IMG/VR virus record: IMGVR_UViG_3300017917_002434
Location: 186,001-250,000 of that record
DNA: 64,000 bases
Direction: 5' to 3' (one strand)
The notes under the pieces were generated by a model. It had not been told where the DNA came from. It made no database searches and saw only the letters and a program-made list of their open reading frames with translations. Of the stretch, positions 1-64,000 are shown piece by piece. How positions within the stretch are numbered: position 1 is the first letter of the stretch; each line of letters opens with the position of its first letter. A program made the translations under genes and the position numbers.

Positions 1-1
1 G

Positions 2-1342
2 ATAGATACCGGCGATATTGTAGTACGCGGTAATAGAATTACTACAACACTTTCAAACAGCGACCTTGAATTACGTGCTAACGGCACGGGGTCTGTAATA
101 ATTGACAACACAGATTTAATCGTAAACGGTGACCTAATAGTTACTACAGATGTACAATTAAACAACACACAGATTACCGGAACACTGACTCACAATGGTA
201 CTGCTAATCATACAGGAACTGTAAATCAAACTGGAGCATATAATTTAACCGGAAATATGAATATCACCGGTACTGCTCAATACAGCAATATTCGTGTAGA
301 AGGCAACGTTATTAGAACTACAGTACCAGGCAGCGATCTAACTTTCCAGGCCACGGGTGCCGGCATAATCACTGCTCCTTTCAATGACGTTGAGATAACA
401 CAGAATTTAACTGTATCGGGGGATGTAACTACTACTGATATAGTAGCTTCAAACTCAGTTACAGCACCGATTATCAACTTAGGTTCTATAACTATCAGCG
501 GTAACCTTATTACCACAAACACATCTAATACCAATTTAGAACTTAGAGCTAACGGCACCGGCGGAATAGAATTAGAGTCTATCATAGTCAATCAAAATCA
601 GATTACTACTCAAAATAACACAGATATTGTTATCGCTCCAAACGGCACAGGTATCGTTGATTTCCAGGGTACACAGGCCGTAAGATTGCCGAGAGGGACA
701 GTGGCAGAACGTCCAGTTGGTCAAGCTGGTCAATTGAGATATAACACTACCAGCAATTATTACGAAGGTTTCGACGGAACAAATTGGCGTAGATTAGACG
801 GTGTTTATGACCTAGATGAAAATACCTACATAACTCCAGAGACTACTCCCGGAGCCAATGATAACGTTATTAGTTTTTACATTAATGGTCTGAATCGTGC
901 TACCTTAAACGCTACAGGATTTTCTACAAGTAACGTAGATATAGGCAATATAAATATCACGGGTAATACGATTTCTACTACCAATACTGACGGGAACTTA
1001 ATATTGGCTCCGAACGGTACTGGTAGTACTGTTATTGGCGTTTTTGCCTTACGTAATAATACTATTACAAACACACAGAATGACGCTGTAACTTCTTTTA
1101 ACCAAACAGGTACCGGATACTTTAAAATTTCCGGAACCAACGGCTTCGTCCTTCCAAGAGGATCAGACGCAGAAAGAGGAGTGATTTTTGAAACAGGTAT
1201 GATGAGATACAATACCACAGATCAGCGTGTAGAAGTGTATGATGGCATAACTTGGGTTTCGGCAGCAGGTAGCACAGGAACTGGTATTACTTATAGCGAA
1301 GCAGAAGGATTAGCTATTACAACAGCATTAATTTTTGGATGA
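2..1342 (+). CDS. Tail fibre/baseplate-appendage structural protein, C-terminal part (5' end outside window)
   Basis: Frame of ORF 257..1342 is open back to position 2 (IDTGDIVVRGNRITTT...). Repeated 'I.GN.ITT..N.(D/N)L.L.(A/P)NGTG' units and two 'LPRG..AERP....G..RYNTT...E.(F/Y)DG..W' units typical of T4-like fibre proteins. Confidence 0.7.
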   Translation: MDTGDIVVRGNRITTTLSNSDLELRANGTGSVIIDNTDLIVNGDLIVTTDVQLNNTQITGTLTHNGTANHTGTVNQTGAYNLTGNMNITGTAQYSNIRVEGNVIRTTVPGSDLTFQATGAGIITAPFNDVEITQNLTVSGDVTTTDIVASNSVTAPIINLGSITISGNLITTNTSNTNLELRANGTGGIELESIIVNQNQITTQNNTDIVIAPNGTGIVDFQGTQAVRLPRGTVAERPVGQAGQLRYNTTSNYYEGFDGTNWRRLDGVYDLDENTYITPETTPGANDNVISFYINGLNRATLNATGFSTSNVDIGNINITGNTISTTNTDGNLILAPNGTGSTVIGVFALRNNTITNTQNDAVTSFNQTGTGYFKISGTNGFVLPRGSDAERGVIFETGMMRYNTTDQRVEVYDGITWVSAAGSTGTGITYSEAEGLAITTALIFG

Positions 1343-1350
1343 TAGATTAG

Positions 1351-1680
1351 ATGGCAACATTTTTTAGAAACAAAGTAGTTAAAGACCTAGGAATGATGTC
1401 TACCCATATGGTAGAAACTACTGCCGCCAGCCGAGTTACAGTTATCGGTCTAAGTATGACCAATCTAACAACAGCAGTCATCAAAGTCAGCATAACATTA
1501 ACAGACAATACTTCTACTACAGGTTATTTTATCAAAGATGTTACTATACCACCAAATCAAAGTTTACGAGTTATTAATGGTGGAGAGAAGTTAGTCATGG
1601 CAGAAAATAATTTATTAGCAGCTTTTGCCGATAGAGAAAATGCTGCCGATGTAATTGTAAGCTACGTCGAAATTATATAA
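1351..1680 (+). CDS. Small virion structural/adaptor protein (109 aa)
   Basis: Compact beta-rich ORF directly after a fibre gene; similar size and pattern to 13758..14078. Confidence 0.5.
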   Translation: MATFFRNKVVKDLGMMSTHMVETTAASRVTVIGLSMTNLTTAVIKVSITLTDNTSTTGYFIKDVTIPPNQSLRVINGGEKLVMAENNLLAAFADRENAADVIVSYVEII

Positions 1681-1689
1681 GGAATTGAT

Positions 1690-2049
1690 ATGACATATTA
1701 CATAGGTGATTTTAACGTAGAAGGTATTTTAGGTGTTGGAGTTCCTAGATATTTTTATGGATTAAGAAGAACAGCTGACGGAGAACTTTATTTGGGTAGA
1801 CTTGATCAGCTTGATCCAGAAGGTGTGTTAGAAATTAACCAGCCCGGAATACCAGAAGACAATTACAATGACTTTGAAGTCGGAACAGATTTTTTTGAAG
1901 GTATTGATGTTAACCACGATACCGTGTATAAAAACTTAAATTATCAGCAATATCGTTGGGATAACAGAAATTTATATTATTATATCGATGAAGACGGACA
2001 GTTAGTAGTAAGGATCAGTGAAGAATACCAGTATCCTACAGGAATTTAA
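1690..2049 (+). CDS. Hypothetical acidic protein (119 aa), probably structural
   Basis: AAGGA Shine-Dalgarno at ~1679-1683; tightly packed in the structural operon. Confidence 0.5.
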   Translation: MTYYIGDFNVEGILGVGVPRYFYGLRRTADGELYLGRLDQLDPEGVLEINQPGIPEDNYNDFEVGTDFFEGIDVNHDTVYKNLNYQQYRWDNRNLYYYIDEDGQLVVRISEEYQYPTGI

Positions 2050-2059
2050 GAGATAAATT

Positions 2060-5000
2060 ATGGCAGAATATAAGATCAGTAGATTAAAGTTTACCTGGAA
2101 AGGTGACTGGCAACCTAATTTTAATTATATCGTCGACGATATTGTAAGATTTGGTGGTAAAAGTTATGTCTGTATTGAAAGACACACATCATCTACCCAG
2201 AGTTTTTATGCTGATTTAAATTTTATTGATCAGACTACGATACCGGCTTCACCCGATCCTCGATGGGAATTGATGTTCGATGGCTATGAGTGGCGAGGCG
2301 ACTGGACTCCGTTTACTGTTTACAATGTAGGCGATATAGTCAAATACAAATCTATCTCTTATATCTGTATCAGTTCACATACTTCTAACACAGTAACTAT
2401 TGGTCTAGAAGGCGACCAGACACATTGGGTTTCTTATGCTAGGTCAGATGACTGGAAAGGCGATTGGCAACCTTCTACCACATATTCTGTCAGAGATGTC
2501 GTAAAATATAACGGTATAGTATACAGAGCAGTAGCTAGAAATATTTCCAGCGATGTAACTACAGGTCTAGAAGGAAACTTTGCTGACTGGGAAATAGTAA
2601 ATCCAGCACAACAATGGAGACAGGCCTGGACAACAAATAGAAGATATAGAAAAAACGACATCGTCAAATACGGCGGTATAGTCTATAGATGTATTACTGG
2701 GCATACGTCAGCATTAACTGCCGCTGAAGGTTTAGAAGACGACCAAGCAGCTTGGGAAATAGTTTACAAAAATATAGAATACAAAGGCGACTGGGTACCG
2801 GCAGTAATAGCACCAGTTACCCCGGGCGTTAGATATAAACTAAACGATGTAGTAAAGTTTGGTGGTGGAATATGGATCTGCGTCGACTATCATACTAGTA
2901 CAACAGAATTTGACCTCACAAAATGGCAGGTGTATGTACCTGGCTTCGAATTTGAAAATGAGTGGAATACTAATACTGTCTATCAAAGAGGCGATGTTGT
3001 TAGATATGGGGGTTACTCTTATGAGGCTTTGAATAATAGCATAGGTCAGAATCCTGCTACTTCAGCACAACAAAACGACGATAGTTCTATAGCATTCTGG
3101 AAATTATTAAACATAGGCTTTAGGGTCAGCGGAGAGTGGGCTAACAACACAGCATATTTTGTCGGTGATGTTGTAAGACGCAACGGACAATTTTATGTTG
3201 CTATCAAAGATGTTTTAACAGATCCTAACATAGATACAGTTGGTTGGGAATTAGTAATTCCTGGAGAAAAATATAGAAAAGAATGGGAATTAGATGAAAC
3301 TTATGCTATAGGCGATATCGTAGTTTTTGAAGATAACACCTATAGATGTCTAGTTAAACACTTAGCTTCAAACATTAATCTAAGACCGGACAATGATTAC
3401 GATAATAATATATGGACATTGTTAATCAGAGGCGAGCCAACAAACAGTCTGAGATATCAAGGCGATATAAAATTCTATGGAGAAACTGATGACGGTAGTA
3501 CCGTAGGTCAGACTAGATTACCTATCGGAATAACAGGACAGACACTACGGGTAGTTAATAATGCTCCATCATGGGAAACATTTAATATAGCACAAAAAGT
3601 GTACTATGTGAGCACCGAAGGCTTTGACGATCCTGACAATGGCACTAGTTTGAACAGTGCTTTTAGAACAGTAAAGTATGCCTGCGATTTCGCCATTGGC
3701 CCGGCTACTATTTTTGTTAAAGCAGGAGTGTACTCCGAAATACTACCGATGAAAGTGCCGAGAGATGTTGCTATCGTAGGCGAAGAATTAAGAAGCACCA
3801 TAATTGAACCTGCTGTTGGGTATGAACTTTCAGACATGTTCTATGTTAACAACGGTTGTGGTATTAGGAATATGACGCTAAGAGGTTTAAATGGAACTCT
3901 TACAGCAATTAATCAATATGGAACCAGAAGACCAACAGCCGGTGCGTATGTGTCGTTAGATCCAGGATCAGGACCTACAGACAGCTCTGTTTGGATCACT
4001 ACAAAATCTTGCTATGTACAAAACGTAACAACTTTTGGTAATGGTTGTGTAGGATTAAAAGTTGACGGTGCTTTACATGGCGGCGGCAATAAATCCATAG
4101 TAGCTAACGATTTTACACAGATTCTTTCAGATGGCATCGGAGCATGGGTTACTAACAACGGTCTTTCAGAACTTGTTTCAGTATTCTCATACTACGGTCA
4201 CATGGGATACTTGGCAGAAAACGGAGGTAAGATTCGTGCTACCAACGGTAACAGCTCTTATGGAACATATGGCTGCGTGGCTGAAGGTGTTGACGAAACT
4301 GAAACTCCTGCCGAAGGGTTCATCAATAACAGAACTTCTGAAGCGGTTATAGCATCAGCATTCTCAGGCGAAGCTAATGATGAAATTTTAAATCTCGAAT
4401 TCAGCAATGCTGGTGAAAATTATACTTCGGCGACTATGAGTTTCGTAGGTTCAGGAGCAGGAGCATCAGTTATCGTTGATGAGTTCCGAGACGGGGGCAT
4501 CTTTGAATGGAGGTTATTAGATCCGTTGCCTGGAGGATTTTTAGGCGGTGGCGGATTTCAGTCTACAGGAAACAATGCCCAGGCCGGTGACACAACGGGG
4601 ATTAATATCGCTTCAAACGACGAAGCATTGCCCGGAGATTACATAGGTGCTAGAATCATTATTACCAGCGGAACCGGTACAGGACAATACGGAATAGTTG
4701 CTTCTTATGATATTGTAACTAAGAGAATAGACGTAGCTAACGAATATGACGGAGCAGCAGGATGGACGCATGTTATTCCTGGTTATCCTCTAGCTCCATT
4801 GTTAGATACTACTTCAGTATATAGGATTGAGCCACGACCAATCACTGCTGCTCCTCTATACACTAACGATTCAATACCCGGAGATATAAGATATTTTACA
4901 GACGCTATCTATATTAAAGAGATAGGTCGATTAGTAGCGACCGGTCGACCAGCCGATGGAAGTGTAGGATCTATCTATATAGGTACTGATGAAACTAATA

Positions 5001-7702
5001 TTACTATATCTAATGCTGCTAATAACCCAGAAATTTATACATCAGTAGCATGGGACGGAACCAGCAGAATTGCTGCTGTAACCAATGCTACTTCTGCTAT
5101 TGTCGGTACTTGGAATACGGGGTCATCATCATTTACTTTTAATTCTATCGTAACTAATATTGGAGTTAATAATTGTACTAACATAGCCGGTGGCGGCGGC
5201 TCATTTGTAGCTACAGCACCTTCAACAACTGGTTCTGTAGCAGTATATACCTCATCGTGGATTTTAAGATCGACACCAGTATCAGCACCCTGGACTGCTG
5301 TAGCTTATGGAAAAAATAGATTTGTTATAATTTCTACCACAGGAAAAACAGCTATTAGTACCAACTCGGGCGTAACATGGACAGCAGGCTCAGACATACC
5401 TGCGTTCGGTGATTCAACACAGCCACAATGGACTGATATGTGCTACGGAAACAATAGATTTGTAGCCATATCATCCAATACCAATGCTGTAGCCTATAGC
5501 TTTGATGGTCTAACGTGGTACTTGTCGGCTCTGCCTTTCGATACGAACTGGAGAAGAATCAGTTATGATCAGGGATTATTTGTAGCTATTAGTACTTCTT
5601 TAACACAATATGCTGCTGTTTCGGACAGCGGCGGCTTCGCTTGGGAATTAGTAACTTTAGACGGAGGATCTCTAGGTAGAGATGCTCTAGCATTTGTTCC
5701 TAATACTACTACTAGAGGTCGATGGGTTTTGTTGTCTGTAGATGCTGGGACTGTTGACACATTTCAGTACGGTGCTACATTCAGATGTAGACCGGTTATC
5801 ACAGGCGGTAGAATACAATCGATGAAAATATGGGAACCAGGCAGCGGCTATACCGGACAGCCCGTGTTCACGCTCAGCGATCCAGTATCAACATCAAACC
5901 CCCAATACGAATTTAGAATTGGTAACGGTGTCCTAGCTAATCCTACCTTTATTAATAGAGGTATTGGATATAAAACATCTACTACAAGAGTAACAGTAAG
6001 TGGTGACGGATATGCTGATATCTACGAACTCGGTGGAGATATCATAGTTGACGGAGTTCCTAGGGTTGTTAGAACTGGTGCTAACTTTGAAATTAATGCT
6101 ATTAACTGGGAACCATCAGTACTTCCCATCTCTGGACCGTGGGGCGGAGTTACTGCTGGTACAGATAAATTCGTAGGAATTACATTTCAAGGAGTCGGAA
6201 CAACGCAGATAGTGTATTCAGCAGACGGAGAAGGTTGGACCAGTGCTACGATTCCGCAGCAGCGAGATTGGAGAGATATAAGATTTGGCAACGGCGTCTA
6301 CATCGCAGTAGCCTATGGTACTGTGTTTGCTAGAAGCACTAACGGGACTACTTGGTCTACAGTAACAGTTCCTAATGCCAATTGGTCTTCTGTAGATTAT
6401 CTAAATGGAAAATGGGTAGCTATTTCTAACGGTTCGGCAAACGCTCTGTATTCTGAGGACAACGGCCTAACATGGCAGACATCTTCACTGCCGGTCAGTG
6501 CTCAATGGATCAAAGTTAAGCACGGAGCTAATAATTTCATCGCTATCTCTAACAACAATGATAAGGCAGCAATATCCGTAGATGGTCAAGCATGGCTACT
6601 AAGAACTTTGCCGACGACAGCCCAGTGGTCGGATGTTGCCTACGGAAATAATCATGTGATATTGATCGCAAGAAATAGCAATCAGATAGCACTTTCCGAG
6701 GACGATGGAAACTCTTGGGACGCAGCATCCGCACCTTCAACAGACGATTGGGCACATATTATATTCGCCAATAGAAAGTTTGTTTTATTTTCGGGTACCG
6801 GATCAAAAATTTATTCATCTAGATTAGGTCTATCGTGGCTAGAAAGAGATTATCCGTTAAGTAATCCAACGGCAGCAGTAGCAGGATTGAACAAATATCT
6901 AGTTTTATCTGACAATGATGCTGCTGTAGCTTCAGACGGATCAGATAACAAAGTTTACAGAGTGTTAACAGTACAGATTTTAAGTGGTTCTATAGGAAAT
7001 TACAGATTAGCTATCAGAGTGGGTCCTGATTTCAACAGAACAACTAGTCCGGAACATAATGCTCCCATAGAGATTCGCGAAAAATACAGTCAAGTTCGAT
7101 TAACTGGACACGATTTCTTAGAGATAGGTACTGGTAATTTTACCCAAACAAATTATCCTACTACTAATCTTATTAATCTAGCACCAGAAAATGAAGTGTA
7201 TAATCGAGGTGGCGGTCGTGTATTCTATACATCAACAGACCAAGACGGTAATTTCCGAGTTGGTGAACTGTTTGCTGTTGAACAGGCTACTGGCGTAGTT
7301 ACAATTAGTGCTGATTATTTCGACCTCGGTGGATTATCAGAATTGAGATTAGGTGGTATACGTGTGGGCGGAACAGGAGTTGTTATCAGAGAGTTTTCTA
7401 CAGATGTTACATTTGCTGCTGATTCTAACAATGTAGTGCCTACACAGAGAGCTATTAAGTCCTATATAGAAAGACGTATTTCAGGTGGTGGATCAGAAGC
7501 AGCTACAGGTACATTGATCGCAGGTACAGTTAGAATAGGAGGACCGAATAATATCGGTAGTACTACTAATACCTACGTAAATTTACCTAGAAATATGAAT
7601 ATGAGAAAAGGGGCCTCGGGTATGATGCTGGCTATGAGCATGTTTTCGGACGCTTTTAACAGTAATCTAGACGGGCAAGAAGTTGGTAGGGATTTAGGTT
7701 AA
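2060..7702 (+). CDS. Giant tail fibre/spike protein (1880 aa): 8 N-terminal CBM5/12-like repeats, beta-helix-like region, BNR/beta-propeller-like repeats
   Basis: Eight 'W.G.W.....Y...D(I/V)V.(Y/F)GG..Y.C' repeats; 'YYVS..G.D...G.....AFRTVKYA' beta-helix start; many 'S.DG..W......W..(I/V).YG...F(V/I)A' units; paralogue of 7745..13744. Confidence 0.75.
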   Translation: MAEYKISRLKFTWKGDWQPNFNYIVDDIVRFGGKSYVCIERHTSSTQSFYADLNFIDQTTIPASPDPRWELMFDGYEWRGDWTPFTVYNVGDIVKYKSISYICISSHTSNTVTIGLEGDQTHWVSYARSDDWKGDWQPSTTYSVRDVVKYNGIVYRAVARNISSDVTTGLEGNFADWEIVNPAQQWRQAWTTNRRYRKNDIVKYGGIVYRCITGHTSALTAAEGLEDDQAAWEIVYKNIEYKGDWVPAVIAPVTPGVRYKLNDVVKFGGGIWICVDYHTSTTEFDLTKWQVYVPGFEFENEWNTNTVYQRGDVVRYGGYSYEALNNSIGQNPATSAQQNDDSSIAFWKLLNIGFRVSGEWANNTAYFVGDVVRRNGQFYVAIKDVLTDPNIDTVGWELVIPGEKYRKEWELDETYAIGDIVVFEDNTYRCLVKHLASNINLRPDNDYDNNIWTLLIRGEPTNSLRYQGDIKFYGETDDGSTVGQTRLPIGITGQTLRVVNNAPSWETFNIAQKVYYVSTEGFDDPDNGTSLNSAFRTVKYACDFAIGPATIFVKAGVYSEILPMKVPRDVAIVGEELRSTIIEPAVGYELSDMFYVNNGCGIRNMTLRGLNGTLTAINQYGTRRPTAGAYVSLDPGSGPTDSSVWITTKSCYVQNVTTFGNGCVGLKVDGALHGGGNKSIVANDFTQILSDGIGAWVTNNGLSELVSVFSYYGHMGYLAENGGKIRATNGNSSYGTYGCVAEGVDETETPAEGFINNRTSEAVIASAFSGEANDEILNLEFSNAGENYTSATMSFVGSGAGASVIVDEFRDGGIFEWRLLDPLPGGFLGGGGFQSTGNNAQAGDTTGINIASNDEALPGDYIGARIIITSGTGTGQYGIVASYDIVTKRIDVANEYDGAAGWTHVIPGYPLAPLLDTTSVYRIEPRPITAAPLYTNDSIPGDIRYFTDAIYIKEIGRLVATGRPADGSVGSIYIGTDETNITISNAANNPEIYTSVAWDGTSRIAAVTNATSAIVGTWNTGSSSFTFNSIVTNIGVNNCTNIAGGGGSFVATAPSTTGSVAVYTSSWILRSTPVSAPWTAVAYGKNRFVIISTTGKTAISTNSGVTWTAGSDIPAFGDSTQPQWTDMCYGNNRFVAISSNTNAVAYSFDGLTWYLSALPFDTNWRRISYDQGLFVAISTSLTQYAAVSDSGGFAWELVTLDGGSLGRDALAFVPNTTTRGRWVLLSVDAGTVDTFQYGATFRCRPVITGGRIQSMKIWEPGSGYTGQPVFTLSDPVSTSNPQYEFRIGNGVLANPTFINRGIGYKTSTTRVTVSGDGYADIYELGGDIIVDGVPRVVRTGANFEINAINWEPSVLPISGPWGGVTAGTDKFVGITFQGVGTTQIVYSADGEGWTSATIPQQRDWRDIRFGNGVYIAVAYGTVFARSTNGTTWSTVTVPNANWSSVDYLNGKWVAISNGSANALYSEDNGLTWQTSSLPVSAQWIKVKHGANNFIAISNNNDKAAISVDGQAWLLRTLPTTAQWSDVAYGNNHVILIARNSNQIALSEDDGNSWDAASAPSTDDWAHIIFANRKFVLFSGTGSKIYSSRLGLSWLERDYPLSNPTAAVAGLNKYLVLSDNDAAVASDGSDNKVYRVLTVQILSGSIGNYRLAIRVGPDFNRTTSPEHNAPIEIREKYSQVRLTGHDFLEIGTGNFTQTNYPTTNLINLAPENEVYNRGGGRVFYTSTDQDGNFRVGELFAVEQATGVVTISADYFDLGGLSELRLGGIRVGGTGVVIREFSTDVTFAADSNNVVPTQRAIKSYIERRISGGGSEAATGTLIAGTVRIGGPNNIGSTTNTYVNLPRNMNMRKGASGMMLAMSMFSDAFNSNLDGQEVGRDLG

Positions 7703-7714
7703 AAACATATTAGA

Positions 7715-7720
7715 TAAATA
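7715..7720 (+). promoter_or_regulatory. T4-type late promoter core (TAAATA)
   Basis: gaTAAATA in the intergenic gap, followed by GGAG SD and ATG 7745; the same motif recurs before most structural genes. Confidence 0.65.
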
Positions 7721-7744
7721 TGGTATCGAAGATCGGAGTAATCG

Positions 7745-10700
7745 ATGGCAGAGTTTAAATTAGGTAGAATTAGGTTTATATGGAAAGGCGAATGGGCCGC
7801 GGGTACCTCTTACCTTAAAGATGACGTAGTCAGAGTAAACGGTAAAGTTTATATCTGCGTTATCGGACATACGGCAGATTCAAATTTTTATGTAGATGCG
7901 AATAATGTTCCCGCACGTTGGAATCAAGCCAGCGATGGCCAATCTTGGAGAGGTGACTGGACTGTTGACACTGAATATTTTGTCAACGATATCGTTAAAT
8001 ATGGCGGACAGTTATACATCTGTTTAGTAGGACACACATCGTCTGCTAACATCAACGACGGATTAGAAGTTGATCTAGATCTTGGCGACAGTACACAGAC
8101 TAAGTGGGATCAATTTGCCGAAGGTTTTGATTGGAAAGGCGACTGGACTACCAGCACCAGATACAAATTAAACGACATAGTCAAATACGGCGGCAATACA
8201 TATCTATGTAATCTAGGACATATCTCTGCTCCTACCGCAGCCATGGGATTAGAAGGTCTAGATAGAGTAACATCAGGACAAAAAGCAGACATTGACAAAT
8301 GGGATCAGTTCTCTGAAGCATTTGACTGGAAAGGTCCATGGACACCATCTACTCGATATAAAATCAATGATGTAGTTTCCTTCGGCGGAACTACTTATGT
8401 ATGTAATGAAGGACATCCTGCTGCTGCGACATTCGCCTTAGGTCTTGAAGCAGATCAGGGTAAGTGGGATTATTTTAATCAAGGTATTGAATATCTCGGT
8501 GCTTGGGACGCAGACGCACAAAATTATAAAGTAAACGATCTAGTTAAAAACGGCAACGGCGTTTATATCTGTTTACAAAAGCATACTTCAAGCCTCTCAA
8601 GAACCTTCGAACAAGATGAAGATTCTGGTTATTGGGCACAATTCTTAGAAGGATTACAATTTGAAGATAGTTGGAACACGTCTACTATCTATCAACCTGG
8701 CGACATAGTTACCTATGGTGGGTATGCTTATGTTGCCACAACTAACCACAGTAACATCAAACCTACACAGGCAGTAACCGGAGCCCAGAACTGGGATCTA
8801 TTCACCACAGCATTTAAATTCCAACAAGACTGGTCAGGAGTCACCGCATATAAAGTCGGCGATGTTGTAAGGCTCAGCGGATATACCTATGTAGCTATCG
8901 CAGATAATACTAATTTCAAACCACCTAATCTAACATATTGGGAACAATTAAATCCTGGTATACGCTGGTTAGGTGCTTGGGCCAATGGTTACGGATATGT
9001 GTTAGGTGACGCTGTACGTTACGGACCTAACAGTTATATCTGCGTTCTAGCACACACATCTGCTACAGCAACAAATAGACCGGATGTAGACATCTCAGGA
9101 ACATTTTGGAATCTATTAGCTAACGGTCAAGAATCGTCCGTGTTAACAACACAAGGCGATATCGTTTACTACGGTGGTGCCGGGCCTACAAGATTACCTA
9201 TAGGTTCAGACGGACAGGTTCTTGTCGTTAACAATGCTGCAGCACCCGAATGGAAATATTGGGGTGAAGTAGATCAACTCTATTATGTGAGCTTAGAAGG
9301 TACAGACGAGCCAGCACCTACATACGGTATTACATTAGACAAACCATGGAGAACCGTAAGATACGCTGCTGACCAGATAGAAAAAGGCACTAGAAATCCA
9401 GAAGCTGCCTATCTGCTAGAAATTAATAGACAATTTGTACAGCGTGAAACAGTTCAGTGGATTAACTATCAGATTACCAACAACATCGCTCCTTTTGTTT
9501 CGAGTTTTTCTTATAATACAACCAAGTGTGAGCGTGATGTTGGATTAATCATTGACGCTTTATTATGGGATATCCGCCACGGCGGTAACGTAAGATCTAG
9601 ACAGGCTGCTGTTGAATACGTAACAAACGCCTCAACATTCTACGGTCTAGGACAAAAAGAAGAAACAGTAGCAGCGATTAATTATGCTGTTGATACATTG
9701 ATCAATACCTGTGTACTACTTAACACAGCACCGGCAACAAATTATCAAGTCACTAACAGCGTTCCAGTCAATGACAGAATCTTACAGATTATCAATACAA
9801 ATTATGTTGCTGAAGATTCATCCTTTACAGAAATTACTAATCTAAAAACACTAATCAACACAGCTATATCGGGCGGTGCGTTAGTGAATGTAGGAGCTGA
9901 AGTAAAACCTCAGAGAACTATATTAGTTAAGACTGGTGTATTCTTTGAAACACTACCAATCATTGTGCCTGTAGATACTGCGGTTGTTGGCGACGAATTA
10001 AGATCTACTAATATCAGACCGGCTACTAGCCAGATCGATCCAACAGATGTTCCTAAAAGTGTTGCTGCTCTAGTATGGTTAGCAAGCGTTCTAGAGGCGG
10101 TTGTTACAGGAGTTACATTTAGTAAAACTACCACAGGGTCAAATCCAAATACACTAACACAGAGTCAAACGAAACCATTCGCTGACAGCTCAGTGGGTAA
10201 TGTTGTGAATTTGGTAGTGCAGAATGCTTACACTTACATTACGGACACTCTGATAATAGGCGGCCCATCAGGTATTACGTTTGTAGGAACAAACACTCCG
10301 GTTAGTGATTATGATACTTACGCAGCAGTAAGACAACTAGAACTTAACAGAGAATTTATCGTAGCAGAAATTCATGCTTATATTGCTGATACATATCCCG
10401 CATACACATATTCTTTAGCGGCTTGTGCTCGAGATATTAATGAATATATAGATGCGGCAAAATATGATTTAATTTATCCTGGCAATTATAGAACGTTAAC
10501 AGCAGCAAAATGGTATGTTAACGGCGTTACTGGTTCAGTAACTGAAAACATGTTCCTAGTTCGAAACAGCACAGGCGTTAGAAATATGACTGTCCAAGGC
10601 CTAACAGGAACACTAACTGGACCAAATTCTTATGGTACATATAGACCAACAGCTGGTGCTTATGTTTCTTTAGATCCAGGCTGGGGCCCTAACGATCAGC

Positions 10701-13700
10701 GTGTTTGGATTACTACAAGATCGTGTTATGTACAGAACGTAACTACATTCGGTACTGCCTGTATTGGTGCTAAGATCGATGGTGATCTACATGCCGGCGG
10801 TAATAAATCTATCGTTGCCAACGACTTTACACAGGTCCTCTCAGACGGAATCGGTGTATGGTGTACTAATCTCGGAAGAACAGAACTTGTTTCTGTATTC
10901 TCATACTACGGACATATTGGTTATCTAGCAGAAGACGGCGGTAAGATACGTGCTACTAACGGTAACAGCTCCTACGGTACATTTGGTTGTGTTGCTGAAG
11001 GCGTTGATGCTACAGAAACACCTATCACAGGCATAGTCAATAACAGATACGAAGAAGCACTGATTACTAAGGTTTTAACTAATACACAACAAGTCCTTCG
11101 TGTTGAATATCAAAATGCTGGTATTGATTATACCGCAGGTACATTTACATTCAACGGTCCAGGTACGTCATTTACCACAGTCGGTGATGAAAGAAGAGAC
11201 GGCGGAATTTTTGAAGTAAGACTGTTAGATAATGATGACAGTTCCGGACAATTTGGAGGACTTGACTATCTAAGTTCAGAAAACGTAGCACAGGCAGGTA
11301 CAACTACATCGATCACCTTAGCCGCTACAGACGACCAAACCAGTACTGCCTATATCGGTATGCGTATCTATATTCAATCAGGTGCTGGCGTAGGACAATA
11401 CGGGTATATTAATACCTATAACGCAGGATCTAAAGTAGCTGGCGTGTTTAAAGAATCAACAGGTACCGCAGGTTGGGACCATGTCGTACCAGGAACTACA
11501 ATAGTATCTCCTGATCCTTCATCATTGTATATAATCGAACCAAGAGTTACAGTAGCAGCACCGACAGAAAGTTCACCTGCTGTTACAGGTGGTCCCGCAG
11601 GCGGATCCTCAGATGCGGTCTATGCTAACGTAAGACAGACATTTACAGGTCTGTCAGCATCGGGCGGATCAGGAACTGGAGCAACATTTAACGTAACTAG
11701 AAGCGGTGAAACTTATACTGTTACATTAAATCAAGCAGGACAAAATTATACGAACGGAAATACCTTAACTATTCTTGGCACAGCGGTAGGCGGTGCTACA
11801 CCAGCCAACGATATCAGGATCAAAGTAGAAACTGTTGATTCTACTCCCGGATTGGTTGTAGGAGAAATATTAACATTTAGACACGAAGGCAAAGGACGCG
11901 GCGGTAATTTCGTACTGCTTCCAGTCGCATCTAGCAACGTCGGTTATTTTTCTACCAACGGTACAAGTTGGTCAACATCTACATTGCCAGCGACTGCTGT
12001 TTGGACATCTTTAGCAACAGGCGATATTAGCAATGTATCATATGTGGTAGCACTGGGTTCTACAGGAACTACAACTGCTGCTTATAGTATTGATGGTGGA
12101 GCAACATGGACCGGATCAAACTTACCCCAGACTAGTGCTGTAACTTCTGTAGCTTTTGGCGGGGGTAGATTTGTTGCCGTAAGATCAGATTCTGCTACGC
12201 CCTTAGTATCTACAAATGGTACTACATGGGCTAACGGTGCTAATCCTCTCCCAGGAGCAACTAATTGGCAGAGTATTACCTACGGAAAAGGTAGATTCTT
12301 TGCTGTGGCCACAGGCGGTACAGCATCTGCTTACAGCCTAGATGGAATTACCTGGACTGCTGCCGCACTACCATCATCGTCAACATGGAACAGCATAGCA
12401 TTTGGAAATAATATATTTGTAGCATTATCTGTAGCAGGTGTGCTGGCTATAAGCAATAACGGGACCAGCTGGACCGCAGTTTCCGGAACCATAACCGCTG
12501 ACGAAGTTGGATACGGACAAGGAACATTTGTTGCTACCAGCAATGGTACCGCAGCAGCACACTGGGATTCACAAGACGGATTGACTTGGACTCAAGGAAC
12601 TGCGACATTTGCTGCCACAGGAAGACCGGTATTTGGTAATCCTAATAGATCTCCATTGTGGGTGATTCCTCTCTCAGCTGCTACTCCTCAAGCACTAGTT
12701 ACAGGTACTAGAGCCTATGTACGTTGTAGAATCGCTGATACTAAGATAGTAGAATTCAGGGTAGTTGAGCCAGGTAGCGGTTACAGTTCTGTAACACCGC
12801 CGACATTGACTATTACAGATCCTAACAATACCTACGAAGCACCGTATACTGTGCGTGTCGGTAACGGTGTATTAGCTAATCCAACATTTGTTACCAGGGG
12901 TGCCGATTGGGAAGTCGCTACAGGAACCGTAGTCGGTGACGGTTACGCAGATATTTTCCAGAATGGCAATTACGTAGACGTCAGAGATCTGTATTCTATA
13001 CCAGTACCAGGTTCAAACGTTGAATTTTCAACATTGCCTGGACAGTTTTACAAACTGGTTACTGTGACACAGTTACTAGGTACAGGGCCTTACACAGCTA
13101 GATTACAGGTAAGTCCTCCGATAGAGATTCCTGAAGCTATGCCGCACGAGGATACTTTTGAAATTAGGATCCGTTATTCACAGGTTCGACTAACTGGTCA
13201 TGATTTCTTAGATATAGGAACAGGCAATTTTACCAGCACTAACTATCCAAATTTACCTTTAATAGATCCGATACCCGCCAACGAAACAGTAGAAAGCAAC
13301 GGCGGTCGTGTGTTCTATACATCAACTGACCAAGATGGCAACTTCCGAGTTGGTGGGTTGTTTACAGTTGAACAAAGTACGGGTACTGCTACACTGAACG
13401 CAGATGCGTTTAATATCGCAGGCCTACAAGAGCTCAGTTTGGGCTCGGTAGAATTGGGCACAGGGGGTGCTACAATCACTGAATTCTCAACGGATCCGTT
13501 CTTTACACAGAATTCAGATTCAGTTATACCTACGCAGAGAGCTATTAAAGCCTACATCAGTTCACAAATTGGTTCAGGCTCTAGTACGTTGAACGTAAAT
13601 ACTCTCACAGCAGGTCAGATATTTGTAGCTAATGACTTCATTACTACTACCACAGGGGGCAGAATCAACGTTCTAGCTCCGATGAATTTCATAGGTGGTA

Positions 13701-13744
13701 TTAATGGAGTGCCGGTGGCTATGAACTTATTTTTACATAGTTAA
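7745..13744 (+). CDS. Giant tail fibre/spike protein (1999 aa), paralogue of 2060..7702 with two inserted CxRD helical domains
   Basis: Same 8 CBM-like repeats; shared blocks 'GGNKSIVANDFTQ', 'YSQVRLTGHDFL.IGTGNFT', 'GGRVFYTSTDQDGNFRVG', 'PTQRAIK'. Confidence 0.75.
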   Translation: MAEFKLGRIRFIWKGEWAAGTSYLKDDVVRVNGKVYICVIGHTADSNFYVDANNVPARWNQASDGQSWRGDWTVDTEYFVNDIVKYGGQLYICLVGHTSSANINDGLEVDLDLGDSTQTKWDQFAEGFDWKGDWTTSTRYKLNDIVKYGGNTYLCNLGHISAPTAAMGLEGLDRVTSGQKADIDKWDQFSEAFDWKGPWTPSTRYKINDVVSFGGTTYVCNEGHPAAATFALGLEADQGKWDYFNQGIEYLGAWDADAQNYKVNDLVKNGNGVYICLQKHTSSLSRTFEQDEDSGYWAQFLEGLQFEDSWNTSTIYQPGDIVTYGGYAYVATTNHSNIKPTQAVTGAQNWDLFTTAFKFQQDWSGVTAYKVGDVVRLSGYTYVAIADNTNFKPPNLTYWEQLNPGIRWLGAWANGYGYVLGDAVRYGPNSYICVLAHTSATATNRPDVDISGTFWNLLANGQESSVLTTQGDIVYYGGAGPTRLPIGSDGQVLVVNNAAAPEWKYWGEVDQLYYVSLEGTDEPAPTYGITLDKPWRTVRYAADQIEKGTRNPEAAYLLEINRQFVQRETVQWINYQITNNIAPFVSSFSYNTTKCERDVGLIIDALLWDIRHGGNVRSRQAAVEYVTNASTFYGLGQKEETVAAINYAVDTLINTCVLLNTAPATNYQVTNSVPVNDRILQIINTNYVAEDSSFTEITNLKTLINTAISGGALVNVGAEVKPQRTILVKTGVFFETLPIIVPVDTAVVGDELRSTNIRPATSQIDPTDVPKSVAALVWLASVLEAVVTGVTFSKTTTGSNPNTLTQSQTKPFADSSVGNVVNLVVQNAYTYITDTLIIGGPSGITFVGTNTPVSDYDTYAAVRQLELNREFIVAEIHAYIADTYPAYTYSLAACARDINEYIDAAKYDLIYPGNYRTLTAAKWYVNGVTGSVTENMFLVRNSTGVRNMTVQGLTGTLTGPNSYGTYRPTAGAYVSLDPGWGPNDQRVWITTRSCYVQNVTTFGTACIGAKIDGDLHAGGNKSIVANDFTQVLSDGIGVWCTNLGRTELVSVFSYYGHIGYLAEDGGKIRATNGNSSYGTFGCVAEGVDATETPITGIVNNRYEEALITKVLTNTQQVLRVEYQNAGIDYTAGTFTFNGPGTSFTTVGDERRDGGIFEVRLLDNDDSSGQFGGLDYLSSENVAQAGTTTSITLAATDDQTSTAYIGMRIYIQSGAGVGQYGYINTYNAGSKVAGVFKESTGTAGWDHVVPGTTIVSPDPSSLYIIEPRVTVAAPTESSPAVTGGPAGGSSDAVYANVRQTFTGLSASGGSGTGATFNVTRSGETYTVTLNQAGQNYTNGNTLTILGTAVGGATPANDIRIKVETVDSTPGLVVGEILTFRHEGKGRGGNFVLLPVASSNVGYFSTNGTSWSTSTLPATAVWTSLATGDISNVSYVVALGSTGTTTAAYSIDGGATWTGSNLPQTSAVTSVAFGGGRFVAVRSDSATPLVSTNGTTWANGANPLPGATNWQSITYGKGRFFAVATGGTASAYSLDGITWTAAALPSSSTWNSIAFGNNIFVALSVAGVLAISNNGTSWTAVSGTITADEVGYGQGTFVATSNGTAAAHWDSQDGLTWTQGTATFAATGRPVFGNPNRSPLWVIPLSAATPQALVTGTRAYVRCRIADTKIVEFRVVEPGSGYSSVTPPTLTITDPNNTYEAPYTVRVGNGVLANPTFVTRGADWEVATGTVVGDGYADIFQNGNYVDVRDLYSIPVPGSNVEFSTLPGQFYKLVTVTQLLGTGPYTARLQVSPPIEIPEAMPHEDTFEIRIRYSQVRLTGHDFLDIGTGNFTSTNYPNLPLIDPIPANETVESNGGRVFYTSTDQDGNFRVGGLFTVEQSTGTATLNADAFNIAGLQELSLGSVELGTGGATITEFSTDPFFTQNSDSVIPTQRAIKAYISSQIGSGSSTLNVNTLTAGQIFVANDFITTTTGGRINVLAPMNFIGGINGVPVAMNLFLHS

Positions 13745-13757
13745 TGGAGAATTTTAA

Positions 13758-14078
13758 ATGCCAACAGGAAGATTAGGGGCTAGTGATGTCGCAGCAGCTT
13801 CAAATACCACAGTTTACACTGTGCCCTCAGATACTTTTTCGGTAGTTACACTGTCGATCTGTAATAGAGGAAATCAAGCGGTTGCTGTCAGAGTAGCGGT
13901 TTCTGCGGCTGCAACGCCTACAGCAGCAGAATGGATCGAATATGACACAGAAGTATTAGGCAAGGGTGTTTTAGAACGTACAGGTATTGTTATGGACGCA
14001 GGTAGATTGCTAGTAGTATATTCTAGCGGTGCTAACGTCAGTGCAGTAGCGTTCGGTATAGAAACACCAACAGCATAA
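13758..14078 (+). CDS. Small virion structural/adaptor protein (106 aa)
   Basis: GGAG SD; 'TTVYTVP....VVTLSICNR...VRVA' pattern of small T4-like fibre-associated proteins. Confidence 0.55.
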   Translation: MPTGRLGASDVAAASNTTVYTVPSDTFSVVTLSICNRGNQAVAVRVAVSAAATPTAAEWIEYDTEVLGKGVLERTGIVMDAGRLLVVYSSGANVSAVAFGIETPTA

Positions 14079-14081
14079 ATA
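14076..14081 (+). promoter_or_regulatory. Late promoter core (TAAATA)
   Basis: caTAAATA overlapping the upstream stop codon; AGGGG SD then ATG 14102. Confidence 0.55.
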
Positions 14082-14101
14082 TACATTGACAGGGGATTTA
14101 C

Positions 14102-14434
14102 ATGGGACGATATATCACAACAACGGGCACAGCGAATAATGTTATTCGTGAAGTTTCTTCAGCCTTTAACGCTTCAGTCAATGATCGAATTTTAGCCAAC
14201 AGTTCGGGGGGTGCTTTTACTATCACTCTACCTAACATAGCTACATTATTGCTCAACGATACGATACAGATTATCGACATCGGTGGTGTAGCAGCAACAA
14301 ATAATATCACAGTTGCTAGAAATGGTTCTAAAATCCAAAACATCAACGACGATTTAACTATCGACGTTAATGGATCGATCATTACTCTAGTTTACACTGG
14401 CACGACCTATGGCTGGGTAGTAGCATCAGCTTAA
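14102..14434 (+). CDS. Stand-alone gp34-like proximal tail fibre repeat domain protein (110 aa)
   Basis: 'ANSSGGAFTITLP....NDTIQIIDIGG.AATNNITVARNGSKI....DLTI......TLVY.....GW' matches the repeat seen in T4 gp34-like fibres. Confidence 0.6.
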   Translation: MGRYITTTGTANNVIREVSSAFNASVNDRILANSSGGAFTITLPNIATLLLNDTIQIIDIGGVAATNNITVARNGSKIQNINDDLTIDVNGSIITLVYTGTTYGWVVASA

Positions 14435-14455
14435 TGAAACGACACAGGAAGGAAC

Positions 14456-15424
14456 ATGCCTACATCATTTAGAAATTTAGTACAGATCAAAGGAGATGCT
14501 GTTTACGCTACAGAAGAACATCTAGAGCGTGGCAGGATCTGGGTCTATACTCCAGGCAATAACTATACCAACTACCAGATATGTTGGCGTGCTCCGGCGA
14601 GAGGTACTGCCGTTATAGAAATATGGGGTGCCGGAGGATCCGGTGCTCGTATGTGCTGCTGCGGGGGCGGACTTCCTGGTAACGCAGGTGCTTATGCGAA
14701 AAGAACTATCAGAGTAGAACCAAATTGTTATATCTGCGGAGCAGTAGGATTTAGCTGCGGTAACGCAGATGCTATCTGTTTTAGAGGCTGCTCAGATCCA
14801 ACTGGTGTAACATGGACAGGTAACTGCGGTGCTTCGGGCTGTATGTGTGCCCAAGGTGGTGCCGGCGGACGTTCATTCTGTACTACAGGCACATCACTTT
14901 ATTGTTGTTTCGCAGCTAACGGCTATTGTGCTCGTGGACCGTACAATGATAACTGTGGTACGATCTGTAACTACTTTGGTGGAATATGGATCGCCTGTGC
15001 CTATGGCGGAGACATCAATCGCTGCGGCGGATTTAGTTGTACAGCATTTTTAGGCTGTCAAGGTCCTTGTATCTGTTCATATACATACCACGTAGCAACA
15101 CCACCGGGATATGTTTCCAAGTGCGGCGGAGTCGTAGTATTTGGAACAGAAAACAATAACGAATTTTCAAACTGGTCAGGGCAAGGTGCCCACCAGCATC
15201 AATCAGCACTGAACGCACAGTCTCGACAACCAACACACGGCGTCCCATGGTCGTATTGCTGGGGATTTGGTGGAGGCTGCGGCTGTTACGAGAACGAAGG
15301 ATGCTATCCTAGCGTTGGACCTGGATATCCAGGTACACCACCGAATCCGTGTCCTGAAGTCAGAGATCACGGACGCCGGGGCGGTCACGGTGCTATCAGA
15401 ATTAGATTTATAGAGGGACAATAA
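14456..15424 (+). CDS. Cys/Gly-rich fibre-associated protein, paralogue 1 (322 aa, 30 Cys)
   Basis: Gly-rich phage tail domain frame 'IEIWGAGGSG...GN.GAY.K.TI' ... 'GG.GAIRIRF' with a CCC motif; Cys counted by hand. Confidence 0.65.
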   Translation: MPTSFRNLVQIKGDAVYATEEHLERGRIWVYTPGNNYTNYQICWRAPARGTAVIEIWGAGGSGARMCCCGGGLPGNAGAYAKRTIRVEPNCYICGAVGFSCGNADAICFRGCSDPTGVTWTGNCGASGCMCAQGGAGGRSFCTTGTSLYCCFAANGYCARGPYNDNCGTICNYFGGIWIACAYGGDINRCGGFSCTAFLGCQGPCICSYTYHVATPPGYVSKCGGVVVFGTENNNEFSNWSGQGAHQHQSALNAQSRQPTHGVPWSYCWGFGGGCGCYENEGCYPSVGPGYPGTPPNPCPEVRDHGRRGGHGAIRIRFIEGQ

Positions 15425-15425
15425 G

Positions 15426-16421
15426 ATGCCAACATCATTTAAAGGTCTCGTTCAAGCAAAGTTGCCCTTTATCGCGTTTGAAGAAGAAAACTTAGAGCAA
15501 GGACGTATTTGGGCCTATACACACGGTAATGTTCGTACTAAGATGTGCGGTGAAGTGTGTTGGATCGCACCCGCTAACGGTGTGGCTACTATCGAGATCT
15601 GGGGTGCTGGCGGAAGTGGTGCTAAAATGTGCTGCTGTGGCGGCGGTATTCCGGGAAATCCAGGTGCGTATTCACGAAGAACTATATGTGTAGCTACAGG
15701 ATGTTTAATCACAGGGACTATTGGTTTTAGTTGCGGTAACTCGAACGATCTATGCTTCCGAGGCTGCTCCGAACCAACTGGAGTATGCTGGCGTTCGACT
15801 ACAACCAACGGCTGTATGTGTGCCCAAGGCGGTCGTGGAGGCACTACATATTGTTCTACAGGAACTTCCTTATATTGCTGTTTTACTGCTGCTGGTTTTT
15901 GTTCGACTGGTCCTTTTAATGCTAACTGCGGAATTATATGTAATTTTGGAACCGGTACTGCTTCATGCTGTGCTGAGGGGTTCGGTGGAGACGTTAATGT
16001 CCGAGGCGGATTCAGCCGTGCTACTTTCTTTGGTTGTACTCCTAGCTGTCCTTGTTCAACGATTTACCACGTGGCAACACCACCGGGTTATTATTCAGAC
16101 TGCGGTGCTGAAATAACATATACTAATGAGAGCGATAGTGGACATTCAAGCTGGAGTGGTATGGCGTTAAACGGATTCCTTTATGGACTTAACGTAGCAG
16201 GCCGCCAACCAGGACGAGGTGTTGACGCTGCTCACTCATGCTGGACCGGCGGTAGAACCTGCGGATGTTACGATGGACAAGGATGTATTCCTTTTGTTCC
16301 GCCAGGATTTCCAGGATTACCGGCGTTTCCTTGCCCAGATGTTCGAGATCATGCTTTCCGAGGTGGACACGGTGCTATCCGCATTCGATTCGTACAAGAC
16401 GGTACAGTAAGAGATTTATAA
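15426..16421 (+). CDS. Cys/Gly-rich fibre-associated protein, paralogue 2 (331 aa, 30 Cys)
   Basis: Same MPTSF start and WGAGGSGA.MCCCGGG, CFRGCS.PTGV, YHVA.P.G, CP.VRDH motifs. Confidence 0.65.
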   Translation: MPTSFKGLVQAKLPFIAFEEENLEQGRIWAYTHGNVRTKMCGEVCWIAPANGVATIEIWGAGGSGAKMCCCGGGIPGNPGAYSRRTICVATGCLITGTIGFSCGNSNDLCFRGCSEPTGVCWRSTTTNGCMCAQGGRGGTTYCSTGTSLYCCFTAAGFCSTGPFNANCGIICNFGTGTASCCAEGFGGDVNVRGGFSRATFFGCTPSCPCSTIYHVATPPGYYSDCGAEITYTNESDSGHSSWSGMALNGFLYGLNVAGRQPGRGVDAAHSCWTGGRTCGCYDGQGCIPFVPPGFPGLPAFPCPDVRDHAFRGGHGAIRIRFVQDGTVRDL

Positions 16422-16432
16422 GAGATAATATA

Positions 16433-17401
16433 ATGCCTACATCGTTTCAAAATTTAGTAAGATCTAGAACAACTGGTCGAGTAGAGGAAAACCTAGAAAC
16501 AGGTAGAATCTATGTGTTTACTCCCGGTACTATGTATACCAATTTCTGTAACGGATTTTGCTGGAATCCTCCGGCGACAGGAAGAGCAGTAATTGAGGTA
16601 TGGGGTGCTGGTGGGTCTGGAGCACAGATGTGCTGCTGCGGTGGAGGTACTCCAGGTAATGCAGGTGCGTATTCAAAGAAAACTATTTGTGTTAGCACCA
16701 ACGACTTTGTAAGAGGTAGTATTGGTAACAGTTGTGGTAATAGTTCTGCTTTATGTTTCCGTGGATGTTCAGATCCTACAGGAGTATGTTGGACTCAATG
16801 TGCTGCTACTCAAAACGGTTGTATCTGCTCTCAAGGCGGAGCAGGCGGCCGCGGTATGTGTTCCACAGGAACTTCATTGTTCTGTTGCTTTGTAAACCAA
16901 AGTCATTGCTTTACAGGACCATTTAACGATAACTGCGGCATTATCTGTAATTACTTCAACGGTATATGGATTGCCTGTGCGTTCGGCGGTGATGTCAACT
17001 GCTGCGGACACTTTAGTTGCTCAGTATTTTTCGGCTGTCAACCACAATGCCCATGTTGCTTCCAATATCACGTAGCTTCGCCGGCAGGATTTTATAGTTG
17101 TGGACCATACAACGTAGCAGCATTTGGTGCTGAGGACGATAATAGACACAGTAACTGGTCCGGTCAACCATTAATGCAAGAAACTAGTGCGTTCTCAGCA
17201 ATGCGTAGATCACCAACAGCAGGTATTCCGATGAATTATTGCTGGAGATCAGATAGAAAATGCGGATGCTACGAGATGCAGGGTTGTATACATTACGCAC
17301 CACCAGCAACGGGCGGATATCCAACAAGCCCATGTCCAGGTGTTCGCGATCATGCTGGTCGTGGAGGCTGGGGTGCTGTTAGAATTAGATTCTTTACATA
17401 A
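16433..17401 (+). CDS. Cys/Gly-rich fibre-associated protein, paralogue 3 (322 aa, 33 Cys)
   Basis: Start moved from 16265 to the ATG at 16433 because MPTSF matches the N-termini of both paralogues and removes the overlap. Confidence 0.65.
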   Translation: MPTSFQNLVRSRTTGRVEENLETGRIYVFTPGTMYTNFCNGFCWNPPATGRAVIEVWGAGGSGAQMCCCGGGTPGNAGAYSKKTICVSTNDFVRGSIGNSCGNSSALCFRGCSDPTGVCWTQCAATQNGCICSQGGAGGRGMCSTGTSLFCCFVNQSHCFTGPFNDNCGIICNYFNGIWIACAFGGDVNCCGHFSCSVFFGCQPQCPCCFQYHVASPAGFYSCGPYNVAAFGAEDDNRHSNWSGQPLMQETSAFSAMRRSPTAGIPMNYCWRSDRKCGCYEMQGCIHYAPPATGGYPTSPCPGVRDHAGRGGWGAVRIRFFT

Positions 17402-17404
17402 ATA
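17399..17404 (+). promoter_or_regulatory. Late promoter core (TAAATA)
   Basis: caTAAATA over the stop codon; GAGG SD before ATG 17421. Confidence 0.55.
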
Positions 17405-17420
17405 GTGTTAGAGGAAGATT

Positions 17421-18068
17421 ATGAGAAAAAATTTTACATTTTTATTACCAGATGAGCCATATAAAAATACCACAGCTCTAAACAAGGTACAGAATGCGGT
17501 CTATACTGGACCTCGTTATCTTGCTATCTGTGTTATCGATGCTACGGGTGAAATCAAGTATGTTGCTAGACGAGGCGAAAGTTTAGCTGAAATCAATTTC
17601 GAGTCGCTAGTTGATGATGACCCAGCAACAACATTTTATCTAATCGATGCCAGCGAACATCCATTTGCCGCAGCTTACTTGTTACATACTTATGAAACAG
17701 GCGATGTCCCTGATTATTCGGTAGATTTAGTCGATGCTGACGGCAACGAATGGAATTATACATATCATTACGACGACGGTACTGGTTCTATTGGACAATG
17801 TTTTTATGGACAGAGTCTAAAATACATTAACAATCAGTTCGTAGGACCAGAATACAGATTACACGCTATTACCAAAGAAAGTCTTATCCAAAATTATAAA
17901 AATATCGCTGTAGCGATCGAACAAAGTTTACAGGTTAATGACTATACAGATGCCGATCGCGAAGCTCTAACAGAGCATGTAGCATGGCTACGTGATCTAG
18001 AGAGAAGATACGCAGGTATCGATCATTGGAAAATTCCATTTCCAAATAATGTTCCAACAATGATTTAA
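17421..18068 (+). CDS. Hypothetical protein (215 aa), possible tail-fibre assembly chaperone
   Basis: Follows the Cys-rich trio; C-terminal 'EAL..H.AWLRDL....W..PFP' resembles the '(Y/W)RQ.LRDL...FP' end of phage tail assembly chaperones (weak). Confidence 0.4.
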   Translation: MRKNFTFLLPDEPYKNTTALNKVQNAVYTGPRYLAICVIDATGEIKYVARRGESLAEINFESLVDDDPATTFYLIDASEHPFAAAYLLHTYETGDVPDYSVDLVDADGNEWNYTYHYDDGTGSIGQCFYGQSLKYINNQFVGPEYRLHAITKESLIQNYKNIAVAIEQSLQVNDYTDADREALTEHVAWLRDLERRYAGIDHWKIPFPNNVPTMI

Positions 18069-18069
18069 A

Positions 18070-18148
18070 AAACTCTTGAACCAAGACTAGGTTCTGTGTT
18101 ATTATTGTAGTGATACATAGTAAGACAGAACCTATTTTCTTGGAGTTT
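18070..18148 (+). promoter_or_regulatory. Long hairpin covering the SD of the GT9 gene, with an overlapping sigma70-like promoter (TTGAAC 18076, TGn-TATTAT 18100)
   Basis: Arms ccaaga/tcttgg, taggttctgt/acagaaccta (10 bp perfect), ttatta/tagtaa, tgta/taca closing a GTGA loop; GGAG at 18142-18145 lies in the 3' arm. Confidence 0.6.
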
Positions 18149-18150
18149 AA

Positions 18151-19092
18151 ATGGAACAACGCTCTAAAGCATTTTTTCTAAACGGCGGAGCAGGCCGTAT
18201 GATTTGTGCTATCCCTGCTTTTGAAAAATACGAACAAGAGTCTGGCGATAAAGACTTTATTATCATCTGCGAAGGCGGAACAGATGTATTCAAAGGACAC
18301 CCGACCCTTGATGCTAGAACCTATGATATCTGGCACAAACACCTTTTTAAAGAAAAGATCAAAGATCGAGATATCGTAAGTCCGGAACCTTATCGCATCT
18401 GGGAATACTATAACCAGAAATGTTCTATAGCACAGGCGTTCGATATCGAAATTAACAGAAAAGGTATTCGGAGCCTTCCCAAACCTACATTAATCTTAAG
18501 CAAGGATGAATTGCTTACTGGTCGCAAACTTATCAACGATGTTAAAAAACAACTAAAAAAGAATAAAATAGTTATCTTCCAACCGTTTGGTAGAGGTATT
18601 CAAGTTATCGATGATACCCCTATAGATTCAACTAGCCGTAGTATTGAATTTAAAGATGTAAAGGCTTTAATCAAAAAATTACAAGAAAAAGATTTTGGTG
18701 TAGTTTTAATGAGTGAGTTTAAGATAGATTTTACTGATGAAAAATTCAAAGATGAAATCGCTATGCCAGAAAATGTAACTATGCGTCAGTGGGCCGCAAT
18801 TATCAAATATGCTGATCATTTTTTAGGCTGCGACAGTTTAGGGCAACATCTAGCATATTGTGTAGATAAACCTGCTACAGTGTTGTTCGGATCAACATAT
18901 CCTATTAATGTGTCGTATCCAGATTGTAAATCATTTACTATCCTAGACATGGGTGAAGATTTACGTGAATATAGTCCTATCAGAATTACCATGGATGAAC
19001 GCATTGATAGAAAACACGAACCTATAATGACAATGACTCCAGAAATACAAAATTACGTTGTAGAAGCCGTACAAGGGAAACATAAAAAATGA
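18151..19092 (+). CDS. Glycosyltransferase family 9 (ADP-heptose heptosyltransferase-like)
   Basis: N-terminal 'GGAGRMICAIPA' and C-terminal GT9 signature 'WAAIIKYADHFLGCDSLGQHLAYCVDKPATVLFGST.P' (cf. DSG..HLA.A...P...LFG.T). Confidence 0.7.
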   Translation: MEQRSKAFFLNGGAGRMICAIPAFEKYEQESGDKDFIIICEGGTDVFKGHPTLDARTYDIWHKHLFKEKIKDRDIVSPEPYRIWEYYNQKCSIAQAFDIEINRKGIRSLPKPTLILSKDELLTGRKLINDVKKQLKKNKIVIFQPFGRGIQVIDDTPIDSTSRSIEFKDVKALIKKLQEKDFGVVLMSEFKIDFTDEKFKDEIAMPENVTMRQWAAIIKYADHFLGCDSLGQHLAYCVDKPATVLFGSTYPINVSYPDCKSFTILDMGEDLREYSPIRITMDERIDRKHEPIMTMTPEIQNYVVEAVQGKHKK

Positions 19093-20897
19093 CAGAACCT
19101 AAACTTAATTCTGGCTGGATAGCAGCCATAGCACGTGGGCATAATGCCGGTGTGTGTCTTTTTAAGGATGGAGAAGTAGTATTTTCTATAGAAGAAGAAA
19201 GATTAACACGACAAAAATATGACGGCGGCCCTTTAGCATCGATGGTTAAAATTTTAGAGTACACAGATAAATTAGACTATCTAGTTATCGCACATACTCA
19301 AAAACTACAAGACACTGCCGGACGCATCGATTACAGCGGTGATGATATGTACACAGGTCTAGCTAGAAAACTAGGCCTAATTAGCAGAAAAGAAAATAAT
19401 TTCAACCATCCGCAGGTAGTTGATTTAAGTTTTATGCATCATAAGCTACATGCTGCCTGTGCTTTTTATCGATCAGGGTTTGACGATGCTGTCGCACTGA
19501 TTGTAGACGGTGCTGGGACATTCATCCAATTGATGTATGGCAACGAACCGTTATGGGTTTGGGAAATTGAATCTATCATCGACTGCGATTATCCGTCGCA
19601 GTTTACGACTCTTTATAAAAATTATGGTGCTCGTGAACCAATCGCTGGCACATACATGGACAAGTGCCCGTCGGATCAGTTCGGTGAAGCTGGAAAATTC
19701 CACGAAGCATGGCTTTCGGATAGAGCAGGTATAGTTAAAACCTACGAGGCTGTCACCGAATATTGTGGGTTCTCGGCTATCGAAGCAGGGAAAACCATGG
19801 GATTATTTCCCTATGGTAAACCTAACGATAAAATTCCTAAGTTGTTCGATTTTACTTCGAAGGTTCCGTTGTCTAATAGGAATCTAATCGTGCCTGCCTA
19901 TCCATCTTCTTCTATAGTTAACAGTGCTTTGTTTGACTATCTAGATGAAGTACCTGTAGAAGGTGAAGATGTTACTAAATTACAGAGTCGTAGAGACCTA
20001 GCCTACGCTTGCCAGACTCAAACACAAGAACAGGTAGTTCGTTTAATTCGTAAAGCAGTTGAAATAAGCGGAAAGAAGAATGTAGTAATCAGCGGAGGCT
20101 ACGGATTAAATTGTGTAGCAAATTATCATTATCTAGAACAGCTAAAAGATGAAGGCATCAAGATTTATGTTGAGCCTATCAGTAATGATGCTGGTACTGC
20201 TATGGGTGCTGGAATGATGTTCTGGAGAGCTTTGTCGGATAGCAGAGAAAAACAAAAATTGGATACTCTGTATCTAGGTCCTGAGTATACATATTCTGAT
20301 AGAGAAATCCAAGAAAAAGTTAATTATGCTGGCGGAGAAGTTGTAGATGCTACTAATAAAGATGTTGTAAAACTACTCCGTGAAAAGAACATTGTGACGA
20401 TCTTTCAAGGCCGTTCAGAAAATGGTCCACGTGCTCTAGGAAACCGTTCTGTGCTGTTTGACCCAACATTCGAAGACGGTAAAGATTTTGTCAATACTGT
20501 AAAACGTAGAGAGTATTTCCGCCCATTTGCCGGTAGTATTATACACGATCACGTACATGATTGGTTCGATCTCAGAGGCATGGACGAAACCCCCCATATG
20601 ATGTACGCTGTAAATTGTAAGCCCGGGGTAGCAGAAAAAATTCCTAGTATTATACATGTCGACGGCACATGTAGAATACAGAGTGTAAAACGTGATCAAA
20701 ATCCTCACTACTACGATCTTATCAAAGAATTCTACGATCAAACAGGAATTCCTATCATTTTTAACACCAGCTTTAATCTAGGCGGCGATCCACTAGTTGA
20801 AACGCTAGACGATGCTATCGAGACATTGGTTAAGAGTGATATCGAGTATCTGTTTTTACCTGAATACGGTAAGCTGATCAAGATCGCTAATAGCTAA
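19089..20897 (+). CDS. O-carbamoyltransferase, NodU/CmcH/TobZ family
   Basis: Motifs EEERLTRQK, HH..HA..AFY, VDGAG, GKTMGL.PYG, SGG..LNCVAN, DAGTA.GA, GRSE.GPRALGNRS, KRRE.FRPFA, HVDGTCR.Q, NTSFN; ATGA overlap with the GT9 stop. Confidence 0.93.
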   Translation: MTEPKLNSGWIAAIARGHNAGVCLFKDGEVVFSIEEERLTRQKYDGGPLASMVKILEYTDKLDYLVIAHTQKLQDTAGRIDYSGDDMYTGLARKLGLISRKENNFNHPQVVDLSFMHHKLHAACAFYRSGFDDAVALIVDGAGTFIQLMYGNEPLWVWEIESIIDCDYPSQFTTLYKNYGAREPIAGTYMDKCPSDQFGEAGKFHEAWLSDRAGIVKTYEAVTEYCGFSAIEAGKTMGLFPYGKPNDKIPKLFDFTSKVPLSNRNLIVPAYPSSSIVNSALFDYLDEVPVEGEDVTKLQSRRDLAYACQTQTQEQVVRLIRKAVEISGKKNVVISGGYGLNCVANYHYLEQLKDEGIKIYVEPISNDAGTAMGAGMMFWRALSDSREKQKLDTLYLGPEYTYSDREIQEKVNYAGGEVVDATNKDVVKLLREKNIVTIFQGRSENGPRALGNRSVLFDPTFEDGKDFVNTVKRREYFRPFAGSIIHDHVHDWFDLRGMDETPHMMYAVNCKPGVAEKIPSIIHVDGTCRIQSVKRDQNPHYYDLIKEFYDQTGIPIIFNTSFNLGGDPLVETLDDAIETLVKSDIEYLFLPEYGKLIKIANS

Positions 20898-20898
20898 T

Positions 20899-20923
20899 AA
20901 AACCCCCGTTTTAGGGGGTTTTT
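20899..20923 (+). terminator. Rho-independent terminator (possibly bidirectional)
   Basis: aaaaccccc-gtttta-gggggttttt immediately after the carbamoyltransferase stop. Confidence 0.8.
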
Positions 20924-20942
20924 AGTTTCTCCAAAAATCAGT

Positions 20943-20948
20943 TAAATA
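20943..20948 (+). promoter_or_regulatory. Late promoter core (TAAATA)
   Basis: gtTAAATA directly after the terminator and before ATG 20970. Confidence 0.6.
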
Positions 20949-20969
20949 TAAGATACAACGAGCGTAACT

Positions 20970-22544
20970 ATGACTGATTTTACCAAGTACTTTGGCAGTG
21001 GTGTAAAAAATACTCTGTTTCTTAAAAACGGAGTAAACTTCTTTAATAGAGGGCCATGGCGTCAAATCTTTGCCGACACAGAAATTGATCGCTGGTATGT
21101 GGGTGATTTTGCCGCAGCACAGTATATTATTTCTGTGGAATTCGATTCACAGAAAAAAGAAACAATGTCAATACTGGTGGTTGCTAGACCTGACCAAGCC
21201 AGCTATACGATATACGGGCGTGCCTCTATAGATGATCCATTGATTACTGTTTCGGCTACAGTCAATGACAGTTATCTCAGTCTAAAATTATCTCCAATAA
21301 TCGACGATTACGAAGGCGTTCGTGCGATCTATTTTGCTCAATACTTCGCTACATTGACTGATCTAGAAAGACCCACACCTTTAACTTATCTAGTAGATGA
21401 AGGAAATATAGGTGGCGGTGGTGGTGGCGGTGGACAAATACCCGACGGCGGAGGATCTGGAGGAAGCAATGCTAATCTCTCCGCTATAGATAGAACTTTA
21501 ACTCCTACTTCAGACGGAACATTTGATGTAGGTATTGCTTTAAAAAGATTCAGAGATCTCTATCTTAAAAATACAATAAATCTAGACGGTGCTGTAATTT
21601 CTAAAAACATAGGCGGTAGCATTGAGTTACCAGAAGGAACTACTGTTGGCGGAAATGAGTTAAAATCTTTTGGCACTATTTCTGTAGCAGGCGAAAACGA
21701 CGTTGACAGTATATCGTTAAATGATAATCTAACTTTGATAGCCGGCTCTGGCATGACTATCACTACAAATTCGTCAAATAGAAGTATCACACTTTCTAGT
21801 TCAGGTGGTGGCGGTGGAGGTGGGGGCGTATCGGCTAACGCTTTCGGAGTGATAAGTGTAGCAGGTCAATCAACTATCAGAGCCGACTCCGCCTCGGATA
21901 CTCTAACTTTTGTAGCAGGTTCAGGAATATCTATAACAACCAACGCAACCAGCGATAGAATTACTATTACCAACACAGGCGGATCTAGTGGTGGCGGTGG
22001 TGGTGGCGGAACTGCTACAGATATTATAGTATCTGAAGTTCTCGATGGCGTATATCCGATGGTGATCGCCGAAGGAACAGATCCTATATCCGGACAAAGT
22101 TTATACGCTAGCTCTGGAGTGACTTTAGAAGTCACGACCAGTACATTAAATGTTACAGCAACAACAGCTAAATGGGCTGACTTAGCAGAAAAATATTTGG
22201 CTGATCGTGCCTACGAACCAGGGACTGTACTAGAGTTCGGCGGAGACAAAGAAGTCACACTAGCAGAAGATTCTACACGTAGAGTAGCAGGAGTAGTTTC
22301 GACCAATCCAGCATTCGTAATGAATGAAAACCTCCAAGGTGAAACAGTAGTAAAATTAGCATTACAGGGTCGTGTTCCTTGTAAAGTCAGAGGAAAAATA
22401 CGCAAGGGAGACATGTTAGTAAGTGGAGGGGGTGGTTATGCCAGACCATGTAATGACCCAATGCTAGGTACGGTAATAGGAAAAGCTCTAGAAGATTTTG
22501 ACGAAGTGTCGGGAATCATAGAGGTTGTAGTTGGCAGATTATAA
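20970..22544 (+). CDS. Fibre/spike protein with poly-Gly linkers and C-terminal intramolecular-chaperone (peptidase G2-like) domain
   Basis: Three poly-Gly tracts; C-terminal 'ADLAEKY..D..YEPGTVL.FGG.KEVT...VAGVVSTNPA.VMN...LALQGRVPCKV.G.I.KGD.LV'. Confidence 0.65.
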   Translation: MTDFTKYFGSGVKNTLFLKNGVNFFNRGPWRQIFADTEIDRWYVGDFAAAQYIISVEFDSQKKETMSILVVARPDQASYTIYGRASIDDPLITVSATVNDSYLSLKLSPIIDDYEGVRAIYFAQYFATLTDLERPTPLTYLVDEGNIGGGGGGGGQIPDGGGSGGSNANLSAIDRTLTPTSDGTFDVGIALKRFRDLYLKNTINLDGAVISKNIGGSIELPEGTTVGGNELKSFGTISVAGENDVDSISLNDNLTLIAGSGMTITTNSSNRSITLSSSGGGGGGGGVSANAFGVISVAGQSTIRADSASDTLTFVAGSGISITTNATSDRITITNTGGSSGGGGGGGTATDIIVSEVLDGVYPMVIAEGTDPISGQSLYASSGVTLEVTTSTLNVTATTAKWADLAEKYLADRAYEPGTVLEFGGDKEVTLAEDSTRRVAGVVSTNPAFVMNENLQGETVVKLALQGRVPCKVRGKIRKGDMLVSGGGGYARPCNDPMLGTVIGKALEDFDEVSGIIEVVVGRL

Positions 22545-22550
22545 CACCAA

Positions 22551-22556
22551 TAAATA
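22551..22556 (+). promoter_or_regulatory. Late promoter core (TAAATA)
   Basis: aaTAAATA 9 nt before ATG 22566. Confidence 0.6.
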
Positions 22557-22565
22557 CTAGGTAAA

Positions 22566-23141
22566 ATGACAGTACAGACAAAACAATTTAGAACTGAATT
22601 TGGTTACAGAAGTCCGGGATTCCTCGTAGATCAGGAAGGCGATCTAACGGCATTATCTATAACTACCTCAAATGTCAATGCTACTACGATAAGCATAAGT
22701 GGTTCGGCAGTGATCGATACTAATCGATTAACAGAAACTATAAGAAATAGTAGTTTAGAAACACTAGGAACATTACAAAATTTAACAGTAAACGGTGACG
22801 TATTACTGAAAAAGAATAATATAAATCGGCTGACCCTGATAAATGGCAGATTAGTAATTAACAGTCTAGCCACAGGAGCAATAGATAATGTTGATATAGG
22901 TCAAACTACACCTGGTAAAGTAGATACCTATCAATTAAATGTGGTAGAAAATAACGGCGTAAATGGTGAATTAGTTGCCGATGGTGCTAACATATCGTTT
23001 GATGCTGCTACTATAACCGGTACTGTTACTTATATAGAAAATATTTCTATCAATGCGGTTCCTACATCAGGTCAACATGCCGCTCGTAAAGATTATGTAG
23101 ATAATTCAGTCATCGCTTTCGCGGTGGCATTTGGAGCCTAA
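22566..23141 (+). CDS. Short fibre-like structural protein (191 aa)
   Basis: 'SSLETLGTLQNLTVNG', 'G.IDNV.IG.TTP', 'PT..QHAARKDYVD' fibre motifs and hydrophobic C-terminal 'IAFAVAFGA'. Confidence 0.6.
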   Translation: MTVQTKQFRTEFGYRSPGFLVDQEGDLTALSITTSNVNATTISISGSAVIDTNRLTETIRNSSLETLGTLQNLTVNGDVLLKKNNINRLTLINGRLVINSLATGAIDNVDIGQTTPGKVDTYQLNVVENNGVNGELVADGANISFDAATITGTVTYIENISINAVPTSGQHAARKDYVDNSVIAFAVAFGA

Positions 23142-23150
23142 GGATAAAAG

Positions 23151-26100
23151 ATGGCAAAGAGAAAAATAGACAATTATACATTTAGACCGGGTATCAGTTA
23201 CCTGGGAAATCTGTATCCAGATGAATGGCAGAGCTTTTCTGATAACGTGCCGTTTATCAAAGCAGAACTAACAGCCTATTTAAACTATAGGATAGACATC
23301 GACACTGAGGTAAATCTGTATCCAAATGCTGTCCGTATTTTAGAAAACAATATTAATTTTATCAAAGAAGAAGCGACTGCTTGGATAGCTACACAGGTAG
23401 CAGGTAACTTTCCTGGATTTGTAGGTTATACTTACGATTCAGCCAAATGTAAAAGAGACATTGGATTTGTTTTAACCGCTTATATCCATGATGTTAGATA
23501 CGGAGGTAATGAAGACACTAGAACCATAGTCGGAAAATACTGGATCAACAATGAGCCACAGGTCGATGGGGATCGTCAGGCTGAGGTTAAAACTCACGAG
23601 TTTATCAGAGATCTTATAACAGATTACATTTTGCCTCTAGCTTCGTACACACCATTACAGCTTATCGCAACTAGATACACAACAGGACCAGCAGCCGAGG
23701 CCAACGCAGCAGCCCGTATAGATACCCTTTCAGCAATCACGACCACAGTAATCGCTAATGGCTTATCGTCGATGCCAGCGATATCTTATAAATCTGCTCC
23801 ATACGAAAATTATACATTTAATTCTGAAAAATGTCAGAGAGATCTTGGCTACGTACTAGATGCTTACTTACATGACTTGCGTTATGGCGGAAACGAACAG
23901 ACTCGACTCACGATACAAAAATACTACGACAACGGAGTACTACAAGTCGACGGCAGCGGCCAAGCTGAAGTTGAAGGTCATGAATTTGTAAGAGATCTTA
24001 TTATTAATAATATCATGCAGAATGAAGCCGGTACGATATTGTATCCTGAAGCTGTGAGATTATTAACGCTGAACAAGGCCTATTTACAAAATGAAATCTT
24101 AGGATGGATCGCTAATGAAGTCACTGAAGCTACTAAATGCGAAAGAGATATTGGATATCTTATCGATGGAGCACAATATGACATAGTACTAGGCACAAAT
24201 TACAATGCTTTATTTTTAGGCTTAGCAGAATTCAACTCTTTAGATAATGATTTTTTCGTTATCGACACTATACAAAGAACTAAAACAGCCATAGCAGCTC
24301 TACCTAATGTTGCTGCGAGTACCGCAGCAGTGGCTAGAAATAATGCTTTCTTCAATGAAGTAGTTGACATAATCCAGAATGGTAGAGGAAGTGCTAATGA
24401 ATTAGTGTTAGCCGAACCAAGTAATGCTACAGTCAGTAGGATCGCAGCTAAAAATCAACTTGTAGCCAATAAAAATTTCTTAGCCGCAGAAGTTAATGCG
24501 TGGGTAGCAGAGCAATATCCTACAGCTGATCATGATCCTGTAAAATGTTCTAGAGACGTTAAGTATGCTATCGATGCCTTATGCTACGATATCTTATATG
24601 GCGGAAACTCGGCTACTTACGATCAGGCTAGATTTTTCTTTTACGGTTTCTCTAGCGGAGCTCCAGGCATTGATCCTACTCATAGATTACAAACTGTAGC
24701 TGCCTATGTACATCTAAAACAAGTTATCGGTCAAGTGGTACAGAATCAAACGGTTACTAAGACCACAGGCAATACCTTAACACAGAATCAAACATTTCCA
24801 GCAGCCAGTTCGTCGGATGCTATTATCTGTCAAAATCTAGTACAGATCACAGCAGATGTTGTAGCAGCGACAACACAAACACAGGCAAATACGATTTTAT
24901 CCGGTATTGTAAGATCAGTTCCTAGCATCACATTCGCGACTTCTGCTTTACAGACAGCTTTTAATGCGATAACAACAGCTAAAACATCTGTGATAAATTC
25001 TGTTGTTGTTTTCAAAGGATATACCTATGATTCTGCCAAGTGTATCAGAGATTCTGGCTTTGTCATAGATGCCCTAATCTATGACTTAGAAAATAACGGT
25101 AACGAAGAATCAAGACGAATAGCCCAGAAATACTATATAGATGGAGTTTTTCAAGTTGACGGATCCCGTATTCCTGAAATAGCCAGCTATAGATTTTTAC
25201 AAGAAACGATCAAGAATTATATTTTTCCAAGAGTAAATGCTCCTGATTATCAGATTGTATATCCTCAGATATTAACAGCACCATCTGCTGAAGTAGGTGC
25301 CTACGCAAGAATTACTGAACTAACAGATGTGTTTATTAATTTTCTAAAAGATGGTCCTAGTAGTTTACCAGCACTGTCTCAGAGAACTGTTCCTTATCAA
25401 ACAGTAGAACAGCAGGTAGTTGACACTACCAAAGCCTACGATCCTGATGCTGGCACAGCTATTTTAGCACTTTCAAATGCTCTAGTTAACATCATAGAAC
25501 AAGGTCTCGGAGCATTGCCTGTTAAAGAAAGTGCTGGATATGGTTTGATCAAATTTCAGGGTGTTGTAAGATTAGAAGACCTTTTACTAATCACAAATAC
25601 TACAAAAAATGTAGTTATCTATAATTTCTCTAGCAATACTGCTGGCGGCGAAATTGTGCCAGAGTTTGACGGCGATGACGATTTCATAGCGTTCAAACAG
25701 GTTACAGATCGAGTTATTCATCTACGATTAAATGTTGATACATCGACTATGGATGAAACTGACGAGCTACAGATATTTGCTGAAGCCCCGGAAATGAAAG
25801 TTCGTCCGTACGATTTTGGTACAGATGCTATCGAACGTCATAGAGTTGCTTCGCCTCAGTCAATGCTTGACGCTGACTTCGAATATGGTCTACAACCAAC
25901 TAAGTGGCAGGCTATTGGTATCGCCAGAGGTTATCCATCAGTGTATGAAGTACCAGGATCAGATTTTGAAGTTGTGTCTATAACAACCGATGCGTCATTT
26001 CCTAACAACGGTGTAGGTGCTTCGACTATAACTGTAACCACAGCAGCACCGCACGGATTATCAGCTGGTACACCGGTTACAGTGGCTGGTCTTGACACAG

Positions 26101-29100
26101 CGATCTCTGGTATCAGTAGAGCAGAGGGAGCGTTTGTCTTAGTAACTATCCCGACTCCTACTACATTTACATATTTTGCCAAGTCTAGAGTAGGTACTAC
26201 CTCAGGAACCAGTTTAAAAACTACCTATACTCAGATTAGAAAAGGCGGATTTTACACAGGGGCATCCATAGGTTTACCGACTATCAACTTGTTATCTAAC
26301 GGGACATCGGGAACTTTTGTAACACAATTTGATACTCCGGCTGCGACATCTCGAATAGCTATCGCCAGCGGTAATATTCCAAGCGTAGGATCACCTATGA
26401 ATGCCGCAGTAGGTATCGGGTTTGGTTCTCAGGTCACTGCCGTAGTCGGTGCTGGGGGTGTCGTAGTGACTCCCACTGTGTTAGGGGACTATGCTCCAAC
26501 ACTATTAGGTCTTACTACTCTTACCGTAGCTAGTACCAGCGGTATAGTGATTGGTTTAGGTGCCAATGATCAGACTGGATCGTCGACGTTCGTTGAATCT
26601 ATAGTAGGAACTAATGTAACATTTACTAGACCTTTTTCCGGTGCTGTGATAGGAAATACCACTACCTATACAGAATTAACCGGAACCAACGAAATATCTA
26701 TCGGTTCAGCAGCAACATTCAATGTCGTTGGTAGCTCGGCAGGTTACATTTCTGTAGCCGTTAATTCAGGAGGCAGCGATTATCAAGTAGGAGATGTATT
26801 AAGAATAGTAGGAACTGATCTTACAGGAACAACGCCAGCTAACGATCTATTGATCAAAGTAGCTACAGTATCCGGTGGTGCTATTTTAACTGCCGACGTT
26901 ATTTCTGGAACTAGTGTAATGTCGTCACCTAACGAAACTATTAGCGGCATTAATAATAGTTCTTATACTGCTACTAGTCCAGACAGTACCATAGGTTCTG
27001 GAGCTACTTTTGACGTAACTAGAAACGGCACAGCTTTTACATCAGTAATCAATGCCGGTGGTACTGGATACGTCAAGGGAACAGAGTTTCTAATCTTAGG
27101 AACTGTATTTACAAATAACACTACTCCGGCTAACGATGTAGAAATCACAGTTACCCAGACCACAGCAACATTTACTGGTCTATTACAAGATGCGACTACA
27201 CTATCTGGTAGCTCGGCACAATTTAGTATAACTAGGATCGGTGCTACCTATACCAGTTTGGTAGTTTCATTCGCTGGTAGCGGTTATGCCCTAGGAGAGA
27301 TCGTTACGATCTACGGAACCCAACTAGGGGGCAACAATCCTTCAAACGATCTTCAGATCCAGGTTGACAACGTAGGCGGGGGCGGTGAAATTATCGCAGC
27401 GTCGCTGGTCAGCGGACTTGTAGCTAATGAAGATGCTCCTGGTGTAATTTCTCAGATATCTACCGCAGGTACAGGTGATAATAGAACAACTATTAATAAT
27501 GTCCCAGTTCTAATAGTTCCAGGATCAGGAATTAACTGTGAATTTTCTATAACTAGAACCGCCAGCGGTTATACAAACGTAGTAGTAACAGATGGAGGCA
27601 CTGCCTACCTACCAGGAAATAGAATTAGGATCCTAGGCAGCGACCTTGGGGGAGCAAACACAACTAATGATGCTATTGTTTCAGTGACTTCTGTTGACTC
27701 TATCACCGGAGCAATTACCGCAGCTACAGTAACTGGAACTGGTGTAGCAGGTATCAATTTACAGTTATATTCATCTGTGACTCTCAGCGAATTTACTACA
27801 GCTACTATAGCTTCGAGTACCAGCCTAGGCTTTGGTACCCTAGCGACTTTACAGATAATTTTTCAAGAGCCGCATGGTATACCACCCGGGGGATCATTTA
27901 TCGTTACTGTGAGTTCAGACAACGGATCTAACAATCATGCGTTAGCCAATGGATCTTTCTCTGCTACTCAGATACCTACAAGAAACACTATTACTTTCCA
28001 GGCTAGATCTCCGGGCGTTATCACAGGAGCACCTATTACCGGAGTCGTATACCCAAGACCGGACAGTTTCTTCACACATAGACCGTTTGACGGCGGTGTA
28101 CAACTAGGTACTGGCGGTCCACAACACGGTGTACAGGCTATACGACAGAGTAAAAAATATATTCGTTATCAATCTGGTAAAGGTGTAATGTATACAACGG
28201 GTGCTCTGTTTGCTCCAAGTTATGATGTATTGTCTATATTGGCAACAGATGTCGAAGTTGGAGCTACCATAGAAATCACCTTAGGTGATAATGATCACGG
28301 GTTACAGCGTGGTGCTGTGATTAGACTCAGCGGAGTCTTAACTGGAGGTTACGATGGCGATTATGAAGTAGATGAAATCGTCAGCGAACGTACATTTAGA
28401 ATAATCGCTACGAAGCGTGTAGGTTCTAGAAAACCGTCATTGAGCTTCAGCTGTCAAATTTCTACACTACGTTGGAAGGGTGCGGTAGTACGTGCCGGAG
28501 TGTTTGATGATCAAAATGGAATATTCTGGGAATATGACGGACAGACATTATGGGCCGTTCAGCGTACTTCTACTAAACAATTAGCAGGTACGATCTCAGT
28601 TAACGCTGGCTCAAACAGGATCACAGGACTGAACAGTAGATTTAGAGATCAATTAAAAGCCGGTGACGCTGTTACTATCAGAGGTATGACACACATCGTA
28701 ACTCACGTCGACAGCCAAACTTCGATGACTGTTAACCCAGATTATCGCGGCGTCAGCAATGTGTCAAACGCTAAGATGAGTTTAATTTCAGAAGTACGTG
28801 TACAACAACGAGATTTCAACAAAGATAGATTAGACGGAACAGGTCCTAGCGGATACGATCTAGATATTACCAAGATGCAGATGATCGGAATCCAATATTC
28901 ATGGTACGGTGCTGGTTTTATTGACTTCATGTTGCGAGGATCTGATGGAAATTATGTGTTCGCCCATAGAATGAGAAATTCGAATATCAATACCGAAGCT
29001 TATATGAGAACAGGTAACTTGCCTGTGAGATATGAAGTTTCAAACTACGGTGCGACCAGCAGATTAGTTGGAGACATTGGAAACACATCTACAGAGTTAA

Positions 29101-31232
29101 CTCTCGAAAGCATAGCAGGATTCCCTACTACGGGAATCGTTTATATCGATAACGAAATGATTTCGTACACTGGAGTTAATACCAGCCAGAACAAACTCAC
29201 AGGGTGTACTAGATCAGCACAGTTAGATCTATTCATTGCTGGTGCTAATAGAAATTTTACCGCAGGGGTAGCTGCTAATCACAGCAACGGTACAGGTGTA
29301 ATTTTAATGAATAACACTACAACACCTTTGATTAGCCACTGGGGTAGTGCGTTCTTGACCGACGGATTGTTTGATTTTGACCGTGGATACATTTTCAACT
29401 ATGCTTCTACCGGTCTAAGTGTAAGCACTGTTAAATCAACGGCTTTCCTAATTCGTCTAGCACCTAGTGTGTCAAACGCAGTTGTTGGAGATCTAGGCGA
29501 TAGAGAGCTCCTAAATAGAGCACAATTACTATTGAAAGAAATCGCAGTAACGTCAGACACAGGCTCGGGCGGTATTATTGTTGAGGGAGTATTAAATCCT
29601 CAGAATTATCCTTCTAATCCTAGCGACATTGTTTGGTCAGGTTTGTCCGGTGTTGCGGCCGGTGGTCAGCCTAGCTTCGCTCAGATAGCACCAGGAGGAT
29701 CTGTAAACTGGTCAGGCGGCGTAGCCCAACCAACAGCTACAGCCACAGCATTAAACACAGTTACCGCCAATATCACTGTACCAAATAAAACAGCATTCAA
29801 TAGACCTGCTGGTACATCATTCGTCTATGTTACACAGACTAGCTGGAATACATCAGGATCCCAGAGTGGTTTCGCTATAGCAGCTTCAGATACTAAATTC
29901 CAGTCTGGTACAACAATTTCATCCGTAGCTTCGAGTCCTAGTCCAGTAGCCACGACATTAGGAATATTAACTTCTAGTATGTCTACATTCTTTAGAAGTA
30001 TATCGGGTAATAGTATCAGCGGTAACGGTATTACTGCCACATTGAACTTTAACAACCAAGGATACGTACCGTTTCCAGTAAATTCGAGAATAACTGTTAG
30101 TGGTTTCAGTGCTTATAATGGAACTTATATCGTAACTGGAGCAGGAAATAACTTTGTACAGTTTGCCTCTACGTCGACTAACTTCCAAACAAACGGAACA
30201 GTCCAGACTGCTTACGTCGCTGGGCAGACAACATTGAACATAACAGAAGCTAGTTGGAATAACATGACTAGCCCTGTAACACAGACAGGATTTGGCGTAA
30301 CATCTTCATTTCCGGCAGGAACAACTGTCACTGGAGTTACATCGATACAAGGAACATCGCCGAACAGATACTATACCGTGACATTCAGTCAGGGTCTTAC
30401 TTCTGATTTACCGTTATCATCTACGACTATCAATACCAGTTTTGGTGGAGCAAGAACAAGCACAAATAACCTATTCTTTACCGCAGCTAGTTGGACAGCA
30501 TTACCAGTAGATGTTCCGGTTAACGGCACACTGACTAATGATCCTACCAAATTTACTGGCGGAACTATTATCAACTCTATCAGCGGCCTACAGACATTTG
30601 GCGGTACTGGATACTATTCTGTATCATTTAGTAACAACTGTATAGGAACATTAGCAGGCGGAACAACTGTCACATTTGATACTATACCTTATTTTACTCT
30701 GTTCTTGAGTAGAACTTCGGCACAGGCTGTTAATGCTAATGCCACTATAACTATGTCATTGGCACAAAACTCTGCTGTCACCAACTTTGTGTATTTTACA
30801 CAGGCCAGTTGGGAAACTCTAGTTTCGACCTATTCAGCAGGTGCCGGTACAGAAGTAGCAGATACAAAATTTGCTGCGGGTACTCGTGTTGCTACTGTGA
30901 GTACTCTAAGAACGTTTGGTGGTTCTGGATATTATGTAGTAACATTTACCCAGACGTCTAATGCTGTTGTGGCTGGCGGAAACACTATTACATTTAGATT
31001 TGGACAACCTCCATATGCGTTACCGGGCGAACAGGTATTCTCATTCATCAGTTTACCAGGAAGTTCGGACAGTCTTAACCTAGAGGACCTCAAAGAATTA
31101 ACCAATACTACCTTGGGTGGTAGAGGTACATTCCCTAACGGTCCTGACGTTTTGGCTATCAACATCTTCAAAGTATCTGGAGCAGCAGTTAACGCTAACG
31201 TAATTCTACGTTGGTCCGAAGCACAAGCCTAA
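23151..31232 (+). CDS. Giant virion structural protein (2693 aa) with five N-terminal CxRD helical repeats and Thr/Gly/Ser-rich beta repeats
   Basis: AAGGA SD; 'LLLITNTTKN..IYNF', 'DADFEYGLQPTKW', 'RYQSGKG', 'IQYSWYGAGFIDF' blocks typical of large T4-like virion proteins; repeated 'GG..Y..G..(I/L).I.G..LGG....ND'. Confidence 0.7.
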   Translation: MAKRKIDNYTFRPGISYLGNLYPDEWQSFSDNVPFIKAELTAYLNYRIDIDTEVNLYPNAVRILENNINFIKEEATAWIATQVAGNFPGFVGYTYDSAKCKRDIGFVLTAYIHDVRYGGNEDTRTIVGKYWINNEPQVDGDRQAEVKTHEFIRDLITDYILPLASYTPLQLIATRYTTGPAAEANAAARIDTLSAITTTVIANGLSSMPAISYKSAPYENYTFNSEKCQRDLGYVLDAYLHDLRYGGNEQTRLTIQKYYDNGVLQVDGSGQAEVEGHEFVRDLIINNIMQNEAGTILYPEAVRLLTLNKAYLQNEILGWIANEVTEATKCERDIGYLIDGAQYDIVLGTNYNALFLGLAEFNSLDNDFFVIDTIQRTKTAIAALPNVAASTAAVARNNAFFNEVVDIIQNGRGSANELVLAEPSNATVSRIAAKNQLVANKNFLAAEVNAWVAEQYPTADHDPVKCSRDVKYAIDALCYDILYGGNSATYDQARFFFYGFSSGAPGIDPTHRLQTVAAYVHLKQVIGQVVQNQTVTKTTGNTLTQNQTFPAASSSDAIICQNLVQITADVVAATTQTQANTILSGIVRSVPSITFATSALQTAFNAITTAKTSVINSVVVFKGYTYDSAKCIRDSGFVIDALIYDLENNGNEESRRIAQKYYIDGVFQVDGSRIPEIASYRFLQETIKNYIFPRVNAPDYQIVYPQILTAPSAEVGAYARITELTDVFINFLKDGPSSLPALSQRTVPYQTVEQQVVDTTKAYDPDAGTAILALSNALVNIIEQGLGALPVKESAGYGLIKFQGVVRLEDLLLITNTTKNVVIYNFSSNTAGGEIVPEFDGDDDFIAFKQVTDRVIHLRLNVDTSTMDETDELQIFAEAPEMKVRPYDFGTDAIERHRVASPQSMLDADFEYGLQPTKWQAIGIARGYPSVYEVPGSDFEVVSITTDASFPNNGVGASTITVTTAAPHGLSAGTPVTVAGLDTAISGISRAEGAFVLVTIPTPTTFTYFAKSRVGTTSGTSLKTTYTQIRKGGFYTGASIGLPTINLLSNGTSGTFVTQFDTPAATSRIAIASGNIPSVGSPMNAAVGIGFGSQVTAVVGAGGVVVTPTVLGDYAPTLLGLTTLTVASTSGIVIGLGANDQTGSSTFVESIVGTNVTFTRPFSGAVIGNTTTYTELTGTNEISIGSAATFNVVGSSAGYISVAVNSGGSDYQVGDVLRIVGTDLTGTTPANDLLIKVATVSGGAILTADVISGTSVMSSPNETISGINNSSYTATSPDSTIGSGATFDVTRNGTAFTSVINAGGTGYVKGTEFLILGTVFTNNTTPANDVEITVTQTTATFTGLLQDATTLSGSSAQFSITRIGATYTSLVVSFAGSGYALGEIVTIYGTQLGGNNPSNDLQIQVDNVGGGGEIIAASLVSGLVANEDAPGVISQISTAGTGDNRTTINNVPVLIVPGSGINCEFSITRTASGYTNVVVTDGGTAYLPGNRIRILGSDLGGANTTNDAIVSVTSVDSITGAITAATVTGTGVAGINLQLYSSVTLSEFTTATIASSTSLGFGTLATLQIIFQEPHGIPPGGSFIVTVSSDNGSNNHALANGSFSATQIPTRNTITFQARSPGVITGAPITGVVYPRPDSFFTHRPFDGGVQLGTGGPQHGVQAIRQSKKYIRYQSGKGVMYTTGALFAPSYDVLSILATDVEVGATIEITLGDNDHGLQRGAVIRLSGVLTGGYDGDYEVDEIVSERTFRIIATKRVGSRKPSLSFSCQISTLRWKGAVVRAGVFDDQNGIFWEYDGQTLWAVQRTSTKQLAGTISVNAGSNRITGLNSRFRDQLKAGDAVTIRGMTHIVTHVDSQTSMTVNPDYRGVSNVSNAKMSLISEVRVQQRDFNKDRLDGTGPSGYDLDITKMQMIGIQYSWYGAGFIDFMLRGSDGNYVFAHRMRNSNINTEAYMRTGNLPVRYEVSNYGATSRLVGDIGNTSTELTLESIAGFPTTGIVYIDNEMISYTGVNTSQNKLTGCTRSAQLDLFIAGANRNFTAGVAANHSNGTGVILMNNTTTPLISHWGSAFLTDGLFDFDRGYIFNYASTGLSVSTVKSTAFLIRLAPSVSNAVVGDLGDRELLNRAQLLLKEIAVTSDTGSGGIIVEGVLNPQNYPSNPSDIVWSGLSGVAAGGQPSFAQIAPGGSVNWSGGVAQPTATATALNTVTANITVPNKTAFNRPAGTSFVYVTQTSWNTSGSQSGFAIAASDTKFQSGTTISSVASSPSPVATTLGILTSSMSTFFRSISGNSISGNGITATLNFNNQGYVPFPVNSRITVSGFSAYNGTYIVTGAGNNFVQFASTSTNFQTNGTVQTAYVAGQTTLNITEASWNNMTSPVTQTGFGVTSSFPAGTTVTGVTSIQGTSPNRYYTVTFSQGLTSDLPLSSTTINTSFGGARTSTNNLFFTAASWTALPVDVPVNGTLTNDPTKFTGGTIINSISGLQTFGGTGYYSVSFSNNCIGTLAGGTTVTFDTIPYFTLFLSRTSAQAVNANATITMSLAQNSAVTNFVYFTQASWETLVSTYSAGAGTEVADTKFAAGTRVATVSTLRTFGGSGYYVVTFTQTSNAVVAGGNTITFRFGQPPYALPGEQVFSFISLPGSSDSLNLEDLKELTNTTLGGRGTFPNGPDVLAINIFKVSGAAVNANVILRWSEAQA

Positions 31233-31236
31233 AAGG

Positions 31237-31264
31237 TTGACAATCAGACTTTTTGCTGTATAAT
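31237..31264 (+). promoter_or_regulatory. sigma70 consensus (early) promoter of the heptose operon
   Basis: TTGACA (31237-31242), 16 nt, TATAAT (31259-31264); predicted +1 at about 31271, the ATG. Confidence 0.8.
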
Positions 31265-31270
31265 TACAGC

Positions 31271-31666
31271 ATGAGTCTGATTTTTGTTAACGGTTCTTTT
31301 GATATACTTCATCCAGGACACATCGAACTGCTAAACTATGCCAAAAGTTTAGGATCTCATCTCATGGTTGCCATAGATTCGGACGCTAGAATTACTAGTT
31401 TAAAAGGACCGACTCGGCCTATTAACAATCAACGTTATAGAGCGTTCATGTTAAAAAATCTTAGAGCAGTGGACGAAGTAGTAATTTTTGATTCTGACCA
31501 AGAATTAATAAACTTGATCGCTGCCTGTGATATAATGGTAAAAGGCAGCGACTATATGGGTAAACCTATCGTAGGCGAAGAAGTCTGCGATGAAATTATA
31601 TTTTTTGATAGATTATATGACTATTCAACAACAAAAATCATTCAAGATATTGTTAATCGGAGATGA
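31271..31666 (+). CDS. hldC: D-glycero-beta-D-manno-heptose 1-phosphate adenylyltransferase (RfaE domain II)
   Basis: 'NGSFDILHPGH' (HxGH), 'DSD..I..LKG..RPIN', 'VKGSDY', 'YSTT.II'; start moved to ATG 31271. Confidence 0.85.
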   Translation: MSLIFVNGSFDILHPGHIELLNYAKSLGSHLMVAIDSDARITSLKGPTRPINNQRYRAFMLKNLRAVDEVVIFDSDQELINLIAACDIMVKGSDYMGKPIVGEEVCDEIIFFDRLYDYSTTKIIQDIVNRR

Positions 31667-32366
31667 TTGTTCTGATGTGTATCAATATGGCACAGTTGAA
31701 AGGTTAAGTCCCGAAGCACCCGTGCCGGTATTTGTTCCTACCCACAAAGAAACACGGCCTGGAATGGCCGGTAATGTATCTAAGAATCTCGAAGCACTAG
31801 GGTGTGAAGTAAATTATATTCATGCTAAAACATCCACTAAAACGAGACTGATAGATAAACGCAGTAATCAACATATTGCTAGGATAGATAATGACGAAAT
31901 GTCTGAACCTATATCGTTCGAAACTGAAATACCTAAAATTTACGATGCTATTGTCGTCAGCGACTACAACAAAGGCACAGTCACATATGAACTCATCGAA
32001 GAGTTAATTGATACTAAAATTCCTGTGTTTATCGACACTAAAAAAATTGATCTAGAAAGATTCCAGGGCAGCTGGGTGAAAATTAACGCTGCTGAGTATA
32101 GACTAATTAAAAGTGAATGTACAGGATTGATCGTAACACTAGGTGAGGACGGTGCTCGAGTTATTCATCATGATATTCACTACCCAGCACCTAAAGTAGA
32201 AATCAGCGATGTCTGTGGTGCCGGAGATACATTTTTGGCTGCTCTAGCTTATAGATATTGCGAAACAAAAGACATCGACGAAGCTGTTAAGTTTGCTATC
32301 AAAGCAGCCAGTATCACAGTCCAGCATCTAGGTAATTACGCACCAACATTAGAGGAAATAAAATGA
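31617..32366 (+). CDS. hldA: D-glycero-D-manno-heptose 7-phosphate kinase (RfaE domain I, PfkB family)
   Basis: 'IGD...D.Y.YG.V.RLSPEAPVPV', 'G.AGNV..NL.ALG', 'VSDYNKG', 'DVCGAGDTF'. Confidence 0.85.
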   Translation: MTIQQQKSFKILLIGDDCSDVYQYGTVERLSPEAPVPVFVPTHKETRPGMAGNVSKNLEALGCEVNYIHAKTSTKTRLIDKRSNQHIARIDNDEMSEPISFETEIPKIYDAIVVSDYNKGTVTYELIEELIDTKIPVFIDTKKIDLERFQGSWVKINAAEYRLIKSECTGLIVTLGEDGARVIHHDIHYPAPKVEISDVCGAGDTFLAALAYRYCETKDIDEAVKFAIKAASITVQHLGNYAPTLEEIK

Positions 32367-32743
32367 CAGAAAGACTTACAGGAAAAGTAGATAAAGGATG
32401 GGGCTTTGAAATTATATGGGCTACCAACGATCACTATTGCGGAAAAATTTTAGTATTCGAAAAGGCAGGAAATAAGTTTTCTATGCACTTCCATAAAACC
32501 AAAGATGAAACTTGGTTTGTTAATTCTGGCAAATTTAAATTACGTTGGATAGATACTAAAGATGCTAAAATCTATGAACAAGAATTAAATGAAGGCGATA
32601 CTTGGCATAATCCTCCTTTACAACCTCATCAATTAGAAGCCATGACAGATGGTGCTATGGTGTTTGAAGTCAGCACAGCAGATTCTATAGAGGATAATTA
32701 TCGATTAGTACCCGGAGACAGTCAAAAGAAAGCAGAACAATGA
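32363..32743 (+). CDS. Cupin-fold sugar isomerase-like protein
   Basis: 'KGWG.E', 'SMHFH..KDETW.V..G', 'P..PH.L.A', 'EVST.D...DNYR' cupin metal motifs; translationally coupled on both sides. Confidence 0.75.
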   Translation: MTERLTGKVDKGWGFEIIWATNDHYCGKILVFEKAGNKFSMHFHKTKDETWFVNSGKFKLRWIDTKDAKIYEQELNEGDTWHNPPLQPHQLEAMTDGAMVFEVSTADSIEDNYRLVPGDSQKKAEQ

Positions 32744-33228
32744 ACATATATCTAGACATGGACGATGTTGTAGCTGATTGGTTTGGCTACGCTAGAGAGT
32801 ATCTCAATGAGCCACTGTTCAAAGATGGTGACATATTGCCCGAAGCTACTTGGCAAAAATTAAAAAATGATCAGCGTATGTATAGTAAACTTCCTGTTAA
32901 AAAGGGAGCATATGATTTAGTCAACTGGTGTAGAAATTATAGAGATACAAAAAACGCAGGACTTTATTTTCTCAGTGCTATCCCCAAAGGCAATGATATG
33001 CCCTGGGCACCTCAAGATAAAGTTTTTTGGGCACATGAATATTTTCCTGACATCCCTGTATTTTTAGGTCCATATAGTTTTGATAAGTGGGTTAGATGTT
33101 CTCCTGGAGATATCCTAATAGATGATCGTAGATCAAATTGTGAAGATTGGGAACGTGCCGGGGGCCTATCACACATATACCGCTCTTGGCCGGAATGTAA
33201 ACTTTGGTTAGAGGACATTCTAAAATGA
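32740..33228 (+). CDS. HAD-superfamily phosphatase, 5'(3')-deoxyribonucleotidase-like
   Basis: 'IYLDMDDVVADW' (DxD motif I), 'FLSA', 'K..W', 'ILIDDR..N...W..AGG'. Confidence 0.75.
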   Translation: MNIYLDMDDVVADWFGYAREYLNEPLFKDGDILPEATWQKLKNDQRMYSKLPVKKGAYDLVNWCRNYRDTKNAGLYFLSAIPKGNDMPWAPQDKVFWAHEYFPDIPVFLGPYSFDKWVRCSPGDILIDDRRSNCEDWERAGGLSHIYRSWPECKLWLEDILK

Positions 33229-34115
33229 TCATAGTAACTGGTGGTGCCGGCTTCATTGGTTCTAATATTATAAAAGGTCTAAATGATAGATCTATTTCAA
33301 ATATTATTGTTGTTGATGATATTAATCCCGATAAAGAAAAAAATCTAGAAGATTTAAAATTTTCAGATATACTTTCCCCTCAAGATTTCTACGGCATCTG
33401 GAATCACTGGCACATCGTTGATGCGGTATTTCACGAAGGTGCTATATCATCTACCACAGAAAAAGATCAAAATAAGATAGATCAGTATAATCTTCAACCC
33501 GGTTATTGGCTAGTAGAGCAGGCTGCTAGAAACAATTTTTTATTATCTTATGCTAGCTCTGCTTCAGTCTACGGTGACAGCAATACCTTTAAAGAAAAAC
33601 AGCCACTAAATCCTCAATCGCTTTATGCTACTAGTAAAATGCTGTTAGATCAATATGTCTATAGCACATTATTAGATTATCCTGATACTAGAATACAGGG
33701 TTGGAGATATTTCAACGTCTATGGAAAAAATGAAATTCACAAAAAAGATCAAGCGAGCCCGATAACGAAATTTAGTCAGCAGGCCAAAAATACAGGAAAA
33801 ATAAAAGTTTTTAAAGGCAGCGAAAATTTTCAGCGAGATTTTATCTGTGTCAGCGACATAGCCGATATTAAAATAAAATCATTAGACAAGAACTTTAATG
33901 GAATTTTTAATCTCGGTACAGGAAAAGCAATATCGTTTTTAGAAGTGGCTGAACTGATCAAAGAAAGATATTCGGCGACTATTGAAGAAGTAGAGTTTCC
34001 TCAAGAGCTTATCAATCAATACCAAAAATATACCTGTTCGGATAATACAGAATTATTGAAGGTGATAGGAAATTATGATTTTACGTCTATTAGATCTTTT
34101 CTTTCAACGACATAA
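33225..34115 (+). CDS. hldD: ADP-L-glycero-D-manno-heptose 6-epimerase
   Basis: 'MIIVTGGAGFIGSNI', 'FHEGAISSTTE', 'YASSASVYG', YxxxK (YATSK), 'RYFNVYG..E.HK', 'RDFI.V.D', 'YQKYT'; GAGGA SD before ATG 33225. Confidence 0.85.
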   Translation: MIIVTGGAGFIGSNIIKGLNDRSISNIIVVDDINPDKEKNLEDLKFSDILSPQDFYGIWNHWHIVDAVFHEGAISSTTEKDQNKIDQYNLQPGYWLVEQAARNNFLLSYASSASVYGDSNTFKEKQPLNPQSLYATSKMLLDQYVYSTLLDYPDTRIQGWRYFNVYGKNEIHKKDQASPITKFSQQAKNTGKIKVFKGSENFQRDFICVSDIADIKIKSLDKNFNGIFNLGTGKAISFLEVAELIKERYSATIEEVEFPQELINQYQKYTCSDNTELLKVIGNYDFTSIRSFLSTT

Positions 34116-34347
34116 TTTTCTTTTCTATCTCTAATCTAATATTTTTTAGTCTAGTTCTTTCTTCAGTCTGTCTCGTAAGATTAGAGATCATGTCGATCGA
34201 TTCTACAGCAGCATCTAGATTTTTCGCCTGAGACTTAAATCTCTTATAGAGTTTTTCTAACTCTGTATCTTTAGTTTCTTCGATGAGTTTTTCGTAACGT
34301 CGGCAGTCTTCGATAAAATTTTTACTTTTAGTAATAGATAGTTTCAT
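34090..34347 (-). CDS. Hypothetical coiled-coil protein (85 aa)
   Basis: Charged helical ORF coupled to the upstream minus-strand gene. Confidence 0.5.
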   Translation of the reverse strand: MKLSITKSKNFIEDCRRYEKLIEETKDTELEKLYKRFKSQAKNLDAAVESIDMISNLTRQTEERTRLKNIRLEIEKKIMSLKEKI

Positions 34348-34730
34348 AATGAACTTCCCATTAATAATATTGTGTCGATTTTAGTTTTGATTATTTTATT
34401 AGTTAATGTAGTTTTTAAACCCGTGTGTACACCTTTAGGCAAAACGTCGATCATTGACCAACAAAAAGTTTGATTATTTGACGGGACAAATTCTTGATCT
34501 ACTAAGCAGATGTAAGTAGAAAATTCAAATCCGCTGTCTTGACTAAGATATAATTCTACCGGAACTAACCTAGCATCTTTACCATAGTATTCGTAGATGA
34601 TAGCTTGAGCGTCTTCTACTACAGATTTATCTCTAACAAAGCTAGGAACTGTCCATTTGAGATCTTCTAGTATCATTAAGATTCTAGAAGTTTTTTTTGA
34701 TATAAACAGGATTCCGGCATGTTTCTGCAT
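34344..34730 (-). CDS. Hypothetical protein, possibly degenerate Nudix fold
   Basis: 'AGILF......RIL', 'F.F.TY.C.V..EF.P', 'W.....LPK.(V/L)H.GL' recall phage Nudix proteins but the GX5EX7REUXEE box is missing; start set at MQKHAG, 5 nt after TATATA. Confidence 0.4.
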   Translation of the reverse strand: MQKHAGILFISKKTSRILMILEDLKWTVPSFVRDKSVVEDAQAIIYEYYGKDARLVPVELYLSQDSGFEFSTYICLVDQEFVPSNNQTFCWSMIDVLPKGVHTGLKTTLTNKIIKTKIDTILLMGSSL

Positions 34731-34741
34731 GCCTTTATATA

Positions 34742-36172
34742 TCATCCTTCTAAATCAAAGCTCCAATATCCGGCTGTGTATTCGCCTTCGAAAGATTTAA
34801 GCCATTGGCCGTCTTCCCATTTATATTGGATGCCAGTTTTGAGATTTTTGATATAGTATGGTTGAGAAATTTCAACTGACGGATCAAAGATCACAGTCCA
34901 GTCGGTACCGTTCCATTCTACGATAGAATTAGCGACTGCTACAAAATCTGAATCATCGGAATTTTTCCAAGCATCTGCTCCGTCCGAATTAGCCACCGAA
35001 CCAATATCTTCTAATATAAGATATTTCATACCTACTAATAATCCTGTTGTGGGATCAAATGTTTGAGGATTGATAATAGCATTGATGACTAAATCAGTCT
35101 GCGGCTCAGAATCAGAATCAAAGTCTACTACTAAAAATTGACTGTCTACTTCGTTGATACTAAATGTGCCTACGAGTTCGTAACCACTAGGTTGTAAAAA
35201 TCTAATACGACTAATTCCGGGTCTGTATTTTCCATACTGAGGAATAATTTTATTCCAATCAATCGCCCCAGCGGTTTTCTTAGGTATATCTAGTCCGCTT
35301 TCTACTATAGCCTCGTTGACATCTAAGGCACTGACATAGTAAGAACCAGTCTCAACACCTGTAACTGTCTTAGAAGACAACAGTAATACTCCGAAATTTC
35401 CCGGTGTAGTAATAATAGATGTTGATTTTATGTCTTTATTATCAACTGGACTATTAAACGCTAATTCTGCTAGAGGTTTTAACTGCCCATCATCATCAAA
35501 CATATTCATGATAATGTTCTGTACCACACCAAGTTTCTTAACCTTAACTGGAGGACTGATATAAATCGGCATCTCAAAATCAAGAGAACAGATGTCTATA
35601 TCAACTTCTGTGCCTTGAGGTATAGATCGAGATGTAAAATTTGAAGCGGTTAGTTCGACTACACTTAGGCTGGTCCAATCGATATAATTATCTGTAGTTT
35701 GTACCTCTAGACTGGGGTTGAATAATACTAGTATTTGCTCTAGTAATTGTAATTTTTGATCTGTGTTAGAACTCCAGATGTCTGCCCGCATACTTAATTT
35801 AAAAGGTGTAGGCATTAGTCGTTCAACAGTATAGCCGCCCCCCTGGGTGTTGTTGTATATTGGCTCGCCGGTCTCGTCATCAAAGGATTCATACGATCTT
35901 CCTCGAATACTGACCTTACTAACATAACTAGCATCGGCTAGTCTATTTCTATCTAATTCTATTCCTGTGATATAACACGCGATCTTTGGAACACTAGGCA
36001 GTTTATTTTCTGAATTTTCTCTGATGATCTGTGCTACTTGCTTGGTAAGATCGCCATAGGCAACAGGGACTTGTTTCAGAGATCCGTCGCCGGCTTGGTA
36101 CTTAAAACCAATGAAGATTCTCATAAACTGAGTTACATATCTTCGTATCTGTCCATCATAGAAAAAATCCAT
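34742..36172 (-). CDS. gp15: Tail sheath stabiliser/terminator (T4 gp15-like) with C-terminal extension
   Basis: 'FFYDGQIRRY..QF.R.F', 'VPV.YG', 'MP.P..L....DIW..N.DQKLQ.LEQILVLFNP'. Confidence 0.7.
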   Translation of the reverse strand: MDFFYDGQIRRYVTQFMRIFIGFKYQAGDGSLKQVPVAYGDLTKQVAQIIRENSENKLPSVPKIACYITGIELDRNRLADASYVSKVSIRGRSYESFDDETGEPIYNNTQGGGYTVERLMPTPFKLSMRADIWSSNTDQKLQLLEQILVLFNPSLEVQTTDNYIDWTSLSVVELTASNFTSRSIPQGTEVDIDICSLDFEMPIYISPPVKVKKLGVVQNIIMNMFDDDGQLKPLAELAFNSPVDNKDIKSTSIITTPGNFGVLLLSSKTVTGVETGSYYVSALDVNEAIVESGLDIPKKTAGAIDWNKIIPQYGKYRPGISRIRFLQPSGYELVGTFSINEVDSQFLVVDFDSDSEPQTDLVINAIINPQTFDPTTGLLVGMKYLILEDIGSVANSDGADAWKNSDDSDFVAVANSIVEWNGTDWTVIFDPSVEISQPYYIKNLKTGIQYKWEDGQWLKSFEGEYTAGYWSFDLEG

Positions 36173-37386
36173 TATTCGTCCGCCTTAGGTCTCAATGCTT
36201 TGCTCAAGCTCTGTTTTTCTTTTACTAGCTTGCCGTCTATCATACGCTCATTGGTATTATTAATGAACGTACCTTTCTGATTTTGTCTTGTTTCTCTACC
36301 TTCAAATCTTTCTCCAGATTCGGTATCCGTAGTTCCGAGATTGCTCATTGTCATTCTTACATTGTCTTCGTACTTGACCCATCTACGTCCATTAAATCTA
36401 AATAATCTCTTAGGGAAATAATCTGTTCGTAGACAGAACTGTCCTTCGACAGGATTTCCAGGAAATGTAATACCACTGGTAAATGGAGCACCGTTAGGAG
36501 TAACGCCATCTTCATGATAGTTTTGATAACCATCTTTAGTCGGTGTTGCTATGATAACGCTGGCATCAATTCCAGATCCGTCATTACTGGCTTCTATTTC
36601 GCCAGCATCGGTAGTAACTAATTTAACATTGCCTTGTTCATCAAGCGGCACAGTATAATACATAGTAGTGTCATAACCGCTCTTAGGAGAGTCTGATTCT
36701 GCTTGATCCAGAACTGCTTCAGTGATACGCATTTCTGTTTCATAGGTACTCATGATATCACGCAATGTTGTGTTAGTATCTTCGCCGGTGTCATCGGCTA
36801 GACCATCTAAGATTTGTTTAAATTCTTGACTGTCAACTAATGGCGTACATTTTGCTCTATAAAGATGAGGATACCATGTAGCTGAAAAACCTTCTGCGGC
36901 ACGATTAACTTCTTCTATAACATAAAATCTTTTTAGGGCAAATTTTAAATCATTAAGTGCGTGATAATCTTTGAGGTGAGGCAATTCGATAACATCACCC
37001 GCCAGCAATTTTCTACCAAGTTTTTCCACAGTATCGTTAATATGAAACGTTATGAAAATAGTATCGTTTTGTAAAAATAATCCAAACTGTGTTAGATTAA
37101 AATCTAAATCTGTTATATTGTATACACCTCTTAAAACATAAACATCGGGGTCGTATTTTCTATCTCGATTTTCTAAAAATAACAAATCTTGTATCTGTAG
37201 CTCGGGAATTCCGCCAGTATACACGGGTGTTGTTGGTGTGCTAGCACCGGGCAACGGATCGCCGGGTCCTATATATTTGTGAACCAATACATCAACACCG
37301 CCGACTTGAAACATTTCCCAGACGGTTTTGTCGATAAATTTGTAATCATTGCCCTTTTCTGGGCGATAAAGCGAAAGTCTTGGCAT
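36172..37386 (-). CDS. gp14: Neck protein (T4 gp14-like)
   Basis: 'IQDLLFLENRDRKY', 'L.QFGLFL..D..FITFH', 'GDV.ELPH', 'FYV.E.V'; adjacent to gp15-like and divergent from gp13-like; start set at MPRLSLY. Confidence 0.6.
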   Translation of the reverse strand: MPRLSLYRPEKGNDYKFIDKTVWEMFQVGGVDVLVHKYIGPGDPLPGASTPTTPVYTGGIPELQIQDLLFLENRDRKYDPDVYVLRGVYNITDLDFNLTQFGLFLQNDTIFITFHINDTVEKLGRKLLAGDVIELPHLKDYHALNDLKFALKRFYVIEEVNRAAEGFSATWYPHLYRAKCTPLVDSQEFKQILDGLADDTGEDTNTTLRDIMSTYETEMRITEAVLDQAESDSPKSGYDTTMYYTVPLDEQGNVKLVTTDAGEIEASNDGSGIDASVIIATPTKDGYQNYHEDGVTPNGAPFTSGITFPGNPVEGQFCLRTDYFPKRLFRFNGRRWVKYEDNVRMTMSNLGTTDTESGERFEGRETRQNQKGTFINNTNERMIDGKLVKEKQSLSKALRPKADE

Positions 37387-37393
37387 AGTCATA

Positions 37394-37414
37394 TATTTAC
37401 CGCTACGATAAATA
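37394..37414. promoter_or_regulatory. Back-to-back divergent late promoters
   Basis: TATTTA 37394-37399 (minus strand) and TAAATA 37409-37414 (plus strand) within a 33-bp gap. Confidence 0.75.
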
Positions 37415-37419
37415 CTAGC

Positions 37420-38184
37420 ATGAGCCAACTTGACCAAGAAAAACAGAAAGTATTCGACTACTGCCGTTTGATGCTGGGCGACGGTATGATCGACGTAGAA
37501 TTAGACCCACAACACTACGAAACAGCGTTACAGCGTAGTCTAGGAGTTTTTCGCCAACGTGGTGATAATTCTGTAGAAGAAAGTTTCGCATTTTTGACTT
37601 TACAAGAAAATCAAAATGTTTATACACTACCAGACGAAATTCAAGTAGTTAGGGAAATATATCGTCGAAGTATTGGATCTAGATCGGGTGGTGGAAACGG
37701 CGGTACAGTGTTTGAACCGTTTAACTTGGCCTATACAAACACTTATCTGTTAAGCTCGACTAATATGGGCGGATTACTAACCTATGAATTATTCGCAGGA
37801 TATCAGGAACGTGTGGGTAAGATGTTTGGTAGCTTCATTCAATTTACTTGGCATGCTCAAAGTCGTAAATTAACTATACATCAGCGACCTAGAACAAACG
37901 AAGAAATTATGCTTTGGTGTTATAATACACGACCGGATGTTGCTATTTTAGTCGATACTTACGCCGGTCAGTGGATCAAAGATTATACATTAGCCAACTG
38001 TAAAATAATGCTCGGCCAAGCTCGTGAAAAATTTGCCAGTATTGCTGGTCCTCAGGGCGGCACAGCACTCAACGGTGCTAGCATGAAAGCAGAAGGTCAA
38101 GCAGACATCGATAGGCTTACAGCAGAATTGGTTAATTATGTTCCAGGACACGCTAACGCCAGTTATACATTTGTTGTGGGATAA
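37420..38184 (+). CDS. gp13: Neck protein (T4 gp13-like)
   Basis: 'Y..L.LG...IDVELD..H', 'WIKDY.LA..K..LG.AR.KF..I.GP.GG..LNG..(M/L)..E'; start moved to ATG 37420. Confidence 0.75.
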   Translation: MSQLDQEKQKVFDYCRLMLGDGMIDVELDPQHYETALQRSLGVFRQRGDNSVEESFAFLTLQENQNVYTLPDEIQVVREIYRRSIGSRSGGGNGGTVFEPFNLAYTNTYLLSSTNMGGLLTYELFAGYQERVGKMFGSFIQFTWHAQSRKLTIHQRPRTNEEIMLWCYNTRPDVAILVDTYAGQWIKDYTLANCKIMLGQAREKFASIAGPQGGTALNGASMKAEGQADIDRLTAELVNYVPGHANASYTFVVG

Positions 38185-38186
38185 TT

Positions 38187-38528
38187 ATGCGAGCTAGCGA
38201 ATTTATATTTGAGAGTGACGAAGAATTCTATACCGAAACTGCTAAAATGGTTTGGGGAGTAGGAAAGAAAACTGCTCGGGGCGGTAAAGCTAAATTAAAA
38301 TTTCGCTGCTCAACAGGTCCGAGAAAAAGTCGGCAAGTAAGTCATCCTAGTAAATGCGGTCAGCCTATGGATGTAGCAAAAGCTCAAAAAATGAAAACCA
38401 CCCGTGCCCGTACAAAAACACAGGCGGCTCGTAGAACAGACCGTACCAAGTCGATCAATACTGCTAGTGTATTAGCTAATAAGCTAAACAATCCCGGTAA
38501 GCCAAAAACACCAAAACCTTATTATTAA
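38187..38528 (+). CDS. Small basic protein with capsid-targeting-like N-terminus
   Basis: MRASEFIFE then a Lys/Arg-rich body with 2 Cys. Confidence 0.5.
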   Translation: MRASEFIFESDEEFYTETAKMVWGVGKKTARGGKAKLKFRCSTGPRKSRQVSHPSKCGQPMDVAKAQKMKTTRARTKTQAARRTDRTKSINTASVLANKLNNPGKPKTPKPYY

Positions 38529-38531
38529 CGT

Positions 38532-38560
38532 TTGACAATTTAAATATTCTATTGTATAAT
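38532..38560 (+). promoter_or_regulatory. sigma70 consensus (early) promoter
   Basis: TTGACA (38532-38537), 17 nt, TATAAT (38555-38560); GGAGG SD at 38570. Confidence 0.85.
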
Positions 38561-38579
38561 AACCTTAATGGAGGATATT

Positions 38580-39239
38580 ATGATCATAGGTATTTGCGGT
38601 TTTATTGGCAGCGGCAAAGACACCGTCGCTGACTATCTTGTAAACTTTCACGAATTTCGCAGAGAGAGTTTTGCCAACACCCTTAAAGATGCTGTAGCAG
38701 CCGTATTTGGTTGGGATCGTACTATGCTAGAAGGCCGTACCAAGGAAGCCCGAGAATGGCGAGAGCAAGTCGACCCTTGGTGGGCAGAACGTCTCGATAT
38801 GCCTACGCTTACCCCGCGATGGATTCTACAATACTGGGGTACGGAAGTCTGCCGTAAAAATTTCCATGATGACATCTGGATCGCTTCATTAGAAAATAAA
38901 CTCCGCAACTCTAAGGACAATGTCGTGATTTCAGATTGCCGATTTCCTAACGAGATACAGAGTATTCGTAATGCCGGAGGCATTGTAGTTCGTGTGATCC
39001 GCGGTGATGAGCCTGAGTGGTATAACGATGCTGTAGCAGTTAATCGAGGACCTAAACACCTACGCTGGGCACTGAGTAAAGAAAGATTGAATCAATTTAA
39101 AATCCATGCGTCCGAAACAGCATGGGTAGGTACTAAATTTGATGCTGTATTGGATAATAATGGAAGTATCAGTGACTTGTTTGAAAAGATTGAAGAACTG
39201 GTTAAAAATCAGCGACAAGATCTCCCTGTTTCCATTTAA
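38580..39239 (+). CDS. gp1: Deoxynucleoside monophosphate kinase (T4 gp1-like)
   Basis: 'IIGICGFIGSGKDT.A' P-loop, 'SFA..LKD', 'TPR..LQ.WGTE..R', 'VISDCRFPNE', 'H.SE'. Confidence 0.9.
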   Translation: MIIGICGFIGSGKDTVADYLVNFHEFRRESFANTLKDAVAAVFGWDRTMLEGRTKEAREWREQVDPWWAERLDMPTLTPRWILQYWGTEVCRKNFHDDIWIASLENKLRNSKDNVVISDCRFPNEIQSIRNAGGIVVRVIRGDEPEWYNDAVAVNRGPKHLRWALSKERLNQFKIHASETAWVGTKFDAVLDNNGSISDLFEKIEELVKNQRQDLPVSI

Positions 39240-39537
39240 TACCCTCTTTAGCTAATACACGCTGACAGTTAGCACACACTGTTTTAAGATTAGCTACTTT
39301 ACAGTTATTAAGATCTTCATCAACATGATATACTGCGAATACCTCGGGATGCAGTGATTTAAAACCGCATCGATCGCAAGAAGTTTTCTTTCTATAACCT
39401 GCCCTATACCATCTAGGTATTCCGTGATATTTTCCGTGCTTTAAGCATATCTCACAGAGAGATCTGTAATATATCTTTTTTCCTTTTCGATAGTTTATAG
39501 CAGCCGGTCTTTGTCCGCATTTACATAGGGGTCTCAT
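39202..39537 (-). CDS. Zn-finger HNH-endonuclease-like protein (111 aa)
   Basis: CxC...CxxC, then CxxC..'VYHVDEDLNN...NLKTVCANC'; start set 5 nt after minus-strand TAAATA (39543-39548). Confidence 0.65.
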   Translation of the reverse strand: MRPLCKCGQRPAAINYRKGKKIYYRSLCEICLKHGKYHGIPRWYRAGYRKKTSCDRCGFKSLHPEVFAVYHVDEDLNNCKVANLKTVCANCQRVLAKEGIKWKQGDLVADF

Positions 39538-39613
39538 ATATCTATTTAAGAAAATTGGACCTTTTCTGCCCCTTTTCCTATGGTTTAAACGCTGTGTTTT
39601 TTGGTTAGCCGAA

Positions 39614-39619
39614 TAAATA
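39614..39619 (+). promoter_or_regulatory. Late promoter core (TAAATA) for tail sheath
   Basis: gaaTAAATA; AGGAG SD before ATG 39654; divergent partner at 39543-39548. Confidence 0.7.
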
Positions 39620-39653
39620 TTATACAAGATTCAAACCATCAGGAGATAACGGA

Positions 39654-42600
39654 ATGGCACTTAATTCACCAGGTGTAGAGGTTACAGTAATCGATGAGAG
39701 TTTTTATACCCCAGCTGAAAGCAGCACAACTCCATTGATCGTAATTGCTACCACAGAAAATAAAGCAAATGCTAGCGGAACAGGTACCGCACAGGGTACA
39801 CTAGCGACTAACGCAGGTAAAGTTTACAGGGTTTCAAGTCAGAGAGAACTCGTTGATTTCTTTGGCGTACCATCATTTAAGAGAACTATTTCGGGTTCTC
39901 CGCTACACGGCGACGAAAGAAACGAATACGGTTTACAAGCAGCCTACAGTTTCTTAGGTGCTGCTAATTCTGCTTATGTAGTTAGAGCAGCAGTAAATCT
40001 CGACGACCTAACTGCGAAATCAGAAATTCCTGGTTCTGAAGCAACTAGCGGTCAATGGTGGTTAGACACTCAAAGTACTAACTGGGGTATTTTTGAGTGG
40101 GACTCTGCTCCTGCTAATTTATCAGGACAGAAATTCAATAACAAAGTGCCCGTTGTTATCACAGCAGAAGATACAGAAAGTCTCAGCGGTAATGAACCAG
40201 CTACTGGTGTAGGCCGTGTAGGAGATTACGCTATAGTAACAGCGTCTGATGTTATTAGAATCTATTACAAAGGCAAAGATTATACAACAGTAGGTGAACC
40301 AGTTTCTTGGGAACTGTTAGGTACTAAAGAATGGCGTAAATTTTGGCCAGCATTTACAGCAGAAATCGACGGCCACTCAGCTAAAGTAAGTTCGTCTACA
40401 TTCATTATCAATGGTGTACAGATCAACGTGCCAGCCTACACAACTGTTAGCGGAATGGTAACATTGATCAATAACGCATTAGTTCAAGGTGTTAGAGCAG
40501 CTAATGTAAATGGTTTTGTAACCCTATATATTACTGATACTACAGACGACATGGTAGGTGATTCCACAGGTAGTAACGCTCTTGTGTTACAAGATGGTTC
40601 GGCCACTGTATTGAGTTTGTTTGGTGTTGCTGCTGGAACATATTACGGACCAGAATTAACTATGGCTCCGCACACTCAAGTTCCTCAGTGGAAATCAAAC
40701 GCTGCTATTTCAAGACCAAGCGGTTCTATCTGGGTTAAAACAACTGATCCTAACCTAGGAGCACGTTGGAGAGTAAAACGCTGGAACAGCAGTTCTAAAT
40801 CATGGTTAGAAGTAGCTGCTCCATTAGCTGCTAATGCCCAAGGTGCTATTTTCGGTGTTAACAAAACAGGTGGTGGTGCCGGTATTGACAAAGACACAGT
40901 TTATGTTCAGTACAATTACACCGAAGATACAGGTTACGATAATACTCCACAAACAGCAAGTTTTAAAATTTTTGTAAGAAAGAATAAAGGAGTAACTTCA
41001 GCAACATCTGACGTTATCGGAGCAGGAACATTTAGCGGCTCTTACACATTTAGTATGAGAGAAAGCCTAGTTAATAGTGCTAGTCTATCAAGTCCTATTT
41101 CAATATCATTTACAGCAGCAGGAACTGGTGCTGACGCAAATACACTCCGTACAGCAATCAACAATGCTGGATTCGTTAATGTCGAAGCTACTGTATTAGA
41201 CGGTAAAATTACTATTACACACAAACTAGGCGGAGAGATTAGAATTGTAGACGGTAACGATTTATTCACCGATGCCGGTTTTGTTGAATTTGATGTAACA
41301 GACTCTACAGGAACTCCGAACTTTTACGGTTCTCCGAGTGTCAGCAGCGATTTTGACTATGTAATCAGTAACTATATGCCAATGTCTGGAACATCTACAG
41401 GATATGTAGCATCACCAGATGCTCCATTGAATGATCCAGCTGACGGTCAAAGATGGTTTAACAGTCTGATCGATCAAGCCGACATTATGATCCATAATGG
41501 TTCAGCATGGGTTGGTTACAGATACAGTGGTTCTGGTGGTATCGCTACTACAGCATCACCAGTATACGCCAACGGTACAGATCCTCTAGGTCCTATTGTT
41601 AACAGCACTAGACCTTTGCTACAAAGCGATGGAACTGCTCTAGTAACTGGCGACCTATGGATTGATTCTAGTGATTTAGAAAACTATCCAGTCATTTACA
41701 GATACCAAGACGGTTTAACTGATCAAGTAGCTAATAACTGGGTGCTGATCGATAAGAGTGATAGCACATCAGAAGATGGTATTGTGTTTGCTGATGCTCG
41801 TTGGGATCTAAACGGAGAGTCTAAAGATCCTGCGACGATCGTAGAATTGCTATCTAGTGATTTTGTTGATTACGATGCTCCAGATCCGGACTTATATCCA
41901 AGAGGCATCCTACTATTCAATACTCGCAGAAGCGGTTTCAATATCAAGAGATATGTAAGAAATCATGTTGATACATCAGCAGATAATCTACGCTACGGTG
42001 ACGAATCGATGATAGATTACGAACCAGCACGTTGGGTTTCTGATTCTGGTTCAGCGTTTGGAAGAAAAGCACAACGACAAGTTGTTGTTACTGCGTTGAA
42101 AGGATTGTTAAATTCTAATACTGAAATCCGTGAGGACGAAGTACGTAATTTCAATCTAATATCTACTCCTGGATATCCAGAAGTTCTACAAGAAATGATT
42201 GCGTTGAACATAGACAGAGGCACTACAGCATTTGTTGTCGCAGACGCACCATTTAGATTATTACCAGACACTAATTCATTGAATAACTGGGGTAAAAATC
42301 TTGCTAATGCTGCCGATAATGGCGATGTAGGATTAAGAAGCTCAGACCCTTATGCTGGCATATTCTATCCAGCAGGGTTAACCAGCGATAACAACGGAAA
42401 CACTATCATGGTTCCACCAAGTCATATGATGCTTAGAACTATAGCATTAAATGATCAAGTGTCATATCCATGGTTCGCTCCAGCTGGAATTAGAAGAGGT
42501 GGTATTAATAATGCTACGGCGGTCGGTTACTTAGAAAGCAAAACCGGAACATTTAAACCAGTATCATTGACCGAAGGGCAGCGTGATACAATGGCTAACA

Positions 42601-43013
42601 TTAAGGTTAATCCTTTAACATTCTTTAATGGTGTTGGACTTGTAAATTACGGTCAGAAAACTCTAGCTTCGGGTTCATCGGCTTTAGATAGAATTAATGT
42701 ATCACGTTTAGTAATCTACCTACGTAGTCAGTTGAGTAAACTTGCTAAACCTTATGTTTTCGAGCCAAATGATAAGTTAACTAGAGATGAGATTAGACAA
42801 GCCGTTGAAAGCCTGTTGTTAGAGCTTGTAGGTCTACGTGCTATCTATGATTACGCTGTTGTATGTGATGAAACAAACAATACTCCAGCAAGAATCGATC
42901 GCAACGAACTATATGTAGACATCGCAATAGAACCAGTAAAAGCTATTGAATTTATCTACATCCCGTTGAGATTGAAAAATACAGGGGAGATAGCGGCATC
43001 GAGAGCAGCATAA
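39654..43013 (+). CDS. gp18: Tail sheath protein (1119 aa)
   Basis: 'SPGVEVTVIDES', 'PWFAPAG.RRG', 'VNP......G...YGQKT', 'LDRINV.RL', 'FEPND..TR', 'CDETNNTP.RIDRNEL.VDI.IEP.K.IEFIYI'. Confidence 0.95.
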   Translation: MALNSPGVEVTVIDESFYTPAESSTTPLIVIATTENKANASGTGTAQGTLATNAGKVYRVSSQRELVDFFGVPSFKRTISGSPLHGDERNEYGLQAAYSFLGAANSAYVVRAAVNLDDLTAKSEIPGSEATSGQWWLDTQSTNWGIFEWDSAPANLSGQKFNNKVPVVITAEDTESLSGNEPATGVGRVGDYAIVTASDVIRIYYKGKDYTTVGEPVSWELLGTKEWRKFWPAFTAEIDGHSAKVSSSTFIINGVQINVPAYTTVSGMVTLINNALVQGVRAANVNGFVTLYITDTTDDMVGDSTGSNALVLQDGSATVLSLFGVAAGTYYGPELTMAPHTQVPQWKSNAAISRPSGSIWVKTTDPNLGARWRVKRWNSSSKSWLEVAAPLAANAQGAIFGVNKTGGGAGIDKDTVYVQYNYTEDTGYDNTPQTASFKIFVRKNKGVTSATSDVIGAGTFSGSYTFSMRESLVNSASLSSPISISFTAAGTGADANTLRTAINNAGFVNVEATVLDGKITITHKLGGEIRIVDGNDLFTDAGFVEFDVTDSTGTPNFYGSPSVSSDFDYVISNYMPMSGTSTGYVASPDAPLNDPADGQRWFNSLIDQADIMIHNGSAWVGYRYSGSGGIATTASPVYANGTDPLGPIVNSTRPLLQSDGTALVTGDLWIDSSDLENYPVIYRYQDGLTDQVANNWVLIDKSDSTSEDGIVFADARWDLNGESKDPATIVELLSSDFVDYDAPDPDLYPRGILLFNTRRSGFNIKRYVRNHVDTSADNLRYGDESMIDYEPARWVSDSGSAFGRKAQRQVVVTALKGLLNSNTEIREDEVRNFNLISTPGYPEVLQEMIALNIDRGTTAFVVADAPFRLLPDTNSLNNWGKNLANAADNGDVGLRSSDPYAGIFYPAGLTSDNNGNTIMVPPSHMMLRTIALNDQVSYPWFAPAGIRRGGINNATAVGYLESKTGTFKPVSLTEGQRDTMANIKVNPLTFFNGVGLVNYGQKTLASGSSALDRINVSRLVIYLRSQLSKLAKPYVFEPNDKLTRDEIRQAVESLLLELVGLRAIYDYAVVCDETNNTPARIDRNELYVDIAIEPVKAIEFIYIPLRLKNTGEIAASRAA

Positions 43014-43014
43014 T

Positions 43015-43040
43015 TTGATGGGGGAGAAATCCCCTATCAA
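43015..43040 (+). terminator. Stem-loop after sheath gene (terminator or stability hairpin)
   Basis: ttgatggggga-gaaa-tcccctatcaa; no long U tract. Confidence 0.55.
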
Positions 43041-43047
43041 CAAATGA

Positions 43048-43053
43048 TAAATA
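43048..43053 (+). promoter_or_regulatory. Late promoter core (TAAATA) for tail tube
   Basis: gaTAAATA; GGAG SD; ATG 43075. Confidence 0.7.
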
Positions 43054-43074
43054 ACAATACCGGAGCATAAGAAT

Positions 43075-43704
43075 ATGGCAATTTCAACACTATCAAAATT
43101 AACAGTACCTTTAGCAACAGACGCTTCGTCTAGTGCTCAGGGTTTGTTAATGCCCAAGCTAAAGTATAGATTTAGGGTAGTCTTACAAGGCTTCGGGGCA
43201 AACGGAACAGTAGCAACCGAATTAACAAAACAAGTAAACGATATTACTCGCCCTAAAGTAAACTTTGAAGAAATAGAACTTCCAGTTTACAACTCAAGAG
43301 TGTATCTAGCAGGTAGACATAACTGGGAACCAGTAACATTAAATGTAAGAGATGATGCTACAGGGTCTATACAACGTCTTTGCGGCGAGCAAATCCAGAA
43401 ACAATTTGACTTTTTTGAACAGTCAGGAGCAGCGTCAGCCCAAGATTATAAGTTTGTTACTTTAATCGAAGTATTAGATGGCGGTAACGGAGCCCAAACA
43501 CCAAACGTTCTAGAAACTTTTGAATTGTATGGTTGTTTTGTACAGAACATCGACTACGGCGATTTAAATTACACATCAAACGAACCAGCAATGATCGCAT
43601 TGTCTATTCGTTATGATAACGCAATCCAGTACAAAGGCGGCGGCGTTGACGGTATCGGTAGAAATATTGGTGCTAGAACAGTCGGTACTTTGGCGACAGG
43701 TTAA
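43075..43704 (+). CDS. gp19: Tail tube protein
   Basis: Follows the sheath; 'PKLKYRFRV', 'YNS.VYLAG.H.W', 'E.FELYGCF....DYGDL.Y', 'I.YDNA'. Confidence 0.85.
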   Translation: MAISTLSKLTVPLATDASSSAQGLLMPKLKYRFRVVLQGFGANGTVATELTKQVNDITRPKVNFEEIELPVYNSRVYLAGRHNWEPVTLNVRDDATGSIQRLCGEQIQKQFDFFEQSGAASAQDYKFVTLIEVLDGGNGAQTPNVLETFELYGCFVQNIDYGDLNYTSNEPAMIALSIRYDNAIQYKGGGVDGIGRNIGARTVGTLATG

Positions 43705-43722
43705 TAGCCGAAAAAATAAATC

Positions 43723-43748
43723 AAGCCCGGAATTCCCGGGCTTTTTTT
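43723..43748 (+). terminator. Rho-independent terminator
   Basis: aagcccgg-aattc-ccgggc-ttttttt. Confidence 0.85.
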
Positions 43749-43764
43749 ATCACTAAATAATATT

Positions 43765-44889
43765 ATGTCAGACAAATTCACTAGATTTTTAAAGGGAGTA
43801 GGTCAAGGTATTACCAATCCTAAAGGTAACCTAGGCGATGCTCGTCACGCGGCTCGATTGTATATAGACAATCAGTATACAAGAGCACCGAGAACAAAAT
43901 TTTTATATCATGTACAATTTAATATAAATCGTCCAGCAGTTCTCTCTGCGAATTTTTTAAAGCTTCATCAAAAAACGATTGATATGATGGTTAAACAGGC
44001 AGACTTGCCTAAGATAACATTAGAACACGAAATAAAAAATCAATATAATAGAAAAAAAGTTATCTACAAAGATATAAAATATGAAGGTCTTAATATTGTA
44101 TTTCACGATGACAACCTCGGTGTGATTAACGCTCTCTGGGCACAATACCTATCGTGGTATTCCAATGAAAGATTATTGCCTCCCACATTCTGGACTCAGA
44201 CAAATGGCCCCTACTCTCCCTTAGATGGGACTCAATCCGGAGACGAAAGAATTGCGATAACCGGAGCAGCGGCCGGAGCAGATGATCCTCAATCCGGAAC
44301 TGTTCGATACGGACTAGATGTGCCAAAAAAGGCGTTCGTAAGACCGTTTTTTGATTCGATAACCATCTATACATTGAGCAGGAAAAAATTTAATTCTTAT
44401 ACATTGATTAATCCGCATATAACTAGTTGGAATCATGGAAACGTAGATCAAGCTTCTAATAACGGAACCATCGAAGCAACTATGAACATAGTCTATGAAA
44501 CTGTGCTATACGGCACCGGCAGCATCGTTAAAGGAACCTCGGCTACAGCGGCATTACCGAGACAGTTTACTGATCTGTATTACGATAAAACACCTAGCCC
44601 ATTGACTATACAGGGCGGACAGCTCACTAGTCTTTTTGGCCCGGGCGGTTTGCTTAACGCAGGATCGAGTATCATCGAGGATGCTCCATTAATATACGGA
44701 GTAGGTAATGTTCAAGGGGATATTACAGGCTCGTCTGGTCTTGAACAGGCCATTAAAGCAATTAATCTTTACAAGAGTTTAGCATCATTACGGCCCGAAA
44801 ATCTCATAGCTGAAGCCACTAATATTATTTTAACTCCGGGTGCTGTCGGTAATGCTGTAAGCGGAATCCCCGGAGTCCGCTTCAAATAA
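43765..44889 (+). CDS. Tail-tube-fold baseplate/tube initiator protein (gp48/gp54-like)
   Basis: 'P..KFLYHV.F', 'VK..DLPK......KNQYNRK', 'I.FHDDN', 'Y.LINP.ITSW.H'; TAAATA-N5-ATG start. Confidence 0.55.
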   Translation: MSDKFTRFLKGVGQGITNPKGNLGDARHAARLYIDNQYTRAPRTKFLYHVQFNINRPAVLSANFLKLHQKTIDMMVKQADLPKITLEHEIKNQYNRKKVIYKDIKYEGLNIVFHDDNLGVINALWAQYLSWYSNERLLPPTFWTQTNGPYSPLDGTQSGDERIAITGAAAGADDPQSGTVRYGLDVPKKAFVRPFFDSITIYTLSRKKFNSYTLINPHITSWNHGNVDQASNNGTIEATMNIVYETVLYGTGSIVKGTSATAALPRQFTDLYYDKTPSPLTIQGGQLTSLFGPGGLLNAGSSIIEDAPLIYGVGNVQGDITGSSGLEQAIKAINLYKSLASLRPENLIAEATNIILTPGAVGNAVSGIPGVRFK

Positions 44890-44904
44890 ATTTAAAATCA
44901 ACAT

Positions 44905-45282
44905 ATGGATAAAGTTTTAACAAATCTACCGCAAAGCGAATCGATCGATAGTGCTAATCGTACTAAGACGTATCTTAATAACTTTGGTAACAACGGAGAA
45001 GAATACCTTAGTGCCGAAGTAGATGCTACTATAGGATTCTTAACTAATAAGGGATTTGGTATCGAAGCTGCTTCAGTTACAGCGATCGTTCTTCTACAAC
45101 AGGCTAAAAGGGACGGCTTTCCTGTTTTTAAATTACTAGAAACATTACAATCATTAAATCAACTAGAACTCTCAGGTCTAGTGGCAGAAATATTAAATCT
45201 TAATCGTAGCCAAACTTCTAGATTAGGATTTCGAACAGCTATATCTGCTAATCAAATCAAACTTAGAAATATCAGAGCATAA
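44905..45282 (+). CDS. Hypothetical protein (125 aa)
   Basis: Packed ORF in the late cluster; stop overlaps the next start. Confidence 0.5.
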   Translation: MDKVLTNLPQSESIDSANRTKTYLNNFGNNGEEYLSAEVDATIGFLTNKGFGIEAASVTAIVLLQQAKRDGFPVFKLLETLQSLNQLELSGLVAEILNLNRSQTSRLGFRTAISANQIKLRNIRA

Positions 45283-45722
45283 TGGTACGGTTCGCCCAGG
45301 GAAAATTCGAGATGAAGAATCCCGACAAATACATCGGGAAAAAAACACCACTGGCACGTAGTTCATGGGAGTTTGTTTTCATGCGTATGTTAGACGAACA
45401 CCCGGGAGTTGAGAAATGGGCGAGCGAAAGTATACAGATTCCTTATAGAGATCCACTAACAGGCAAATATACAATATATGTGCCTGATTTTTTTATCGTG
45501 TACAACGATAAGGGTGGAAAAAAACATGCCGAGGTCGTTGAAGTAAAACCGAGCAATCATATGTTCTTAGAAAAAGTAGGAAAAAGTAGATACAATCAAG
45601 AGCAGTATGTAAAAAACATGGCTAAGTGGGAAGCGGCAAACGCTTGGTGTAAACAACAGGGTATAAAGTTTAGAGTAGTCAACGAAGACGATATTTTCCA
45701 CAAAGGCTCAAAACGCAGATAA
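45282..45722 (+). CDS. gp4: Head completion nuclease (T4 gp4-like, TnsA-type PD-(D/E)xK)
   Basis: 'G.F..KNP.KYIG', 'RSSWE..FM', 'W.SE...IPY..P', 'Y.PDF', 'VEVKP', 'N.AKW.AA..WC', 'F.V..E'. Confidence 0.85.
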   Translation: MVRFAQGKFEMKNPDKYIGKKTPLARSSWEFVFMRMLDEHPGVEKWASESIQIPYRDPLTGKYTIYVPDFFIVYNDKGGKKHAEVVEVKPSNHMFLEKVGKSRYNQEQYVKNMAKWEAANAWCKQQGIKFRVVNEDDIFHKGSKRR

Positions 45723-45729
45723 GTATAGT

Positions 45730-46212
45730 ATGACGAAAAAACTTGAAGAACTATTCAATTTAGAGGATACTAGGAACGTAGAAGTTAAGGTTCCTGTAAT
45801 CGAAGAATCTAAGGATGAAGTACGGGATCTAGAACGTAGTTATAGGGAAGTCGATGCTATAGCTGGACAATTACCGGCTATCGCAGATCTAGAAAATCTC
45901 GGAGAAAACGAACTTGATGCGTTAGCAAAAAAAGCCGAAGAAGCCTATGATGATCTCATGGATTTAGGCATGAATGTAGAAGTACGATACAGCGGAAGAA
46001 TTTTTGAAGTAGCAGGAACTATGCTTAAAAATGCCATAGATGCTAAATCTGCTAAAATTGACAAAAAGCTCAAAGCTATAGATGCTAAATTGAAAAAATT
46101 AAAAATTGACAAAGATGCTGGCGACGAGGATCCTAATAGTATGCTTAACGGGCAGGCCTTTGTCATAACCGATCGCAACGAGTTATTGAAAAAACTCCAA
46201 GGAAAGGAATAA
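45730..46212 (+). CDS. Terminase small subunit (gp16-like)
   Basis: Helical 'A...YDDLMDLG.....R...R.FEVA..ML..A' and C-terminal 'DRNELLK'; lies upstream of TerL. Confidence 0.55.
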   Translation: MTKKLEELFNLEDTRNVEVKVPVIEESKDEVRDLERSYREVDAIAGQLPAIADLENLGENELDALAKKAEEAYDDLMDLGMNVEVRYSGRIFEVAGTMLKNAIDAKSAKIDKKLKAIDAKLKKLKIDKDAGDEDPNSMLNGQAFVITDRNELLKKLQGKE

Positions 46213-46220
46213 ATACTGAT

Positions 46221-46784
46221 ATGAAAACACTAAAAGATTACCTAGCTGAGAGTAAAAAAACCTACGGATTTCGCATCAAAGTAGCAGGTCCCTTGCCAGA
46301 AGGCTTTGAAGATAGAGCCAAAGCAAAAATGGGCAAATACGGCTGCGGCAAATTTGAAAAGGTTGCTACTACTCCTATCCAAAAAACTGCTCTAGAGTTC
46401 CTAGACCTATCAAACATTGAAGTTACTGTTTTTGAGTGTGAGTGTTCATACCCAGTAACACCACAGCAGGTACAGGTAGATATCCATGAGTCTACTGGTA
46501 TTTCTAATACTCATCTAAGAGTTAGAAATGTTAATGATCCATTTGAACAAGCAGAACCCCTAGGCGATCCTAGTGGAAAAGCATTGTTAAATGACAGCGA
46601 ATTAAAAGATGCTGAAAAAATCAAACACAAAGAAAATTTTGGAAATGAATTTACAGCATCGTTCTTGAAAGATATTGCTAAAGTCAGCAAAGAAAGAACA
46701 AAAGAATCAAATCAGGGCGAATATAAGATGCCCAAAACACCTAAACAAGATAAAGCAGGCATGAAAAGTGCCTTGGGGAGTTAA
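46221..46784 (+). CDS. Hypothetical protein with capsid-targeting-like N-terminus (187 aa)
   Basis: MKTLKDYLAE|SKK; TAAATA-N5-ATG start. Confidence 0.5.
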   Translation: MKTLKDYLAESKKTYGFRIKVAGPLPEGFEDRAKAKMGKYGCGKFEKVATTPIQKTALEFLDLSNIEVTVFECECSYPVTPQQVQVDIHESTGISNTHLRVRNVNDPFEQAEPLGDPSGKALLNDSELKDAEKIKHKENFGNEFTASFLKDIAKVSKERTKESNQGEYKMPKTPKQDKAGMKSALGS

Positions 46785-46785
46785 T

Positions 46786-47328
46786 ATGGATTTTAAAGCT
46801 ATACTAGAAAAGATGGCCGAACTAGATGCTAGTAAGGTATCAGAGGAGTGTGGCATGCCCATGACATCCTCAGCACCAAACACAGCACCACCGTCGATGA
46901 GTATTAATCTTAATGCTCAGGGACTAGATAATATTCAATCGTTAATGCAATTGATTAACAAAGTCAATCCTAGCATGTCAACACCGATGGGAGGAAACAG
47001 TTCCGAGCCCACATTGCCGATGGTCAAACCTGAGCCTTCGATGGCATCTTTAAGAGACAAACTCTTACCTAAAGAGCCGCCAAAATTAGCAGATAACGAC
47101 ATCGATCCAATGGATAACATGGATCGCGAAGAGGAATCATTTGCTAACGCACCAGACGGAGCATCAGAGCCCGAAATCAAACCTATGAGTGCTGCGGTAC
47201 CAAATGGGGACGACTTACATCGTAAGAAACGACAATTCCCTGCTACACAGCCCGGTGATAATCCAATGGCTGTAGAAAATATCAAAGCACAACTAGAAGC
47301 TCTGTTAGCAGAAATTAAATCTAAATAA
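46786..47328 (+). CDS. Hypothetical low-complexity Pro/Met/acidic protein, possible head core protein
   Basis: Start moved to MDFKAILEKM after a GGGGAG SD; helical ends with a disordered-looking middle. Confidence 0.45.
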   Translation: MDFKAILEKMAELDASKVSEECGMPMTSSAPNTAPPSMSINLNAQGLDNIQSLMQLINKVNPSMSTPMGGNSSEPTLPMVKPEPSMASLRDKLLPKEPPKLADNDIDPMDNMDREEESFANAPDGASEPEIKPMSAAVPNGDDLHRKKRQFPATQPGDNPMAVENIKAQLEALLAEIKSK

Positions 47329-47343
47329 TTTCGCAGTTAAACC

Positions 47344-47371
47344 AAATAGGCTCTTCGGAGCCTATTTTTTT
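47344..47371 (+). terminator. Rho-independent terminator with cUUCGg loop
   Basis: aaataggctc-ttcg-gagcctattttttt. Confidence 0.9.
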
Positions 47372-47385
47372 CATTAAATAGTTGT

Positions 47386-48972
47386 ATGGCAAAGTCATTA
47401 GATGGTAATCTCATCAAGAAAGCACATGCCCAGACCAAATATACTTTAGAAGAAGTAAAGCATCTGGAAGCATGTATGGATCCTGTAACAGGACCTTTGT
47501 ATTTCTGTAGGAATTTTTTAAAGATCCAACATCCTGTTCGTGGAAGTATTCCATTTGAACCTTACGAATATCAAGAAAGATTAATACAGGCCTATCACGA
47601 AAACAAGCAGTGTATTGCTATGTTACCTCGTCAGATGGGTAAGACAACCTGTGCCACAGGTTATCTATTATGGTATACAATGTTTGTACCAGAAGCACAG
47701 GTTCTGATCGCTGCTCACAAATATGAGGGTGCTCAGGATATTATGAATCGTTATCGCTATGGTTATGAAAATCTGCCTGACTTTATACGTGCTGGTGTTT
47801 ATAGTTATAATAGGAATACAATCGAGTATGATAATGGTGCTCGTATCCAAGCAACCACAACCACTGAAAACACCGGTCGTGGTAAATCGCTATCCTTAAT
47901 TTACTGTGACGAGTTTGCGTTCGTACAGCCGCCAGAGAAAGCCAAGGAGTTCTGGACTGCCTTATCACCGACATTGTCTACAGGCGGTAAGTGTATTATT
48001 ACATCAACACCAAACTCAGACGAAGATCAGTTTGCTCTTATCTGGACAGAAGCTAACAAAAAGTTTGACGAGTTTGGCAACGAACAAAAACTAGGTACCA
48101 ACGGATTCTACAGTTATTTCGCACACTGGGCAGAGCATCCAGATCGTGATGAAGAGTGGGCTAAGGTAGAACGTGCCAAGATCGGTGAAGAGCGTTTCCG
48201 CCGTGAGTTTGACTGCGAGTTCTTGATCTTTGACGAAACATTAATCAACGCAGTAAAACTAGCCGAACTCAAAGGTAGCGAACCTGTAATGACTATGGGT
48301 CAGACACGTTGGTATAAAGAAATAAATCCGCAGGCCACATATCTCATAGCACTAGATCCTAGCTTGGGCACAGGCGGCGACTATGCTGCCATAGAAGTTT
48401 TTGAGATGCCTGCTATGGAGCAGGTAGCAGAATGGCGACACAATCTAACACCTATACAAAGTCAAGTAAAACATATGAGAGAAATATTAAAATATATTTC
48501 TGAACGATCGATGGAATTAGGTGGACAGCCCCAGATTTATTATTCTGTAGAAAATAATTCGTTAGGCGAAGCAGCATTGATCGTCATTAATGATATAGGC
48601 GAAGAGAATTTTCCTGGACTATTTTTAAGTGAACCTATACGCAAAGGACATGTGCGTAAGTTCCGCAAAGGATTTAACACAACACACAGGACTAAAGTAA
48701 CTGCCTGTAGTCAACTTAAAAATATGCTAGAAACCTATAAGATGAAAATACATAGTAAGCCTCTGATTTCTGAGCTAAAAACATTCGTAGCACACGGTGT
48801 GGGTTTTGGTGCTAAAACAGGAGAACACGACGATCTAGTTTCGTCCACTCTGTTAATCATACGTATGGCTGGTATCTTAGCAGATTGGGATCCGCACATA
48901 TATGAAAAAATGACAGAACGACTGTCTGAAGAACAGTTACCCATGCCCATTTATGTAAGTTCTATATATTAA
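47386..48972 (+). CDS. gp17: Terminase large subunit (T4 gp17-like)
   Basis: 'F..Y.YQ', Walker A 'PRQMGKTT', 'GRG.S..L.Y.DEFAF', 'IITSTPN', nuclease 'ALDPS.G.GGDY', 'HDDLV'. Confidence 0.95.
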   Translation: MAKSLDGNLIKKAHAQTKYTLEEVKHLEACMDPVTGPLYFCRNFLKIQHPVRGSIPFEPYEYQERLIQAYHENKQCIAMLPRQMGKTTCATGYLLWYTMFVPEAQVLIAAHKYEGAQDIMNRYRYGYENLPDFIRAGVYSYNRNTIEYDNGARIQATTTTENTGRGKSLSLIYCDEFAFVQPPEKAKEFWTALSPTLSTGGKCIITSTPNSDEDQFALIWTEANKKFDEFGNEQKLGTNGFYSYFAHWAEHPDRDEEWAKVERAKIGEERFRREFDCEFLIFDETLINAVKLAELKGSEPVMTMGQTRWYKEINPQATYLIALDPSLGTGGDYAAIEVFEMPAMEQVAEWRHNLTPIQSQVKHMREILKYISERSMELGGQPQIYYSVENNSLGEAALIVINDIGEENFPGLFLSEPIRKGHVRKFRKGFNTTHRTKVTACSQLKNMLETYKMKIHSKPLISELKTFVAHGVGFGAKTGEHDDLVSSTLLIIRMAGILADWDPHIYEKMTERLSEEQLPMPIYVSSIY

Positions 48973-48985
48973 GATAAATATAAAC

Positions 48986-50728
48986 ATGGAAGATAATATC
49001 AAAAGTGTAAGCACTGACCTTTTTTACAAGATTAGAAGCCGATTTTCAGGCCTAAAATTAGGATCTGAATTAGGCGAAATTACCATCAACCCAGAAGAAG
49101 CTGTATTCTTTGATTTTGATTACATGGAAGGACAAAATCCTGTCGGACATGTAAGCATCAGTCTAGCTGAGCCTGGAAACATGAAAGTCTACTATAGTAC
49201 AGGTATTACTGAAAATATGGATGCTGTACAGAAAGATACATGGTATGATTTTTTAAGAGGACTTAGAGAATTTGCCAAAAGACGATTAATGAGTTTTGAT
49301 ACACGAGATATTACTAAGGATAATTTAGATCAAAGAGACTTTAGTTTCTTGAGTCAATACGCAAATAATACACCTGTCGGAGAGGGAGTTATGAAAGAAG
49401 GAATGTACGGTACTGCTAAAACCAGTTACCAAAAATTAGAAAACACAAGATTGATCATCAAACACGATCAACAGGTAGATGAAACTAGCCCGGGTGCTCG
49501 AACCAGACACATCAATGCTATGTTCATAGAAAACGGCCAAGGTGAGCGATTTAAATATCCGTTCATTCATTTAGCAGGTGCTCGTGCTATGCAGAGGCAT
49601 GTACAGGAAGGCGGTTTGCCCTACGACGATATTGGCAAACACATCATTGGTATCAGTGAAAAAATCGCACATCTAAAGAATTTTGGAAATTACGTAGTAC
49701 GAAATGATCTCATGAACTCCGAAACTAATGAGATCGTCGGTCGTGCTCATGAAACACTAGATAGTCTAAGAGAAACAATTAAAAAATTAGCCAAGAAAAG
49801 TCATTATGAACAATTTAAGGCACAGTTCCAGGCAGAACAGGTAACAGAGGTACCAGAAGAGTTCATCGAAGATCTAACTAATAAATTTACAGTAAAGAAT
49901 TTCAAAGAAGATATCAAGGCCGCATTCCCTATCATTTATAGCCTAATGCAGACCAAAGAAGATATACATTATGACGACATAGTCGCGATGACTCAACCAA
50001 CTAACGAAGAAGTAGAACTCGACCTCGAAAGCGTAGAAGAATTTGATGATCCATTTTCAAAATTTGAAGATTGGGCTATGAACTTAGGCGAAGATAATGC
50101 TATCACTAGTCAAGACGAAGAAGAAAAAGCAGCAGCAGTAGAAAAATTACAGGCTCTGGTAGGCGAACATTTTCCCGCAGGTGTTGATGGTCAAAACGCC
50201 ATCAGCAGCTTAAAAGGCATAATCGACGATCCCGAACTAGCACGTGAAATCAAAGATGCTGCTAAAGAAGACGCAGACACTTGCGTTCGACCTTTAGTAT
50301 ATCAATGGCTAGAAAATAATGCTCCAGACGTAGTGGACGAATTAGATTTTGGTGACATGGATATGCCAGACGAACCTCAATATGATGACGAAGGCGGAGA
50401 CACAGATGATTCTTACGCTCTAGCATCGGCAGGTCACGGATCTGATGAGGACTATGGAGACTTTGGCAACGAATACGAAGGAATCGATCCCCAAGAACAA
50501 AAAATAAATGTGCAAGAAGTTGCTGAATTTATGTTTACAGGCTATGATCCAATCAAAAAAACATTTCCTAAAGGCCCAGAAGGTATGATCACTATGGTAG
50601 GCAAAAAATTTGGACCAAAGGCCGAATCCGCAGCACGTGAATTAGTGATGCGTATGGCACCTAACCAAAATACACAAGTACCACAGGTAAATGAATTATC
50701 AAGAATCAAAGAATTATCTGGACTATAA
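48986..50728 (+). CDS. Hypothetical protein (580 aa) with very acidic C-terminal third
   Basis: TAAATA-N5-ATG late start; ends 'ELSRIKELSGL'; no recognised catalytic motif. Confidence 0.55.
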   Translation: MEDNIKSVSTDLFYKIRSRFSGLKLGSELGEITINPEEAVFFDFDYMEGQNPVGHVSISLAEPGNMKVYYSTGITENMDAVQKDTWYDFLRGLREFAKRRLMSFDTRDITKDNLDQRDFSFLSQYANNTPVGEGVMKEGMYGTAKTSYQKLENTRLIIKHDQQVDETSPGARTRHINAMFIENGQGERFKYPFIHLAGARAMQRHVQEGGLPYDDIGKHIIGISEKIAHLKNFGNYVVRNDLMNSETNEIVGRAHETLDSLRETIKKLAKKSHYEQFKAQFQAEQVTEVPEEFIEDLTNKFTVKNFKEDIKAAFPIIYSLMQTKEDIHYDDIVAMTQPTNEEVELDLESVEEFDDPFSKFEDWAMNLGEDNAITSQDEEEKAAAVEKLQALVGEHFPAGVDGQNAISSLKGIIDDPELAREIKDAAKEDADTCVRPLVYQWLENNAPDVVDELDFGDMDMPDEPQYDDEGGDTDDSYALASAGHGSDEDYGDFGNEYEGIDPQEQKINVQEVAEFMFTGYDPIKKTFPKGPEGMITMVGKKFGPKAESAARELVMRMAPNQNTQVPQVNELSRIKELSGL

Positions 50729-50747
50729 TAACTTATAACTCGAGATT

Positions 50748-50766
50748 GGGCACTTAGGTGCCCTTT
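50748..50766 (+). terminator. Rho-independent terminator
   Basis: gggcac-ttag-gtgccc-ttt. Confidence 0.7.
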
Positions 50767-50873
50767 CTCTTGATCAATATTACCATTTCACGTTTACCAA
50801 CCATCGGTTGTCGGCGTTAATATATACAGTTGTCGACGAATCTCGACAACAAAAATAAAATGGAGATTTTCAT

Positions 50874-51056
50874 ATGAAATCAGTAGTAACTTTATTCGCT
50901 ACACTCTTCGCAGTTTCTGCTTTTGCCCAAGCACCTGCAGCTCCTGCTAAGAAAGAAGAAGCAAAGCCTGCTGCCGCAGCACCTGCTAAGAAAGAAGAAG
51001 CAAAGCCAGCAGCACCAGCTAAGAAAGAAGAAAAGAAAGACGCAGCCAAGAAGTAA
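50874..51056 (+). CDS. Small secreted Ala/Lys/Pro/Glu-rich peptide (60 aa) with Sec signal peptide
   Basis: GGAG SD; MK + hydrophobic core + AFA|Q cleavage motif; three PAKKEE repeats; own terminator. Confidence 0.75.
   Translation: MKSVVTLFATLFAVSAFAQAPAAPAKKEEAKPAAAAPAKKEEAKPAAPAKKEEKKDAAKK
50943..51031 (+). repeat. Three copies of cc(t/a)gctaagaaagaagaa (PAKKEE) within the small peptide gene
   Basis: Read directly from the sequence. Confidence 0.85.
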
Positions 51057-51064
51057 TTGGTCCG

Positions 51065-51097
51065 AAGAAAGGGTTCTGTAATAGAACCTTTTCTTTT
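51065..51097 (+). terminator. Rho-independent terminator
   Basis: aagaaagggttct-gtaat-agaaccttttctttt. Confidence 0.75.
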
Positions 51098-51130
51098 GGC
51101 GAAAAAAAATATTGTAAACATCTTGTTTTT

Positions 51131-51204
51131 TATAAATAAATCACGCATAATAACAATATGCGTAAGGCATACATTTTAAGGCATATTAAAGGAGGCAATT
51201 TAAA
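51131..51204 (+). promoter_or_regulatory. Perfect T4 late promoter (TATAAATA) and structured/repetitive gp32 leader
   Basis: TATAAATA 51131-51138; hairpin acgcata/tatgcgt 51143-51163; AGGCA at 51165, 51179, 51193; GGAGG SD. Confidence 0.65.
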
Positions 51205-52173
51205 ATGGCAACATTAGCAGAAATCCGTGCGAAACTTCAAGAAGCACAAGCAGGCCAAGGCGGCAAATCAAGCGGCGGCGACAACGCAATCTATCCACAC
51301 TGGAACATGGCAGAAGGTAAAGAAGCAACTATTCGTTTCTTGCCCGACGGTGATTCTAACAACACTTTCTTCTGGATTGAACGAGCAATGATTAAATTGC
51401 CGTTTGCTGGAATCAAAGGTGACACATCAAGTAAACCTGTACAAGTACAAGTTCCTTGTATGGAAATGTGGAATGAAACCTGTCCTATCCTAAGCGAAGT
51501 GCGTGGTTGGTTCAAAGATAAATCACTAGAAGACATGGGTCGTAAGTATTGGAAGAAGCGTTCTTACATCTTCCAAGGCTTCGTTGTTAAGAATCCTATC
51601 GCAGAAGATACAACTCCAGAAAACCCAATTCGCCGATTTATCATCGGTCCTCAAATCTATCAAATCATTAAGAGTGCGTTGATGGATCCTGAGCTAAATG
51701 AACTACCAACTGATTTCAACCACGGTGTTGATTTCCGTATTGCTAAAACTAGCAAAGGTGGTTATGCTGACTACAGCACATCAAAGTGGAGCCGTGTTGA
51801 ACGTGCCCTTAGCGATGAAGAACGTGCGGCAGTCGAAGCACAAGGTCTGTTTAACTTAAAAGACTTCTTACCAAAGAAACCCACAGAAGTAGAACTCAAA
51901 GTCATTAAAGAGATGTTTGAAGCATCTGTCGACGGAGAAGCCTACGATATGGAACGTTGGGGTCAGTACTTCAAACCAGCAGGACTCGGTCAAGCAACAG
52001 GTGATCCAGTAGCACGTCGTTCAGACGATGTACCGGCAGGTGAAGACGATGAGCCGGCAGTAGCCGCTCCGGCCCCTAAGGCAGAGGCAGCACCAGCAAC
52101 AGCAGCCGCAGGTGCTAACAACAGTAGAGCACAAGACATCCTAGCGATGATCCGCTCACGTCAAGGCCAATAA
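51205..52173 (+). CDS. gp32: Single-stranded DNA-binding protein (T4 gp32-like)
   Basis: 'IRFLPD', 'C......CPI', 'YWKKRSYI.QG.V', 'G.DF.I.K..KGGYADY.TS.W', acidic/Ala-rich tail. Confidence 0.85.
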   Translation: MATLAEIRAKLQEAQAGQGGKSSGGDNAIYPHWNMAEGKEATIRFLPDGDSNNTFFWIERAMIKLPFAGIKGDTSSKPVQVQVPCMEMWNETCPILSEVRGWFKDKSLEDMGRKYWKKRSYIFQGFVVKNPIAEDTTPENPIRRFIIGPQIYQIIKSALMDPELNELPTDFNHGVDFRIAKTSKGGYADYSTSKWSRVERALSDEERAAVEAQGLFNLKDFLPKKPTEVELKVIKEMFEASVDGEAYDMERWGQYFKPAGLGQATGDPVARRSDDVPAGEDDEPAVAAPAPKAEAAPATAAAGANNSRAQDILAMIRSRQGQ

Positions 52174-52180
52174 AGCGACA

Positions 52181-52200
52181 GGAGGGGGTAATTCCCCTCC
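52181..52200 (+). terminator. GC-rich stem-loop between gp32 and uvsX
   Basis: ggaggggg-taat-tcccctcc; weak U tract. Confidence 0.55.
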
Positions 52201-52228
52201 ATTCCATTTCTGTGAGGATTGAATAATA

Positions 52229-53308
52229 ATGACAAAAGCATTTGATATTAGTAAATTTAGAAAAAGCCTCACCAAGAGTATTGAAGGTCTTGGTATAGGT
52301 TTTAATGACCCAACTGACTGGGTCTCAACAGGCAATTATGCCTTGAATTATTTGATCAGTGGAGATTTCAAAAAAGGAGTTCCACTAGGAAAAGTGACTG
52401 TGTTCGCAGGCGAATCAGGAGCGGGCAAATCTTATATCTGTTCCGGTAATATGATCAAACATGCTCAAGAACAAGGCATCTACGTAGTATTAGTAGATAG
52501 CGAAAACGCACTAGATCAAGCATGGTTAGAAGCACTAGGTGTAGATACATCAGAAGAAAAACTTCTTAAACTCAATATGGCAATGATTGATGATGTTGCT
52601 AAGACTATTGTTGAGTTTATGAAAGAATACAAAGCTATGCCGGAAGAAACCCGTCCTAAAGTTTTGTTTGTACTTGACTCCCTAGGCATGTTGCTTACTC
52701 CTACAGACGTTAACCAGTTTGAAGCAGGCGATTTGAAAGGTGACATGGGTCGTAAACCCAAGGCATTGACGGCACTTGTTCGTAATTGTGTAAACATGTT
52801 TGGTAGTTATAATGTTGGCCTAGTAGCAACTAATCACACATACGCTTCACAAGATATGTTTGATCCGGATGATAAGATCTCAGGCGGACAGGGCTTTATC
52901 TACGCATCGTCAATCGTTGTTGCTATGAAAAAACTCAAGCTCAAAGAAGACGAAGATGGCAACAAGATTTCAGAAGTCAAAGGTATTCGTGCTGCTTGTA
53001 AGATCATGAAAACTCGCTACGCTAAACCTTTTGAATCAGTACAAGTTAAAATTCCTTATGAAACAGGTATGAATCCATATAGTGGACTGGTCGACCTGTT
53101 CGAAGGAAAGTCTTTGTTAAAGAAAGACGGCAATAGGTTGAGTTTTGTAACCGTCGACGGCGAGATTCTGAAATTCTATCGCAAAGAGTGGGAACGTAAC
53201 GAAGGTGGGTGTTTAGATAAAATTATGGAAGAAGTTTCTAAAGGTACGGTAAAATTAGATTCTGAGATAACTAATAATGTTGAACCCCAACCGGAGACTG
53301 TAGAATGA
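52229..53308 (+). CDS. uvsX: RecA-like recombinase
   Basis: 'STGNYALN.LISG', Walker A 'GESGAGKS', 'DSENA', 'DSLGML', 'NHTY', 'SGG.G..YASS'. Confidence 0.93.
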   Translation: MTKAFDISKFRKSLTKSIEGLGIGFNDPTDWVSTGNYALNYLISGDFKKGVPLGKVTVFAGESGAGKSYICSGNMIKHAQEQGIYVVLVDSENALDQAWLEALGVDTSEEKLLKLNMAMIDDVAKTIVEFMKEYKAMPEETRPKVLFVLDSLGMLLTPTDVNQFEAGDLKGDMGRKPKALTALVRNCVNMFGSYNVGLVATNHTYASQDMFDPDDKISGGQGFIYASSIVVAMKKLKLKEDEDGNKISEVKGIRAACKIMKTRYAKPFESVQVKIPYETGMNPYSGLVDLFEGKSLLKKDGNRLSFVTVDGEILKFYRKEWERNEGGCLDKIMEEVSKGTVKLDSEITNNVEPQPETVE

Positions 53309-53550
53309 AAGAAGATATGATTGCCGATCTTTGGCACGTGATGAGCGAGCACATCCCAGAGAAACAGAAAAAGGATGTAGCATTTGATTTTGTAAATGTC
53401 CTCCTGGACTACGGCATCAAGGAATCAGTGTTAAGCAGCATGCAAGGCATTGATCCTCATCTAGATGAAGCCATTGAATATTCCTTAGATTCTGAAGACG
53501 AAGCAGAATACGAGGAGTATGACAACGATTATAATGAGGACGATGAGTGA
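53305..53550 (+). CDS. Small acidic hypothetical protein (81 aa)
   Basis: Coupled between uvsX and uvsY; D/E-rich tail. Confidence 0.6.
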   Translation: MKEDMIADLWHVMSEHIPEKQKKDVAFDFVNVLLDYGIKESVLSSMQGIDPHLDEAIEYSLDSEDEAEYEEYDNDYNEDDE

Positions 53551-54002
53551 GTTGGTACGACAAAGTCAGTAAAGATATTTCTTATATTCCAGATGCGGCA
53601 CAATTCTATGAAAACGAATTACAGGCTGCTAAACTAGAATGTAAGATTTTTGGAAATATTGAAAAAGTATCAGCATCAATGCCGGGTATAGTCGAGAATC
53701 GTTTTAATCAACTACAAGAGATTGAAGCGATTCTCGAGTACCTTAATATCGAACTGAGACGTTTAAAAAGCCAACATTTTCGTAAGTATCTAGAAAATTA
53801 TCAGCGTAGCCTAAGTTCAAGAGACTGCGAAAAGTTTGTTGATGGTGAAGCAGATGTTGTTGATTTTGAAAAGATCATCAACGAGTTTGCCTTACTTAGA
53901 AACAAATGGTTAGGTGTTATCAAAGCACTGGATCAGAAACAGTGGCAATTGACTAACATCGTTAAATTACGTGTAGCAGGCATGGAAGACGCCTCTCTTT
54001 AA
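53547..54002 (+). CDS. uvsY: Recombination mediator protein
   Basis: About 150 aa helical protein after uvsX; 'Y...LS.RD.EK.VDGE.D', 'K.LD.K.WQL.NIVKLR.AG'; GTG start. Confidence 0.7.
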   Translation: MSWYDKVSKDISYIPDAAQFYENELQAAKLECKIFGNIEKVSASMPGIVENRFNQLQEIEAILEYLNIELRRLKSQHFRKYLENYQRSLSSRDCEKFVDGEADVVDFEKIINEFALLRNKWLGVIKALDQKQWQLTNIVKLRVAGMEDASL

Positions 54003-54634
54003 TAAGACACCATTCCCCATTTATTTTTCTTAGCACCGGCGTAATGGTCAGCGTAAGCACCAAAGGTCTTTTTTACCGGATTCCATTCTCTGGTATCTAA
54101 TCCCACATATCGCAGATTGTGATCATTAAATAATTTGTTCAATAGGCCTTGTCCTTGAAAATCATATTCATGTTCTAAATATTTGCCTACTGATTTTTTA
54201 GTCTTTTCTATGACATACTTTGGCAAATACATAAATCCAGCGTTGAAATAATATTCTCTAGGTACTCCGAGTATCGCTGCTAACCCTTCTACAGATTTTC
54301 CAGGATCGGTAACAGCGTAAAATTGATCTCCACACATTTCGAAAAGATTAGGGGCATTGTCTTTAATAATATAATCAGAATCGAAATAGATGATCTGATC
54401 ATAATTTTCAAAATCGTAGAACTTTAATTTCTGATAGTCTATGTGTTTACCTGCGGCAGGTTTATAGTCGTTAGGATCAGTGACCATATAGTAATCAGCA
54501 CCACAGCGATTAGCATATCTTCTAGCGTTACGTTCACTGATAGCATACATTTCTTGATGAAATGAATATGTTGTTAGCCTATCTGTCTGTACGTAATTGG
54601 GAATATTGATCTGAAATATAATTCTTTTAGGCAT
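53999..54634 (-). CDS. GT-A glycosyltransferase (GT8-like)
   Basis: 'YDQIIYFDSD' DxD, 'YFNAGFM', 'Q..LN', 'HYAG..K'. Confidence 0.7.
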   Translation of the reverse strand: MPKRIIFQINIPNYVQTDRLTTYSFHQEMYAISERNARRYANRCGADYYMVTDPNDYKPAAGKHIDYQKLKFYDFENYDQIIYFDSDYIIKDNAPNLFEMCGDQFYAVTDPGKSVEGLAAILGVPREYYFNAGFMYLPKYVIEKTKKSVGKYLEHEYDFQGQGLLNKLFNDHNLRYVGLDTREWNPVKKTFGAYADHYAGAKKNKWGMVSY

Positions 54635-54655
54635 CTTAAATCCGTTTTAAAACGT

Positions 54656-54673
54656 TATTTAGTTAGATAAATA
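54656..54673. promoter_or_regulatory. Divergent late promoter pair
   Basis: TATTTA 54656-54661 (minus) and TAAATA 54668-54673 (plus). Confidence 0.65.
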
Positions 54674-54694
54674 CTCAGTTAATTAGAGGTTAGA

Positions 54695-55342
54695 ATGAAG
54701 AGTCTAAGAGATAAAATTTCAGATCCGCGATATGATAACGAATTTAGTCAAGTGTTGTTATCTGCCGAGCACCATTTTTATAATTTACATAAAGCTCATA
54801 ACGGAAATTGGCATATGGGGTGGGGAGCATATCTATTCGATGGACGTACCTACGAATACTGTATAGATATGTACGACAAACAAAAGTTATTATATGAAGT
54901 AGCAAAAAATAACAAGTCAGTCCTTGAGATAGGAACGTATGTCGGTCATTCATTATTATTAATGCTTCTTGCTAATCCAAAATTAAGAGCTACTTGTATT
55001 GATATCTCAGATGAGTTCGCTGGTCCGTCTGTCGAATATTTAAGAAAATCTTTTCCTGAAGCAGATATTGAATTCATTCATAAATCTAGTTTAGACGCTC
55101 TTCCTCTGATAGACAAAAAATACGATATGTTCCATATCGATGGCACACATAAAAATAAAATTATTACCATAGAGTTTCATCAGTGTATAGAAAAAAGAAG
55201 TTCAAATATTGTTGATGTTGTTTTTGACGATATATATTCTTGTCAAAAATTATTAGATCAAATCAAAGAAAATATGAATGTATTGGAATCGTCAATTCCC
55301 GGATGTACATTTTCAAACGGATATTTTAAGTTAAAGGTATAA
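54695..55342 (+). CDS. Class I SAM-dependent methyltransferase (Methyltransf_24-like)
   Basis: 'VLEIGTYVGHS', 'CID', 'YDMFHIDGTH', 'VFDD'. Confidence 0.8.
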   Translation: MKSLRDKISDPRYDNEFSQVLLSAEHHFYNLHKAHNGNWHMGWGAYLFDGRTYEYCIDMYDKQKLLYEVAKNNKSVLEIGTYVGHSLLLMLLANPKLRATCIDISDEFAGPSVEYLRKSFPEADIEFIHKSSLDALPLIDKKYDMFHIDGTHKNKIITIEFHQCIEKRSSNIVDVVFDDIYSCQKLLDQIKENMNVLESSIPGCTFSNGYFKLKV

Positions 55343-55345
55343 AGT

Positions 55346-56245
55346 ATGAAATCTTTAGTTACAGGCGGAGCTGGATTCATTGGCTCACACATAGTCGATA
55401 GATTAATTCAATTAGGACACGAAGTAGTCGTAATTGACAACGAAACATCGCAGGTTCATGATAATTTTTATTATAACGATAAGGCACAGTATCATAAGCT
55501 CGATATCGTAGATTACGAGAATACAAGAAAATTATACGAAGATGTAGATTATGTTTTTCATTGTGCGGCAGAATCTCGTATACAACCTACAATTTTAAAT
55601 CCACTAGGTGCCATTAAAACCAATACACTAGGAACAGGAACTGTGCTACAGTGTGCTAGAGAAGCCGGCGTGAAGAAAGTTATGTACAGTTCTACATCAT
55701 CTGGATACGGATTAAAAAATGAACCTCCATTAAGAGAAGACATGCCAGATGATTGTCTTAATCCTTATTCTGTATCAAAAGTGTCTGGCGAAAAACTTTG
55801 TTCGATGTATACTCGATTATTTGGTGTTAAAACAGTGATTTTTAGATACTTTAATGTCTACGGACCGAGAGAGCCCTTGAGAGGTCCTTATGCTCCTGTT
55901 GTTGGTCTTTTTATTAGACAGCATCGAGCAGGAGAAGCATTGACTATCGTTCCTGATGGAACACAGCGTAGGGACTTTACACATGTAGATGATGTTGTAG
56001 AAGCTAATATACTAGCCATGTCTAAAGACGACCACGATCATTACGGCGAAGTTTTTAATGTAGGTACAGGAACGAATCATTCTGTATTAGAACTAGCGGC
56101 TATGATATCAGAAAATACAAAAATGATCGAACCTAGGCTAGGCGAAGCATATATCACTTTAGCAGACAATTCAAAATTGCGAAATGTGTTTGGATGGAAA
56201 CCTACAAAAGATTTAGAAAGTTATGTCAAAGAACTGAAAAAATGA
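55346..56245 (+). CDS. NAD-dependent nucleotide-sugar epimerase/dehydratase (GalE-like)
   Basis: 'VTGGAGFIGSH', 'YSSTSS.YG', 'NPYSVSK', 'RYFNVYGP', 'RDFTHV.DVV.AN'. Confidence 0.9.
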   Translation: MKSLVTGGAGFIGSHIVDRLIQLGHEVVVIDNETSQVHDNFYYNDKAQYHKLDIVDYENTRKLYEDVDYVFHCAAESRIQPTILNPLGAIKTNTLGTGTVLQCAREAGVKKVMYSSTSSGYGLKNEPPLREDMPDDCLNPYSVSKVSGEKLCSMYTRLFGVKTVIFRYFNVYGPREPLRGPYAPVVGLFIRQHRAGEALTIVPDGTQRRDFTHVDDVVEANILAMSKDDHDHYGEVFNVGTGTNHSVLELAAMISENTKMIEPRLGEAYITLADNSKLRNVFGWKPTKDLESYVKELKK

Positions 56246-56823
56246 AGAAAAACAAATATGTGATCGACGAAGCAGCACCACATTTAGGCGGAAATTTGCT
56301 CTTCGGTGATGCTAATACATGGGCACCATTGGCCTGGGAATATATTTTAGAAAATTTTGATATAAAGTCCATGACAGATCTTGGATCAGGATTAGGACAC
56401 GCTGCTAAATGGTTTACAGACAAATCTATTGTTGTAACAGCAGTCGATGGGCTGTCTTACAATGTAGACAATGCCATATTACCAACAGTGCTTCATGATT
56501 TAACTGTTGGTCCATATACTAACGCAGTTGATCTAGTTTACTGTGTAGAAGTAGTAGAACACATAGAAGAAAAATATTTAGATAATCTGTTAACTTCATT
56601 AACTCAAGGTTCGTATCTTTTTATGACACATGCTGTGCCCGGTCAAGATGGATATCACCATGTTAATTGTAGAGACAGTGATTATTGGATCAATCACTTG
56701 CTAGACAGAAATTTTATATTACTAGATGAAGCTTCGGAAAAAATTAGATCTCTAGCAGCAGAAAATAATGCTATACATATTTCAAGAAACGGAATGATTT
56801 TTAAAAAATTATTGTCTGTGTAA
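56242..56823 (+). CDS. Class I SAM-dependent methyltransferase
   Basis: 'DLGSGLG', 'AVDG', 'DLVYCVEVVEHIEE', 'PGQ.G.HHVN'; start moved to ATG 56242 (ATGA coupling). Confidence 0.75.
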   Translation: MKKNKYVIDEAAPHLGGNLLFGDANTWAPLAWEYILENFDIKSMTDLGSGLGHAAKWFTDKSIVVTAVDGLSYNVDNAILPTVLHDLTVGPYTNAVDLVYCVEVVEHIEEKYLDNLLTSLTQGSYLFMTHAVPGQDGYHHVNCRDSDYWINHLLDRNFILLDEASEKIRSLAAENNAIHISRNGMIFKKLLSV

Positions 56824-57579
56824 TTTATTAATTTCTTTTACAGACTCTAGTAATCTCTGAGGCGTACCTATATCGAGTCCGTGTTCTACGATAGCAGCGA
56901 CGTCTTTAGGAAAACAAGCACCGCCATAACCAAACTGTCCGTCGGGGCCCGGGACATCCCAATGACTATTTCCTAGTCTAGTATCATTTTTAGCTATCTC
57001 TTTTATTTCTTTCCAGTCTACTCCTACGGCCTTAGCTAGATGAAACAGATCGTTCATAAACGTAACCTTAGTTGCCATAAAAGCATTAGCCATATATTTG
57101 AAAAGACTGGCCGAGGCAATGTCTGTGATATGATAGTGTTTGGCCTGTATCGTGCTAGATGAAATTATTTGTTTTGCTCTCTCGCAAAATCGAGGATTGC
57201 CACCTATCAACACCCATGTTGATGTTTCGTAATCTTCGGTAGCATTAGCCGCTGTAAGAAATTCGGGAGCATGTACTAGGTTTGGATATTGATCTTGTAA
57301 TCTTAGATATACCCCTGGAGGAACTGTGCTTTTACATATAATAACACCGTCGTATCCTTCTAATTCTTTTAACACAGATTTTACATACGAATCATCACAA
57401 TGCCCATCTTCCAACATTGGCGTTGGTACGCAGATGTATACAGCATCGCAACTTTTAATATCTTTTATAGTTGCTGATTGATCTCCCAATTTAGGATCTC
57501 TAGCAATAAAATGTTGATATCTGTGAGTATGGGCCACAGCTGAACCTACATACCCTAATCCAAAAATTCCTATTTTCAT
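56809..57579 (-). CDS. ugd: UDP-glucose/GDP-mannose 6-dehydrogenase, short form lacking the C-terminal domain
   Basis: 'GLGYVG', 'ICVPTP', 'KSTVPPG', 'PEFL', 'KY.AN.F.A.KV.F.N', catalytic 'GYGGACFPKD'. Confidence 0.85.
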   Translation of the reverse strand: MKIGIFGLGYVGSAVAHTHRYQHFIARDPKLGDQSATIKDIKSCDAVYICVPTPMLEDGHCDDSYVKSVLKELEGYDGVIICKSTVPPGVYLRLQDQYPNLVHAPEFLTAANATEDYETSTWVLIGGNPRFCERAKQIISSSTIQAKHYHITDIASASLFKYMANAFMATKVTFMNDLFHLAKAVGVDWKEIKEIAKNDTRLGNSHWDVPGPDGQFGYGGACFPKDVAAIVEHGLDIGTPQRLLESVKEINKLHRQ

Positions 57580-57601
57580 CAAGTCCTCTCTAACCACAGT
57601 T

Positions 57602-57631
57602 TATTTAGTGGGTATATTATTCAAATAAATA
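57602..57631. promoter_or_regulatory. Divergent late promoter pair
   Basis: TATTTA 57602-57607 (minus) and TAAATA 57626-57631 (plus, 5 nt before ATG 57637). Confidence 0.65.
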
Positions 57632-57636
57632 GAAAC

Positions 57637-58404
57637 ATGAAAATTGTTTTAGTTACTGGTGGGTTTGATCCGATTCATTCCGGACACATAAGTTATTTTA
57701 AGTCGGCACGTACCTTAGGCGATATGCTCATAGTCGGATTAAATTCTGATGATTGGTTAGAGCGTAAAAAAGGTCGTGCGTTTATGCCGTGGAATGAAAG
57801 ATTGTGTATTATCAATAATCTTTCAATGGTAGACGAAGTTTACACATTCGATGACGAAGATGGTTCTGCTAAACATTTTATTCAGCAGGTCCGAGCTCAT
57901 TACCCTGATGCTGAATTGATATTTGCCAACGGCGGCGATCGCACAGCAAAAAATATTCCCGAAATGGATGTTCAAGATTCTAATCTACGTTTCGAATTCG
58001 GTGTCGGCGGAGAAGATAAAAAGAACTCTAGCAGCTGGATCTTACAAGAGTGGAAGGCTCCAAAAACAGAAAGACCCTGGGGATATTATAGGGTATTACA
58101 CGAAGTTACTGGATGTAAAGTAAAAGAGCTAACAGTGAATCCTGGACAGAGTCTAAGTCTACAAAGACATAAAGATAGAACAGAAATATGGTTAGTAGCC
58201 AAAGGTCAATGTATGGTAGAACATTATGGTCATGCTATACAATCTGATGCGTATCTTGTTCAAACCCCCTTACATACTCACAGCGAATATCATGTCAGTA
58301 GAACTGCCTGGCATAGATTGTTTAATCCATATAACGAACCTTGTCAGATAGTTGAAATTCAATACGGCGATCGCTGTGTTGAGGAGGACATAGAAAGAAA
58401 ATGA
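57637..58404 (+). CDS. HxGH nucleotidyltransferase (TagD/RfaE-II-like) fused to a mannose-6-phosphate-isomerase-like cupin
   Basis: 'TGGFDPIHSGH', 'GLNSD.WL.RKKG..FM', 'FANGGDR', 'K.NSSS'; then 'RPWG.Y.VL', 'V.PGQSLSLQRH..R.E.W', 'EIQYG..C.E.DIER'. Confidence 0.85.
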   Translation: MKIVLVTGGFDPIHSGHISYFKSARTLGDMLIVGLNSDDWLERKKGRAFMPWNERLCIINNLSMVDEVYTFDDEDGSAKHFIQQVRAHYPDAELIFANGGDRTAKNIPEMDVQDSNLRFEFGVGGEDKKNSSSWILQEWKAPKTERPWGYYRVLHEVTGCKVKELTVNPGQSLSLQRHKDRTEIWLVAKGQCMVEHYGHAIQSDAYLVQTPLHTHSEYHVSRTAWHRLFNPYNEPCQIVEIQYGDRCVEEDIERK

Positions 58405-59096
58405 AAGATATAATACCTATCTTTGTAGGTTACGATCCTAGAGAAGCGATCGCATATCATACCTGTGTAAACAGTATTATTAGAAATTCCAGCCGCCCTG
58501 TAAGCATTATTCCCGTGGCACTTAATCTGTTCAAAGACTATACTGAAACACATACCGATGGCAGCAATCACTTTATCTATACCAGATTTCTTGTGCCATA
58601 TCTGATGAGCTGGACTGGTCATGCTATATTCATTGACGGTGATATGATCGTTAGAGGAGACATAGCAGAGCTTTGGGACCTACGTGAAATGGGCAAGGAT
58701 GTTCAAGTTGTAAAGCACGATTACAAAACAAAAATGCCTGTAAAATATTTAGGAGCAAAAAATGAAGACTATCCTAGAAAAAATTGGTCTAGTGTTATTC
58801 TGTGGAATTGTAATAGTTTTCCTAACCGGAAACTTACTCCCGAGTTCGTCCAGCGAGCCACAGGTGCCGAGCTCCACCGCTTCTCGTGGCTAGAAGAAGA
58901 CCGCATCGGAGAATTACCTAAGGAGTGGAACTGGCTAGACGTAGAATACGATTACAACCCCGACGCTAAATTAGTTCACTATACTTTAGGCACACCGTGT
59001 TTCCATGAATTTGCCACACAGGGAAATTTTGCTAATGAATGGCATAGAGAGCGAGTATTAACTGAACACTGCCAACAACATGATATTCTTAAGTAA
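58401..59096 (+). CDS. GT-A glycosyltransferase (GT8-related)
   Basis: 'IFVGYDPRE', 'F.YTRFLVPYL', 'FIDGDM', 'YPRKNWSS..LWNC', 'HYT.G.P'. Confidence 0.75.
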   Translation: MKDIIPIFVGYDPREAIAYHTCVNSIIRNSSRPVSIIPVALNLFKDYTETHTDGSNHFIYTRFLVPYLMSWTGHAIFIDGDMIVRGDIAELWDLREMGKDVQVVKHDYKTKMPVKYLGAKNEDYPRKNWSSVILWNCNSFPNRKLTPEFVQRATGAELHRFSWLEEDRIGELPKEWNWLDVEYDYNPDAKLVHYTLGTPCFHEFATQGNFANEWHRERVLTEHCQQHDILK

Positions 59097-59865
59097 GAAC
59101 GGTCAAGACGAATACATCAATCAATTCTGTAGAGCATCTAAAGGAACTCTAGTTAACACAGACAATTTTGATTATAATAGTAGTAACGAACCTATCGTAT
59201 TGAGAGGTATTCTCAAAGACAAGATAATGAAAAACTGTTGGAGGGATCAACGTGATTTTTATTACGTAGATACTGGTTATTTTGGAAATGAGAAAACTAA
59301 ATCTAATCCTAATGGTTGGAAACTATGGCATAGGATAGTCAAAAATAATCTACAACACGGAGAAATTATTCCTAGACCAGCAGATAGATTTCTTCGATTT
59401 AATAAAAAATTTCAACCGTGGAAAAAGACCGGAACTAAAATTCTCATAGCTGCTCCTGATGAAAAACCTTGTAAATTCTACGGTATCGATAAAGAGCAGT
59501 GGGTTAACGAAACCGTTAACACAATCAAACAATTTACAGATCGGCCTGTGGTAGTAAGAGAACGAGCTAAATTAAGAATTGATAGGATTAGCACCGACAC
59601 TTTAGAGCAGGCATTGAATAATGATGTATTTGCATTAGTTACATTTAACAGTGTCGCTGCTGTTGAGAGTATTTTTCACGGTATACCAGTTTTTACACTA
59701 GCACCGTGTAATGCTGCTAGTCCAGTAAGTTTACAGGACCTCAGCCATATAGAAAAACCGTATTACCCGGACAGCGATAAATTATTTGCGTGGGGCTGTC
59801 ATCTGGCCTACGGACAATTTAGTTTTACCGAAATGAGAGACGGATCAGTTTGGAACATTATATGA
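59080..59865 (+). CDS. Putative glycosyltransferase, capsule-synthesis (KpsC/KpsS)-like C-terminus
   Basis: 'Y.DTGYF', 'TDRP.VVR', 'LVTFNS.AA.ES..HGIPVF'; paralogous to 60520..61449. Confidence 0.5.
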   Translation: MIFLSKNGQDEYINQFCRASKGTLVNTDNFDYNSSNEPIVLRGILKDKIMKNCWRDQRDFYYVDTGYFGNEKTKSNPNGWKLWHRIVKNNLQHGEIIPRPADRFLRFNKKFQPWKKTGTKILIAAPDEKPCKFYGIDKEQWVNETVNTIKQFTDRPVVVRERAKLRIDRISTDTLEQALNNDVFALVTFNSVAAVESIFHGIPVFTLAPCNAASPVSLQDLSHIEKPYYPDSDKLFAWGCHLAYGQFSFTEMRDGSVWNII

Positions 59866-60533
59866 ATCTACACTTTATAACAAGCATATCAAAAGATTAT
59901 TGGTTTAATACAGCTAAAAAATGTATTAGTACATGGGACTTACCAGGAAAAGTTACAATATTTGTTGAACAACGAGAAGGCGATATGAGTTGGACTTCTG
60001 AATTACCGTTTCCTTTTCAATTAGTTTATGCCCCCGATCTTAAAGTAGATAGATTTACAACAACTAGCAAAATTGCTAAATTTTGGGGTAAATCATGTGC
60101 CCAGATACAGGCTGTTAGAGAACGCGGAACCGATGAAAGAGTTATATGGATCGACGCCGACGTGGAACAAATAGCTCCGGTAACAGCAGATCTTTTTAAT
60201 TTTGAATTTGTAGAACCTCTAGCCATGTTAAACAGCGGCGATCATGAAGATTGTTGGGAAACCGGTGTTGTTATCTTTAATCAACAGTTCGATAAACTGA
60301 ATTTAATCATGAAACGATACGAAAGTGCTTGGAATAACGAAGAGATTTTATGTAGTCTGTGGAAACCATATGATGCTCAGGTGTTGGGGTACATTGCCGA
60401 GGATCGCGGATATAAAAATCTCTGTAAACAGCCTTGCTCAAATGCCGATGCCTTAAAAAACAGTCATCTCGCAGATTATTTTACTCACTGGATCAATAAA
60501 GAAAACAAAGCAAAACTAAATGAACAAGATTAA
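59862..60533 (+). CDS. Putative GT-A glycosyltransferase
   Basis: 'KF..K..AQ', 'VIWIDAD', 'ETG...FN', 'YDAQV'; related to the ORF at 63339. Confidence 0.55.
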   Translation: MNLHFITSISKDYWFNTAKKCISTWDLPGKVTIFVEQREGDMSWTSELPFPFQLVYAPDLKVDRFTTTSKIAKFWGKSCAQIQAVRERGTDERVIWIDADVEQIAPVTADLFNFEFVEPLAMLNSGDHEDCWETGVVIFNQQFDKLNLIMKRYESAWNNEEILCSLWKPYDAQVLGYIAEDRGYKNLCKQPCSNADALKNSHLADYFTHWINKENKAKLNEQD

Positions 60534-61449
60534 GGTTGTTGGTTATCTTTCAGGAATTCCGCCAGGCGTTAAAAATCAACACAAACGCGATATCATCTTA
60601 CGATTTATAGAAGGCGTTCAGAAATCTGGTGACGACGGAGTTCTAAACAACAATAGAACAATCATTCCGGCCGACATTGCTTTTATCCAAGGTTGGGTAC
60701 ACGAAGGTAGCGGCGATTCTCCTCATCTGATGGTTAGAAAACAAGTAGTCCAACATCAAAAAATTTCAAGAAAACACACGTTAGTAGTAGACAGTAATTT
60801 GTTTAATTATGTTGACGGAAATCAAAATAAATCTTATCTAAGATATAGTTTCGACGGAGTTTTTCCCACTACCGCAAATTATTTTTGGGACAACGTCGAT
60901 CCTTCTAGGTGGATACAGATCAGCAGAGATCAAAATATATCTCTTAAAGACTGGAGAACCAAAGGCAATCATATTTTAATCTGTACCCAGAGACCAGGCG
61001 GTTGGAGCATGAAAGGATTAGATGTTAATCAATGGTTAAACATGACTATAGGTGAGCTAAAGAAATACACAGACCGACCTATCGTTGTTAGATCACATCC
61101 AGGTGCTAAGGGATCTAAGGAAAGTGTGTCAGTAAACAATCGTCAAGGATTGTATACTGTTAGCAATAATCAGTTTATACGAGATGATTTTAAAAATGCC
61201 CATGCTGTAATAACTTACAACAGTTCTCCAGGGGTAGCTGCGGCTATTGAAGGAATACCGGTATTTGTTACCGATCCTAATCCTCGAATTAGTCAAGCCT
61301 ACGAAGTAAGCAATCATAGATTAGAGTTAATAGAATCACCTAACACACCAGATCGACAAGCATGGGTTGAGAAACTATCTATGAGTCACTGGAATTTAGA
61401 AGAAGCTAGATCAGGTCAGGCCTGGAATCACATCAAGCAGTACATTTAG
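60520..61449 (+). CDS. Putative glycosyltransferase, capsule-synthesis (KpsC/KpsS)-like
   Basis: 'ILICTQ', 'TDRPIVVRSHP', 'VITYNSSPGV.AAIEGIPVF'. Confidence 0.55.
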   Translation: MNKIKVVGYLSGIPPGVKNQHKRDIILRFIEGVQKSGDDGVLNNNRTIIPADIAFIQGWVHEGSGDSPHLMVRKQVVQHQKISRKHTLVVDSNLFNYVDGNQNKSYLRYSFDGVFPTTANYFWDNVDPSRWIQISRDQNISLKDWRTKGNHILICTQRPGGWSMKGLDVNQWLNMTIGELKKYTDRPIVVRSHPGAKGSKESVSVNNRQGLYTVSNNQFIRDDFKNAHAVITYNSSPGVAAAIEGIPVFVTDPNPRISQAYEVSNHRLELIESPNTPDRQAWVEKLSMSHWNLEEARSGQAWNHIKQYI

Positions 61450-61984
61450 ATAGCCAATAAACAGCTACCTTACTTTTACTGCTTTTTCTATATGATGTTT
61501 TTATAAAAGTACCCCAGGTGTCTAATACTTCTTGATGAGACCAATCATCTTTAACGTGAACTTCGAAGGGATTTCCTTCGACAGCATCTTGAGGATAGTG
61601 AACTACCGGAATACTGATTATAACTGTCTTACTGATGTTGAGCAGATGGTCAACAACCTCTAGAGCTTCGTCTTTAGTCATATGCTCTAACACATCTCCA
61701 GCTATAGCAACGTCAATATTTCGAAAAGATTTCCAATCAATTTTTCTAACATCTTCATTTATTACTTTAGAATACTTTGATCTAAGATTAAATTTTTCTA
61801 TATATGGTTTCCATGCTTCGATAGCGATCCATTCGACATTTTTAGCTATGCCGGCATCAGTAATCAATCGATAATACGTACCACTGCCGGCTCCGATATC
61901 TAGTATCCGACTGATATTGTTTTGATTTTCTTTAAACCAAAACAGAATCTGATCTTTGCCTGCCGAGTTGCTACTTCCGCTCAT
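61433..61984 (-). CDS. Class I SAM-dependent methyltransferase
   Basis: 'ILDIGAGSGTY', 'AIEAW', 'GDVLEHM'. Confidence 0.8.
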   Translation of the reverse strand: MSGSSNSAGKDQILFWFKENQNNISRILDIGAGSGTYYRLITDAGIAKNVEWIAIEAWKPYIEKFNLRSKYSKVINEDVRKIDWKSFRNIDVAIAGDVLEHMTKDEALEVVDHLLNISKTVIISIPVVHYPQDAVEGNPFEVHVKDDWSHQEVLDTWGTFIKTSYRKSSKSKVAVYWLSKCTA

Positions 61985-62669
61985 CTTTGTTCCATATATG
62001 TGTTCGTATCAATGAAGATTTGCCGCCTGTAGGGTCTCTATCCTCAGCTTTTCCCATCATGTAACTATGTATTTGTATTTTTATCAAATGTTGATTAATA
62101 GCATTATCAGCCGGCATATATGTATGCTTATATTCATCGATTAAAATTTTAGCAGCATGAGGTTTTATAAGATATCCAGCATTACCGGGCATCGATGATT
62201 GGTAGTATGGGGCTGCTTCGGGCTCGCCCTGGGGATCTAACAAATATTGCCAATATTTTCTCATCTTTTTTTCGTGACTAGAAGCCACAGATAGTACATC
62301 ATCCCACTCAACCGGAATAAATCTTCGAATTATTCTTGCGTCGTCCTCCCATACAAATATAGGTTCGTTTATTTCATGACATTTTTGCCATAATCTGTAA
62401 TGACTGGAAAAACAACCTATTTCTCCGGGAGTATTGTGCTCAGGTCTATCTCGATACTCATCAGAAAATATAGTCGATGGACCGTATTTCATGCCCCAGG
62501 GGTGATATTTCTTGCCTTCTTTAATAAATCTTTCTTTAGTTTCGTCACCGTAGGACCCTTCGAACAATTCAACCGGCATATTAAAATTTTCCAGCTGGGA
62601 TTTTAGTGTAAGTGCTGAATCTAAACTACTTTTTATTTTAGAAAGATGGATAATGTAAGATTTATACAT
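61971..62669 (-). CDS. Glycosyltransferase family 25
   Basis: 'YIIHL', 'GEIGCFSSHYRLW', 'EDDA', 'GYLIKP.AA..L', 'PAD'. Confidence 0.8.
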   Translation of the reverse strand: MYKSYIIHLSKIKSSLDSALTLKSQLENFNMPVELFEGSYGDETKERFIKEGKKYHPWGMKYGPSTIFSDEYRDRPEHNTPGEIGCFSSHYRLWQKCHEINEPIFVWEDDARIIRRFIPVEWDDVLSVASSHEKKMRKYWQYLLDPQGEPEAAPYYQSSMPGNAGYLIKPHAAKILIDEYKHTYMPADNAINQHLIKIQIHSYMMGKAEDRDPTGGKSSLIRTHIWNKDERK

Positions 62670-63342
62670 TGGAAAACTTCTCTAAATTTTTAGTAAGACT
62701 AAATTTTCTAAGATTTTTCATGTTAAAAAATTTATGTAATCTTACGACAGGCACATTTGTGATTTTTATGTCAATTATCGCAGTACCTATATGTTTATCT
62801 GTAGGTAGTGCTCCACGTTCGTGAGCAAAATTTATTAATTTTTTAGCACCAACAGGTTTTATCAAATATCCATATGCTCCTCTGAGGTATCCGCCTGCTT
62901 TATCGAAATCGTTTGGAACTACATCTTGGCATTTTATAGGAATAGTCAAACTTTTTTCAACTTTTTCATTGTAATCTTCGCTAAACTGATCATAAGGATC
63001 TAAATTTAGTACCTCTGTGAAATGTTGTTCAATATCCTCTGGTAATTTTCTTATAAAAATTCCGTCGTGTTCTAAAATCAAAAATGTTTCCTCTTGTTCT
63101 GAGCATTTTTTCCATAATTCATAGTGGCTTAGGAAGCATCCCTTAACCCCGGGCAACTTTTCTATCTTATCTTGTAGAAAATTTTTGATACCGTACTGAT
63201 CAAATTTATATTGATCCTTTATGCCATCGCTGCCTATCCAGCCTCTGAGGTCTATACCGAACTTTTCTGCCTCTGCTACTGCTTCCTGAGCAAATTTTAC
63301 GCTCATCTCAATCTGATTTTGAAAAATTACAAAGCACTTCAT
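62662..63342 (-). CDS. Glycosyltransferase family 25
   Basis: 'GVKGCFLSHYELW', 'ILEHDG', 'GAYGYLIKP.GAKKL', 'PTD'. Confidence 0.8.
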   Translation of the reverse strand: MKCFVIFQNQIEMSVKFAQEAVAEAEKFGIDLRGWIGSDGIKDQYKFDQYGIKNFLQDKIEKLPGVKGCFLSHYELWKKCSEQEETFLILEHDGIFIRKLPEDIEQHFTEVLNLDPYDQFSEDYNEKVEKSLTIPIKCQDVVPNDFDKAGGYLRGAYGYLIKPVGAKKLINFAHERGALPTDKHIGTAIIDIKITNVPVVRLHKFFNMKNLRKFSLTKNLEKFSNV

Positions 63343-63998
63343 TGCCAGTATGACTCTTTCCTCACCACTCTGAGATCTTTTTTCAAACTTTTACCTTTGT
63401 CCTTACGCTCACCTTTGAGATGATCTAGATATGCTCCCCATTCACAATTAATCAGCGGGTGTCCTTCACCTCTTATTAGTCCTTTGCTCCAATTTAACTG
63501 TTTCAAAAATGGAAATCTTTTACGGACTTCGTCGAATACATAACTGTCGTGCCACTCTTCTAATAAAAATATACCTGTCTCGGCACGATCGTACATGCGT
63601 TTAAATTCTCTGATAAAATTTTTGGTCATTTCTGAACGTAGATTTAGAGAATATAAACCACATTCGGAAAATTTGTTGTCTCTACCTAAATAGCAAAGGT
63701 CCATGTCCATAGGAATTAGATCTCTGATTTTGTCCATCGTGATAGGACTGTGACAAACCATGTCGGCATCCATCCATATTAATACATCAGCATCGCAATT
63801 TTCGGCACAATGAAAAATACTGTAAACTTTATGAGCAAATCTTACCGCATCCCACTTGAAAGGCTTGTGGCTGTCTTTTCTGTGGGCTAATCTTGGTATA
63901 CCTGATATGTCTCCGTTGGCATGAGGAACACCTTTCCATTTGTCTTTGAATGATTTTAAATCAGGAACACCAGTGTCTAAGTCTGTTAGAGTTATCCT
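63339..63998 (-). CDS. Putative GT-A glycosyltransferase, 5' end outside window
   Basis: Frame open to the window edge (...FKWDAVRFAHKVYSIFHC...VLIWMDAD...ECG...EWHDSYVF...HLKG.RK). Confidence 0.65.
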   Translation of the reverse strand, partial: RITLTDLDTGVPDLKSFKDKWKGVPHANGDISGIPRLAHRKDSHKPFKWDAVRFAHKVYSIFHCAENCDADVLIWMDADMVCHSPITMDKIRDLIPMDMDLCYLGRDNKFSECGLYSLNLRSEMTKNFIREFKRMYDRAETGIFLLEEWHDSYVFDEVRKRFPFLKQLNWSKGLIRGEGHPLINCEWGAYLDHLKGERKDKGKSLKKDLRVVRKESYWQ

Positions 63999-64000
63999 TG

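What the first reader, a model, noticed from the sequence alone, without database searches (positions are those of the whole stretch)
53999..64000. Late-promoter-driven glycan island of at least 13 genes suggests virion glycosylation
Seen: about 8 GT-like ORFs (GT8-like x2, GT25 x2, KpsC/S-like x2, two WxDAD GT-A), 3 methyltransferases, an epimerase, a dehydrogenase and a nucleotidyltransferase-cupin, in mixed orientation, with divergent TAAATA pairs at 54656/54668 and 57602/57626. No flippase, polymerase or membrane initiating transferase is visible. Inference: soluble enzymes expressed late, building a methylated, uronic-acid-containing glycan on cytoplasmic substrates (capsid/fibres or DNA) rather than exported polysaccharide.
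Basis: partly seen in the sequence, partly recalled or inferred. Interest (0 to 1): 0.6.

Follow-up and report, generated by a model that had tools for sequence, protein, structure and literature searches.

The report
Jumbo-phage late-motif glycan gene island
A freshwater jumbo phage carries a 10-kb block of 14 sugar-handling genes, eight of them glycosyltransferases, behind the same promoter motif as its head and tail genes; five of these genes are kept in every relative examined, but what gets glycosylated (virion, DNA or host lipid) is still unproven.

Summary
Window 53999-64154 (the last gene runs 154 nt past the window) encodes 14 soluble enzymes. They are eight glycosyltransferases (GT8 x2, GT25 x2, KpsC-like GT-B x2, retaining GT-A 'WxDAD' x2), three methyltransferases, a GalE-like SDR, a nucleotidyltransferase-cupin fusion and a UGDH-like dehydrogenase.

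All five transcription units start behind TAAATA. This is the most enriched upstream hexamer in the genome. It also precedes the sheath, tube, terminase and head operons, and the phage encodes a gp55-type late sigma factor. No sigma-70 consensus promoter lies in the island.

The host genome is an uncultured freshwater jumbo phage (IMG/VR, 270 kb, about 76% complete) related to RaK2/Atu_ph07-like phages. In 40 relatives the island sits between uvsX-uvsY and a helicase. Five genes are invariant: NT-cupin, GT8, two KpsC-like and one GT-A. The rest, including all three methyltransferases, varies down to strain level.

Two corrections. The 'dehydrogenase' lacks the UDP-binding domain, so uronic acid is not established. 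Lack of TM segments does not exclude lipid-linked acceptors.

No hydroxymethyl- or hydroxy-pyrimidine pathway was found, which weakens the DNA reading. A separate ADP-heptose operon with an early-type promoter lies at 31272-34115.

Virion glycosylation is the best guess (about 0.4), not shown.

The parts
53999..54634 (-). GT8-family glycosyltransferase (GT8a), a single-gene unit; accessory (2 of 40 relatives)
   Evidence: Pfam PF01501 E 2.4e-8, 34.3 bits against a cut-off of 24.3, DxD 'FDSDY'; distribution in relatives
54656..54661 (-). Late-type motif (CTAAATA variant) 22 nt upstream of the GT8a ATG
   Evidence: Sequence read; genome-wide enrichment
54668..54673 (+). Late-type motif (GATAAATA) 22 nt upstream of the MT1 ATG; heads the unit MT1-SDR-MT2
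54695..55342 (+). SAM methyltransferase MT1 (Methyltransf_24 / O-methyltransferase-like); accessory (0 of 40 relatives)
   Evidence: Pfam PF13578 3e-11, PF01596 4e-8. In run X3 the window's form is a contig of about 39x, against a diverged form of about 395x
55346..56245 (+). GalE-like short-chain NDP-sugar 4-epimerase/decarboxylase-type SDR
   Evidence: Pfam Epimerase 5e-62. Best PDB matches are short GalE (4zrm, 2e-51), UDP-GlcA 4-epimerase (6zl6) and UXS. A close ortholog (72-82% identity) was seen in 6 loci (L003-L005, L008, L018, L063)
56242..56823 (+). SAM methyltransferase MT2 (the ORF opens at 56194; the likely start is ATG 56242, in an ATGA overlap with the SDR stop); a strain-variable cassette
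   Evidence: Pfam Methyltransf_11/23; sequence. In run X3 a joint 56231>56804 at about 369x skips it, and the window's form is about 37x; present in 1 of 40 relatives
56809..57579 (-). Short UGDH-like dehydrogenase (256 aa): Rossmann domain plus central domain with catalytic Cys, no UDP-binding C-terminal domain
   Evidence: It belongs to a large subfamily of 250-300 aa proteins (587 representatives at E<1e-30). Some homologs are fused to Epimerase, CTP_transf_like or NTP_transferase. Present in 8 of 40 relatives
57602..57607 (-). Late-type motif (CTAAATA variant) upstream of the short UGDH gene
57626..57631 (+). Late-type motif (AATAAATA) 11 nt before the NT-cupin ATG; heads the core operon
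   Evidence: conserved at 11 or 14 nt in 53 of 57 distinct relatives against a background of 0.03 per 90 nt
57637..58404 (+). Fusion of a HIGH-motif nucleotidyltransferase (RfaE-domain-II-like) with a PMI-type cupin; invariant core gene
   Evidence: Pfam PF01467 1e-12 and PF01050 1.5e-19; TIGR02199 1e-20; phrog_7878 9e-30; 40 of 40 relatives
58401..59096 (+). GT8-family glycosyltransferase (GT8b); invariant core gene
   Evidence: Pfam PF01501 1.6e-8, DxD 'IDGDM'; 40 of 40 relatives
59080..59865 (+). KpsC-like GT-B glycosyltransferase, 261 aa; invariant core gene
   Evidence: Paralog of 60520-61449 (E 7e-21); 40 of 40 relatives
59862..60533 (+). GT-A 'IWIDADV' glycosyltransferase (223 aa from ATG 59862); accessory (11 of 40 relatives)
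   Evidence: hhalign 97.9% / E 3e-13 to the 271-aa GT-A family; ESM Atlas leads point to Nucleotid_trans/GT8 clusters
60520..61449 (+). KpsC-like GT-B glycosyltransferase, 309 aa; invariant core gene
   Evidence: AF2 pLDDT 90. Foldseek and VIA top hits are KpsC, KrkA and WbbB. 3849 homolog clusters, none with a Pfam domain; 40 of 40 relatives
61433..61984 (-). SAM methyltransferase MT3; accessory (1 of 40 relatives)
   Evidence: Pfam Methyltransf_23/25/11
61971..62669 (-). GT25-family glycosyltransferase (GT25a); accessory (14 of 40 relatives)
   Evidence: Pfam PF01755 2.6e-19
62662..63342 (-). GT25-family glycosyltransferase (GT25b), paralog of GT25a; accessory
   Evidence: Pfam PF01755 1.1e-14; paralogy E 2e-16
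63339..64000 (-). Retaining-type GT-A 'IWMDADM', 271 aa; invariant core gene. It continues to 64154 beyond the window; its late-type motif (CCAATAAATATG) is at 64171-64176
   Evidence: AF2 pLDDT 94; Foldseek hits to LARGE1, glycogenin, alpha3GalT and XXYLT1 at E about 1e-7; 3451 homolog clusters; sequence
31237..34115 (+). Related locus outside the finding: an ADP-L-glycero-D-manno-heptose pathway operon (RfaE-II, RfaE-I kinase, cupin, HAD phosphatase, HldD) behind a perfect sigma-70 consensus TTGACA-16-TATAAT
   Evidence: NCBIfam TIGR02199 5e-35, TIGR02198 4e-46, TIGR02197 5.5e-80; Pfam cupin and NT5C; promoter

Best explanation
The island is a phage-encoded, cytoplasmic glycan assembly line that belongs to the phage's late (gp55-type) regulon.

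**Core.** A five-enzyme core is kept in every relative examined. It consists of one sugar-activating enzyme (RfaE-II-like nucleotidyltransferase fused to a PMI-like cupin) and four transferases (GT8, two KpsC-like GT-B, one retaining GT-A). I infer that this core builds a short conserved oligosaccharide, probably with LPS-inner-core-type sugars (Kdo and/or heptose) plus hexoses.

**Accessory enzymes.** A strain-variable set decorates the oligosaccharide: two GT25, a second GT8, a second GT-A, three methyltransferases, and an SDR with a short dehydrogenase.

**Acceptor.** The most likely acceptor is a phage-specified, conserved one made at the same time, namely virion proteins (capsid, tail or fibres). 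The released particle would then carry a variable sugar coat.

**Shown versus inferred.** Shown: gene families and folds, solubility, the promoter motif and its regulon, the core/accessory structure, and strain-level variation. Inferred: late timing, the sugars used, and the acceptor.
For: - Families and folds.
- No TM segments, no PGT, flippase or polymerase.
- Late regulon: TAAATA/ATAAATA is enriched 10x/21x upstream of genes. It precedes sheath, tube, terminase and virion protein genes and the head operon containing the gp23-like MCP. A gp55-like late sigma factor is present.
- All five island units carry the motif. In relatives the motif is at a fixed 11 or 14 nt before the NT-cupin gene in 53 of 57 loci, against 1 of 38, 0 of 55, 0 of 43 and 0 of 42 for the flanking uvsX, uvsY, unk399 and helicase genes.
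- No sigma-70 consensus site lies in the island, while 11 perfect ones stand mostly just upstream of genes elsewhere, among them the MazG-like ORF, the dNMP kinase, the primase-like gene and the heptose operon.
- Core 40 of 40, accessory genes 0-25 of 40. Relatives add GT11, hexapeptide acetyltransferase, DegT, FkbM-type methyltransferases and DUF273.
- Methyltransferase cassettes differ within one lake population.
- No ThyA-family, TET/JBP, C5-MTase or TGT/DpdA gene in 270 kb. No ThyA-family gene in 5 relatives and no TET/JBP gene in 11 relatives.
- Precedents for virus-encoded virion glycosylation with a conserved core and variable, methylated decorations: chloroviruses (PMC7826918, PMC9614988) and mycobacteriophages (as cited in PMC12619734).
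Against: - No direct evidence of any glycosylated virion protein.
- No RNA data, so timing rests on motif analogy with T4.
- The island lies in the recombination/replication module (uvsX-uvsY ... helicase), not inside the structural module.
- GT8, GT25, KpsC-like and RfaE-like families are typical of LPS/LOS/capsule-linker synthesis on lipid acceptors by TM-less enzymes.
- Phage DNA can carry Kdo and heptose added by GT-B enzymes working with a CTP_transf enzyme (bioRxiv 10.1101/2023.12.21.572611), and such modification can be late (PMC13326640).
- S/T-rich tracts in the fibre-like giant proteins are not discriminating, and there are no collagen-like repeats for the GT25 enzymes.
- The genome record is only about 76% complete.
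Confidence: 0.4

Rival explanations
1. Host envelope glycolipid remodelling. The enzymes act at the cytoplasmic face of the inner membrane on lipid A-core, or on a lyso-phosphatidylglycerol/Kdo linker. This changes the host's LPS/LOS core or makes a phage-specified glycolipid, for example to mask receptors on infected cells and debris.
For: - The family repertoire is that of LPS-core/LOS/capsule-linker synthesis: GT8 (WaaI/J type), GT25 (LOS galactosyltransferase type), KpsC/WbbB-like fold, and an RfaE-II-like nucleotidyltransferase.
- The phage also encodes a full ADP-heptose pathway.
- Such bacterial enzymes lack TM helices, so one search does not exclude them (established knowledge of Waa and KpsC/S enzymes).
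- GT-rich 'cell wall synthesis and modification' clusters of large T4-like cyanophages are usually read this way (PMC12801897).
Against: - Only the late-type motif drives the island, and no early promoter is present. Surface remodelling that starts with the late genes has little time to reach the outer membrane, and it has no known benefit in a lytic phage.
- No flippase, ligase or exporter is encoded in the island.
- The five-gene core is conserved at 45-80% identity across a very diverse lineage. This fits a phage-borne acceptor better, although the conserved lipid A-Kdo inner core could also explain it.
Confidence: 0.2
2. DNA hypermodification. The transferases glycosylate phage DNA bases shortly before packaging, and the variable decorations are an arms race with modification-dependent restriction.
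For: - The island sits in the recombination/replication module next to uvsX. In T4, by my own recollection and not checked here, beta-gt also neighbours uvsX.
- Phage clusters with a CTP_transf enzyme plus a GT-B add heptose, and others add Kdo, to 5hmC.
- Hypermodification is often late.
- The genome has a gp1-like dNMP kinase and a small MazG-like pyrophosphatase.
- Strain-level variability is what restriction arms races produce.
Against: - No enzyme was found that would supply a hydroxylated base. No ThyA-family homolog in this 270-kb record (76% complete) or in 5 relatives (23-83%). No TET/JBP in this record or 11 relatives. No C5-cytosine methyltransferase and no TGT/DpdA in this record. 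Only ThyX is present.
- The GT-B pair resembles KpsC/WbbB, not T4 beta-GT-like DNA transferases.
- Half of the transferases are GT-A/GT8/GT25.
- Eight transferases is more than any DNA glycan described in the papers read here (up to trisaccharides).
Confidence: 0.2
3. Mixed or other product. The module makes a soluble or secreted glycoconjugate, or glycosylates a non-virion phage or host protein, or different sub-operons serve different targets.
For: - The island is a mosaic of five units in both orientations with differing conservation.
- The heptose operon has a different (early-type) promoter class.
- Many family members are uncharacterised.
Against: - All units share one motif class.
- The core operon is co-linear and invariant in 40 of 40 relatives, which argues for one pathway.
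Confidence: 0.1

Closest known systems
GT-rich 'cell wall synthesis and modification'/LPS-like gene clusters of large T4-like cyanophages (P-SSM2, S-SCSM1, S-SCSM2R; PMC12801897)
   Same: Large aquatic T4-type myoviruses with many soluble GTs (GT25, GT11, GT2), NDP-sugar epimerases and a TagD-type cytidylyltransferase; S-SCSM2R even encodes KdsA/KdsB. The target is unknown.
   Different: - Here a defined five-gene core (NT-cupin, GT8, two KpsC-like, GT-A) is fixed at one locus between uvsX-uvsY and a helicase in a freshwater jumbo-phage lineage.
- It is headed by a conserved late-type motif.
- Little direct sequence similarity to cultured phages: megablast finds nothing and tblastn finds only distant hits.
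Pelagibacter phage Mosig EXVC030M mini-island (MT647606.1, 124.8-130.7 kb)
   Same: It holds distant homologs of both the KpsC-like protein (28%) and the 271-aa GT-A (36%), next to two annotated GTs and two methyltransferases.
   Different: - Smaller, on one strand, with a sulfotransferase.
- No NT-cupin, UGDH-like, SDR or GT25 gene is annotated there.
- A 141-kb phage of another family.
- Function also unknown.
Chlorovirus (PBCV-1) capsid glycosylation and Mimivirus fibril glycosylation machinery (PMC7826918, PMC9614988)
   Same: Virus-encoded soluble GTs and sugar methyltransferases build a conserved core glycan with variable decorations on virion proteins, independently of host membrane machinery (plus my own knowledge).
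   Different: - These are eukaryotic viruses with unrelated enzymes and glycan chemistry, and their acceptors have been shown experimentally.
- Here nothing is shown at the protein level.
Mycobacteriophage virion glycosylation (Freeman et al. 2023, as cited in PMC12619734)
   Same: Phage-encoded GTs modify capsid and tail-tube subunits.
   Different: - Gram-positive-type hosts, one to a few GTs, siphoviruses.
- No KpsC-like, GT25 or heptose components.
- The paper itself could not be read here.
Phage DNA glycan hypermodification clusters (T4 alpha/beta-gt; RB69/DLP3 arabinosyl-5hoC; MT/5mYOX-GT clusters)
   Same: Multi-GT clusters with sugar-activation genes, LPS-like GT ancestry, heptose and Kdo as appended sugars, and strain variability.
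   Different: The defining base-hydroxylating or hydroxymethylating enzyme was tested for and not found. The GT folds differ from beta-GT-like DNA GTs.
KpsC/KpsS (GT107) and WbbB (GT99) retaining beta-Kdo transferases
   Same: Best structural match for the two GT-B paralogs (Z 12.2-13.4 over 234-254 residues). A pair of paralogs recalls the two GT107 modules of KpsC (plus my own knowledge).
   Different: - No sequence-level match (no Pfam or PDB-HMM hit), about 12% identity.
- Catalytic residues were not mapped.
- The C-terminal half also resembles ADP-heptose transferase WaaC (Z 10.2), so the donor is open.

Membership tests
T4-type late (gp55-dependent) regulon | TATAAATA-like -10 element directly upstream of the transcription unit, without a -35 box | tested here: met
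   Three units have NATAAATA (54668, 57626, 64171) and two have the CTAAATA variant (54656, 57602). No sigma-70 consensus in the island.
T4-type late (gp55-dependent) regulon | Phage encodes a gp55-type late sigma factor | tested here: met
   Genome 152761-153615: T4 gp55 match E 1.8e-6; phrog_12791 'sigma factor for late transcription' E 3.9e-80.
T4-type late (gp55-dependent) regulon | The same motif drives virion structural genes | tested here: met
   Sheath, tube x2, terminase, virion protein and fibre-like genes; head operon with gp23-like MCP.
T4-type late (gp55-dependent) regulon | Transcripts appear late in infection and start at the motif | not testable with these tools
   No RNA run holds the sequence; the phage is uncultured.
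GT107/GT99 retaining beta-Kdo transferases (KpsC/KpsS/WbbB) | Modified GT-B fold closest to KpsC/WbbB | tested here: met
   The top four representatives in a Foldseek-free search of 48,161 chains are all Kdo transferases (Z 13.4-12.2); the next fold class scores 10.3.
GT107/GT99 retaining beta-Kdo transferases (KpsC/KpsS/WbbB) | Sequence-family membership (Capsule_synth-type profile or PDB homology) | tested here: not met
   No Pfam hit even at E<=5. phmmer and the profile search against PDB find no KpsC.
GT107/GT99 retaining beta-Kdo transferases (KpsC/KpsS/WbbB) | Catalytic Asp nucleophile and CMP-binding motifs in place; CMP-Kdo as donor | not tested
   The family consensus shows a 'GHPGD' stretch, of which only P194 is listed as nearly invariant, together with D91. 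These were not mapped onto KpsC residues. No KdsB-like CMP-Kdo synthetase is encoded, so the donor would have to come from the host.
UDP-glucose/GDP-mannose 6-dehydrogenase | NAD-binding domain plus central domain with catalytic Cys | tested here: met
   PF03721 2e-17, PF00984 1e-22; GLGYVG and GGACFPKD motifs.
UDP-glucose/GDP-mannose 6-dehydrogenase | C-terminal UDP/GDP-sugar-binding domain (PF03720) | tested here: not met
   The protein ends at profile position about 296 of 413. No PF03720 anywhere in the 270 kb. The short form is conserved in relatives and is a large subfamily. It is therefore not a canonical UGDH.
Phage DNA glycosylation gene clusters | Enzyme that makes the hydroxylated base (ThyA homolog, or MT + 5mYOX/TET) | tested here: not met
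   PF00303 absent in this record and in 5 relatives. PF12851 absent in this record and in 11 relatives. PF00145 absent in this record. All records are incomplete (23-83%).
Exported polysaccharide loci (Wzx/Wzy, ABC or synthase type) | Initiating phosphoglycosyl transferase, flippase/ABC transporter, polymerase | tested here: not met
   No such Pfam families and no TM-like segment in any island protein.
Virus-encoded virion glycosylation systems | Glycan demonstrably attached to virion proteins | not testable with these tools
   Needs glycoproteomics of particles. Only regulon membership and precedents support it.

The most novel reading that the evidence does not exclude
An abundant, uncultured lineage of freshwater jumbo phages uses a conserved late-regulon five-enzyme machine, including a KpsC-like pair and an RfaE-like/cupin fusion, to put an LPS-inner-core-like (Kdo/heptose-containing) oligosaccharide on its own virion proteins. 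Strain-variable outer decorations (methyl groups, GT25 sugars, amino sugars) are then added. This would be the first virion-glycosylation system described for T4-type or jumbo phages of Gram-negative hosts. It would also involve a new short dehydrogenase class that works without a UDP-binding domain.
Probability: 0.3. Interest if true: 0.75.

Novelty: new variant of a known kind. Interest (0 to 1): 0.6.

Why it matters
GT-rich islands in large aquatic phages are common but functionally unassigned, and they are usually filed as 'host LPS genes'. This case turns that into a testable system.
- There is a fixed five-gene core found in thousands of metagenomic protein clusters.
- It has a conserved late-type promoter and a clear split between core and decoration genes.
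- Methyltransferase cassettes vary within a single lake population.

If the target is the virion, phage particles in freshwater carry a variable sugar coat. That would bear on adsorption, grazing, aggregation and stability. If the target is DNA, it would be a hypermodification pathway without any known base-activating enzyme.

Either way, three enzyme groups are uncharacterised and abundant: the KpsC-like pair, the NT-cupin fusion and the short UGDH-like dehydrogenases.

Tried and rejected
- **Phage collection, DNA level.** Megablast of the island and its left flank found nothing. Only protein-level searches worked.
- **Unnamed ORFs.** Pfam, PHROGs and NCBIfam gave nothing for the four unnamed ORFs at normal thresholds, and only sub-threshold hints at E<=5. 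phmmer and profile searches against PDB gave only noise. ESM Atlas gave leads only and holds no structures.
- **Broken-gene idea for the dehydrogenase.** Rejected. The short form is conserved at 66-71% in relatives and forms a large subfamily.
- **A C-terminal domain encoded elsewhere.** Rejected.
- **The 151-aa ORF at 53547 as an island-encoded acceptor.** Rejected; it is UvsY-like.
- **Collagen-like repeats as GT25 acceptors.** None found. S/T-rich tracts occur in fibre-like giants but are not discriminating.
- **RNA evidence.** No RNA runs hold the sequence. Contigs cannot show transcript starts.
- **Whole-contig search of metagenome relatives.** The 356-kb contig was therefore not searched beyond the fetched flanks.
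- **Literature and tool limits.** The Freeman et al. 2023 paper is not held. A BFVD fold search was not accepted. Literature searches for KpsC-like proteins in phages and for late-promoter GT genes in cyanophages gave nothing useful.

Full report
**Context**

The window is bases 186001-250000 of a single 269,730-bp IMG/VR virus record. The record is linear and CheckV rates it 76% complete. GC is about 39%.

Its RecA-like UvsX (52229-53308) is 62-69% identical to those of Sinorhizobium phage Phosso, Vibrio phage 2.275.O, Agrobacterium phage Atu_ph07 and the CBB/GAP32 group. This places it among RaK2/Atu_ph07-like jumbo myoviruses.

Near-identical DNA occurs in pond, lake, river, lagoon and aquaculture metagenomes from at least 10 studies. 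No RNA run holds it. No cultured phage matches at the DNA level.

**What is in the region**

From 53999 to 64154 there are 14 genes in five transcription units.

*Families confirmed by Pfam:*
- Two GT8 genes and two GT25 genes.
- Three class-I SAM methyltransferases. None hits a DNA-methylase family.
- A GalE-like SDR.
- A fusion of a HIGH-motif nucleotidyltransferase with a PMI-type cupin. The nucleotidyltransferase is closest to the heptose-1-phosphate adenylyltransferase domain of HldE.

*The four ORFs without Pfam names, resolved by structure or profile:*
- 59080-59865 and 60520-61449 are paralogs. A confident model of the latter (pLDDT 90) is closest to the Kdo transferases KpsC, KrkA and WbbB. 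This holds in Foldseek, in a re-alignment of Foldseek's hits, and in a Foldseek-independent scan of 48,161 chains (Z 13.4-12.2; next class 10.3).
- The 271-aa protein at 63339-64154 (pLDDT 94) is a retaining-type GT-A like LARGE1, glycogenin and alpha3GalT.
- The 223-aa protein at 59862-60533 is its distant homolog, with the DAD motifs aligned.

*Other points:*
- The 'dehydrogenase' starts at ATG 57579 (MKIGIFGLGYVG...). It keeps the catalytic-cysteine motif but ends where the UDP-binding domain of UDP-glucose dehydrogenases should begin. No such domain is encoded anywhere in the record.
- None of the 14 proteins has a TM-like segment.
- The ORF just left of the island (53547-54002) is UvsY-like. 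The island is therefore an insertion between uvsX-uvsY and a conserved 399-aa gene plus helicase.

**The promoter claim**

A fifth heads the last unit at 64171.

*Genome-wide evidence:*
- TAAATA is the most enriched hexamer in the 60 nt upstream of genes (48 of 144 copies, 10x). ATAAATA is enriched 21x.
- Genes behind it include tail sheath, two tube proteins, large terminase, a virion structural protein and fibre-like proteins. The operon containing the gp23-like major capsid protein is also behind it.
- The phage encodes a gp55-type late sigma factor.

*Evidence from relatives:*
- The NT-cupin gene, which heads the core operon, has TAAATA at a fixed 11 or 14 nt from its ATG in 53 of 57 distinct loci. 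Background is 0.03 per 90 nt.
- The flanking uvsX, uvsY, 399-aa and helicase genes have it in 1/38, 0/55, 0/43 and 0/42 loci.

*Contrast with early-type promoters:*
- Sigma-70-like sites in the island are at chance level.
- The genome has 11 perfect TTGACA-N16-18-TATAAT sites, mostly just upstream of genes. Among them are a MazG-like ORF, the dNMP kinase and a primase-like gene. None lies in the island.

'Driven by a T4-late-type promoter' is therefore well supported as a sequence statement. Actual timing is unmeasured. Two caveats apply. Two of the five units carry the weaker CTAAATA variant. Six further TAAATA hexamers in the region are intragenic.

**Relatives and variability**

The KpsC-like and 271-aa GT-A proteins each have about 3,500-3,800 homolog clusters (at 90% identity) in metagenomes. 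These are typically 57-80% identical and carry no Pfam annotation. They lie on contigs of up to 356 kb. IMG/VR alone gave more than 550 loci.

In 40 loci spanning uvsX to the 399-aa gene:
- Island length ranges from 6.9 to 15.3 kb.
- Five glycan genes are present in all 40: NT-cupin, GT8b, both KpsC-like genes and the 271-aa GT-A.
- The others are patchy: short dehydrogenase 8, GT25 14, second GT-A 11, GT8a 2, MT1 0, MT2 1, MT3 1.
- A close SDR ortholog (72-82% identity) was seen in only 6 of all the loci compared.

Other relatives carry different accessories. These include GT11, a hexapeptide acetyltransferase, a DegT aminotransferase, a second SDR, DUF273, FkbM-type methyltransferases and a pyruvyl-transferase-like protein.

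Within one freshwater run, contig depths differ sharply. A form lacking MT2 (joint 56231>56804) is at about 369x, and a diverged MT1 version is at about 395x. The window's own forms are at about 37-39x. These are contig depths only, but they indicate strain-level cassette polymorphism.

**Pathway logic**

The short dehydrogenase is not a remnant.
- It is conserved in relatives.
- The best 150 of 12,184 library matches are nearly all 250-300 aa.
- Some homologs are fused to an SDR epimerase, to a CTP_transf_like domain or to an NTP_transferase.

I infer that it works on nucleotide sugars together with exactly its neighbours here. Its substrate, and hence 'uronic acid', remains open.

Elsewhere in the window (31272-34115) the phage encodes a whole ADP-L-glycero-D-manno-heptose pathway: kinase, adenylyltransferase, HldD epimerase, a HAD phosphatase and a cupin that could replace GmhA. 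This operon sits behind a perfect sigma-70 consensus promoter. Only 3 of 11 relatives' fragments have the kinase, so it is accessory.

Taken together, the KpsC-like fold, the WaaC-like C-terminal half (Z 10.2) and the RfaE-like fusion suggest that the conserved glycan uses LPS-inner-core-type donors (CMP-Kdo and/or ADP-heptose) plus hexoses. This is inference.

**What is the target?**

*DNA.*
- I found no ThyA-family enzyme in this record or in five relatives.
- I found no TET/JBP enzyme in this record or in eleven relatives.
- I found no C5-methyltransferase or TGT/DpdA in this record. Only ThyX, a MazG-like protein and a gp1-like dNMP kinase are present.
- All records are fragments, so this is strong but not final.
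- The DNA reading cannot be dismissed. Published phage clusters append heptose and Kdo to 5hmC using a cytidylyltransferase-like enzyme plus a GT-B, and hypermodification is often late.

*Host lipid.*
- The family repertoire is that of LPS/LOS/capsule-linker synthesis, whose enzymes also lack TM helices.
- Against it: only the late-type motif is present, there is no export or ligation function, and a late-onset surface change has no obvious use for a lytic phage.

*Virion proteins.*
- This fits the regulon, the invariant core (a phage-borne acceptor) and the precedents in chloroviruses, mimiviruses and mycobacteriophages.
- Nothing here shows a glycosylated protein.

I rate the options as virion 0.4, host glycolipid 0.2, DNA 0.2, other 0.1, with the rest unassigned.

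**Comparison with known systems and novelty**

Multi-GT clusters of unknown target are known in large T4-like cyanophages. A small analogous cluster with distant homologs of two core genes exists in Pelagibacter phage Mosig.

What is new here:
- A defined, invariant core at a fixed locus in a very abundant freshwater jumbo-phage lineage.
- A conserved late-type promoter.
- A KpsC-like pair.
- A clear core/decoration split with within-population variation.

I class it as a new variant of a known kind. It is of moderate to high interest because it makes the long-standing question of what phage 'LPS genes' are for directly testable.

**Limits**

- The genome is incomplete and uncultured.
- Timing, donor sugars and acceptor are all inferred.
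- Fold similarity does not fix donor specificity.
- Contig depths are not strain frequencies.

Noticed in passing
window 31237-34115 (+): A complete ADP-L-glycero-D-manno-heptose pathway set: RfaE-II, RfaE-I kinase, cupin, HAD/NT5C-like phosphatase and HldD. It lies directly after a 2693-aa fibre-like ORF and behind a perfect sigma-70 consensus (TTGACA-16-TATAAT), with the ATG 6 nt after the -10 box. Its promoter class is early-type, unlike the GT island. The kinase is present in only 3 of 11 relatives' fragments.
   Followed up: partly
window 56809-57579 (-) and homologs P0242-P0391: The short UGDH-like proteins (250-300 aa, no UDP-binding domain) form a large uncharacterised subfamily (587 representatives at E<1e-30). 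Some are fused to an SDR epimerase (P0347), a CTP_transf_like domain (P0299) or an NTP_transferase (P0322). One (P0289) carries LAGLIDADG and weaker intein-splicing domain hits.
   Followed up: partly
window 57620-57639 and the equivalent sites in L011, L012, L016, L044, L065, L071, L084: The ATAAATA motif before the NT-cupin gene is often flanked by a short dyad (e.g. GCAGATAAATATCTGC). It stands only 5-8 nt before the ATG with no Shine-Dalgarno sequence. This suggests leaderless or near-leaderless late mRNAs, or a regulatory hairpin/operator.
   Followed up: no
window 54539-55374 and 56189-56928, run X3: Within one freshwater sample the two methyltransferase cassettes of the window are carried by contigs of about 37-39x, while flanks and alternative forms are at about 370-420x. 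A lagoon relative (X10) lacks GT8a and MT1 altogether (joint 54046>55346).
   Followed up: partly
L001 8785-10874 (genome 257785-259874, about 7.6 kb right of the island): A carbamoyltransferase N-domain protein (NodU/CmcH/TobZ family, 308 aa) and a radical-SAM protein with an N-terminal SPASM domain (388 aa) sit between a primase-like gene and a DnaB-like helicase. They could decorate a sugar or a base.
   Followed up: no
genome 104393-104554, 109817-110398; window 38568-39239: A small MazG-like pyrophosphatase with a perfect sigma-70 consensus site about 20 nt upstream of the match, ThyX, and a gp1-like dNMP kinase that has both a sigma-70 consensus and a TAAATA motif. This is a nucleotide-metabolism set without any ThyA-type hydroxymethylase.
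   Followed up: partly
window 2060-7702 and 7745-13744 (+): Two giant ORFs (1880 and 1999 aa), each with seven CBM_5_12 carbohydrate-binding modules. The second has the late-type motif. They are likely fibre or adhesin proteins that bind chitin-like or other glycans.
   Followed up: no
L001 13555-14733 (genome 262555-263733): An NTP_transf_2 nucleotidyltransferase-like ORF and a 144-aa ORF matching the malonyl-CoA decarboxylase C-terminal domain. The latter has a TAAATA motif upstream.
   Followed up: no
L003 9090-10004; L009 1-114: Relatives carry further accessories near the island. One is a polysaccharide pyruvyl-transferase-like protein, sub-threshold (22.1 bits against a cut-off of 25.3, E 1.6e-4). 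Another is a sulfate-transporter-family gene at the locus edge.
   Followed up: no
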